A DNA stretch of 45,210 nucleotides. Origin: a virus. Its lineage: Duplodnaviria; Heunggongvirae; Uroviricota; Caudoviricetes. A program made the position numbers and the translations under genes. How positions within the stretch are numbered: the first letter of the stretch is position 1; each line of letters starts with the position of its first letter. A model generated the notes under the pieces. It was not told the DNA's origin, searched no databases, and saw only the letters and a list, made by a program, of their open reading frames with translations. This document shows positions 1-45,210 of this stretch, piece by piece. The DNA is taken from positions 1 to 45,210 of the IMG/VR virus record IMGVR_UViG_2711768053_000020. One strand, written 5' to 3'.

Positions 1-834
1 ATGTCATCTTCCATCAAACAACAGATTAGAGATCGCAGCGAGTACATTGGTTTTATCGAAAAATGTTTTGCAAATGCGCATCAATGCTACGTTGTCCATT
101 ATTCATGTGAATCTTTTTATGATGCTGTGGGCGGTAAATCCACAAGGATCACCTCTATTGCTGTCAGAAATTTAGGCAGTGGGCAAACAGATCATTGGGC
201 TCTTAATAGATCCGCAGAATTATTAGGTCTTGATGTTTCAGATGAAAAAAATCTCGATATCCTTGAGCATCATCTATTAGATAACTACTTTACATTCCTG
301 AAAAGATACGCACAATGCACATTTCTGCATTGGAACATGCGAGATAACAATTACGGATTTCAGGCCTTACAGCATAGATTTTCAGTCCTAGGTGGCGAGC
401 CCTTTATACTTACTGATGACAGAAAACTCGATTTAGCGAGAGCTGCCGTTTCTATATATGGACGAAGCTATATTGGGCATACCGCCAAAAGTGGCCGTGC
501 AGGTAGAATGTTAGCTCTTGTTGAAAAAAATGGTATCGCTGATAAAGATGTCTTAGCCGGCGCTGAGGAAGCCGAGGCATATGTCAAAGGTAAGTATAGA
601 GAGCTAGAAATGTCTACATTACGAAAGGTCGACATACTCTGTAATATTGCTGAGCGGATTCATGATCGTACTCTCAAAACTAACAATAAATGGTTTTGGC
701 CAAGAAGCTGGCATCCATATTGGTTAACGATGAGGCTCAAAGAACACCCATTAGTGACTGGATTAATAGTTTTAGGGATTTTCTTAGGTGTAATTACCAA
801 AGGTCTAGATCTATATGCTTGGTGGCAGCAGTAA
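1..834 (+). CDS. hypothetical protein (277 aa) with C-terminal hydrophobic segment
   Basis: ATG at window position 1 and an uninterrupted 277-codon ORF; C-terminal LVTGLIVLGIFLGVITKGL looks like a TM helix. No family recognised by eye. Confidence 0.45.
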   Translation: MSSSIKQQIRDRSEYIGFIEKCFANAHQCYVVHYSCESFYDAVGGKSTRITSIAVRNLGSGQTDHWALNRSAELLGLDVSDEKNLDILEHHLLDNYFTFLKRYAQCTFLHWNMRDNNYGFQALQHRFSVLGGEPFILTDDRKLDLARAAVSIYGRSYIGHTAKSGRAGRMLALVEKNGIADKDVLAGAEEAEAYVKGKYRELEMSTLRKVDILCNIAERIHDRTLKTNNKWFWPRSWHPYWLTMRLKEHPLVTGLIVLGIFLGVITKGLDLYAWWQQ

Positions 835-1046
835 AATGGGGTGTCAGGTCTTTATCGGGACACTGATACGGGGAAAGTTACAATACTGAGGCTGGTTCAC
901 GCTCAGAGCGTCAAAATTGTCCGTCACAGACTCGTCGCATCTGCACTTAATCCATATGACACGGATTGGACAGATTATATCCGATCCCGAACCACGCGTC
1001 TGACTGCACCTGCCGCATCATTTCACAGTGGTGTTTGATAAGGCTT

Positions 1047-1122
1047 GAGCCGTGTGAGCTGGAAACTCTCACGCACGGTTCTTAGAGGGGGCGTTGAAGG
1101 TAACTTCGGTGCCCTACTCGAC
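1047..1122 (+). mobile_element. group II intron 3' remnant (domain V plus domain VI-like hairpin with bulged A)
   Basis: GAGCCGTGTGAG...CTCACGCACGGTTC matches the conserved domain V consensus (GAGCCGUAUG...ACGUACGGUUC) at almost all invariant positions. It is followed by a GC-rich hairpin with an unpaired A near its 3' side. No intact reverse-transcriptase ORF lies upstream. Confidence 0.5.
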
Positions 1123-1170
1123 AAGACCGAAGATAGCAAAAAAACAACCCTACTTCATTCACCGAACTGA

Positions 1171-1476
1171 TGGGTAGCCAATATTCATGGCGGCAATCGG
1201 CAGCGCCCCTTCGAACGTAGTGACGAGGCCGAAGGTTTTTTAATAGTGACGTCTGCGGCCGATGAAGGCTTGGTTGATATACACGACCGACAGCCACTTG
1301 TATTGTCACCGGAGGCAGCCCGGGAATGGGATGCGCCAAGACGCCGAGGCAAGGAAGCAGAAGCGATTACCGACTACGGTGCCGTGCAAGCTGACAAGTT
1401 TATCTGGCATGCAGTTACGCGAGCGATGGGTAATGCGAAAAATCAAGGTGAATATCTTATTGTTTCAATTGAATAA
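1171..1476 (+). pseudogene. SRAP (YedK-like SOS-response-associated peptidase) 3' fragment
   Basis: Frame encodes ...GLVDIHDRQPLVLSPEAAREW..., resembling the C-terminal IHDRMPVIL region of SRAP/YedK proteins. The frame opens only after a stop at 1168-1170 and the N-terminal catalytic part is absent. Confidence 0.45.
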
Positions 1477-1553
1477 TAATGTTTTTACCTCAAATTAGCA
1501 TTATACTATTTCATGCTTTATTTACACCTCTTTAAATTAGGATAACAATTATA

Positions 1554-3302
1554 ATGGAAAACTCTAATAGCAATTTGATTGTAAAAATAGTTCATCTTCT
1601 ACAATCCGAAAGAGATGGACTTATTTTTATTGATGGAAAATGGGGAACAGGTAAAACTTTTTTTATTAAAAATGTATTTCCTCGTTTTTATGATCTTAAT
1701 GTGTTTTATTATATTTCATTACTAGGCGTTAAGTCTCTTGCAGATTTCAAAGCAAAGATTATTGACTGCTACTATCTTCAAGATATAGACACTCTTAAGT
1801 CTGGGTTAGATACTATTTCTGGTTTGGGTAGTGTAAGCAGTGGTTCTCCCGCTAGTGCCAATGTGCTTAATGGTGTGTTCAGTTCCATTGGTTCAAGTGT
1901 AAGAGAGAACATACTCTCCAAACTCAGTGGCATATTTATATTAGATGACATTGAGCGATTAAGCACTCCCTCACTGGCCAATGAAATACTAACTTATTGT
2001 CATTCGTTATATTCAACCTCAAAAATCTCTAGTTTGGATTTTATTGTTATATCTAATACATCTGCCGAATCCCACCTGTCATTAGAACATAAAGAAAAAA
2101 TTATTTCTGATTCACTTCATTACAACCCAAACCCTCGCGACATATTAGATATGAGAATAATTGAAGAAAAACTACAGTACTTCCCCACTGAAGACAAAAT
2201 GATTTTCGAAGAAATAATATCATACCATAACATAGTTAACATAAGAATTTTAATGAGGTGTTTAAATACTGCACTTCCATTATATTTACACGCAGAAAAC
2301 CACCCTGAACTAGAGTGGAAAATCGCCTCTAAAACCATACTAAGCTCAATTTTGTCATATTTTATCTTGTTATTTATCCATAACAAATCCATGGACGAAC
2401 TGATCATTGACAGCATCCAGCATATCCCACCCCAAAATTCCAGCAGCGATGAAAATCCACATGAACCGAGACTTTTGTCTACATTACACAATTATAAAAT
2501 TAATATTCACCTTAAAAATTACTACAGTGGTCATGTTTCTCTTTATGATATATTGGACGATGTTTTTTATGTGCCAACACCTTTAAGTACAATTGATATT
2601 ACAGTTTCAACTCGACCAGAACTACAGGAGACAGATGAAAAAGAATTTTTCCCCACGATTATTGGTTTAATTTCTAGAACAATACCATGTGATTTGCACC
2701 AATGGCTTAGGGCGGTTCAGAACTATGAATATTTGACTTATCATAAATATCTTCCAAAATCATCATTACTAACATTGCAGTTCATGAGTTCTAAATCACT
2801 CGAATTTAGTGACGAGGACATTATTACTTACTTTGAATTTCATAACAACAATCCAATCAGTAGTTGGACTAGTGGCTTTGATGATGGGAAACTTATATTT
2901 TCAATATTATCAGGCCGTCATAATAATATTGAAAAGAGAAAAAACTTAAAGGCAATTAAGGAAATTATTGAAACTGATGGTTGGGCTTTATTTGATGTTA
3001 ACTTATTACTCAAATTAGATCCCATGGGAAACTATAAAACGCTAGAAGTACTTGGCGCACCATTTTTGACCAAGTGCATTTTAAAAGAATGGAGCATTAA
3101 AGATATAGAGCAATTCAACGCTTTTTTAAGAAGTAATTATAGAATTAGTAACATATCTCAGTTTGCCACAAATGAAAAGCAGCGCCTTATATACCTCAAT
3201 CAAAAACTTGACATTTATTTCATAGGTAAGCAAGAAAGTTTTAAATATGGCGCGATATATGATTTAAACAATACAGTAAGACACGCAATTTCTTGCCTAT
3301 AA
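1554..3302 (+). CDS. KAP-family P-loop NTPase (582 aa)
   Basis: Long ORF in visibly AT-rich DNA; N-terminal Walker A within IDGKWGTGKTFF, the GxWGxGKT form typical of KAP NTPases. Confidence 0.75.
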   Translation: MENSNSNLIVKIVHLLQSERDGLIFIDGKWGTGKTFFIKNVFPRFYDLNVFYYISLLGVKSLADFKAKIIDCYYLQDIDTLKSGLDTISGLGSVSSGSPASANVLNGVFSSIGSSVRENILSKLSGIFILDDIERLSTPSLANEILTYCHSLYSTSKISSLDFIVISNTSAESHLSLEHKEKIISDSLHYNPNPRDILDMRIIEEKLQYFPTEDKMIFEEIISYHNIVNIRILMRCLNTALPLYLHAENHPELEWKIASKTILSSILSYFILLFIHNKSMDELIIDSIQHIPPQNSSSDENPHEPRLLSTLHNYKINIHLKNYYSGHVSLYDILDDVFYVPTPLSTIDITVSTRPELQETDEKEFFPTIIGLISRTIPCDLHQWLRAVQNYEYLTYHKYLPKSSLLTLQFMSSKSLEFSDEDIITYFEFHNNNPISSWTSGFDDGKLIFSILSGRHNNIEKRKNLKAIKEIIETDGWALFDVNLLLKLDPMGNYKTLEVLGAPFLTKCILKEWSIKDIEQFNAFLRSNYRISNISQFATNEKQRLIYLNQKLDIYFIGKQESFKYGAIYDLNNTVRHAISCL

Positions 3303-3310
3303 ATTGGCAT

Positions 3311-3347
3311 ACTAAGTCTCAGCCGAATTGTATAACTGAGACTTAGT
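3311..3347. terminator. perfect 12-bp inverted repeat (ACTAAGTCTCAG / CTGAGACTTAGT) between convergent genes
   Basis: Stem-loop with a 13-nt loop located 9 nt after the KAP NTPase stop and upstream of the umuC 3' end; no clean U-tract on either strand. Confidence 0.3.
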
Positions 3348-3425
3348 AATCAAAAATAAGAACATTTGATTTATCGTTTCTAATAAACTCATCCACCGTT
3401 TTCCGAAGAATCTGTCACCGGAAAA

Positions 3426-4700
3426 TCACCTGACAACGGGTAGATCAGAGAATCGGGTGGTGTAACGTGGAGAAAGCATTTCCCGTTTCATCTGCCACTG
3501 CTGCTGGATACCCTGTCCTGCAAAATACAGCGTCCCCCTCCCGCCTTTGGCATTGAGGTGATCCAGCACTTCCATCAGTTTCTCACTGCCCGGGCGCGGC
3601 GCGTTATCATCGAACAAGTTGAGCTGGGCCACGCCCTGACTGAAGAAATCACCCAACATCACCCCGGCTTTCTGATACCGATATCCGTCTTGCCATATGG
3701 CGTCCAGACAGCGGATGGCTGCACTGATGATATCCCGACTGTCCTGCGTAGGCGTCAGAAGCTTCACGGAGGCATTATTGCCATAATAGGGCTCGTTCAG
3801 TGCGAACGGGCTGGTCTTCACAAACGCCGAGATAAAACGGCAATACTGGTGCTCGCCACGCAGTTTCTCTGCCGCCCGCGAGGCATAGCTGCAGATCGCC
3901 TGGCGCATCTCTTCATACTCCGTGATACGACCGCTAAAAGAGCGGGAACAGATAATTTCCTGTTTCACTGGCGCGAATTCTTCCAGTGCCAGGCAGGGTT
4001 CTCCGCGTAACTCACGCACCGTTCGCTCCAGCACGACATTAAAATGTTTACGGATAAAACGGATGTCCGTATCAGCGAGTTGCAGTACGGTCTTGATCCC
4101 CATCGCCTCCAGTTTTTTCGAAATACGCCGACCGATGCCCCAGACTTCATCAACCGGCAGCGCGGCCATCAGTTTGCGCTGGCGATCGACACTGGACAGG
4201 TCTACCACCCCGCCCGTCTGCCGCTGCCATTGTTTGGCCGCGTGGTTGGCCAGCTTGGCCAGCGTCTTGGTCTGGGCAATGCCAACACCCACTGTCAGAT
4301 GCGTTCGCTGCAGAACAGTAGCACGGATTTCACGGCCAAAATCAGTCAGATCACGACAGTTACGTACACCAGTGAGGTCACAAAATGCCTCGTCTATCGA
4401 GTAAATTTCACAGCGCGGCGACATTTCTTCCAGCGTGGTCATCACCCGGTTAGACATATCCGCATACAGCTCATAGTTGCTGCTGAAGCACACCACCCCA
4501 TGGCGCCGGAAAAAGTCCTTCTGCCTGAAGTACGGCTCACCCATTTTGATACCCAGTTTCTTTGCCTCTGTGCTGCGGGCAATAACACAACCGTCATTGT
4601 TGGAAAGCACCACAACCGGCCTACCTTTGAGATCCGGGCGAAATACAGTTTCACAGGAGGCATAGAACGAGTTCACATCACACAACGCGTACATGATCAA
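3426..4700 (-). CDS. umuC: DNA polymerase V catalytic subunit UmuC (Y-family polymerase)
   Basis: 424 aa; N-terminus [20 protein letters not shown]...[15 protein letters not shown] and colinear similarity along the whole length to enterobacterial UmuC; start overlaps the umuD stop (ATGA). Confidence 0.95.
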
Positions 4701-5119
4701 CCCGTCGATTTCACGATGAACGTCACCACACCAAAAACATCGAGCGTTTCTTCGCTCCCGATGATGATAGGCGACCAGGCGCGGTTTTCAGGGTTAAGCT
4801 GGACAGTTGGCCATAACTGTAGGCGCTTAACGGTAAATTCCCCGTCCACCGCAGCAATAACGATATCGCCGTGCTCTGCCTTGCGTGAACTGTCCACTAC
4901 CAGTAAATCGCCTTCGCCGATCCCGGCATCAATCATCGAGTCACCAGATGCCTTAACGAAGTACGTGGCGCTGGGGTGTTGTATCAGTAGCTCGTTAAGA
5001 TCGATACGCTGTTCAACGTAGTCCTGAGCAGGGCTTGGGAAACCACAGGGTACAAGATCGCCATAGAGTGGAAGCGGCTGCACTGCACGCAACCCGGAGG
5101 GAGTGAAAAACTGCATCAT
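4697..5119 (-). CDS. umuD: UmuD (LexA-like self-cleaving SOS mutagenesis protein)
   Basis: Contains [18 protein letters not shown] and [17 protein letters not shown]...[17 protein letters not shown] motifs of UmuD. The track ORF begins at a TTG (5131); the tandem ATG ATG at 5114-5119 is the more likely start. Confidence 0.9.
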
Positions 5120-5135
5120 AATCACCGTCAATTAA

Positions 5136-5155
5136 TACTGATATTATATACAGTA
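5136..5155 (-). promoter_or_regulatory. LexA (SOS) box upstream of umuD
   Basis: TACTGATATTATATACAGTA has the CTG-N10-CAG SOS-box architecture and sits about 17 bp upstream of the umuD start. Confidence 0.8.
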
Positions 5156-5223
5156 GTTTTTATTTAAACGGAGATCAATGGCATTAGCCACCATCAGTCA
5201 TCATCGTCGCATAACTCAATGAT

Positions 5224-5775
5224 TTACCTGGTTGCCGGAAATTTTTTATATAGCGTCGATATCCCAACATCGTAAATTAATGCCACACGCTGTCGTGATT
5301 CACCTGCTGCAACCAACCTTCCTGCCTGCGCCCACTGTTCATCAGTTAGCTTTGATCGACGCCCACCTATTCGCCCTTCTTCACGAGCCGCAGCCAATCC
5401 CGCCCTGGTACGTTCGACTATCAGCTCCCTTTCCATTTCGGCAAGTGCGCCCATGACATGGAAGAAAAAGCGTCCCATTGGTGAAGACGTATCTATGCTG
5501 TCGGTCAGGCTGCGAAAGTTAATACCCTTTTCCCGAAGCTCCTCCACCAAAACGACAAGATGCCGCATGCTGCGACCGAGTCGATCCAGTTTCCAGACCA
5601 CCAGCGTGTCACCTGCCGATAATGTCCTGAGCAGCTTTTTCAGTCCTGGTCTGTCGGACTTTGTACCGCTTATCTTGTCTTCAAAAATCAGCTCACATCC
5701 TGCACAGTTCAGCGCATTACGTTGTAGATCTGTGTTCTGGTCATTTGTTGACACACGTACATAGCCAATAAGCAT
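5224..5775 (-). CDS. serine recombinase, DNA invertase of the Pin/Gin/Hin/Cin family
   Basis: MLIGYVRVSTNDQNTDLQRNAL N-terminus with catalytic Ser, VVWKLDRLGRS and SPMGRFFFHVMGALAEMERELIVERT motifs, C-terminal HTH; likely start is the internal Met (MLIGYV). Confidence 0.9.
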   Translation of the reverse strand: MLIGYVRVSTNDQNTDLQRNALNCAGCELIFEDKISGTKSDRPGLKKLLRTLSAGDTLVVWKLDRLGRSMRHLVVLVEELREKGINFRSLTDSIDTSSPMGRFFFHVMGALAEMERELIVERTRAGLAAAREEGRIGGRRSKLTDEQWAQAGRLVAAGESRQRVALIYDVGISTLYKKFPATR

Positions 5776-5801
5776 GGTAGATCTCCCTGACAAAAGCAGG
5801 A

Positions 5802-6338
5802 ATGATGCCATTTGCTCGTTATTTCTGTATTTTCATAAACGTTGGTTTGGGAGAAGGCTCAGCATTACCTGTTGGGGTGCCTGTTCCGTGGCCTTCAGAG
5901 ACACCTCCAACAGGCTGGCTGAAATGCAACGGGGCGGCTTTTTCTGCTGAAGAATACCCGGAACTGGCAAAGGCTTACCCGACAAATAAATTGCCTGATT
6001 TACGAGGTGAATTTATTCGTGGCTGGGATGATGAACGTGGTGTGGATAGTGGGCGAACTCTGCTTTCAGCGCAAGGAGATGCTATTCGAAACATTACTGG
6101 CGGTTTTGGTCAGTTGCGCGTAAACAGCGAAATTAATGCAATTGTCGATGTTCAAAGCGTGAGTGGGGCTTTTTACGGAGGTACCTCCGTCCGGAATAAC
6201 ATCAATGTATCTATGACATACGCTAATGACCGAAAAATCCGACAAGATGTTCACTTCTCGGCGGCAAATGTTGTTCCAACAGCAAATGAAAATCGTCCAC
6301 GTAACATCGCCTTTAATTATATTGTGAGGGCCGCATGA
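5802..6338 (+). CDS. alternative tail-fibre C-terminal segment (silent orientation, promoterless exon)
   Basis: Frame reads through the crossover site (…NVGLGEGSALP…) so that inversion would fuse it to the constant N-terminus of the tail-fibre gene; WPSETPPTGWLKCNGAAFSAEEYPELAKAYP looks like a tail-fibre receptor-binding tip. Confidence 0.6.
   Translation: MMPFARYFCIFINVGLGEGSALPVGVPVPWPSETPPTGWLKCNGAAFSAEEYPELAKAYPTNKLPDLRGEFIRGWDDERGVDSGRTLLSAQGDAIRNITGGFGQLRVNSEINAIVDVQSVSGAFYGGTSVRNNINVSMTYANDRKIRQDVHFSAANVVPTANENRPRNIAFNYIVRAA
5830..5855. repeat. invertase crossover site (gix/hix-like 26-bp site), copy 1
   Basis: TTTTCATAAACGTTGGTTTGGGAGAA; the half-site TTGGTTTGGGAGAA is the reverse complement of the half-site inside the tail-fibre gene at 7799-7824. 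Confidence 0.6.
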
Positions 6339-6940
6339 TGAATAAAGCCGTATTGAATAGTGAACTCATTGCCATAAAAGCGGGAGACATTATCATTTAT
6401 AATTATGATGGTGAAACGCGGGAATATATTTCTACATCAACTGAATATCTCGCTGTCGGCGTCGGTATCCCGGCATGTTCCTGTTTGGATGCACCAGGTA
6501 CACATAAAGCTGGTTATGCAATCTGTCGCTCTGTAGATTTAAATTCATGGGAATATGTGCCAGACCATCGCGGTGAAGTTGTCTATAGTACCGAAACGGG
6601 AGATACCAAAGAAATCGCAGTTCCGGGTGATTATCCTGAAAATACAACCACTATCGCCCCGTTAACGCCATACGATGAATGGGATGGTGAGAAATGGGTG
6701 ACCGATACTGAAGCACAGCATAGCGCCGCAGTAGGCGCGGCAGAAGCACAGCGTCAGTCACTGATTGATACTGCAATGGCTTCCATTAGTCTGATTCAAC
6801 TGAAATTGCAGGCCGGGCGGAAGCTGACGCAGACAGAAAACACCCGACTTAACGCTGTGCTGGATTACATTGACGCGGTGACGGCAACAGATACCAGCAC
6901 CGCGCCGGACGTCATCTGGCCTGAACTGCCGGAGGCGTAG
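6335..6940 (+). CDS. tail fibre assembly protein (alternative copy, U'-like)
   Basis: 201 aa, follows the alternative fibre segment with a 4-bp overlap; C-terminal ...DYIDAVTATDTSTAPDVIWPELPEA resembles Tfa chaperones. Confidence 0.75.
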   Translation: MMNKAVLNSELIAIKAGDIIIYNYDGETREYISTSTEYLAVGVGIPACSCLDAPGTHKAGYAICRSVDLNSWEYVPDHRGEVVYSTETGDTKEIAVPGDYPENTTTIAPLTPYDEWDGEKWVTDTEAQHSAAVGAAEAQRQSLIDTAMASISLIQLKLQAGRKLTQTENTRLNAVLDYIDAVTATDTSTAPDVIWPELPEA

Positions 6941-7355
6941 GCCATTCAATATCTGGCGCACCGGAAGTATCAACCAGTTCCAGTGCGTCCAGATAATCCA
7001 GCCATAAATTATATTGTTCCAGCTCGTCACCTTTCAGACGACCAATAGCAGCTTTGCCAGGCCACTGATGGGTATTGATGTAGGTATTGACTTCTGAAAC
7101 CAAAGATATTTTTTTCATTTCAGCCGTCAACACCTCATCCTCTTTTGAAGGTGGTGGGGAATTAATCCATACTGGCCGTCCTGAACTGTCAGCGCCAATT
7201 TCTTTCCCTTCTGGATGCAGACCAAGAAATTGCTCATATGTTTCTCTGGTAATTTCAATAACATCATCAGGAAGCGTTCCCGCATCCTCATATTCTGGAA
7301 ACAATTCTTGCAGATAAAAACTTTTACTCCCGGGTGAAAAGAATACTGAGTTCAT
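6912..7355 (-). CDS. tail fibre assembly protein (expressed copy, U-like)
   Basis: 147 aa directly downstream of the tail-fibre gene; C-terminal ...DYLDALELVDTSGAPDIEWPTPP parallels the other Tfa copy. Confidence 0.8.
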   Translation of the reverse strand: MNSVFFSPGSKSFYLQELFPEYEDAGTLPDDVIEITRETYEQFLGLHPEGKEIGADSSGRPVWINSPPPSKEDEVLTAEMKKISLVSEVNTYINTHQWPGKAAIGRLKGDELEQYNLWLDYLDALELVDTSGAPDIEWPTPPAVQAR

Positions 7356-7357
7356 TA

Positions 7358-8101
7358 TTACCGTCCAATGATTAACGCTGAGACGCTGGTATCTGAAGGA
7401 AAGGCTGCATTCAGTGGTTTGTCGACTTTGAACACAATCGTATTATTCCCCCTGACAGCGGCAAAAGAACAAACCGCAGTCGCGTATGAACCTGTAATAT
7501 TACTGGATACACCACCATAAGCTGTTGTTGATACCAGAGGGACAACGCCCAGCACCTTATTAGGAAATACAAAGGGCAATGTGGCTGTGGCAATATAAGA
7601 CTTATTAGAGCCTGTGATGGCATAAGCATTATCAGTCATTCCATTCATCGCCACCGGGCCGCTTATACTTACAGTAACCATCTGAATGATTAGCCCGTCA
7701 GGTTGACGAATCACAAAATTTCCATTGCCACCAGTAACCGTCCAGAAAGACATATCAGGGATTTGGTTTTCCCCGTTGCCCACATTCCGTTTTGCCGCTT
7801 CTCCCAAACCAAGGTTTTCGAGAGCTGTTTTCACCGTGCCATCCGATTTGATATCGCCAAACGGATTCTTGCGGCTTAACAGCAGCGCACGAAGCGCGGT
7901 AAGCAGCTGGTCATGCCGCCCCTTCTCCAGGCTGGCACCGGATGCCTCCACAACGCTGCAAAGCTCCTCCTGCAACATGTCAAAGTAGTCATCATCCAGA
8001 TCGGTGGCAGGCGTGCCGGTCTGGGGGTTACCACGGGTAAAACCGTTCTTACCCGCGCCGAACTTATCCTTCTGCGCGGTTTTCGTGTCTATACGATGCA
8101 T
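7358..8101 (-). CDS. tail fibre protein (constant N-terminus plus currently expressed variable C-terminus)
   Basis: 247 aa ending the tail operon, immediately after the baseplate genes; crossover site embedded at residues about 94-101. Confidence 0.8.
7799..7824. repeat. invertase crossover site, copy 2 (inside tail-fibre gene)
   Basis: TTCTCCCAAACCAAGGTTTTCGAGAG in inverted orientation relative to 5830-5855; falls at codons about 94-101 (LGLGE) of the tail-fibre gene. Confidence 0.6.
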
Positions 8102-8104
8102 GGA

Positions 8105-8689
8105 TTACTCCGGATATTTAAAAATTACGTAGGTATGCGACGGGCAGAGTTTGTTAAGCACACATTCGACGACGGTGTCGCCCCAGATACGCAGTGCGGA
8201 ATCACAGGGATCACCACATGTCATCCAGGTGGTGTTGGTGGCGGATGGCATGTTGACCTGCCAGTAATACCGCCATTCCGGCGCATTCACCGCGTCAGTA
8301 CAGGCCGATGAGCAGGTGAACGTGCTTTTGTCGTATCGCGTGATGGTGGCGTCTGGTCTGCCCAGGGCAGCAAGCTGTGCAAGGTAAAAATCCTCATTGA
8401 TGCCGCCCGCCAGGTTAACCTTCGCATCCAGCCGTTGCTGACGCTGGCGAAGGGTCTGCGTCCCTGCGGGAATACATTCATCCGGCAGGCCGCACAGACG
8501 CTCCCAGCGATTTATCAGTTCAGTGGTGGTACGCGGATCCAGCTCCCGCATCAGGGCATCCGCACGCTTATGAACACGGGTTAATGACGGTGCCGCACCG
8601 GCAATCGCCGGATCGCTGGCTGACCATGCCGGACCGGGCGGCAACAGTGCCGATAACAGGCGGATGTAATCATCGTTTGTCACGTCCAT
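8105..8689 (-). CDS. baseplate/tail protein, Mu gp48-like (DUF2313-type)
   Basis: 194 aa, position between baseplate J-like gene and tail fibre; family assignment is from module position and recollection, not a search. Confidence 0.7.
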
Positions 8690-9738
8690 GAAATCGTCCC
8701 CAGAACCGCCAGTTCATTTTTCGCAATGGAGATATTGTCTGCCGGTGCAAGCAACTGATGGCTGTATTCCCCGTTCGCACCGGAAATCGCTTCACTGATA
8801 CGCGATACCTTCAGTTCTCCCTGCGGATAACCATCACGCAGCAGGAACGAACGCAACTCTGCGGTGATGGCAGCCCGTATTTCCGGTGTGTCCGGCGTCA
8901 CGCGGATATGAAAATCCACCGTATGCGCCACCGGCCTGAACACATACAAATCAGAACCTGCCACCGGGGCCAGTGGCTCGATGTGTTGTCGTACTGCCGT
9001 TTCCGTTGACTCTTCCGGAATGGGATTAATCAGGTCACTGCCGGCAATCATCACACCGACAGTTCCCGTTCCCATCCAGTGGCGGTATGTCCATGCGCGG
9101 GTAATGCCGGGCACTTCTTTAGCCCAGACGACATAGTCCCCGTCAGCCCCGCCCTGCGGCGTCCAGTAATACCGCTCAATGACGCGGGCGCGCCACGTTT
9201 CCAGCTCTTCAGTATCAAATCCGCCTGTCAGAGTGTCAGCCACACCGGAAGACGGCAGACCATTCACCGGCGTGACCAGGATTAATGCCGTACCGTCGTC
9301 AGCGTTACCGACCGCGCCTGCACTTGAGCAGGCGATCGGCACGCGCAGGACACCACCGGAGCTGGTTGCATCGGCAGTTGCCGTGTACTGAACCAGGTCA
9401 TCGCGCTGAATAACACTCCCGGCAGTCACTTTCAGGCCATCGCTGACACCTTCCCAGCGCATATACCCGCTGGCAGCCGTGGCCCCCTTGCGCGGACACC
9501 GTTTCATCGCAGCATGTCGCGCCAGCCAGGACTCATCGCACAGGTCAGGCAGCATGTTCATTGCCAGATAATCGATGTAACCGTAAACCGTATGCAGCGC
9601 CGCCGCATACACCTTTGCCCGCACGTCTTCATCCATGCGCCGGAGCGTGTCGCTGACGTCCAGCCTGGCGAATAAATCGTTACGGAGCATACTGATATTT
9701 TCTGCCAGCGTCGGGCGCTGAAATTCACTGTCCGCCAT
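8680..9738 (-). CDS. baseplate J-like protein (Mu gp47-like)
   Basis: 352 aa, overlapping neighbours in the tail operon; size and position match baseplate wedge protein J. Confidence 0.8.
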
Positions 9739-10153
9739 GCGTTATCGCACTCCACAGATCATCAAAAGAAATCATTACCGGTCCGTCACGACGCCAGAGA
9801 GTGATACTGTTACCCAGTTCATTAATCCCGGTGCGGCGGATATCCAGATCAATACGGGACACCACGCCGTCATCAATCATCCATTGCAGGCATTCGCGGA
9901 TATACCCCCTTACCGTCAGCACCAGCTGATTGGTCAGTTTGCTGCGCTGAAGCAGCCACAGCCGGGAGCCGTAACGGTCATTCTGTACCGCAGGCCAGGT
10001 ATCCCCCCACCATCCCATCGGGACGTCGGCGTTGTCATCAGGCTCCGCCCGCCGCCAGGTAAACAGGGAAATCACCACGGCGCGGGTCAGCGGATCCAGC
10101 GGTGCGCTGGCGCAGGTGCGTTTACCGTTCACCGTCAGCCACAGTTCCATCAT
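9725..10153 (-). CDS. baseplate protein, Mu gp46-like
   Basis: 142 aa small baseplate gene between spike and J-like genes; start overlaps the preceding gene stop. Confidence 0.7.
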   Translation of the reverse strand: MMELWLTVNGKRTCASAPLDPLTRAVVISLFTWRRAEPDDNADVPMGWWGDTWPAVQNDRYGSRLWLLQRSKLTNQLVLTVRGYIRECLQWMIDDGVVSRIDLDIRRTGINELGNSITLWRRDGPVMISFDDLWSAITHGGQ

Positions 10154-10698
10154 GCCTCCATCGCTTTATCAGGTTTGTCGGTGTTACTGCCCTGACCGTT
10201 CTCTCTGTGACGATGCCCGTTATAGGCAAGCCGCATCGCTGACATGGTGGTGCCGCTGGAGTCGCACAGGTCTTTCACCTGTCCTGTCACTTCCAGGTCC
10301 ATTTCAAAACGTGCTTTAGGTGAATTGCGAAACGTAATCGTTTTACCTGCACCGTCCACCACGATCCCCTCCCGGGTCAGCGTCACGGACTGCCCCTGAT
10401 CGTCATAGACAGCCACCTCACCCGTCTGCAGCCCTTTCAGGCGGTAGCGCCGGTCCGACACCGTAACAACCACCGCATGAGAACGGTCGCCATCCGGAAA
10501 CAACACCACCGCTTCCGCACCGCTGTTTGCCCTTGCGGTAAAACCGTAGGGTTCAAGATGTTCAACCCCGGCTTTGGGTTCACCGGCAATCAGGGACACA
10601 TCCACGGTCTGACATTTCGTGGCGGCACTGATGCTTTTCACCACGGCCCGCCCAATCAGGCCGAGGAGTTGTCGCTGCATGGCTTCAATCGTCCTCAT
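10150..10698 (-). CDS. baseplate assembly protein V / spike (Mu gp45-like)
   Basis: 182 aa; position and size consistent with the baseplate spike. Confidence 0.75.
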   Translation of the reverse strand: MRTIEAMQRQLLGLIGRAVVKSISAATKCQTVDVSLIAGEPKAGVEHLEPYGFTARANSGAEAVVLFPDGDRSHAVVVTVSDRRYRLKGLQTGEVAVYDDQGQSVTLTREGIVVDGAGKTITFRNSPKARFEMDLEVTGQVKDLCDSSGTTMSAMRLAYNGHRHRENGQGSNTDKPDKAMEA

Positions 10699-11777
10699 CA
10701 GAACGGGTCCTCCTGTACTCTGGCTTTTTTCTTTTTCCGCGCGCCGGGGGCTTCGGGTTCAGGCAGATAAGCATCAGGCGGGCCGACACGGATTTCCGTC
10801 AGGGTGCCGTTCTGGTCCTGAGTAAACGTGACTTCCGAGACAAGCAGTTCGGTATTGTCGAAACCACAGACCGGATCGAAGACAATCACCCGCTGGTTGG
10901 GCTGCCACAGCGTACCGTTACCCTGTCGCCAGCCCTGCACCACATAGGTGGTTTCATCCGTCCGCGCCGCCCGTTGTCGGGCTTCAAAGTCAGCACGCGC
11001 AATACAGCCTGCCCCCGTAGCCTGCCCTGTCTGCCTGATATACATCGGACGGTAACGGGCAATAAATGCGTCCTCTGTGCGGGCCCGCAGCGCAGTTGTG
11101 GTGGCCTCACCGAAATCATCGTCGTTTCCGGCACGCTGCCCCGCCACCTGGTAAACAGAAAACCGCTCCCGGATACTCTTCTCCGTATCGCAGGAAAGGA
11201 TGTTTTCCCCGAGTACCAGCGCGGTATGTGCCCGCGTTGAGCCAATACCGCCAATCACCAGCCTGCCGTGCGGGTCGTCATAAGCCAGCGCCTGCTGCTG
11301 ACCGAGTATTTTGTTAATCACCTCGATCACCGTTTCACCGTGATCAGGCTGGACATCAGGAATAACACCCGACGGCGCACCGCTGTTCACCACCTCAATG
11401 CCGAAGGGCGCAGCAAGCGTCTGCGCAATCTGTACCAGTGATCGTCCGTTAAACTGTGTCGGTTCGGCTGCACAATCAATCAGGTCAGCGGTCAGACTGC
11501 GTCCGGCAATACCGGTGCTGACCGAACGGGCATCGTAACGAACGGGCGTCGCCTCCACCCAGCCGGTGATCACCAGCTCATCACCAATCAGCGCCTCCAC
11601 TTTTGAACCGTTTTTAATGCGCGGCTGAAGCGTGGTGATACCCTCATCACCCGGCCACTGGCGGGTGATCTCCACACTGAAATCCCGCGCCAGTCGTTCA
11701 ACACCGGCACCGATGCGCACCGATGTCCAGCCATTCCACTCCCGGCCATTTACCCGTAGCGTGACATTGTCGTTCAT
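10698..11777 (-). CDS. tail/baseplate hub protein, Mu P (gp44)-like
   Basis: 359 aa downstream of the DNA-circularisation-like gene, translationally coupled to neighbours. Confidence 0.7.
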   Translation of the reverse strand: MNDNVTLRVNGREWNGWTSVRIGAGVERLARDFSVEITRQWPGDEGITTLQPRIKNGSKVEALIGDELVITGWVEATPVRYDARSVSTGIAGRSLTADLIDCAAEPTQFNGRSLVQIAQTLAAPFGIEVVNSGAPSGVIPDVQPDHGETVIEVINKILGQQQALAYDDPHGRLVIGGIGSTRAHTALVLGENILSCDTEKSIRERFSVYQVAGQRAGNDDDFGEATTTALRARTEDAFIARYRPMYIRQTGQATGAGCIARADFEARQRAARTDETTYVVQGWRQGNGTLWQPNQRVIVFDPVCGFDNTELLVSEVTFTQDQNGTLTEIRVGPPDAYLPEPEAPGARKKKKARVQEDPF

Positions 11778-13102
11778 TGCACTGGCACCTTCAGAGGGAT
11801 CACCGGCACAAAGCCGGGATGCGTAATGGCATTACGCCGGATAATGTCCGCATCACGCGCCGCGTTATCAAACCAGGTCGCCGCCAGCACCAGCGCGGGT
11901 AAAACCTCATCCGGTGTGCGCTGAATGATCCGTGCAGACTGTTCAAGGCGCGTGTTGATATCCGCATTCAGATCTGCTTTCACCCGGCGCAGTGCCAGAA
12001 ACAGCGCATCACTGGTTGTACGGGACAACTCCTTATCAATTGCCGTATTCAGTGTGTCGCGAATGTCAGTCAGTTCTTCCCACGTTGGCAGGTCAACCGT
12101 GTTTTTCACCGCCGGTGCATTGTTCAGTGCCGGATGCGTGACGGAAGGCCAGCCAGTGCTCTGCGCAGGTGTTGTTGCCTGCCCCACTGCGGCATTCTGC
12201 ATCACCGCGGAAGTTGTTGGCGCAGGCAATCGGGTGACGGCATACGCCGCTTCGCTGATTGCGGTCGTACGAAGGGTGCTGGCAACCTCGTTACGCTGAT
12301 GCGTCGCCGTGGCGGTGGTTTTACTGTCCGTTTTCCAGACGCCGCGCGGTTGCAGATCGCTGCCGAGGCTGACACCGGAAAGCGTTTTGATCATGGTGAC
12401 CAGGTCGCTGGCGTTACCATAAAGGCGTTTACCGGTACGCCACATTTTCTGCACCTGCTCAACGAAATTTTTGCCTGACGATGGTGGCGGCAGAAGTACC
12501 GAGATATCCCCCTGCAACAGCCTGGCAGCATCCGATACGGCAGAATCCACCACTTTCATCGCATCAGAAACATACCCAAGCATTGTGCCGGCATTACCGA
12601 CGACGTCGTTCTGCACAAAATCCGCCACGCCATCGATACTGAAACCGCTGAAGCTGTCACTGATGCAGTCATCCAGTGCAGAACAGGATGACATCAGCGT
12701 CTGCGCCGTCGCCGCACCTGATGTGGGGTAAGAGAGTTCTCCCGCTTCGACAAACTTCAGGTCAAAGCGGACAATACGCCCTTCACTCTTCGATGTGCTG
12801 ACCCGAACCTCTCCGTCAACACAGACTTTCAGCTCACCGTAAGTCGGATGGACAAGCGTGCCGGGACCGGGTTTATTCAGCGCGTCAATCAGGCGATCGC
12901 GCTGGTCAAAGCAGTCATCTCCCACCACATAAGCCGTGATGGACGGGCGGAAAGTGATTTTCCCCAGGTCTTCGGTATAGGGTTTGTCGCGGTTCGGGTA
13001 TTCGTGCGTTTCCACACGACGACCGGTTCCCGCACTTTCTTCTTCAACCTTAAACGGCACACCGCGAAATGACGCGTCCTGAAGTCTGTCTTTCCACGTC
13101 AT
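11774..13102 (-). CDS. Mu N-like DNA circularisation / tail protein
   Basis: N-terminal ...WKDRLQDASFRGVPFKVEE motif as in Mu N-family proteins; start placed at the internal Met, the track ORF extends to 13144. Confidence 0.7.
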   Translation of the reverse strand: MTWKDRLQDASFRGVPFKVEEESAGTGRRVETHEYPNRDKPYTEDLGKITFRPSITAYVVGDDCFDQRDRLIDALNKPGPGTLVHPTYGELKVCVDGEVRVSTSKSEGRIVRFDLKFVEAGELSYPTSGAATAQTLMSSCSALDDCISDSFSGFSIDGVADFVQNDVVGNAGTMLGYVSDAMKVVDSAVSDAARLLQGDISVLLPPPSSGKNFVEQVQKMWRTGKRLYGNASDLVTMIKTLSGVSLGSDLQPRGVWKTDSKTTATATHQRNEVASTLRTTAISEAAYAVTRLPAPTTSAVMQNAAVGQATTPAQSTGWPSVTHPALNNAPAVKNTVDLPTWEELTDIRDTLNTAIDKELSRTTSDALFLALRRVKADLNADINTRLEQSARIIQRTPDEVLPALVLAATWFDNAARDADIIRRNAITHPGFVPVIPLKVPVQ

Positions 13103-13162
13103 ATAAACTCCGTACATAAAAAATCCCACCGGAGTGGGACTCATTAACAGATTAATTTTTCA

Positions 13163-14998
13163 TTACCTGCCAAAGCGCGTATAGCCAACATCATGGCTGA
13201 CATCAAAACCGCTGGATCGCGTTTCCATAACCCGCATACCCGGAGGCGAATTCACAAAAGAGACCTTGATCTCACCATCAACTTTTGGCGCAGAAGCTTT
13301 GTTAATCATGAAGGGATTCGGGCCTGTGGCATCGGAGGCGTTGTTTGACTGAGCCGGATCCACCGCCGGATAAGGTGTGTATCCCCGCGCCGGTATTCCC
13401 GTCCCATAAGCATCATAAGCACCCGCGCCCCACTGCGCCGAGTTAATGGCATCGACCGTGTCACCGGAACTGTCGGTAAACCACTCAATAATTGGCTTCA
13501 GCTTGTCCCACATATCCTGAAACCACTTAACAACCGGCCCCCAGTTATTGATCACCATCCCCAGCGGCGACCAGGCAAAAACTTTCTTAAGGAGTTCCCA
13601 GCCAGCCTCAAAATAAGGACCAATGGTTTCCCAGAGCTTCTTGAAATAAGGTCCGACAACATCCCAGTTAGTGATAATTAATCCCGCAGCCAGGGCTATC
13701 GCCGTCGCAATCATGCCAATCGGCGTCATCGACATGATCCTGCTGACAATACTGATGGCACTGCCCACGCCCATCAATCCCAGTTTCAGAATCGCAAGAC
13801 CGGCAGCAAGTCCGACGACGCCGCGAATAACCCGGGGATTTTCATCCGCAAACTTCGTGAATTTTTCCCCCAACTCCCCCAGCCATTGCGTGATATTTTT
13901 GGCGTCACCAGAAAATGCGCCGCCAATAGCCGCAAGGCCGTTAGTTGCGGTCCCCGTCATTGCCTCCCACAAGTTGGACAGCGTACCAAGCTGGGCCTGA
14001 ACACGTTTATTCAGGCTGGCCTGTTTATTCATCTTCTGCTGGATCTGATCGTAGCCATCCTTTCCTTTATCGATCAGAGCATTGACCACCTGAAGGGTTT
14101 CGGCATCATCACCAAATATTGCCTTAAGTACACCTGTTCGCTTAACGTCGGTCAGTTTTCGCAGCTTTGCCAGTTGCTTAAACATGTTATCAAGACCGCC
14201 AAAACTCCCTTTGCTGTCAGTAAAATCGAGCTGCACTCCGAGTTTCTGGCGGGCCATAACTTTATTAACGTCCCTGATTTTCTTAACGCTTAATCCGGAC
14301 TGGATAACTTTTCGCAGGGCATTACCTGCCGACTCCCCGTTCATCCCCATCTGATCCATCATGACGCTGATAGGGGCAAGGCTCTGTGCAGCCTGAAGAC
14401 CGTCCTTGTTCACCATCTTCAGAACAGAACTGGTTTTAGTGAAGAAGGACAACATGTTGGTATCGTCAACGCCCAGATAAAACGCCTTCTGGATAGTGTC
14501 GAACAGCCCCATCATGTCTTCTGACGCCGTTCCGGTAGCATCCTGCATCTTTGCAGCAAACTCAGCAGCCGCTTCCGGTGTTTTTTTCAGTTGTACCGCA
14601 AGATAAGCTGTCGCTTTACCCACACCGCCCAGAATGTTTTCTGCCGGGATCCCCTGACGCACCAGCATCTGCATCATGTTCTGGAAATCAGCCGTTGTAC
14701 CGGGTAGCTGGTTACCCAGGCCAATAGCCAGTTTATTGATGTCCTGAAAGCTCTTTCCAACCTCGCCGTTCGCATCCATCATGGCGACTTTCAGCCCGGT
14801 GGCGGCGTTTTCCTGATCGGCATAAGATTTCAGGGAAAGCGTCAGACCCGCAGCCAGTCCGCCACCAAGCGCCAGCCCACCCTGTGACGCTTCTTCCGCC
14901 TGGCGTTTAAATCCCCGGATTTTCTTTTGCATTTTCGACAGCGCGGGAGAAAGCCTGTCGACACCGGTGATCAACGCCTTAAGCTCAAATTCAGCCAT
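13163..14998 (-). CDS. tail tape measure protein
   Basis: 611 aa, Ala/Gly/Leu-rich with predicted helical N-terminus and hydrophobic C-terminal part, located between chaperone and baseplate genes. Confidence 0.85.
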   Translation of the reverse strand: MAEFELKALITGVDRLSPALSKMQKKIRGFKRQAEEASQGGLALGGGLAAGLTLSLKSYADQENAATGLKVAMMDANGEVGKSFQDINKLAIGLGNQLPGTTADFQNMMQMLVRQGIPAENILGGVGKATAYLAVQLKKTPEAAAEFAAKMQDATGTASEDMMGLFDTIQKAFYLGVDDTNMLSFFTKTSSVLKMVNKDGLQAAQSLAPISVMMDQMGMNGESAGNALRKVIQSGLSVKKIRDVNKVMARQKLGVQLDFTDSKGSFGGLDNMFKQLAKLRKLTDVKRTGVLKAIFGDDAETLQVVNALIDKGKDGYDQIQQKMNKQASLNKRVQAQLGTLSNLWEAMTGTATNGLAAIGGAFSGDAKNITQWLGELGEKFTKFADENPRVIRGVVGLAAGLAILKLGLMGVGSAISIVSRIMSMTPIGMIATAIALAAGLIITNWDVVGPYFKKLWETIGPYFEAGWELLKKVFAWSPLGMVINNWGPVVKWFQDMWDKLKPIIEWFTDSSGDTVDAINSAQWGAGAYDAYGTGIPARGYTPYPAVDPAQSNNASDATGPNPFMINKASAPKVDGEIKVSFVNSPPGMRVMETRSSGFDVSHDVGYTRFGR

Positions 14999-15173
14999 GT
15001 GTGCGTTTCTCCTGCTCTATCCTGTTTGCCTGACTGACCAGCAAGGGAATTTCACTGATCGGCATATTCAGCAATTCGAAGGGATTAATGCGCCAGTAAC
15101 TGGCGCAGTCAAAGAAGCGATCAGTGAGGTATTCAGCCGTCAGGCCTGGAGGAAAAAACCGGCCACAAGCCAC
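14991..15173 (-). CDS. -1 frame extension of the tail assembly chaperone (GT / E+E' analogue)
   Basis: 60-codon ORF in the -1 frame relative to the chaperone, overlapping its 3' end across the slippery heptamer and running into the tape measure start. Confidence 0.5.
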   Translation of the reverse strand: MACGRFFPPGLTAEYLTDRFFDCASYWRINPFELLNMPISEIPLLVSQANRIEQEKRTHG

Positions 15174-15409
15174 GCCGCTGCATTCAGGTCTGCCGGAGAC
15201 ATCTGGTCGACAGAGCTTTGCGGCACTTTCGCCAGCCGCACAATGTATTTCGACACCACATGCGCCAGAAGTCTGACGGACTCATCCTGATTCATCTGGT
15301 AGGGATACCCCAGCTCGCGGACATCCTTCCCGGTGGGTTCATCAAACTCCAGTACGGAGAGTGTCTCGCCATGAGCAATAATCGGTTTCTTTAACTCAAG
15401 CTCTTTCAT
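15140..15409 (-). CDS. tail assembly chaperone (lambda G / P2 E analogue)
   Basis: 89 aa between tail tube and tape measure; ends in a slippery T TTT TTC run. Confidence 0.7.
   Translation of the reverse strand: MKELELKKPIIAHGETLSVLEFDEPTGKDVRELGYPYQMNQDESVRLLAHVVSKYIVRLAKVPQSSVDQMSPADLNAAAWLVAGFFLQA
15152..15158 (-). promoter_or_regulatory. candidate programmed -1 ribosomal frameshift site (T TTT TTC)
   Basis: X XXY YYZ heptamer positioned in the zero frame of the chaperone ORF, 10 nt before its stop; the downstream ORF is in the -1 frame. Confidence 0.45.
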
Positions 15410-15765
15410 TACTGGTAATCCCCTTCTTCACCGTGGAACTCAAGATCGACCGTGCCTTCTTCGGCATTATGGTTCGCTTCACCGTGCAGCCAGGCGGACG
15501 ACAGTACATAGACCTGACCGTTCGCCAGCTCGGCAGTGATGGTCATCTCATCAGACGAGGTGATTTTGCTCACCGGAAAATTCTTCGGCACCTTGAAGGT
15601 CCCTTTGACATAGGGCGCACGGTGAGTTTCCTTGCGGTCCACTGAACCGTCCAGGCCGATGATGTCATCATTGACCGTCCTGTTCATGGGCACCTCAATG
15701 CCGCCAGTCAGCGATAGCTGCTGACCGTCAATTTTGAAATAACAGGTTCCCCCGATACGGGCCAT
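15409..15765 (-). CDS. tail tube protein (Mu gp40-like)
   Basis: 118 aa immediately downstream of the sheath gene. Confidence 0.85.
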   Translation of the reverse strand: MARIGGTCYFKIDGQQLSLTGGIEVPMNRTVNDDIIGLDGSVDRKETHRAPYVKGTFKVPKNFPVSKITSSDEMTITAELANGQVYVLSSAWLHGEANHNAEEGTVDLEFHGEEGDYQ

Positions 15766-17261
15766 TATGCAGACTCCTCTGAATACTGAAGACGGAACTG
15801 GTTAACCACGGCAAAGACACGCAACTGGTTAACATAGTCAGGCGGGAACAGCGTGTTCAGGCGGTTCGGATCGCTGGCATCACGCTCCACAACCAGGTAC
15901 TGCTTAAACAGTTCGTAGTTTTCCACGATCCCCGCACGCTCAAGCTGACGGTAGGTTGCCAGCAGTTCCCCTTTGATCACCGCCGGGGTGACAATCGCCT
16001 GACCGGGACCAAAGCGGGTACCGTCGCTGGCAAGCTTGTGACGCCCGTACTTACTGGTAATGACGGATTTCAGTTTGCGCAGTACATACGCACTGGTATG
16101 CAGCGTCTCGCTGTCGAGGTAGCTGTTATCCGCAACCCCGTAAGCGTTTTTCCTGTACGTGGTGACATCACGCTGAATGCGCAGTACCCCGCTTTCGACA
16201 TACGCCGTTGCCACGCCATGAGACAGCAGGGTCTGTTGTTCGGTCATCGTGAACCGTTTCCCCTTCGGCGCAGGCAGCATACCCACCAGCTCACCGGTCT
16301 GCGTGGGACGTGCCGGATCGTTGCGGATAAACACTGCTGCGCGGGCGGTACGGCTTGCCGCCAGCTCGTCGGCAGGCGTCTGGGTCTCTTTTTCGTACCC
16401 CGCCAGGGTGATGTGCTGCTGGTTAAACTGGTCACCTGCGTTCACCAGTTCTGACAGTGTGCCTGTCTTTGCCGTATACACATGACCATACAGCTGACGC
16501 GCATAGCTCCAGCGACCGCTGGTATCGTTCATCTCGGTCACCAGCGTGTTAACGGAGGCCGTGTCGTTGAACGGCAGGCCGATATAATCAAACGGCTCAT
16601 CCGCCATTGCAGCCACCGCGCCGGTGAGAACAGGAGCGCCCGTTCCGGCGGTACCCGTCGCCACGGCAATCTGTACGCCCGCTGGCAGCACTTCGCCCCC
16701 ACCAAAGCCGTAGTAATTGAGGCTGACAGGAATTTCATTCCCGCAAAGCCCCTTATGACGCGCGGTCAGTGTGACCACGCCTGCCGAAGATGAGGCCGTA
16801 AACGGCAGGGCCGGAACGGCATTGATGGCATCTTTGATACTGCTGGCAATCGTCGTGACGTTATCGCCGTTGGTCACCGGTGCCTGCACGCGGGTACGTC
16901 CCACATAAACATTCACCGTGCCGGTTTCGGTTGCTGCTCCGGTCACCGTCAGCGTAACCGTTGCCGCCGCGCCTGTGGCTTCCGGAACGGCAATCACATA
17001 CAGCTCGCCAAACGGGTCGGTCTGGCGATAAGCCTCGACCATACGCGCCAGCTGACTTCCCGCACCACAAATCTGGCGTGCATAGTCTGCCGACGGCATC
17101 AGCACCAGACTGTTGGCAACAATCTCTGCACCGTTATTGGCGTGACCAATCAGCAACGATGCCCCGCTGTCCTGTGCAGTATTCGCCGCCGAGTTATCCA
17201 TTTCCGCATAAAACAGCGGAACCAGCGTATTCGACGGAATGGTGTTAAAGCTCATCGTCAT
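15765..17261 (-). CDS. contractile tail sheath protein (Mu gp39 / L-like)
   Basis: 498 aa, first large gene of the tail module; composition and C-terminus typical of sheath proteins. Confidence 0.9.
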   Translation of the reverse strand: MTMSFNTIPSNTLVPLFYAEMDNSAANTAQDSGASLLIGHANNGAEIVANSLVLMPSADYARQICGAGSQLARMVEAYRQTDPFGELYVIAVPEATGAAATVTLTVTGAATETGTVNVYVGRTRVQAPVTNGDNVTTIASSIKDAINAVPALPFTASSSAGVVTLTARHKGLCGNEIPVSLNYYGFGGGEVLPAGVQIAVATGTAGTGAPVLTGAVAAMADEPFDYIGLPFNDTASVNTLVTEMNDTSGRWSYARQLYGHVYTAKTGTLSELVNAGDQFNQQHITLAGYEKETQTPADELAASRTARAAVFIRNDPARPTQTGELVGMLPAPKGKRFTMTEQQTLLSHGVATAYVESGVLRIQRDVTTYRKNAYGVADNSYLDSETLHTSAYVLRKLKSVITSKYGRHKLASDGTRFGPGQAIVTPAVIKGELLATYRQLERAGIVENYELFKQYLVVERDASDPNRLNTLFPPDYVNQLRVFAVVNQFRLQYSEESA

Positions 17262-17415
17262 CGGTGTTCACCTTTTTATTCACGCGCCGGATATCTCCCG
17301 CTGCTTCACGGCGCAGCCAGTAGTTGTTCTCGTCAACATTTCGCCCTTCGGTGGGCAAAAGGTCACCGCGGGCAGGGTCAGGCACTGACCGCTCTTTAAC
17401 AGGTTTCACAAACAT
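17245..17415 (-). CDS. small hypothetical protein (56 aa) preceding the sheath gene
   Basis: ATG at 17413-17415 directly after the stop of the upstream gene; my own translation MFVKPVKERSVPDPARGDLLPTEGRNVDENNYWLRREAAGDIRRVNKKVNTDDDEL; stop overlaps the sheath start. Below the track length cutoff. Confidence 0.45.
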   Translation of the reverse strand: MFVKPVKERSVPDPARGDLLPTEGRNVDENNYWLRREAAGDIRRVNKKVNTDDDEL

Positions 17416-17423
17416 GAAGATTC

Positions 17424-17984
17424 TCAGGAAGGAAGGGTTATTTCGGTGTGATGTTCGATATCGCCGTCAGGCCCGTTACCGGGATCGAGATAATCAACAT
17501 CAATCGCCAGCGTTCGCAGTTCATCCAGACTGTTCAGCTCATCCTGCTGGCGGGTATCGTCTTCGGTCAGCTCGCTGATGACCGAAAAATCGAACTGATA
17601 AATCAGCTCATGACGATTCAGATCCAGCAGCGTGCCGCCGTCATAGGTAATCGGGTTACCGCACGCTTCCGGGTTCCAGCCCAGCAGGGCCTTAAAGAGC
17701 ATCTGCCGGACATCGTCCACCACATCATACGAGGCAAACTGACCGCGCTCATCACGCCAGTTACTCAGTATGACAACCACGGAGAAGCCCTCTTTCAGCT
17801 CCTGCCAGTAGTCGGTCTGGCTTTTGTTTTCTCCCGGAGAATCATCCCCCGGTACCACATATGCCGCCGGGAGTTTCAGCTTTCCGACCTCCGGCAGATT
17901 TTTGAACTGGGCCGCGCCTGCCACCCGGTTTTCAAAATACGGGCAGCGGGCACGCAGCGCAGCAATAACAGGCGTCAGTTTCAT
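17424..17984 (-). CDS. phage virion protein, Mu gp37-like
   Basis: 186 aa between the morphogenesis gene and the sheath; assignment by synteny. Confidence 0.65.
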   Translation of the reverse strand: MKLTPVIAALRARCPYFENRVAGAAQFKNLPEVGKLKLPAAYVVPGDDSPGENKSQTDYWQELKEGFSVVVILSNWRDERGQFASYDVVDDVRQMLFKALLGWNPEACGNPITYDGGTLLDLNRHELIYQFDFSVISELTEDDTRQQDELNSLDELRTLAIDVDYLDPGNGPDGDIEHHTEITLPS

Positions 17985-18457
17985 GTTTTTTTCCTTCTTA
18001 CAGGACGTAATGACCGCTGTAACTCACGGGACAGTAACTTTTGTGTCCAGTAACGACGCTGGTCGATGACATCAGCCATAAAGTTATTACGTGGTGCCAG
18101 CCGCCAGCGGGATGAATGCTGCTTTTTCTGGCGCTTATCCTTTTTGCTCATCCCGTATGCGGCATGACGCACACCGTAATACAGAAACGCCGGATAATAC
18201 GCAGAACCTTCAGGAAAACGCCGGTTACCCTGCCCGTTTTTCTGGTTAGGGGAGATCCTGACCATCAGGCCAGAACGACGGGAGCTTTTACGGGGGACGT
18301 AATAACCTATAGAGCGCGCAAGTCGTCCGGTCTGATAGCCGGGGTTTTCACCTGGAGCAGACCGACCACGTCGCATCACCAGCCGCCGGGCATCACGCAT
18401 ATAGACACGCCCGATTTGAACAAATGCCCTTCGGAGCCTGGCACGATTAAACTCCAT
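17981..18457 (-). CDS. virion morphogenesis / tail completion protein
   Basis: Basic, Arg-rich 159-183 aa product; track ORF starts at a GTG (18532) overlapping the upstream gene, internal ATG at 18457 is an alternative start. Confidence 0.55.
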   Translation of the reverse strand: MEFNRARLRRAFVQIGRVYMRDARRLVMRRGRSAPGENPGYQTGRLARSIGYYVPRKSSRRSGLMVRISPNQKNGQGNRRFPEGSAYYPAFLYYGVRHAAYGMSKKDKRQKKQHSSRWRLAPRNNFMADVIDQRRYWTQKLLSRELQRSLRPVRRKKT

Positions 18458-18476
18458 CTCCTCCGGTTGTTTGAAA

Positions 18477-18887
18477 TCAACGTGTAAAAATGCTGTCTGC
18501 TCCACTGCGTCCTCCCATTTGTTCTTCGGCACCCAGTTCCGTACACTCCAGCAGCAGAAAGCGCCGCGCCCCGTTCAGATCACGCTGACGTTTCACCCGG
18601 TACACACTGTCATCACAGACCACCTCATAATCAGCAGTGATCCTCCGGCGGTAGCGAATGGTGATGTAATGGGTGATGGCGTCTCCGATCTGCGCGGTTT
18701 CCTGCCAGGTGGTGGCACTGGTCTGGATAACCTTCGCCCATGCCCGGAACGCAACCGGGTATTGAGGCTCCACGCCAAAGTTATCCGCGGGCATATCCAC
18801 CCGCTGGCGGATCAGGACGCGTTTATTAAGTTCGCCGGGATCCGGCAGAATGTAGGTTGCGCTGGTCTGCGCCTGACGAATTTTCAT
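18477..18887 (-). CDS. head-tail adaptor / head closure protein
   Basis: 136 aa following the connector gene. Confidence 0.6.
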   Translation of the reverse strand: MKIRQAQTSATYILPDPGELNKRVLIRQRVDMPADNFGVEPQYPVAFRAWAKVIQTSATTWQETAQIGDAITHYITIRYRRRITADYEVVCDDSVYRVKRQRDLNGARRFLLLECTELGAEEQMGGRSGADSIFTR

Positions 18888-19207
18888 AGTGGTATAAGGC
18901 GATAAGGAACAACCAACCAGTTAAAACTCATTGGCAACTCCATTTTCTCAACGTCTGTAACCGTTGAGCGGTTTTCGTAGAAATGGCTGACAAGTAGCAG
19001 AAGCGCCAGCTTCACATCATCAGATATCACAAGCCCATCAGGATCATCCGCAGGCCTGTCATCTGCGGTTGCATACAACTTACGGTTAAGGAAGTTTTCC
19101 GTACGACTCTGAGCGGCCTTACCAAGCAGTTCAAGCAACTCATCTTCATCAGAGAAATCATCATCCAGACGGAGCTGAAGCTTAATCTCTTCCATTTTTA
19201 ACAGCAT
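18884..19207 (-). CDS. head-tail connector protein (gp6-like)
   Basis: Acidic about 107-aa product; start placed at MLLKMEEIKL (ATG at 19205-19207) preceded by AGGAGG; the track ORF extends upstream into the terminator hairpin. Confidence 0.6.
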   Translation of the reverse strand: MLLKMEEIKLQLRLDDDFSDEDELLELLGKAAQSRTENFLNRKLYATADDRPADDPDGLVISDDVKLALLLLVSHFYENRSTVTDVEKMELPMSFNWLVVPYRLIPL

Positions 19208-19239
19208 AAAACCTCCTGTGCCCGCCAGAACGCGGGCAC

Positions 19240-19260
19240 AAAAAAACCGCATTACGCGGC
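19240..19260 (-). terminator. putative partial intrinsic terminator after the major capsid gene
   Basis: On the - strand a short GC stem (CCGC-GTAAT-GCGG) is followed by a T7 run, about 26 nt after the capsid stop; a second 8-bp hairpin (19218-19239) lies just before the next RBS. Confidence 0.35.
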
Positions 19261-19285
19261 GTGCTGTATTACGTAAAAAGACTAA

Positions 19286-28327: not shown

Positions 28328-29080
28328 TTATCTTGTCACCTTTCTCAATTGTGTCTCTGCATATGCTTCTTCCTGCCAGCACTTTGTAACCAGTTTATCA
28401 ATGACATCTGCATATCCTTTGTACCACTGATAATCCGTCAGGTCTGGTACCAGCTTCTGGACATGATTCCGCGCCAGTGTGGTTGGTAAACGGCTAAATC
28501 GGTTTCCATTGCAACGCCCACAAATCTTATAAACAGGCGTGCCATGAAGCCGGGTCCTTTTTTCATCCAGGACAATACCTTTACCCTTACACCCTCTGCA
28601 CGCTGTGCTGACTTCTCCCTTACCATGACAATGCTGACATAGTTCCTTCACCCACTCTTCCTTGATAACAGATTCCCCGCTTCTGGAGTGTTTCACCACC
28701 TCGCGCAATACATTATGAAATCCAGTACCAGCACAATGCTCACAGCGAGCCTTACTTGCCGCAGACCTGGAATAATCAGCAAAGGCAAAATTCACAAGGT
28801 AAGGGATGATCTGTAACCGGATTTCTTCACTCAATTTGTTCAATGTCGGGTTATCCAGTGCCATCGCGTAATTGAGCAGACCTTCAATCGCAAACTGAGG
28901 ATCCTGAACACCAACTTTTGCCAGGAATAAGGCAAACCCAAGCGGTGCTTTCGACTGCACCATCCCCTGCGCAGCCATCACATCTGTAATTGTTAAACCA
29001 CCCGAGCCTGTCGCCGGTGCGTCATCACTCAATTTTGGAGATTTTGGGGAGTAATATTTTGGTAAAGCTTCAAGGTTCAT
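28328..29080 (-). CDS. Q: late gene antiterminator Q
   Basis: 250 aa with paired CxxC zinc-finger motifs (CEHCAGTG..., CQHCHGKG..., CRGCKGKG..., CGRCNGN) typical of phage 82/21-type Q proteins; located immediately upstream of the lysis region. Confidence 0.75.
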   Translation of the reverse strand: MNLEALPKYYSPKSPKLSDDAPATGSGGLTITDVMAAQGMVQSKAPLGFALFLAKVGVQDPQFAIEGLLNYAMALDNPTLNKLSEEIRLQIIPYLVNFAFADYSRSAASKARCEHCAGTGFHNVLREVVKHSRSGESVIKEEWVKELCQHCHGKGEVSTACRGCKGKGIVLDEKRTRLHGTPVYKICGRCNGNRFSRLPTTLARNHVQKLVPDLTDYQWYKGYADVIDKLVTKCWQEEAYAETQLRKVTR

Positions 29081-29093
29081 GCTCGTTCTCCAC

Positions 29094-30089
29094 TTACGCC
29101 AGTACGCCTATTGCCAGCGCACGATCGATAAAACGAAATATCAGCTCCAGCTGGGAGCCATACTTCTCTTCAAATGCCACGGTATCCGCATGCAGCTCGT
29201 CGTGATGCTTTCTGCACAAAGGCAACACAAAGAGGTCATGCGCTTTTGTACCCATCCCACCCTGACCGTGGCCTATCAGGTGGTGGGGATCATCAGCAGG
29301 CTTTCCACAACATGCACACGGCTGTGTCTTAACCCAGCGCGTGTACTTTTCATTAACCCAGCGGCGACGTTTTGGGCGTAACATAAAAGACTCCGGCGAC
29401 TCCGGATCCACTTTCAGCGCCAGCACCTTTTTCGCCTTATCCTGGATGATGCTGGTGGCAGGAACCGAAGGCACAAGGTCACTTTCCCGGGTGACAGACG
29501 GCACAACAGGCTTCGGTAATCTCAGTGCCTTACGGGCTGCACTTTCCGGTAAGGCATCCGCCAGGTCATTACGAATCAGCCACCAGCACAGTTCCGGCAT
29601 TGTCACAACGTGACTGTCATCAAAACCGAGATCCCGACGCACAACAGACAACACCCAGCGGGCACAGTTATCCGTTGCCATTGATTCCAGCCGTTCCGTG
29701 AACTGATCGCGCAGCTGGTTATCGCAGTGCCAGCACAGACGGATCGCGCCCGGCGCGTGTCGCATTGTGGTCATGTTCTCGCTGTGCCAGTCGGAATGAG
29801 GCCACTGACAGCCCTTTTCACGAAGTAACCAGCTTTCAAGACATTCCACGCCACCAGCACGACGGATCACTGCCTCATTGCAGAACACGGCTCGAACGGC
29901 AGGATCATCCGCCAGCGGTTGTGATGCCGCGGGAACGGCACCACTGGCGAAAGATGAATAACGTTCCGGCTCAGGCTCCAGCAGGACACGCCCCTGCATA
30001 AACAGGGGCATCAGCTCTGAACCGGGTCTGAACAATACGATCCCCATACGCGGGGCTATTTCAGGGGTCAGTAGTGCTCTCACGGTCAC
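29094..30089 (-). CDS. prophage protein with C-terminal HNH-like zinc-binding motif (DUF968-like)
   Basis: 331 aa; C-terminal CACCGKPADDPHHLIGHG...CRKHHDELH; in the nin-like region upstream of Q. Family name is from recollection. Confidence 0.6.
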   Translation of the reverse strand: MTVRALLTPEIAPRMGIVLFRPGSELMPLFMQGRVLLEPEPERYSSFASGAVPAASQPLADDPAVRAVFCNEAVIRRAGGVECLESWLLREKGCQWPHSDWHSENMTTMRHAPGAIRLCWHCDNQLRDQFTERLESMATDNCARWVLSVVRRDLGFDDSHVVTMPELCWWLIRNDLADALPESAARKALRLPKPVVPSVTRESDLVPSVPATSIIQDKAKKVLALKVDPESPESFMLRPKRRRWVNEKYTRWVKTQPCACCGKPADDPHHLIGHGQGGMGTKAHDLFVLPLCRKHHDELHADTVAFEEKYGSQLELIFRFIDRALAIGVLA

Positions 30090-30090
30090 C

Positions 30091-30900
30091 TCAATGAACG
30101 GTATCGAGCAGCTTTAACAGCTCAGGGAATCGGGATTCGAAGAAATGCGGCTGCGTCTCGCGCGGATTTGCAGGACTGGTGATGTTCTTGCCGAACATGC
30201 AGCCTTTCGCTGTCAGCGACCAGAATTTTTTGATGTTGTTAATCGCGGTACGGCTGTATCGTTCGCGCTGCTCGACGATCCCCAGCTTCACCATCTGGTG
30301 ATATGCCTGATTAGCCGTCAGGCGGATACCATACTGCTTCAGCAGTGCACTCAGTGACAGCGTAGGGCGACTTGAGCCATCGGGTGCATCGGCAGGAGCA
30401 TCAATTGCATAGCGCGGAGCCAGATTCGGTAAGCCAACAGCCTCCTGGAGTTTCTGACAAGCCCCAAGCACAGATGAGTTAGACAGGTTTAATTCCCGAC
30501 GCATAAAGTCCAGCAGAATCACACCAGCCTGCATCTTGTCAGCAGCCTGCCCGGATAATTTTTCCGGTGCGCTGGTTACCATATCGAAAGTACGGATCAC
30601 CTTCAGATGGAATGACGGGCTAATCCACATTGCATAGGCATACACCAGTTCCTTGCAGACATACGTTCCCCGTTCATTTCCCCCATGAATCACACTCACT
30701 GGGTCAACACCCAAATTCTGGGTGTTGGTCAATTCATGAACAAGCTCAACAGTTTGTTGGCTGGAAAGAAACTTTCCTGGCTCCTTGGTTCTGGCATTTG
30801 CACCAGATGCTACTGCTGCGCGATGCAGATCGTTCAGGCTGTAACGCCCATAAGCATCACGACGAACTTCAATACCATCAATGACCATCAGATTATTCAT
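30091..30900 (-). CDS. KilA-N domain protein
   Basis: N-terminal ...RYSLNDLHRAAVASG... resembles the KilA-N DNA-binding domain found in phage antirepressor-like proteins. Confidence 0.7.
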   Translation of the reverse strand: MNNLMVIDGIEVRRDAYGRYSLNDLHRAAVASGANARTKEPGKFLSSQQTVELVHELTNTQNLGVDPVSVIHGGNERGTYVCKELVYAYAMWISPSFHLKVIRTFDMVTSAPEKLSGQAADKMQAGVILLDFMRRELNLSNSSVLGACQKLQEAVGLPNLAPRYAIDAPADAPDGSSRPTLSLSALLKQYGIRLTANQAYHQMVKLGIVEQRERYSRTAINNIKKFWSLTAKGCMFGKNITSPANPRETQPHFFESRFPELLKLLDTVH

Positions 30901-30919
30901 ACTTCGTTTCTCCTCTTAA

Positions 30920-31309
30920 TCAGGCGGCTGCACCCGCCGGTTTCTCATACTTACTGATAGTGATCTCGACCTTTCCTTTCGGGATAACCGGTCCCCACTC
31001 CACCAGCATTCTTTTCACCTGTCTGTCGTCTTCCCACACCCCCGCGTGGGTCAGGGCGTCAAACAGCGCCTTGTTATAGTTGTCCAGATCGCGGATCCGG
31101 TTATCCGGAGGAAACAACACGATCTCCACTGAAGCAGGTGCCGACGTTGGTTTTGGCAGACGACGTAACTGCTCAACTATTGCTGCACACGCCGCGCTCT
31201 GGAATTTGCGCCCCGCCGCGCTTATCAGGCTCTTACCTGCAAACGCCCCTTTGTTGGGGTGTCGCCAGTACGTGTTCACGCTGGGCGGAAAAGGCAGTAT
31301 TAGCTTCAT
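30920..31309 (-). CDS. rusA: Holliday junction resolvase RusA
   Basis: 129 aa; LPFPPSVNTYWRH ... IRDLDNYNKALFDALTHAGVWEDDRQV matches RusA motifs including the catalytic DxD region. Confidence 0.85.
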   Translation of the reverse strand: MKLILPFPPSVNTYWRHPNKGAFAGKSLISAAGRKFQSAACAAIVEQLRRLPKPTSAPASVEIVLFPPDNRIRDLDNYNKALFDALTHAGVWEDDRQVKRMLVEWGPVIPKGKVEITISKYEKPAGAAA

Positions 31310-31632
31310 ACTTTCAGCTCCCTCTCATGTAACCAGTGGGCTGCACGCAGCCTGGCGTTTTCCTCACCGGCAAGCAGTGAGCGGATAATCCCGACCGCCT
31401 CGCTGTCGTCGTCCTTCACCGCGGTATGAAGCGTGATGCCCCGGGCCACGCCACGCTTTATCGTGATGACGCCTTTTTTCTCCAGTGCGCGAAGATGCTC
31501 CACCGCTGCATTCACTGAACGGTATCCCAGCATGGTTGCCACCTCCTGATTGGTTGGCGGGAAACCACGTTCTTTCTGATAAGAAATCAGCATATCCAGC
31601 ACCTGCTGCTGGCATTGAGTTAACGTCGTCAT
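31306..31632 (-). CDS. LexA-type DNA-binding domain protein (no peptidase domain)
   Basis: 108 aa; LTQCQQQVLDMLISYQKERGFPPTNQEVATMLGYRSVNAAVEHLRALEKKGVI resembles the LexA N-terminal winged-helix domain. Confidence 0.6.
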   Translation of the reverse strand: MTTLTQCQQQVLDMLISYQKERGFPPTNQEVATMLGYRSVNAAVEHLRALEKKGVITIKRGVARGITLHTAVKDDDSEAVGIIRSLLAGEENARLRAAHWLHERELKV

Positions 31633-32282
31633 GCCGCCATCTCCCTGACCAGTTTTTCTTCCTGCTGGCGAACCTGCGCCAGAAAGGCCTCACCACATGC
31701 CTCAAGTTCATCGCGCCCGATGTAGCTGATTGCCGGTCCCTTCCAGGTCTTGTCGAAAATAGCAATAGCACCAGCGAAGAAAGCGCCTGTCGGCACCTGC
31801 TTCTCATCCTTCGGGATAAACCAGGCAGGCAGTTCAAAACCAATACGCCCGCGAATAAAAGCAATATGATCTGCATCTTCCGGCCACCACACTTCGCTGG
31901 TGGCAGCTTTGATCAGGAAAACATAGCGCCCGCCTTTATCACGCATGGCACTGGCATGCTTCATGATGTAACGCATGCCGGTGATGTATTGCCCCTCATG
32001 CTGACTGGCGCGGCTGTATGGGGGATTACCAAAGGCAGCACCTTTAAGCTCCGCAAGGCGTTCTGACCAGTCATGCGCCAGCGCGTTGTCTTCCGCCGTG
32101 TAATACGCAGCACATTTGGCGTTATCACCGTCAGTGAACAGATCCAGAACAAACGGGCCAAACAGGGTGTTAATTCCCCAGAAAATGTTGTCCGGCGTGC
32201 GCCACTGATCGCCCACTTCCTTCAGTTCATGGGCTGGTTTGTTCCGCAGTTCCACCAGCGCCTGGCAATATTTATTACTCAT
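31629..32282 (-). CDS. phage DNA N6-adenine methyltransferase (Dam-like)
   Basis: Contains the NPPY catalytic motif (FGNPPYS); start placed at MSNKYCQ, which overlaps the upstream stop (TAATG). Confidence 0.8.
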   Translation of the reverse strand: MSNKYCQALVELRNKPAHELKEVGDQWRTPDNIFWGINTLFGPFVLDLFTDGDNAKCAAYYTAEDNALAHDWSERLAELKGAAFGNPPYSRASQHEGQYITGMRYIMKHASAMRDKGGRYVFLIKAATSEVWWPEDADHIAFIRGRIGFELPAWFIPKDEKQVPTGAFFAGAIAIFDKTWKGPAISYIGRDELEACGEAFLAQVRQQEEKLVREMAA

Positions 32283-32776
32283 TAAGCCCCCACGTAATTC
32301 CCTGAGAGATACCACTCTTCACCTGATGCAGCCCGCTTACTGCTTTTCCGTAAACACCGTTCACGACGCGCCAGAAAATTGTTTCGTTCTGGCTGGGAGT
32401 GGCTTTCACGGAATACCGCCATCCACACCGTTGCAGCACGACGGTATAAGCCCCTGGACTCCAGTTCTTCCGCCTGGCGGGTCAGGCACAAAATCACCCG
32501 CGGGTCGTTAGTGCCGACATAGAAATTGCGCACAGGTCTGGTTTCACGAACTGGTTGTGGTTCCAGATCCTGCGCTCTCTCAGTCAGGCGCGGGAAATGT
32601 CTGTGTGTATCTCCTTCACAACGGTGAGCCACACGCCCACTCTGACGTAACTTGCTTGCTGACTGCAGAACGCGCTGCCGTGAGTAACCTGCAAAAGCAT
32701 CCGCAATGTCTCCGGAAGTACAGCCCGGATGGGCTTCAATGAATTTCTGAACGTCATTCAAAAGACTCATGCTCAC
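32282..32776 (-). CDS. hypothetical phage early protein (164 aa)
   Basis: Translationally coupled between the replication initiator and the methyltransferase; no family recognised. Confidence 0.5.
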   Translation of the reverse strand: MSMSLLNDVQKFIEAHPGCTSGDIADAFAGYSRQRVLQSASKLRQSGRVAHRCEGDTHRHFPRLTERAQDLEPQPVRETRPVRNFYVGTNDPRVILCLTRQAEELESRGLYRRAATVWMAVFRESHSQPERNNFLARRERCLRKSSKRAASGEEWYLSGNYVGA

Positions 32777-33714
32777 CCCCTGAATCCTGCCGGGATCTGG
32801 CTGTAGTCCACATTGTCGTAACTGGCTTTGAAGTACGGGTCTTCGCGTTTTTCTGTGTACGTGCTGACGGACGGCGATAAGCGCAGGGAAAGCTCATCCC
32901 ATTTTTCCCGCAGCTTCGACGGGCTGAGCACGTTACGGCACCAGAACGGATCGCGGCTGACGCGGCTGTACATCTCGCAGATTTGTTTGTGAGTACGACC
33001 ATCCTGCACACACATCAGGCGAATTTCGTTTGCCCAGGCTGTCCAGTTCGGTTCTTTGGGACGAACCACCTCGCCGTCACATTCGGCAGCCTGCTCGTAC
33101 AGGGCGATGATTTTTTTCCAGAACCACTGTGCGCAGGTCAAATCATCCTGCGTTCCCCACTGGCGCTTTTTAGGGCTGAATACAACCGCATCAGGATGGC
33201 GAGTTAAAAAATCCTGTTCATCCGTCTGCGTGTCCGGTTGCGAAGCGTCCGGACGAGAAGGTTTTTTATCTGACGGATCATGTTTTGATTTTACTGACGG
33301 ATCCCCGCCAGATTCTGACGGGTGAAAACCCGCTTTTTTGCCAGATTTCGACGCATCAAATTTTGACGGGTCAGATTTTGATGCGTCAGATTTTGACGGG
33401 TCAGAATCTGACAGTTGAGAAAATGCCGCTGCCTGAAGCTTCGCAACGTTAAGCTGATAAACATTCGACGCATTGCGGTTACCCTGGCGACGCGCCTTAC
33501 GCGTTAACCAGCCTTCTGCTTCCAGCCGTGCGATAGCCGTCCTGACGGTACTCATCCCCGCGCCAATCTGACGGGCAATAGTTTCAATTGATGGCCAGCA
33601 CACACCTTCGTCATTACTGAAATCAGCCAGGCGGGCCATAATTGCCACGCTGGATAATTTCATGCCTGATGCAGCGCAACCATCCCATACATAGCCGGTT
33701 AATTTAGTGCTCAT
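32773..33714 (-). CDS. replication initiation protein (O-like, N-terminal HTH) containing ori iterons
   Basis: 313 aa with N-terminal wHTH-like region (…IETIARQIGAGMSTVRTAIARLEAEGWL…) and a central pentapeptide-repeat tract (SDSDPSKSDASKSDPSKFDASKS) encoded by tandem DNA repeats. Confidence 0.7.
   Translation of the reverse strand: MSTKLTGYVWDGCAASGMKLSSVAIMARLADFSNDEGVCWPSIETIARQIGAGMSTVRTAIARLEAEGWLTRKARRQGNRNASNVYQLNVAKLQAAAFSQLSDSDPSKSDASKSDPSKFDASKSGKKAGFHPSESGGDPSVKSKHDPSDKKPSRPDASQPDTQTDEQDFLTRHPDAVVFSPKKRQWGTQDDLTCAQWFWKKIIALYEQAAECDGEVVRPKEPNWTAWANEIRLMCVQDGRTHKQICEMYSRVSRDPFWCRNVLSPSKLREKWDELSLRLSPSVSTYTEKREDPYFKASYDNVDYSQIPAGFRG
33268..33414. repeat. iteron array (putative phage origin of replication) inside the initiator gene
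   Basis: About eight direct repeats sharing the core TGACGG (tCAGAtTtTGACGgg), six of them at 15-16-bp spacing from 33308 to 33414, preceded by two CTGACGGATC copies in a T-rich stretch. Confidence 0.55.
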
Positions 33715-33723
33715 GACCGACCT

Positions 33724-34062
33724 CTATTTCCCTGAATTTACGACGAAACTGTTCGAGCGGGCTGAAGCACTCATGCTCATAGCCTTCGCGGAGGTAGATA
33801 ACTCGTTGTGTTTCCGGCTCCCAACGAATGACTCTGACGGGCACTCCGTAGTGATCTTTGAACCAGCGGTTAACTTGTCGCAAAGGACTGTCTCCTTCTG
33901 CCGGTTGAAATCACCCACAGCCCACTCAGCAAAGCTGTGGGTTACAATTTCCCTGTCACCTGGTACATTAACTGCATAGCAATACTCCACCTTCGCTTTT
34001 CCACCCGGTACAGGAAGCGCAATCAGTTGCGAGCGACGGTAGTGTGTTGTTAAACTGTTCAT
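33724..34062 (-). CDS. hypothetical early protein (112 aa)
   Basis: Start overlaps the upstream stop (ATGA) in the early-right operon; contains an internal 8-bp inverted repeat (33915-33941), so coding status is uncertain. Confidence 0.4.
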
Positions 34063-34667
34063 GCGTTAGTTTCTCCACAGTCACGACACGCCACGGCGCC
34101 CGGAGCTGCACACTCGCGGGCGTCATTACTTTCTGAAATGCAAAAGATTTTGTAGACCAGTGCTGCATGCTCCTGCAGCTTCGAAATTGAGAGATACAGC
34201 TCGTCGTTAATTGCTGTCTTCTCATGCGGTTCCACCACACCGTCTTCGATTGCCGAACGAATCTGTCTGGAATAACTGCCAATCTGTTCAATGACTTCCA
34301 GCAGGCGCTGGTTAATATCGGCGTTGTCCACATCCTCGACGTCAGGAAGAGACACAAAGACGCCATTTGCAGACTGCGCCACAGCGTCAGCAATGAAGTG
34401 AGTTCCACCAGCACGTTGCAAAATCATTGCCCATCCCAGCGGGAAAATCTGATCGCCATCGGCACGAAGGCGGTTAAATAATGCGTTTTCTGTTACATCC
34501 AGCCAGTCAGCTGCTTCAGCGTAACCACCCGGCAACGCTGCGATAGTTTTTCTGACAGCTTTCACGTACCACTCAGGCTGTTTTTCTACTTTCCAGTGAT
34601 GCTTACCCACGGTTAGCCTCATCGTTCTGTGGTTTCTGTTAATCGATTTATCCATTAGATTTTTCAT
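34059..34667 (-). CDS. putative phage regulatory protein (CII-position gene)
   Basis: About 200-aa ORF immediately downstream of cro; start uncertain (Met at 34667 or 34655); the track ORF overlaps cro. Confidence 0.45.
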
Positions 34668-34848
34668 AAAGCTCAGGTTTAAATGGCAACCGTCCGCAAG
34701 TTCTATATGCAGCTTCTGCTGCACGTCCTTTTGGAATTAACTGGCCCGGACGGTTTCGCCACTGATAAACGGCTTCAGTTGTTATGCCGAAAAAAGCAGC
34801 AACTTTCTCAATACTGCCGAAGTAGCTTTCGATATCGTCAGTTGTCAT
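34648..34848 (-). CDS. cro: Cro-like repressor (HTH)
   Basis: 66 aa divergent from the cI-like repressor; HTH-like KVAAFFGITTEAVYQWRN. Confidence 0.7.
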   Translation of the reverse strand: MTTDDIESYFGSIEKVAAFFGITTEAVYQWRNRPGQLIPKGRAAEAAYRTCGRLPFKPELYEKSNG

Positions 34849-34860
34849 ACGCCCTCCAAA

Positions 34861-34923
34861 CTAAGTTTTATTAGATGCTAATTACAAATCTATCTTTGGT
34901 CAATAAAAACTAAGATTACTTAG
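34861..34923. promoter_or_regulatory. cI/cro intergenic operator region with CTAAG-N4-5-CTTAG palindromes
   Basis: CTAAGATTACTTAG (34910-34923, perfect palindrome) and CTAAGTTTTATTAG (34861-34874) lie in the 97-bp divergent intergenic region. Confidence 0.4.
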
Positions 34924-34945
34924 CAATTCAAGAAATGGTGCTCCT

Positions 34946-35572
34946 ATGGAAACGGTTGGTCAGCGTATAAAAGCTCTGAGAAGAGTTACCGGAACGTCCC
35001 AGAAAGAATTGGGTAAATTTTGTGGAGTAAGTGACGTTGCTGTGGGGTACTGGGAGAAAGACATCAATACCCCTGGTGGGGAGGCACTTTCGAAATTAGC
35101 GAAGTTCTTCAATACGTCAATAGATTACATTCTTTATGGTGCTGAGTTTGAAGGCAAACTCGTCACAAACATGCGCAGAGTTCCTGTAATATCGTGGGTT
35201 CAGGCTGGGCAGTTTACTGAGTGCAGGGCAGCAGAAGTGTTTAGTGAAGTGGACAAGTGGGTAGATACATCATTAAAGATTGGTGATAACTCATTTGCAT
35301 TAGAGGTTAAAGGTGACTCCATGACTAACCCTAATGGCCTCCCAACAATACCAGAAGGCGCAACAGTGATTGTAGATCCAGATGCAGAACCTCGTCATGG
35401 AAAAATAGTCATCGCTCGACTTGATGGAACAAACGAAGCTACAGTAAAAAAATTAGTCATCGATGGCCCTCAAAAGTTTTTAGTGCCATTAAATCCTCGG
35501 TATCCCAACATCCCTATCAATGGTAATTGCCTTATCATTGGTGTAGTCAAAGGAGTTCAATACGAACTCTAA
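34946..35572 (+). CDS. cI: CI-type prophage repressor (HTH plus S24 LexA-like peptidase domain)
   Basis: 208 aa; N-terminal HTH (…QKELGKFCGVSDVAVGYWEKD…) and C-terminal S24 motifs including the catalytic Ser in VKGDSMT and the Lys in TVKKLVIDG. Confidence 0.9.
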   Translation: METVGQRIKALRRVTGTSQKELGKFCGVSDVAVGYWEKDINTPGGEALSKLAKFFNTSIDYILYGAEFEGKLVTNMRRVPVISWVQAGQFTECRAAEVFSEVDKWVDTSLKIGDNSFALEVKGDSMTNPNGLPTIPEGATVIVDPDAEPRHGKIVIARLDGTNEATVKKLVIDGPQKFLVPLNPRYPNIPINGNCLIIGVVKGVQYEL

Positions 35573-35819
35573 GACCTCTCTTCTCTAACTAAGGCACCGA
35601 ACTAAGAAAAGTTTGGTGTTTTCTCTTGCCATAATAACTAAGTTAAGTTAGATTTTATATCAAAAATAACGAACAGGCAGGACGCCCACGAAGTAGCCGC
35701 CTGGGGCATATGAAGTCCAGGATGATTCGTTAGCAACAAAAAAGCGCCCTACAGGACGCTTAGCTCTTTAACAATCTGGTCCCCATCAACAAGTAACTGA
35801 TAACTTGAGGAGATGTGAA

Positions 35820-36026
35820 ATGCACAAAACAGAACCCAAAATCGTCGCGCCTGGCTACACAGATGAGGAAATTTATGAGTGGATGACAAAGAAGCTGGCA
35901 GCTATAAACCAGCTTCGTGAAGTGCTGTCTTATCGACAGGAAACAATAGACTCCTTAAAAAAACTGGATCAGGAAATCACGGTTTTATCACAGGATGTTA
36001 CTTTAGATATTGTGCAGACAAATTAG
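35820..36026 (+). CDS. small hypothetical protein (68 aa)
   Basis: ATG at 35820 preceded by GAGGAG at good spacing; downstream of cI and of CTAAG-containing repeats. Confidence 0.4.
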   Translation: MHKTEPKIVAPGYTDEEIYEWMTKKLAAINQLREVLSYRQETIDSLKKLDQEITVLSQDVTLDIVQTN

Positions 36027-36432
36027 GATCCCATTCATTTTCGTCAAAATCATCAAAGTGATGAATTTGTGATCTCCAGTCTCGATAATCTAAAAATTTC
36101 TGGGCGGTTACGCTTATTTTATCAAGTGTGAGTTCATCCTGAATTGAAAGAAGAAGTTCATCAAATTTCATCTCATTAATCTGTTTTGGCATCCAGTGAT
36201 GCTTCATCAGAATAAGGTGAACCAGAGCCTTTTTCCCATTCAACTGATTATAGGGAGTGCCGAATTTCTTCCGGTGCTCATGTAAGACAAGGTCCAAAAG
36301 AGTAAGTAATGTTGCCCTTGATTCAACTTTGCTTATTTCGACTGATGACACTACCCCACTGATTTCAATGCCCCGATACTTTCCAACATTTTCACAGTGG
36401 GATTTGTACAGCGTATAGATATTACCGGACAT
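35998..36432 (-). CDS. hypothetical protein (144 aa), AT-rich moron between immunity region and xis/int
   Basis: ATG preceded by AAGGAAAAG; no family recognised. Confidence 0.55.
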   Translation of the reverse strand: MSGNIYTLYKSHCENVGKYRGIEISGVVSSVEISKVESRATLLTLLDLVLHEHRKKFGTPYNQLNGKKALVHLILMKHHWMPKQINEMKFDELLLSIQDELTLDKISVTAQKFLDYRDWRSQIHHFDDFDENEWDPNLSAQYLK

Positions 36433-36446
36433 TTCTTTTCCTTTTG

Positions 36447-36496
36447 CGTTGTTGGGGATAACCAGATTAACCGAATCCTTGTTGTTGGGGAATAAC
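36447..36496. repeat. direct repeat TTGTTGGGGATAAC / TTGTTGGGGAATAAC upstream of the 36432 start
   Basis: Two near-identical 14-15-bp copies about 32 bp apart. Confidence 0.35.
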
Positions 36497-36989
36497 TAGG
36501 TCCACCTCGCCTGATGTGGCTAAAAGCAGGCACATAACAGCTAAGTATTTTCAACCAGAGAGAATCCTTAGCGTTGTGGTGAATGCGGCTCAGCGCACGC
36601 GGGTTAAGGTTGAGGCTGACAGTCGACCTTCTGTGGATACCCACCCGCCTGGTGTGCAACCTTCGCCAGGCACCGGGAGGCACCCGGCACCACAACTTTA
36701 TGCTGTGTGTAGTCTTGGCGGTACCAGCTTGTACCCTTGCTTCCGGCTGGTACCGTCATTTTTACAAAACAGAGAAGAGCATCACCGGACGATGGGCTCA
36801 TAACCCAATCCATCCGGCAGTGACTACCGCAGGTGTTCTTCTCTGTTTTGTGGAGAAACTAACCGCCCCTGCAGAGGTGCTCTGGCTGATGCCCGCCCTC
36901 AGGCAAAATATGTTTCTGCTATCTGGCAGAGGTTTATTCCGACAAGATGCACTGAAATTTGATATTACTGCCCGTGTGCAGCGGGCTAA

Positions 36990-37208
36990 GTGGAGAAACA
37001 TATGCTGAACCTCGATTGTGTTCCTATCTCAACTTATTGCAAAGAAACTGGCGAAACTACTGAAGCTATAAACAAACGTGTACAGCGCGGTGTTTGGCGT
37101 GAAGGCGTTCAGGTTTTAAAGGTTGAAGGCGTTAAGGAGAGGTGGATTGATCTTAGTGAGGTTGCAAAATGGGCCAGACAAAACTGCTCAAACTACCGCG
37201 CGGCGTAA
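36990..37208 (+). CDS. xis: excisionase (Xis-like)
   Basis: 72-aa basic protein immediately upstream of and overlapping the integrase gene. Confidence 0.65.
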   Translation: MEKHMLNLDCVPISTYCKETGETTEAINKRVQRGVWREGVQVLKVEGVKERWIDLSEVAKWARQNCSNYRAA

Positions 37209-38344
37209 CAATCAGGAAACACCGCCAGGACGAAACGATCAATATAACTTTCACCTACAAAGGAGTTAAATGCCGTGAGCCTCTTTCCAATCTGGAAGTA
37301 ACACCAAAGAACATTAAATACGCTGAGCGTACACTCGGCGAAATTCATAATAAGATCGAAAGGGGAACATTCATTTATGCGGAATATTTTCCCCGTTCTG
37401 CTCGTTTGAAAATTTTTGGTAATGCTGCCGCAGGCAAAACGGTAAAAATGTATCTGGACGAATATCTTGAAATCTGCGAAACGAGAAAACTTTCTCCCTC
37501 TACGATTGGTGGTTATAAAAAATGCCGTAGTGCGTTAGCCTCACTTCACATTTGTCCTGCAAGTGAATTAACACCAGCAATCCTGAAAGCGTGGATTCAA
37601 AATCAGAAAACGACCTTAAAAACAATTCGCAACCAGTTATCTTTCCTGCGGTCAGCACTTGATGAAGCCGTAACCGATGGGGTACTTCAAATTAACCCCG
37701 TATCGTTAGTAACTGCTTCACGCTACCAAAGTGATAAGTCAGAAGCAGAAAGCAACTACGTGGTTGATCCGCTATCACCAGCAGAAGTTGATGCATTACT
37801 AGCAGCTGCTGGAAATAAACAATGGGAGAATCTGTTCCGGTTCGCCATACATACAGGCCTGCGTAGTTCTGAATTATGTGCCCTTAGATGGCGTGATATC
37901 GACTTTGTTGGAAAAACTGCCCATGTCCAGAGCGCAAGTGTTGTCGGTGTTATCAAAGGAACAAAGACAAAAGCCGGTACTCGTAAAGTTGAACTGACAG
38001 AAGAGGCAATGTTGGCGCTGATAAATCAGAAGCCATTTACATTCATGAAGGATGCTACTGTCTTTGAAGATCCAAAGACAAACAAACCGTGGGCCAGCGC
38101 CGATGCGATAAGGAAAAAAGCGTGGATACCAACCTTACGTAAAGCAGGTATCCGGTACCGTAACCCATATCAGACCAGGCATACTTTCGCCACCAGCCAT
38201 ATCAGCCGTGGTGCGAACCTGTTCTGGCTTGCAGGCCAGATGGGCCATAAGGGACCAGAAATGCTATTTCGTCACTATGGCAGTTACCTTGCTGCATATG
38301 ACGGACATACCGCTAAAAATACTAATGATACAAAACAGGCATGA
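37169..38344 (+). CDS. int: tyrosine integrase (lambda-type site-specific recombinase)
   Basis: 391 aa; C-terminal catalytic region with R...HxxR...Y pattern (NPYQTRHTFATSHISRGANLFWLAGQMGHKGPEMLFRHYGSY). Confidence 0.9.
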   Translation: MGQTKLLKLPRGVTIRKHRQDETINITFTYKGVKCREPLSNLEVTPKNIKYAERTLGEIHNKIERGTFIYAEYFPRSARLKIFGNAAAGKTVKMYLDEYLEICETRKLSPSTIGGYKKCRSALASLHICPASELTPAILKAWIQNQKTTLKTIRNQLSFLRSALDEAVTDGVLQINPVSLVTASRYQSDKSEAESNYVVDPLSPAEVDALLAAAGNKQWENLFRFAIHTGLRSSELCALRWRDIDFVGKTAHVQSASVVGVIKGTKTKAGTRKVELTEEAMLALINQKPFTFMKDATVFEDPKTNKPWASADAIRKKAWIPTLRKAGIRYRNPYQTRHTFATSHISRGANLFWLAGQMGHKGPEMLFRHYGSYLAAYDGHTAKNTNDTKQA

Positions 38345-38639
38345 TGCTGCCCGAACAAATAGCCACTGAAACCTGATAAAAAGTTATTTGTGATGTGGTT
38401 ATGTTCGTCATATCCACATCATACATACTTAAACATAAGGCACTTTTTACCTTGCAAAAATTCGAACCAAGCATATATGTTATAGGTGAACTTGGTACTC
38501 AGGCAGCTGTCCTAGTACTAGGAACACGCGGGAAATCTTGGAGCCAGTACGTAGATTATGGTAAAATCCCGCGCCCCGTTTTGCGGGGAGCAATAAATGC
38601 CTCAAAAGGATACATTGGGGGGACTGAAAGGAGGTCTTT

Positions 38640-38888
38640 ATGTCAGAACTAGTCATGAAGATGTTTGGGCTGAATGATTTGGTCAAAGGCGGACAAGCCA
38701 TGGCCGATCGTTTGAACAAATCTGGTGTTAAAAACATCAAGGTCGTAGGGCGTGGTGCAGTTATTGTAGACCCATCTACTGACCCAGAAAAAATCACTCA
38801 GCTTAGGAAAGCAGCTAGAAAATTCGTCGAGCAGGATGCAAAAGCTGTTGCAGCCGCTAAAGCTAACTCAATGGACAATGACGACTAA
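38640..38888 (+). CDS. hypothetical small protein (82 aa)
   Basis: ATG preceded by AAGGAGGT; first gene of a two-gene AT-rich cassette. Confidence 0.5.
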   Translation: MSELVMKMFGLNDLVKGGQAMADRLNKSGVKNIKVVGRGAVIVDPSTDPEKITQLRKAARKFVEQDAKAVAAAKANSMDNDD

Positions 38889-38891
38889 CAA

Positions 38892-39710
38892 ATGTTTGCA
38901 TTGCTGATCATTCCACTTTTAGTAAGTGGATCCTTACTGGTTACATCGCCCCATAACATCAAATTATTCTATCGACTCCACCGTTACGACGGCCAGCTTC
39001 TCTATATGAAGGTGGCCACGTACGGTGTGTACTCGTTCATTGTTGCAGTCGTGCTGGCGTATGCAACCAAGTACTTTATACCAAGCCTTACACTGGTCAC
39101 ATGGGTATCACATCTTATTGATGGTAGTGCAGACCCTAAAGAAAACAGGATAACATCATGGCTCATCCTGCTATCAGTGGCGACTTGTGGAGTTGCTTTT
39201 ATTTGGTTGCAGATATGCAAATTTCGTATGTTTGTGGCAGCAAAAACTATTAGTTCTGCATCCAATAATGCAATTTCTATCAATTTCGCAAAGCAACTAA
39301 TCAGGCTTAATGAGTTGGAAAAACTGTTGTCTGATGGCTCACTTGGTCAGCTATTCTTTGATTCAGCGACTACAAACAGACCGGTACTGATAAGCCTGAA
39401 ATGCCGCAAAGTATATGTCGGAACAGTTAACATGATTAGTGAGCCAAACGAAAAACAAGGCCCTAACCTTGAAATTTCTATTAGCCCAATCATGTCTGGT
39501 TACAGGGACAAGGACACACTAAGGGTCCTGTTTTCAAATGATTACAACGATCTTGATGGAGTTGATACCAGTATCATATTTCCATTAAGTGAGGTTTCGC
39601 ATGCTTCTTGGTTCAATATGGATATACATGAAAAAGTAGACAATAACCGAGAGAAGAAACCAGAAACAAACCGCAAGAAAAAACGTAAATATGGCAGGAC
39701 TACGAATTGA
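38892..39710 (+). CDS. hypothetical membrane protein (272 aa)
   Basis: Starts 4 nt after the upstream stop; N-terminal half with several hydrophobic helices, C-terminal half soluble and basic at the end. Confidence 0.55.
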   Translation: MFALLIIPLLVSGSLLVTSPHNIKLFYRLHRYDGQLLYMKVATYGVYSFIVAVVLAYATKYFIPSLTLVTWVSHLIDGSADPKENRITSWLILLSVATCGVAFIWLQICKFRMFVAAKTISSASNNAISINFAKQLIRLNELEKLLSDGSLGQLFFDSATTNRPVLISLKCRKVYVGTVNMISEPNEKQGPNLEISISPIMSGYRDKDTLRVLFSNDYNDLDGVDTSIIFPLSEVSHASWFNMDIHEKVDNNREKKPETNRKKKRKYGRTTN

Positions 39711-39784
39711 TAGTAAAATATCCGCAAAAGAGCCGTAAGAACCAACTTTAAATTTTATTCGTTATAAATCAATGCATTGCAAAT

Positions 39785-39820
39785 ATTCGGACACGGGTTC
39801 AACTCCCGCCAGCTCCACCA
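39785..39820 (+). other. ssrA: tmRNA (ssrA) / tRNA-like 3'-end fragment ending in CCA; probable att remnant
   Basis: ATTCGGACACGGGTTCAACTCCCGCCAGCTCCACCA has T-arm, acceptor 3' strand and CCA, and from memory matches the 3' terminus of enterobacterial ssrA with one mismatch; no 5' portion of the RNA gene is present upstream. Confidence 0.55.
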
Positions 39821-39985
39821 CTTTTTAGTTGTTTGAAGTTCAATGAAGTCTACTAAGCCCACACAGCACAAGCTCTGCGGGCTTTTTTACGTCTATTGTC
39901 GTCCAGTGAGAATTGCTGAGAACTACGAGTTATGGCACCCTGAATGGGACCCATTAAGAAGGGTCCAAAAACCGAGGGTCCCAAA

Positions 39986-41215
39986 ATGGCAAAAATCGCT
40001 AAGAAGCTCACTGACACTGAAATCAAAAGCACCAAGCCAGCCGATAAAGAAATCAACTTGTTTGACGGTGATGGTCTGATTCTACGAATCGCTCCTTTGG
40101 CGAAAGGAGGCAAGAAAAATTGGTATTTCAGGTATGCAGTACCAGTGAGCAAGAAAAGAACCAAAATGAGCCTTGGGACATATCCTCACCTTACCCTTGC
40201 AAGAGCCAGAGCCTTACGTGATGAATATCTCTCCTTTCTGGCAAATGGTGTTGATCCCCAAATCCATAACAACGATAAGGCGAAGGCATTAAAGAGTGCT
40301 ACTGAGCACACTCTCCAAGCCGTAGCGCGGAAATGGTTAGATGAGAAGGTAAAGACATCAGGTATCTCACAAGACCATGCAGCAGACATCTGGCGCAGCT
40401 TAGAGAGAAATGTCTTTCCCGGTCTGGGTAATGTCCCTATCAATGAGATCCGACCTAAGCTCTTAAAACAACACCTTGATCCTATTGAGCAACGAGGCGT
40501 ATTGGAAACTCTACGCCGTATCATTTCACGTCTGAATGAAATCTTCCGGTGGGCAGCTACTGAAGAACTTATTGAGTTCAACCCGGCTGACAACCTTGGT
40601 CAAAGATTCAGTAAACCAAAAAAGCAAAATATGCCTGCCCTTCCCCCAAGCGAATTGCCAAGGTTTATGGAATCTTTGACGAATGCGTCAATCCGGTTGG
40701 AAACACGTATGCTAATTGAATGGCAATTGTTGACATGGGTTCGTCCGGGTGAAGCCGTTCGCGCAAGGTGGTCTGATATTGATACAACCAACAGCATTTG
40801 GAACATTCCTGCTGATTTCATGAAAATGAAAAAGCTTCACAAAGTTCCTTTGAGTAAAGAAGCTTTGCGCATCCTTGAATTAATGAAATCAATAAGTGGG
40901 CATAGAGAATGGGTTTTCCCCAGCATAAAAGCGCCTCTTAATCATATGCATGAACAAACAGCCAACGCAGCTATCATCCGAATGGGGTTCGGAGGCGAGC
41001 TTGTAGCTCACGGTATGCGTTCTATTGCACGAACAGCGGCAGAGGAGTCTGGTAAATTCAGAGCTGAAGTTCTTGAGGCAGCGCTTGCCCACTCGAAAAA
41101 AGATGAAATTATCGCAGCATACAATCGTGCAGAATATCTGATAGAGCGACAGAGTTTGATGCAATGGTGGAGTGATTACGTTCAAGCTCAAAGATCAAAT
41201 GCTCTGGTAGCCTAA
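39986..41215 (+). CDS. P4-type tyrosine integrase
   Basis: N-terminal MAKIAKKLTDTEIKSTKPADKEINLFDGDGLILRIAP...NWYFRY is the characteristic P4-integrase N-terminus; C-terminal ...AHGMRSIARTAAEESG...AALAHSKKDEIIAAYNRAEY catalytic region; directly downstream of the tmRNA-like fragment. Confidence 0.9.
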   Translation: MAKIAKKLTDTEIKSTKPADKEINLFDGDGLILRIAPLAKGGKKNWYFRYAVPVSKKRTKMSLGTYPHLTLARARALRDEYLSFLANGVDPQIHNNDKAKALKSATEHTLQAVARKWLDEKVKTSGISQDHAADIWRSLERNVFPGLGNVPINEIRPKLLKQHLDPIEQRGVLETLRRIISRLNEIFRWAATEELIEFNPADNLGQRFSKPKKQNMPALPPSELPRFMESLTNASIRLETRMLIEWQLLTWVRPGEAVRARWSDIDTTNSIWNIPADFMKMKKLHKVPLSKEALRILELMKSISGHREWVFPSIKAPLNHMHEQTANAAIIRMGFGGELVAHGMRSIARTAAEESGKFRAEVLEAALAHSKKDEIIAAYNRAEYLIERQSLMQWWSDYVQAQRSNALVA

Positions 41216-41253
41216 GTATCAGAATAGCTAATATAATCCTGAAGGTAAAGAAA

Positions 41254-41670
41254 ATGGAAACCCTATTCAAAGTTTTTGAAAAATTTAGTTCCAGACCACT
41301 TTTTTTTATTTTTTTCGGACTCTCACTTTGTGAATTTTTTCAGAAACAATCTGTTCTGATGAATCCATCAGCAGATAACATCGCGAAATTATTCGCAGCC
41401 ATGATATTAGTTGTTTTTTTTACTTGGGGATTTGAATGGCTAATCTTCAAGTTCAATGTAAACCTTGAACCTCATGATCAAGGCGATATTGGACCAACAA
41501 TTGGAACGGCTACTTTAGCTGTATACTTAGTTTATGCCTTTCACTTTCTCAGTGAAAATCCTGAAGCATTAAATTTAAAGTTATTAACTAACTCTGGCTT
41601 TATATACAGCACAACTCTATTATTATTCTCATTAGAATGCATGAAGCTTAGAAGACTTAAACAAAAATAA
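41254..41670 (+). CDS. hypothetical small membrane protein (138 aa)
   Basis: AT-rich ORF with about four hydrophobic segments, immediately after the integrase. Confidence 0.5.
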   Translation: METLFKVFEKFSSRPLFFIFFGLSLCEFFQKQSVLMNPSADNIAKLFAAMILVVFFTWGFEWLIFKFNVNLEPHDQGDIGPTIGTATLAVYLVYAFHFLSENPEALNLKLLTNSGFIYSTTLLLFSLECMKLRRLKQK

Positions 41671-41741
41671 ACAACATCATTGTGATGATAAATATAAAAT
41701 AGGCATGGCGAAAAAAAATCACCACGCCTAAAATATAATAA

Positions 41742-43508
41742 TTATGGTAGCATCATTGATACATAATCCACACCAATCCTTGAGCTATACTGAGACGCTA
41801 TAGCCTGATATCTTTCTGCATAACCAGTTCTCAGTTGAGATTTAAGTTTGAGTCGGACAGGAACATTTTGCACGTTGCCATCCATATTACTTAAAAACAC
41901 GGCAGAAATAATATTTTTTTCTTCGCCATCAACTGTTGTTCCATGATTCAACACCACCATATAATCAACAACAGGAAGCGTTTTATCCCCTTCGAAAATA
42001 GAGAGATATTTTCTTTGATTTTTATGCATTACATATATATATTTCGAATGTTCAGCAAATGGCAATGCTTTACTCTGACTGGCGTTAAAAAGCTCCAGAA
42101 CTTTAATGAGCCTGTGCGGACTTAATCTTACATGGTGAGGGTCGTTACCCTGAGTAGGAACCAAATCACATGCCGCAGATACACATAAATACCATTTGTT
42201 CGACTCTGTATCAAAGAAAATAGTGCCAGTAGAAATATGACCATCTTCAAAATTCTTTGAAGACAAATTCATATTTAAAGCATGATACATTTCGTGATAA
42301 GTATCATTATTTGATGGCAGATCCATTTTTGAAGAGCAATATTGGAGCAATGCAGCAACTCCGCTGTTAGCGTATTCATTTGAATAGCTATCAAAAACAC
42401 TTTTGATAAATTCATCCAGCGTATTATTATTTTTAAGTCTTTGATAAAGCTCTTCTGATAAATTACCAAATACAAAGTCAATATTTCTACATCTAATATC
42501 AGGCGAGTCTGATTTTAATATCTCATTTAACCACGCAGCTTGACCGTAATGATCGTTAGCCAAATGATTTACAAAAGATAAAGCCTCAGCTTCGATTGCA
42601 TTCTGAATTTCAGATTTTATTAACTGATAATAAGATGGTTTCCATTCAATGAGAGAATCATTGAGAGTTTGCCAAATCCTATCTCCATCGTTTTCATGAT
42701 CATCTTGAACCTTATGAAATAGGGAGACAAAGATATTACCACATTGAATCCATTTTACTCCGCTTTCATCACCCCGAATGACATTGCCAGATGTGTTGCT
42801 AGAAATAATTGCATTTCTAGACACAGCATATTCTGCAATCATTTTTGCAATGAAGTTTTTATCCTTTTGATCCTCCAACACAGCATCATCATGTATTAAT
42901 CTTTTAATTCTTCTACAAGGCTTACTGTCTTTAATATAGGCTATTGTTTCATCTCTTGTGAGAGCTTTATTACCATTATCATTTAAGTTCGGTAATACAA
43001 CGTCTTCCCAATAACTTTGGACATCTTCATTATCGTAGTCAATGATCAAGCTGTTGATATCCAGAGCACCTTTGAGAGTCGATGATATCTGCATCCAAAC
43101 CGTTTCTAAATTCTCTCTAGTATATATTACAATCATATTTAAATGATCGGAGTCTTTCAAATCTTGTAATAGTTTAAGTGTTTTATCAGGTGCATTATTA
43201 TCAAGATGATAATCTACAATAATAAGATCTGATTTTCTAATCCGATCCACATCGAAATTAACAGAACCATTGTCAACATCACAAATCATATTTTTAGATT
43301 GAAAAAAGCTCTCAAGAGTAGCGGCTCGTTTAGATGAGTCAATTTTGTTGTAGTCTAAATCAACTTCGTTATTCAACGCCCTGATTGATTCAGAATACGT
43401 CAGAAAATCGTCATCAATCATGACAACGGAACGAATTGCATTTTCGCAGAAAGTTTTCTGGACAAGAGAATTATAATTTGCCACTGTCATATTAGAACTC
43501 CACTCCAT
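41742..43508 (-). CDS. receiver (REC)-like domain protein with unassigned C-terminal domain (588 aa)
   Basis: N-terminal region has REC hallmarks in order: acidic pair (VVMIDDDF), putative phospho-acceptor Asp (DLIIVDYHL), conserved Thr (MIVIYT); about 400 further residues unrecognised. Start overlaps the upstream kinase gene by 17 nt. Confidence 0.7.
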   Translation of the reverse strand: MEWSSNMTVANYNSLVQKTFCENAIRSVVMIDDDFLTYSESIRALNNEVDLDYNKIDSSKRAATLESFFQSKNMICDVDNGSVNFDVDRIRKSDLIIVDYHLDNNAPDKTLKLLQDLKDSDHLNMIVIYTRENLETVWMQISSTLKGALDINSLIIDYDNEDVQSYWEDVVLPNLNDNGNKALTRDETIAYIKDSKPCRRIKRLIHDDAVLEDQKDKNFIAKMIAEYAVSRNAIISSNTSGNVIRGDESGVKWIQCGNIFVSLFHKVQDDHENDGDRIWQTLNDSLIEWKPSYYQLIKSEIQNAIEAEALSFVNHLANDHYGQAAWLNEILKSDSPDIRCRNIDFVFGNLSEELYQRLKNNNTLDEFIKSVFDSYSNEYANSGVAALLQYCSSKMDLPSNNDTYHEMYHALNMNLSSKNFEDGHISTGTIFFDTESNKWYLCVSAACDLVPTQGNDPHHVRLSPHRLIKVLELFNASQSKALPFAEHSKYIYVMHKNQRKYLSIFEGDKTLPVVDYMVVLNHGTTVDGEEKNIISAVFLSNMDGNVQNVPVRLKLKSQLRTGYAERYQAIASQYSSRIGVDYVSMMLP

Positions 43509-45210
43509 TGAACTGGATCACAAAATTAGCGCCATCTTTTATTAAATAGTTATCGCCTTCATCAGGTTCTGAATACCATATTTTATGATGTGCAACAGCA
43601 AGGTTTTCTCGACATAGATACAGACCTACCCCATGTCCATTTGCTCTTTTGCTATAAAATAGTTCAAATAGTCGCGGGATATCATCGGTATCAATTGCCG
43701 GACCAGAATTTGCTATGATAACCAAAGAATTCACAAAACCAATCTTTATGAGCCTATTATTTGACAGACTGACCCAATACATTGCATTGTTGATAATATT
43801 AGTAAAAACAGGATAGATCCTTGATGGTATATCTGTTATTGCGATTTGCTTAAACTCTTCACTAAATTCAATAGTTATTCGTTGCCGTTCGAAACGCTCC
43901 CCAAAGAACTTCAGGACATAATCCATGATATTTTTTCCAGTTATTCTCTGCCTGGATTGATAACCTGATATTTTCAAAGGTGATAAGAAACGTATTTGTT
44001 GAGTAAGCGATCTGTGAGCATTTAACGCCAATGAAAAACCAGGGTGTTCTTTTACAGAAGTAGGAAGAGAGTTTAGTCCTCTGGTTACCATAGAATCCAT
44101 TTCTTCAAGTTCATGAGATATTATCTCAACACTAATACCTAACTGTGCAAGCGCGTTTAAACTTTTAGCTTTTTCTTCAAAATATGAGCGTTCTTCTTCA
44201 GATAATGAGAATGCTGAATCTAAGTTTATACCTTCAAATAATCTATCGAGACCTTTTATTATTGATTGATATTTGAAAGTTAGGGTATCAACTGACTCAA
44301 CATATAAACTATCGAGCAAATTAAACACATTTTCAATTTGTGAATCATTATCTATTGAATCAACAACTGATATAGTTTTAGCATAATAATCACTTCGATC
44401 AACCTTTATTTCATCGGCCCATTTTTTTAAAAGAGAATGTATCTTCTCCTCTATCGTGTTATTAAACTTAGTTAGTTTAGAATTAATAATACCTTGATTT
44501 TTTTCAAGGTGATTTTTCGCTGACAATGAAGGCTCAAGTTTATTTAATTCAGAATCAAGTTTATTAATTGCTAACTTCATTTGTAGAATATACGCAGAGA
44601 ACTCATTAAATTTATCTCTGTAGTCTCTATATTTCTCTTCATACATTCCAAGTTTTGGAGGTTTGATAGGCGTTTTAATTTCACTGCGCAACGCATCTAA
44701 GTTTGTAAGATCACTGTCTATAATTTTAAGATAGTTTAAATCTAACGAACCATCAGTTTTATCAAGCTTAGTTTTCAGCCTTTTAACAGCCTCCAAGGAA
44801 GCATCAAGAACTGGTGTCTGATTCTTCAAAGCTTCTGAAAAACTTTTTTGTGTTGATTTTCGAGCTTGTTGTTGAGCAGATTTTCTTAACTCTTTTTCAC
44901 GCTTAACTTGTTCTAAAAGCTCTTTACGGTCATCAGAACGTGAACCAAAAAATCTATCAGCAAGTTCAGTTAACAAATTAGATATAATAGTTTTCAGTTC
45001 TCTTGCAGCCTGGTTTCTTATGAATCCCTCTCTCCCCGACTTATCTTTCAGCTCTTTATTACTGGATTGAGTAATTCCAATATAACCAAAAATCCTTCTA
45101 TTAGACCAATAATATCGCCCTGCATTCCATGAACGTCTTTCTTCTATCTGGAAGAAATCATTATCTACTCGACCATAAGGTAATACTCTCAAGCTATCCC
45201 TAAAAATCAT
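43492..45210 (-). CDS. cytoplasmic histidine kinase-like protein (572 aa)
   Basis: C-terminal core with H-box (ISHELEEMDSMV), N-box (NIINNAMYW), G1 (ANSGPAIDTDD) and G2 (GHGVGLYLCRE); about 380-aa N-terminal region is coiled-coil-rich with no TM segment. ATG coincides with the last window base. Confidence 0.75.
   Translation of the reverse strand: MIFRDSLRVLPYGRVDNDFFQIEERRSWNAGRYYWSNRRIFGYIGITQSSNKELKDKSGREGFIRNQAARELKTIISNLLTELADRFFGSRSDDRKELLEQVKREKELRKSAQQQARKSTQKSFSEALKNQTPVLDASLEAVKRLKTKLDKTDGSLDLNYLKIIDSDLTNLDALRSEIKTPIKPPKLGMYEEKYRDYRDKFNEFSAYILQMKLAINKLDSELNKLEPSLSAKNHLEKNQGIINSKLTKFNNTIEEKIHSLLKKWADEIKVDRSDYYAKTISVVDSIDNDSQIENVFNLLDSLYVESVDTLTFKYQSIIKGLDRLFEGINLDSAFSLSEEERSYFEEKAKSLNALAQLGISVEIISHELEEMDSMVTRGLNSLPTSVKEHPGFSLALNAHRSLTQQIRFLSPLKISGYQSRQRITGKNIMDYVLKFFGERFERQRITIEFSEEFKQIAITDIPSRIYPVFTNIINNAMYWVSLSNNRLIKIGFVNSLVIIANSGPAIDTDDIPRLFELFYSKRANGHGVGLYLCRENLAVAHHKIWYSEPDEGDNYLIKDGANFVIQFNGVEF

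Follow-up and report, generated by a model that had tools for sequence, protein, structure and literature searches.

The RexA and RexB proteins of phage lambda are a soluble protein of ~279 amino acids and a four-TM protein of ~144 amino acids, respectively. The Cap15 or 2TM-beta-barrel effectors of CBASS are reportedly membrane effectors with a small cytoplasmic beta-barrel. The gpA-gpQ locus of P2-like phages has been identified by experiment as a hotspot that holds anti-phage systems (Rousset et al. 2022, PMC9122126), and the same locus also carries cargo without a role in defense, for example partition systems and toxins (PMC9122126). Table S5B of that study lists the P2-hotspot system #57 with 75 occurrences (Rousset et al. 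2022, PMC9122126). For this system and system #43, the description given there does not go beyond hypothetical proteins with TM helices, and the sequences of both are absent from the tables of cloned and tested systems (PMC9122126).

Our analysis concerns two adjacent genes in a window of 45,210 nucleotides (the whole stretch of DNA that was analyzed), a small one encoding a protein of 82 amino acids and a large one encoding a protein of 272. In BLASTP comparisons with system #57, the large protein is 48% identical (E = 2e-82) and the small protein 38% (E = 9e-9); the divergent system #43 aligns with the profile of the large protein at an hhalign probability of 99.2%. Because the sequences of both systems are absent from the cloned-system tables, the pair is to be regarded as catalogued there, with its activity untried; in the literature searched, there is likewise no paper that reports a test of the pair. 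The copies of system #57 occupy the gpA-gpQ locus of P2-like prophages, whereas the copy in the window lies in the interval from a lambdoid integrase to attR/ssrA. We establish here that the pair is a real, ancient and self-contained operon of two genes, with the behavior of mobile accessory cargo. As to its role, we tentatively propose, at somewhat less than even confidence, a self-contained membrane-acting module of superinfection exclusion or abortive infection which protects the lysogen from other phages.

According to the original prediction, no family could be recognized for either protein. This holds for Pfam, NCBIfam and PADLOC, all of which are blank for the pair, and no current annotation resource names it; it does not hold for PHROGs, in which the small protein belongs to phrog_35771 (E = 1.1e-45, profile positions 1-82/82) and the large protein to phrog_3630 (E = 2.1e-82, profile positions 1-269/274), both annotated as 'unknown function', nor for the catalogue of Rousset et al., in which the pair is system #57. 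The profile and structure searches that had been suggested thus return no named Pfam, NCBIfam or PADLOC family, and they predict an Sm-like barrel. In particular, the large protein has no match in Pfam or NCBIfam, the small one yields only sub-threshold noise in both, and 78 diverse members of the large family have no Pfam family in common. No PDB sequence is matched by either protein (the family profile gives nothing there at E <= 10), and PADLOC-DB v2.0.0 contains no model at E <= 1 for either window protein, nor one for the Klebsiella or Pseudomonas homologs.

Prophage setting and expression signals

The region of the window is 100% identical to the chromosome of E. coli strain CP55_Sichuan (coordinates of all features in Table 1). 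Upstream of the cassette lie a cI-like repressor, an excisionase and a tyrosine integrase, the last of which is transcribed towards att and defines an int-att cargo slot. The ssrA 3' end on the other side is the boundary of the prophage; an exact copy occurs once in the window, >1,000 E. coli genomes contain an annotated ssrA that matches it, and Rfam gives a weak partial tmRNA match. With the lambdoid integrase upstream and the ssrA 3' end downstream, the cassette belongs to a lambdoid prophage that is inserted at ssrA, and it occupies the interval from int to att, as had been proposed in terms of a phage integrase and an att remnant. The two ORFs themselves are confirmed on the plus strand with their predicted lengths and distance, and the cassette, originally called AT-rich, is moderately so (GC 0.422 vs 0.512 in the prophage body). 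The spacing between the genes is exactly 3 nt (TAA-caa-ATG); owing to this short gap and the absence of a Shine-Dalgarno sequence of its own, the large gene is probably translationally coupled to the small gene.

Table 1. Positions of the cassette, its upstream signals and the flanking prophage features in the window.
Feature	Position	Strand	Basis or remark
cI-like repressor	34946-35572		upstream of cassette
Excisionase	36990-37208		upstream of cassette
Prophage tyrosine integrase	37169-38344	+	Pfam Arm-DNA-bind_2 and Phage_integrase
Conserved non-coding block GCACTTTTTaCCTTGCAAAA ... TATGTTATAgGTGAACTTGG	38440-38495	+	long invariant column runs, surroundings unalignable (6 loci)
Extended -10 TGGTAAAAT (TGnTAnAAT)	38559-38567	+	read from sequence; TGnTAnAAT invariant in 6/6 loci
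5'-UTR hairpin 1 (CGCCCCG-UUU-UGCGGGG)	38571-38591	+	minimum-free-energy fold; GC-rich stem, UUU loop
5'-UTR hairpin 2 (CCUCAA ... UUGGGG)	38600-38620	+	fold and six-locus alignment
Shine-Dalgarno sequence AAGGAGGT	38628-38635	+	4 nt ahead of small-gene ATG; invariant in 6 loci; strong
Small gene, 82-aa soluble protein	38640-38888	+	ORF
Large gene, 272-aa inner-membrane protein (predicted)	38892-39710	+	ORF
N-terminal membrane region, 3 TM in first ~115 residues (predicted)	38892-39224	+	Kyte-Doolittle windows, charge distribution, AF2 helices
Sm/LSm/Hfq/WYL-like small beta-barrel, predicted cytoplasmic (aa ~150-245)	39339-39626	+	motifs RKVYVG, EPxE, PxxSGYRxK, NxY, SWF
Basic C-terminal tail REKKPETNRKKKRKYGRTTN	39648-39707	+	charge distribution; lineage-specific
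att remnant = ssrA 3' end (GGTTCAACTCCCGCCAGCTCCACCA)	39796-39820	+	prophage boundary
Terminator-like hairpin	39870-39884		after att remnant
Second integrase, P4-type	39944-41215		downstream of att remnant

The upstream region was aligned for six orthologous loci, i.e. those of the window, Cronobacter phage phiES15, Atlantibacter, Mangrovibacter, Scandinavium and Enterobacterales CwR94, whose proteins are ~80% identical while the flanks are largely unalignable (mean column identity of the flanking DNA 65%). The pattern TGnTAnAAT is invariant in spite of this low flank identity, and the extended -10 that had been read from the sequence is therefore beyond a chance match; a generic -35/-10 scan misses TGGTAAAAT because the -35 element is weak (TGGAGC, 3/6). 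The stretch CCCGCGCCC that follows TGnTAnAAT, two hairpins and the element AAGGAGGTCTTTATG are also invariant or retained in the alignment. The hairpin originally noticed in the 5' UTR is thus present and kept in all six loci, with a preserved stem and variable loops, close to or directly at the 5' end predicted for the mRNA, and it is joined by a second one, whose 7-bp stem has each pair kept in 4-6 of the six sequences, through invariance or G-U changes only. Further upstream, the conserved non-coding block may represent a distal promoter (TTGCAA / TATGTT) or else an operator.

A structured regulatory RNA was considered for the 5' UTR and rejected: no Rfam family covers it, no compensatory double changes occur in either hairpin among the six loci, and the stability of the whole-UTR fold is not unusual (z = -0.82). 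Because compensatory changes are lacking and the stability is ordinary, we accept the hairpins as conserved features, not as an established riboregulator.

Predicted architecture of the two proteins

The 272-aa protein had been expected to cross the membrane several times, and three TM helices are indeed predicted (TM1 at aa 1-19, TM2 at ~aa 41-62, TM3 at ~aa 88-111); the protein is not of a transporter-like multi-pass type, as a soluble domain of ~150 residues follows. Positive charges come after TM1 and TM3, and on this basis the N-terminus is predicted to lie outside and the C-terminus inside. The topology is nevertheless uncertain, because Phobius calls TM1 a signal peptide in the table of Rousset et al. 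2022, which would make the barrel periplasmic (PMC9122126). The predicted first cytoplasmic loop contains the invariant or near-invariant segment LHRYDGQLLYxK (aa 29-40), and the invariant columns of the N-terminal membrane region are L29, G34, L37, Y38, K40, G45 and W90.

The AF2 model of the large protein, built with 53 homologs (mean pLDDT 81), has helices over the TM region, a helix at 150-161 and six strands across 165-240. In this model an N-terminal helix precedes a strongly bent antiparallel beta-sheet that forms a small barrel, which is the arrangement of the Sm-like fold, and the motifs of the barrel region listed in Table 1 are invariant or near-invariant across the family. The large protein is thus predicted to consist of a three-TM anchor and a soluble Sm-like domain. 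At curated thresholds, neither protein matches LSM, Hfq, WYL, MS_channel, SieB or DUF2207, and neither contains a known catalytic or pore motif.

The tail of the window protein is basic, a property (net charge >= +4 in the last 30 residues) found in only 48 out of 131 family members; many others have an acidic one. A single member carries the C-terminal domain of H-NS instead of the tail, which fits a cytoplasmic C-terminus and is otherwise only a hint. Nucleic-acid binding through a basic tail was consequently discarded as a property of the family, these numbers and the single H-NS member leaving it as a lineage-specific hint.

The small protein is soluble, as had been supposed; the hydropathy analysis reveals no hydrophobic segment. 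Its family shares the core (K/R)VVGRGxVxVD, in the family-wide form (K/R)VVGRGT-x-hydrophobic-x-D, followed by a long helix. The AF2 model (pLDDT 74) proposes a helix at 12-28, a beta-hairpin at 33-43 and a second helix at 49-79.

Co-inheritance and genomic contexts of the pair

The family of the large protein comprises 160 clusters at 90% identity in a word-indexed search, and at least 2,656 clusters at 50% identity with E <= 1e-3, 1,366 of which reach E <= 1e-10. A locus scan with one genome per species yielded 80 loci, distributed over Gamma-, Beta- and Alphaproteobacteria, Acidobacteria, Bacteroidota and Turneriella. The searches revealed no relationship to a transporter or housekeeping membrane protein, and in ~74 of the 80 loci the large gene is accompanied by a same-strand ORF of 59-134 aa that ends 0-28 nt upstream of it or overlaps its start. 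Among 83 small ORFs compared (76 from the locus scan and seven from the window and from phage or contig loci), 74 fall into three sequence groups with 44, 24 and 6 members, the first being the HMM family that includes the window protein; profile-profile comparisons align the three groups on the same hairpin-helix core, weakly (E = 1.6e-3 and 2.7e-4). Across pairs of loci, the identity of the large proteins is correlated with that of the small ones at r = 0.91, a value reached by none of 2,000 Mantel permutations (r = 0.83 within the main group), and we conclude that the two genes share their inheritance and their divergence. The examined loci have no conserved third gene. The nearest large ORFs in 68 loci are heterogeneous, i.e. 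IetA twice, a retron RT twice, an integrase four times and many housekeeping genes; the pair hence appears to be self-sufficient.

A small upstream gene that is tightly coupled (gap <= 12 nt in 61 of the 80 loci) and co-inherited, as the identity correlation indicates, is also the layout of type II toxin-antitoxin systems. The main rival to phage protection is accordingly an addiction module of this kind, in which a membrane toxin is neutralized by the small upstream protein and the prophage or island is stabilized, without dedicated phage sensing. A self-contained pair in scattered contexts is typical of such modules, and wherever an element can be identified, the pair is always on or near a mobile one. 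Yet the predicted model of the small protein has none of the DNA-binding antitoxin folds (RHH, HTH or AbrB), Pfam and NCBIfam assign neither protein to a toxin-antitoxin family, and the pair is overrepresented in slots that accumulate anti-phage cargo in particular. We therefore consider this role rather improbable, keeping in mind that it partly overlaps with phage protection, because many toxin-antitoxin modules are defense systems.

The slots in question differ between phage types. The int-att slot of lambdoid prophages houses the pair in the window, in phiES15 and in one Klebsiella prophage; the order in the Cronobacter phage phiES15 is xis-int-gp02-gp01-attP (small, then large gene), the same layout as in the window. 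The gpA-gpQ slot of P2-like phages, flanked by the replication gene gpA and the portal gene gpQ, harbors it as sole or main cargo in Yersinia, E. coli, Klebsiella and Salmonella. No other cargo accompanies it in Yersinia or in E. coli TUM1881 and Tig228; Klebsiella phage ST15-OXA48phi14.1 and the Salmonella phages SEN4/5 are further carriers. In an island of Salmonella and Citrobacter, it is framed by an AlpA-like gene and a P4-type integrase and adjoins IetAS (E = 1e-269 and 3e-132). Further integrase-linked islands with the pair occur in Vibrio and Serratia, and one Providencia prophage contains it as well. The original guess of a toxin-antitoxin, exclusion or abortive-infection module is thus partly supported, by the lack of any transporter or housekeeping homology, by the conservation of the small partner and by the presence of the pair in antiviral slots, i.e. 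gpA-gpQ, next to IetAS, and the slot occupied by PD-Lambda-5 in one of the sister prophages. Across the 80 loci, a tyrosine integrase lies within 8 kb in only 19; many loci are found among housekeeping genes with no defense neighbor, and the defense-island signal is modest in the census of 68 loci.

Several hundred E. coli genomes possess an integrase that is 90-95% identical to that of the window. Three sister prophages (integrase 93-95% identical) were examined, and all of them lack the cassette and carry other genes in the int-att slot, which in strain AF6 is filled with PD-Lambda-5 (methyltransferase subunit, E = 2e-124, and an AAA ATPase). These prophages speak against a function in the phage life cycle, such as the timing of lysis, the tethering of phage DNA or RNA to the membrane, or an immunity restricted to relatives of the carrier phage. 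Such a function would agree with the affiliation of both families to PHROGs, with the occurrence of the pair in temperate phages that have been induced or isolated (phiES15, SEN4/5, ST15-OXA48phi14.1, vB_Pae_U5/U6 and C5a) and with the basic tail or H-NS domain of some members. However, the position of the pair varies with the phage type (int-att vs gpA-gpQ), the pair is also encountered outside phages, in islands and among chromosomal genes, and the cassette is oriented and promoted for independent expression; we hold a life-cycle role to be very unlikely.

A further possibility is lysogenic conversion or membrane physiology without any phage conflict, for instance as a regulated channel or an envelope-stress factor with a gating or scaffolding Sm-like domain, loosely in the manner of MscS. 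The predicted layout of three TM helices and a cytoplasmic beta domain recalls that of MscS, transporters and regulators adjoin many of the loci, and the family is very large and phylogenetically broad. On the other hand, neither MS_channel nor any other Pfam family is matched, and no structural or sequence similarity to the TM3 plus beta-domain unit of MscS-type channels was detected. The pair is located in phage cargo slots, its distribution across strains is patchy (the cassette is found in just 17 out of 5,426 complete E. coli genomes), and an obligatory small partner is foreign to such channels, all of which makes this explanation unlikely. Patchy distribution, variable slot and occurrence outside phages are thus the reasons why membrane-physiology and life-cycle roles appear less likely.

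Proposed function and comparison with known systems

Phage protection is suggested by the combination of a conserved coupled pair, its distribution as accessory cargo, the known antiviral slots it occupies, a membrane-effector-like architecture and its self-sufficiency. According to this proposal, the lysogen would transcribe the operon from its own conserved extended -10, and both proteins would be made together through translational coupling. The 272-aa protein, with the predicted topology and fold, would have its N-terminus outside, span the membrane three times and place the Sm-like barrel in the cytoplasm. By analogy with Sm, Hfq and WYL proteins, the barrel may oligomerize and/or bind a ligand or nucleic acid, which would gather the TM helices. 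The 82-aa partner could bind the barrel or the LHRYDGQ loop, either as an antitoxin-like hold on the membrane protein or as a sensor of infection; infection would then alter the interaction of the two proteins, and the membrane would be permeabilized or depolarized, or genome entry blocked. The best-supported assignment is that the three-TM/Sm-like protein would act as the effector and the small protein as a cytoplasmic regulator or sensor. Oligomerization, binding of the small protein, and permeabilization or entry block are inferred from the architecture and from the analogy with Sm/Hfq/WYL proteins and TM-plus-barrel effectors.

We have counted the missing PADLOC match, the missing catalytic or pore motif, the many housekeeping contexts and the mixed cargo of the P2 hotspot against phage protection.

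In a more specific version, which we put forward as a speculation of low probability, the cytoplasmic barrels would form a membrane-tethered Sm-like ring that acts in bacterial immunity and, together with the 82-aa partner, would sense entering phage nucleic acid or protein, whereupon a rearrangement of the ring would directly open a pore of 18-21 helices or block genome entry; this would amount to a new sensor-effector principle. If such a sensing ring is real, it would represent a new family with at least 2,600 clusters in several bacterial phyla. An anti-phage or exclusion function, if true, would add a compact 1.1-kb and very widespread family to the defense repertoire, would explain why P2-like and lambdoid prophages of E. 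coli, Klebsiella, Salmonella, Yersinia and Cronobacter recurrently carry the pair, and would have a bearing on the host range in phage therapy. Should the pair be a plain addiction module or a membrane-physiology gene, its interest would be modest, and a family name and annotation would still be deserved.

Among the systems of the P2 hotspot, Rst_2TM_1TM_TIR of phage AC1 shares this position with the pair (Rousset et al. 2022), and in Klebsiella phage ST15-OXA48phi14.1 the TM proteins adjoin a TIR/SEFIR (bSEFIR) gene in an arrangement that resembles it. No TIR gene is present in the window. We considered the pair as a part of the AC1 2TM-1TM-TIR system, which is known here by description, and rejected this assignment because the pair and the SEFIR gene are separable; they occur apart in E. 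coli, and the intervening 69-aa protein is without a TM helix.

With RexA/RexB of phage lambda, the pair has in common that it is prophage-encoded, that it combines one soluble and one membrane protein, and that it would follow a candidate abortive-infection logic with expression in the lysogen. No sequence relationship between the two systems was detected in the Pfam and PADLOC searches. In contrast to RexA/RexB, the larger partner is here the membrane protein, and it possesses a predicted cytoplasmic domain.

The resemblance to Cap15 lies in the predicted N-terminal TM helices and C-terminal small beta-barrel, which could sense a signal and drive oligomerization in the membrane. Unlike Cap15, the pair matches no CBASS effector of PADLOC and has no cyclase gene nearby; furthermore, the barrel is predicted to be Sm-like, whereas that of Cap15 is lipocalin-like, and the partner is an 82-aa protein.

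What separates the large protein from Sm, LSm, Hfq and WYL proteins is the lack of a Pfam match and the possession of conserved motifs of its own (RKVYVG, SGYRDK). In the literature searched, no paper describes a three-TM anchor and an Sm-like barrel with a partner of ~80 aa. Going by the structural model, this anchor and barrel with their obligatory small partner would be a new domain combination, in a family that is large and unnamed; its predicted Sm-like domain is tethered to the membrane, whereas the Sm, Hfq and WYL structures among the matches listed are all soluble.

Cargo beside the integrase in related prophages

In sister prophages, whose integrases are 93-95% identical to that of the window, the interval between integrase and att is occupied by differing cargo, as seen in AF6, E32 and SF-468 (see the table). 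PADLOC returned no match among the genes in this interval of E32 and SF-468, and these genes are therefore further candidates. At locus L006, in a Klebsiella prophage, the 225-aa gene has a weak match to the PADLOC candidate PDC-S64 (E = 6.5e-7).

Features of the window and of related loci (int-att: interval from prophage integrase to att)
Feature	Location	Strand	Remarks
Group II intron catalytic domain (RF00029)	window 1045-1122	+	Rfam, 53.6 bits, gathering score 40, E = 7e-8
ECs1072-family gene	window 35998-36432	-	borders gap with STnc100-like match
STnc100-like sRNA match (RF02076)	window 36543-36766	+	Rfam, 42.5 bits, gathering score 47, E = 4e-7
Non-coding block, strongly conserved	window 38440-38495	+	GCACTTTTTnCCTTGCAAA ... 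CTATGTTATAAGTGAACTTG; 5' of extended -10
Partial IsrM sRNA match (RF02763)	window 39744-39888	+	58.5 bits, gathering score 376
P4-type integrase	window 39944-41215		second island
138-aa ORF, strongly hydrophobic	window 41254-41670	+	immediately follows P4-type integrase
588-aa protein, Response_reg_2 (PF19192) domain	window 41742-43508	-	
572-aa histidine-kinase-like protein, HEF_HK/HATPase_c	window 43492-45210	-	
225-aa gene	L006 7285-7962		Klebsiella prophage; between pair and integrase
Two unknown genes	L107 2687-3875		E32, int-att
PD-Lambda-5 (AAA ATPase + methyltransferase)	L108 5226-7939		E. coli AF6, int-att
Three genes, one with STAS-like domain	L109 5165-7035		SF-468, int-att

Conservation and apparent decay of the cassette

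Upstream of the cassette, the non-coding block is conserved across six diverged loci, the window included; such conservation would fit either a second promoter or a site bound by a regulator. The large gene itself is truncated to 56-156 aa in 6 of the 80 loci (L050, L055, L060, L076, L078 and L088; Sodalis, Lautropia, Xenorhabdus, Photorhabdus, Arsenophonus and Pantoea), and these copies look pseudogenised. Four of them (L050, L055, L060 and L076) still follow an intact small ORF.

Matches to RNA families

The RF00029 match exceeds its gathering score, and a group II intron appears to have been inserted close to the left end of the window. Slightly below threshold, the STnc100-like match lies inside a GC-richer gap of about 560 bp, free of genes, between the ECs1072-family gene and the excisionase gene; in CP55_Sichuan, the equivalent stretch is filled by other genes (yfdR and others). 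The partial RF02763 match overlaps the ssrA 3' remnant and a terminator-like hairpin (39870-39884), and probably reflects common ssrA-att sequence, not a real IsrM gene.

The island beyond the att remnant

Directly after the att remnant begins a second island of low GC content (0.32-0.36), which occupies positions 39944-45210 of the window. Its 138-aa ORF has no family match except a sub-threshold one to Na_H_Exchanger. For the 588-aa and 572-aa proteins, PADLOC gave no match at E <= 0.001; a looser scan yielded a weak match (0.0028) for the 588-aa protein only. Together, these two proteins form a two-component-like pair, of a kind that has been proposed as conflict systems.

Follow-up and report, generated by a model that had tools for sequence, protein, structure and literature searches.

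A kinase and receiver pair of the PF19191/PF19192 families at an ssrA-associated P4-integrase island is probably the remnant of a three-gene methylase module

The window, i.e. the whole 45,210-nt stretch of DNA analysed, ends with two open reading frames (ORFs) on the minus strand. The receiver-like gene is located at 41742..43490 and encodes 582 amino acids from M7, or 588 from the upstream ATG at 43508; the kinase ORF (43492..45210; 572 aa) is truncated at the 5' end, and its frame runs past the end of the window. The preliminary description of this DNA reported two overlapping genes on one strand. Two ORFs on a common strand were confirmed (41742..43508 and 43492..45210); the overlap, 17 nt long, arises only with the upstream start codon and is doubtful, because the homologues and RefSeq start the receiver-like protein at M7, which leaves a 1-nt gap. 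A terminator-like hairpin on the same strand (41700..41730; 12 pairs and a T run) begins 12 nt past the receiver-like stop codon and is the probable end of the operon. The pair is also AT-rich as described before, with a GC content of 0.32-0.36 versus about 0.5 elsewhere in the window.

The plus strand beside the pair encodes a 138-aa hypothetical protein without a family match (41254..41670) and a P4-type tyrosine integrase (39944..41215; 423 aa) composed of the Arm-DNA-bind_3, Phage_int_M and Phage_integrase domains. Such an integrase had been proposed to adjoin the pair, together with a tmRNA-like att remnant, and both were found. The remnant is a 38-nt ssrA 3' end at 39782-39819 (plus strand), which divides the island of the pair from the elements integrated upstream. 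It was seen only by alignment to the ssrA of another genome; no complete tmRNA gene was detected in the window by ARAGORN or Rfam. The same integrase directly adjoins ssrA/smpB in other genomes, and the 138-aa ORF accompanies the island in the enterobacterial copies (L002 and L005) and is absent from the distant loci. The pair is present in about 10-11% of the E. coli genomes (~560 of the 5,426 complete ones). The integrase, the ssrA remnant and this patchy presence support a mobile island at ssrA rather than a housekeeping locus.

The receiver-like protein is identical to the RefSeq entry WP_000214990.1. Pfam family PF19192 (Response_reg_2) matched its residues 25-181 (588-aa numbering; 42966..43436, minus strand) with an E value of 3.7e-31, and D32/D33, D99, T130 and K266 are invariant across 43 homologues. 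The DD, D, T and K residues of PF19192 are all present, and the receiver hallmarks noticed at the N-terminus are thereby borne out. D99 is the predicted phospho-acceptor; the fifth strand and K266 of the receiver-like domain are placed after a helical insertion. The helical middle region (residues about 274-416; 42261..42689, minus strand) has no family or fold match and carries a conserved S299-E300-x-Q302-N303-x-x-E306 motif. It is followed by a C-terminal beta-rich domain with the last helix (residues about 417-572; 41793..42260, minus strand). The conserved positions in the C-terminal region include G428-T429, C447-D448, Q558-L559-R560 and R577/G579/D581, and this domain was found solely behind receiver domains of the PF19192 type. 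In agreement with the preliminary description, the ~400 residues after the receiver domain showed no Pfam, NCBIfam or PADLOC match, and neither HTH nor another DNA-binding family or fold was detected in the protein as an output.

The C-terminal beta-rich domain gave a weak fold-level match to MazF/CcdB/Kid, and may have a MazF/CcdB-like fold; we treat this as a fold-level lead only. However, the domain lacks sequence or profile similarity to these toxins, the catalytic Arg/Thr of MazF could not be placed on it, and an antitoxin partner is absent. The hhalign comparison of the receiver-protein family profile with E. coli MazF gave no support, nor did Pfam scans of 43 family members for a toxin fold at E values up to 10. 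The family profile had zero matches among the PDB sequences. The plasmid and phage collections searched with the receiver protein returned only two distant plasmid matches and two prophage-flank records.

The kinase ORF corresponds to the RefSeq entry WP_000577254.1, a 572-aa 'ATP-binding protein'. It matched PF19191 (HEF_HK; 26.1 bits versus a cut-off of 24.1) and HATPase_c (44.9 bits versus a cut-off of 26.4; E 1.8e-11). The DHp-like HEF_HK domain comprises residues 356-414 (43969..44145, minus strand) with H366-E367, and the C-terminal HATPase_c catalytic domain comprises residues 462-553 (43552..43827, minus strand) with the N, G1, F and G2 boxes. H366-E367, N471/N474/N475, G503-P504 and G525/G527/G529 are conserved in the homologues. 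The catalytic core recognised earlier is therefore supported by both domains and by the conserved boxes; the notion of a complete protein with a long coiled-coil N-terminus did not hold, since the ORF is a C-terminal fragment. Its 572 residues are 99% identical to residues 417-988 (the C-terminal 58%) of a 988-aa kinase (P0144), which occurs at 99% identity in Serratia, Klebsiella and Salmonella. H782 of P0144 corresponds to H366 of the window kinase; the head of P0144 contains an HATPase_c_3 (paraMORC) domain at residues 28-137, which is absent from the window kinase ORF.

The ATG of the kinase ORF is the last codon of the window. The identical E. coli genomes continue the frame for about 120 nt up to a deletion breakpoint, and the sequence expected on the breakpoint side of the frame, beyond the window end after these ~120 nt, is CGCAGGGGTCGG. 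The breakpoint falls at kinase codon ~376, at the same base among the matches listed (558 matching genomes of the 5,426 complete E. coli genomes). A C5 methylase is absent between the integrase and the window end, and the methylase together with the N-terminal kinase part of the window allele was found in none of the 5,426 complete E. coli genomes. The module in the window thus lacks HATPase_c_3 and the C5 methylase because of the deletion. An identical IS3 junction is present in 484 genomes. IS3 as the cause of the truncation is less certain, because one record, GenBank AJ304858.2 (2005), which labels the stretch a 'remnant integrative element', shows this breakpoint with 15 other bases in place of IS3, and the two junctions are not connected by a target duplication. 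Homologues of 572 aa are also annotated in Salmonella, Pectobacterium, Klebsiella, Yersinia and Morganella. Their reading as independent truncations or as a short isoform was rejected for one Salmonella case, in which the DNA is an intact 999-aa ORF; the annotation examined is a mis-called start.

The intact islands (L002/L003) have the gene order smpB, P4 integrase, 138-aa ORF, receiver-like gene, 988-aa kinase, and C5 methylase overlapping the kinase start. A C5 methylase gene overlapping the kinase gene is present in L002-L004, L005, L007, L008, L010 and L011. The three-gene core was also found on an Acidobacteria conjugative element, an Acinetobacter Tn7, metagenome contigs, and an integrative conjugative element of E. 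coli NCTC86, with gene overlaps of 4-20 nt on these other mobile elements. The conserved unit is a C5 methylase, a paraMORC-kinase fusion, and the receiver protein. An HNH_2 / ScoMcrA-like endonuclease gene adjoins the module in one Salmonella locus (L005) and in E. coli NCTC86, and Vsr lies beside it in one metagenome contig; a separate nuclease is absent from many three-gene loci. [quoted passage not shown] Conversely, the extra HNH endonuclease in some intact relatives means that the receiver protein may be a regulator and not an effector.

The 2021 definition of the HEF_HK (PF19191) and Response_reg_2 (PF19192) families tied this two-component-like pair to C5 methylases, to restriction-modification genes and to paraMORC ATPases, and E. 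coli sequences were among those defining them (Bellieny-Rabelo, Pretorius & Moleleki, Genome Biol Evol, PMC8011034). The window pair is consistent with that description: both families score above their cut-offs, the genes are adjacent on the same strand, and the proteins are soluble. The differences are HATPase_c_3, which occurs in 83% of the family members, and the usual upstream C5 methylase; the window copy has neither. The paraMORC GHKL ATPases of restriction-modification systems were described by Iyer, Abhiman & Aravind (2008, Biol Direct, PMC2292703). Their GHKL head (ELWKNAYDA, DNGCGM, GEKGIGRLS), transducer, and links to C5 methylase and Vsr recur in the intact relative; however, this relative has a fused histidine-kinase core and a receiver partner instead of a helicase or nuclease, and in the window the head is deleted. 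The Ambrosia system of P. aeruginosa (AbrR-AbrA-AbrB-AbrC-AbrD) protects from phages, and the receiver Asp is required (bioRxiv preprint, 2025, 10.1101/2025.09.30.679545). Like the intact module, Ambrosia combines a methylase, a fused HATPase_c_3/HATPase_c protein (AbrB) and a receiver, and the AbrB head with its 'RD-x-RV-x-PYG' motif is homologous to P0144 (~32% identity). In contrast, the methylase of Ambrosia is of the N6-adenine type, and the system includes an XRE regulator, a 209-aa receiver (AbrC) and a separate HNH nuclease; the hhalign probability between AbrC and the window receiver protein was 0.4%. The window has the AbrB-like C-terminal part only, and counterparts of AbrR, AbrA and AbrD are absent (no XRE, N6 methylase or HNH gene in the island). 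The proposed link of the family with restriction or defence is supported by PMC8011034 and by the methylase-coupled relatives on mobile elements.

Comparison of the receiver gene between the window and the intact allele revealed 1 nonsynonymous and 12 synonymous changes. Within the truncated clade, the nonsynonymous to synonymous changes were 5:3 for the receiver gene and 7:1 for the kinase (12:4 in total, one stop codon included), in a sample of 9 loci and 16 substitutions for which the most divergent matches were chosen and assembly errors are possible (L014). The receiver gene is frameshifted in 4 of these 9 loci. The polymorphism within the truncated lineage looks neutral, and the pair shows signs of relaxed selection. 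Neither ORF is interrupted in most of the ~560 genomes, at 99.8-100% identity; the decay would therefore be recent, and residual activity is possible. A remnant that arose recently and is inherited vertically would show such identity in any case. Because nonsynonymous, nonsense and frameshift changes are accumulating in an orphan pair, a decaying and non-functional remnant is most likely.

We consider it probable, with good confidence, that one end of a P4-integrase island at ssrA survives here, and that the three-gene module once carried by this island has decayed. The original island would have encoded a C5 DNA methylase, a kinase fusion of ~990 aa and a receiver protein of ~580 aa. The fusion would consist of a paraMORC-type GHKL ATPase (HATPase_c_3 and transducer), a coiled coil, and a histidine-kinase core (HEF_HK and HATPase_c). 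A single deletion would have removed the methylase and the first ~376 kinase codons along with the remaining part of the island, leaving the orphan kinase core and the receiver protein. In the intact module, the methylase would mark the host DNA, and the GHKL/transducer head could act as an ATP-dependent sensor. Sensing would lead to His autophosphorylation by the C-terminal kinase core, and the phosphoryl group would pass to D99 of the receiver; both reactions are predicted from the conserved residues. [quoted passage not shown] That the methylase and the sensor head disappeared together agrees with an arrangement in which the effector needs the head for its arming. The preliminary description proposed the pair as a candidate defence module of two genes, lacking a separate Hpt gene; as a complete unit this was not upheld, and the pair is a truncated part of the three-gene module.

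The truncated pair might still be a working minimal module, in which the sensor-less kinase acts on a receiver with a toxin-like domain, and defence or addiction keeps it in ~10% of E. coli. The open and nearly identical ORFs in ~560 genomes, the intact catalytic residues of both proteins, a weak AGGA 3 nt ahead of the internal kinase ATG, and the terminator after the operon are consistent with this idea. We regard it as unlikely, for the pair has lost its native promoter region together with the coupled methylase gene, the substitution pattern in the clade is close to neutral and one nonsense allele and several frameshifted ones occur, and the high identity would be expected of a recent remnant. 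Moreover, no sampled distant locus has an architecture that starts at kinase position 417, and the 572-aa Salmonella homologue has a mis-called start. The further proposal is quite improbable: the head-less kinase would phosphorylate the receiver protein, constitutively or conditionally, and thereby gate its MazF/CcdB-like toxin domain as a minimal abortive-infection or addiction pair kept in about one tenth of E. coli, and PF19192 would represent a new receiver-toxin effector class, the restriction step of a methylase-guided, phosphorelay-gated immunity. For the intact family, the kinase and receiver could instead form a transcriptional switch that induces the neighbouring methylase or HNH gene on infection, with the receiver as a regulator; this is a possible reading, if one we lean against. 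A switch of this kind has been proposed for Ambrosia, and Bellieny-Rabelo et al. speculated on one. Ambrosia reporters at the methylase and HNH positions were induced by infection, D60A abolished defence, Salmonella L005 and E. coli NCTC86 have the HNH_2 / ScoMcrA-like gene beside the module, and DNA binding is conceivable for the unassigned helical middle region of the receiver protein. However, the receiver protein showed neither an HTH nor any other DNA-binding family or fold, AbrC is not detectably related to it, many loci have three genes only, and the upstream methylase gene is translationally coupled to the kinase gene. This coupling, and the Vsr in some loci, suggests constitutive self-methylation.

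The preliminary description also compared the pair with Detocs, which according to Rousset et al. 2023 reportedly consists of the kinase DtcA, the Hpt protein DtcB and the receiver-PNP protein DtcC. A Detocs-type system, in which the kinase senses phage and passes the phosphate to an ATP-depleting receiver-effector, shares the idea of a phosphorelay ending in a receiver fused to a non-transcriptional effector. The likeness extends to the general logic only: a soluble kinase and a receiver fused to a non-DNA-binding domain, on an island. The Hpt gene or domain and the PNP_UDP_1 effector are both absent; the sole other ORF of the island (138 aa) offers no Hpt counterpart. The expectation that the effector does not resemble a purine nucleoside phosphorylase was correct, as no Pfam domain was found beyond the receiver domain. 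The kinase is of paraMORC/HEF_HK lineage, and its relatives are coupled to a methylase. Neither protein matched a PADLOC model at E < 0.001 (best E values 0.0028 and 0.026, to unrelated models; PADLOC-DB v2 may not include Detocs models), and the NCBIfam scan of both proteins returned nothing specific. With these components missing, the Detocs-like composition is discarded and a Detocs-type mechanism is very improbable. An ordinary housekeeping signalling pair is equally hard to credit. Its canonical H, N, G1 and G2 boxes, like its receiver residues, would suit it, but its distribution and genomic context contradict it: the pair occurs in only about one tenth of the E. coli genomes, within an integrase island at ssrA, and the relatives lie on conjugative elements and Tn7 across unrelated phyla, always with a C5 methylase. 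Moreover, Pfam revealed no domain of a known signalling type, be it sensor or output.

The window pair is a degraded form of the known PF19191/PF19192 family, for which the families, the paper and the RefSeq names already exist; as a degraded copy of a described module, the locus itself is of little importance. Its annotation has a wider consequence. The E. coli 572-aa start codon has been copied onto an intact gene of ~1,000 aa in at least one Salmonella record, which distorts the architecture counts for the kinase family, and truncation or a copied start annotation accounts for at least one of the 'group 2' cases (those lacking HATPase_c_3) in PMC8011034. Defence against phages has so far been demonstrated only for the related Ambrosia system, and the PF19192-type systems are known from sequence. 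The intact versions, in E. coli NCTC86 and in the Serratia, Klebsiella and Salmonella islands, are the ones worth experimental study.

The receiver protein is encoded by an ORF of 588 aa at 41742..43508, and the kinase by an ORF of 572 aa at 43492..45210, both on the minus strand. The genes had been described as overlapping; the two ORFs stand, whereas the 17-nt overlap is probably a 1-nt gap, since the receiver protein starts at M7 (582 aa) in RefSeq and most homologues. A strong terminator-like hairpin is located 3' of the downstream (receiver) gene. The pair is indeed AT-rich (GC 0.32-0.36, against about 0.5 in most of the window). Upstream of it, on the plus strand, are a 138-aa ORF without a family match and the expected P4-type enzyme, a 423-aa tyrosine integrase with Arm-DNA-bind_3, Phage_int_M and Phage_integrase domains. 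No tmRNA gene was found in the window by ARAGORN or Rfam; alignment with another E. coli genome showed that 39782-39819 is the final 38 nt of ssrA, which is the att remnant noted previously.

Several elements are arranged in tandem at ssrA, since a myovirus-type prophage (~7000-38344) sits upstream of this remnant. It encodes a tail sheath, a tape-measure-like protein, a major capsid protein, a large terminase, a CI-like S24 repressor, and its own integrase (391 aa, 37169-38344). The stretch from the prophage integrase to the ssrA remnant contains two ORFs, of 82 aa and 272 aa (38640-39710, plus strand); neither has a Pfam or PADLOC match, and the 272-aa product has predicted membrane segments. 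At the other end, a 277-aa ORF (1..834, plus strand) begins at the window edge without a Pfam match, and a full-model Rfam group II intron match (Intron_gpII, 53.6 bits) follows just 3' of it at 1045-1122 (plus strand). A 582-aa ORF at 1554-3302 (plus strand), in a patch of 32% GC next to the prophage, weakly matches the KAP-family P-loop NTPases and could be further defence-type cargo.

Profile searches assigned the pair to PF19191 and PF19192. Residues 25-181 of the receiver protein match PF19192 (Response_reg_2, E 3.7e-31), and 43 homologues with identity down to 23% all keep D32/D33, D99 at the end of strand 3, T130, and K266, which bears out the proposed receiver domain. The kinase has PF19191 (HEF_HK) at residues 356-414 and HATPase_c at residues 462-553. 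Its invariant residues, in nine aligned sequences with identity down to 39%, are H366-E367, N471/N474/N475, G503-P504, and G525/G527/G529. RefSeq names the two products 'response regulator receiver domain' and 'ATP-binding protein'. Both Pfam families were defined in 2021 by Bellieny-Rabelo et al. (PMC8011034) as a soluble, 'two-component-like' pair that originated from paraMORC GHKL ATPases; the pair was linked in 91.6% of 644 loci and enriched beside C5 cytosine methylases, Vsr, HNH, and other restriction-modification genes.

The catalytic core of the kinase was therefore recognized correctly, with HEF_HK, HATPase_c, and the conserved boxes; the gene itself is not whole. Its ATG is the final codon of the window, and the product matches residues 417-988 of the closest full-length kinases (988 aa; Serratia, Klebsiella, and Salmonella) with 99% identity. 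The absent 416 residues include a HATPase_c_3 GHKL head with the motifs ELWKNAYDA, DNGCGM, and GEKGIGRLS. The intact island has the order smpB, P4 integrase, 138-aa ORF, receiver protein, 988-aa kinase, and C5 DNA methylase; the methylase end overlaps the kinase start, and more cargo lies beyond, including a relaxase. In identical E. coli genomes, the frame stays open for about 120 nt 5' of the annotated kinase ATG, up to CGCAGGGGTCGG, where it meets an IS3 end. The pair is present in 573-586 of 5,426 complete E. coli genomes (at least 99% identity in about 560); for this allele, none of the 5,426 retains either the methylase or the 5' stretch. Among the matches listed (558 genomes matched in all), the breakpoint is at the same base, codon ~376 of the intact sequence; 484 genomes share an identical IS3 junction (for example, the E. 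coli locus L001, ~16127-17390). The same breakpoint occurs without IS3 in AJ304858.2 (L020, 2715-2760), which covers prophage CP-1639 and its integration site in strain 1639/77 and annotates the stretch as 'remnant integrative element'. There, 15 other bases, ATCCTTAGAGATGCG, replace IS3 and give a CDS of 614 aa its ATG; the two forms are not connected by a target-site duplication. The E. coli copies thus go back to one ancestral truncation, which IS3 may have caused or may have followed.

The substitution pattern also supports decay. Compared with the intact allele, the receiver gene has 1 nonsynonymous and 12 synonymous changes, and the kinase remnant 5 and 3. Within the truncated clade, the nonsynonymous to synonymous counts in nine E. 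coli loci were 5:3 for the receiver gene and 7:1, including one nonsense codon, for the kinase remnant. The sum of 12:4 is near neutral, since there are ~3.8 nonsynonymous sites per synonymous site. RefSeq flags the receiver gene as frameshifted in 4 of these loci and the kinase gene as disrupted in 2. Strains CRE1540, ET479, and 'numer 3' (L013, L018, and L019) share indels and two substitutions, with the receiver gene frameshifted; in strain 03_3013, residue 67 of the kinase remnant is replaced by a stop codon, and IS1 adjoins the remnant in ET479. The sample is small and partly selected (its loci were among the most divergent in the ranking), and the L014 assembly appears to contain errors; thus, the pattern is support rather than proof. 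The best reading of the window locus is a decaying remnant, and residual function of the two-gene stump is improbable.

Homologues of 572 aa are also annotated in Salmonella, Pectobacterium, Klebsiella, Yersinia, and Morganella. A natural short form was rejected for the one contig whose DNA was inspected, Salmonella enterica GCA_009468465.1 (L005), where a single uninterrupted 999-aa ORF (3984-6983) encloses the public 572-aa 'ATP-binding protein' call. A methylase precedes this ORF, and the 1.25-kb annotation 'gap' is the head-coding stretch. Complete genes in other species thus appear to have been given the start codon of the abundant, truncated E. coli copy.

Elsewhere, a trio recurs with short gene overlaps: a C5 methylase, a 970-1,000-aa HATPase_c_3/HEF_HK/HATPase_c protein, and a 580-640-aa receiver protein. 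It was seen in four settings: on a conjugative element of Acidobacteria, on a Tn7 of Acinetobacter, and on two metagenome contigs, in one of which Vsr immediately follows the trio. In Acinetobacter junii (L009, 1-3836), the module is carried by a Tn7-like transposon whose TnsC, TnsD/TniQ, and TnsE genes immediately precede it, and a small HTH gene is paired with the methylase, which is convergent. A divergent intact copy is carried on an integrative conjugative element in ~205 E. coli genomes, including NCTC86 (NZ_CP019778.1; L011, 7697-14889), with a C5 methylase, a 989-aa kinase fusion, and a 607-aa receiver protein. An HNH 'phosphorothioated DNA-binding restriction endonuclease' follows, and the element carries ArdC and a MobH relaxase; a similar HNH_2 gene is near the Salmonella copy. 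The family is consistently mobile and methylase-linked. Defence linkage, as opposed to housekeeping, is upheld; the 'new two-gene system' turns out to be an already described three-gene module in truncated form.

The ~400 C-terminal residues of the receiver protein, previously left unassigned, remain so: beyond PF19192, nothing matched in Pfam, NCBIfam, or PADLOC, and a profile search of PDB sequences found no match to the family. A phmmer search with residues 236-588 against 1.84 billion representatives gave 412 clusters. In the best 150 of these, evident fragments apart, the match begins near residue 230-290 of a ~600-aa protein, so the domain is known only behind PF19192. The AlphaFold model from the 43-sequence alignment is confident (pLDDT 85), and a possible MazF/CcdB-like fold of this domain is a lead, with no support at the sequence level. 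Conserved polar residues include S299/E300/Q302/N303/E306 in the helical part, and T429, C447-D448, R560, R577, and D581 in the beta part.

The suggested resemblance to Detocs was not borne out. Neither an Hpt protein or domain nor a PNP effector accompanies the window pair, PADLOC gave no significant match for either protein, and the kinase belongs to another lineage, one coupled to a methylase. Among systems studied by experiment, the nearest is Ambrosia of P. aeruginosa (bioRxiv 10.1101/2025.09.30.679545), which comprises an XRE regulator, an N6 methylase, AbrB (HATPase_c_3 and HATPase_c), AbrC (a 209-aa receiver), and AbrD (HNH); its anti-phage activity needs all five genes and the receiver Asp D60. 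AbrB shares homology with the intact relative in its head and 'RD-x-RV-x-PYG' motif (32-33% identity), whereas AbrC has no detectable relation to PF19192 proteins. The window locus is related in theme to Ambrosia; however, it is not a member.

The analysis establishes the domains present, the conservation of the phosphotransfer residues, the operon link to a C5 methylase, the mobility of the module, and the E. coli truncation. In the intact system, the methylase would mark self DNA, and the occurrence of Vsr at some loci suggests that the host genome is its target. [quoted passage not shown] A requirement of the head for arming the effector fits the joint loss of methylase and sensor head in a viable lineage. 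The main rival, transcriptional control of neighbouring restriction genes, has been proposed for Ambrosia; however, no DNA-binding fold was found in the receiver protein and many loci have no separate nuclease, and it is therefore considered unlikely for the intact family. The window locus is of little interest in itself; its intact relatives and a possible receiver-toxin effector merit experiments.
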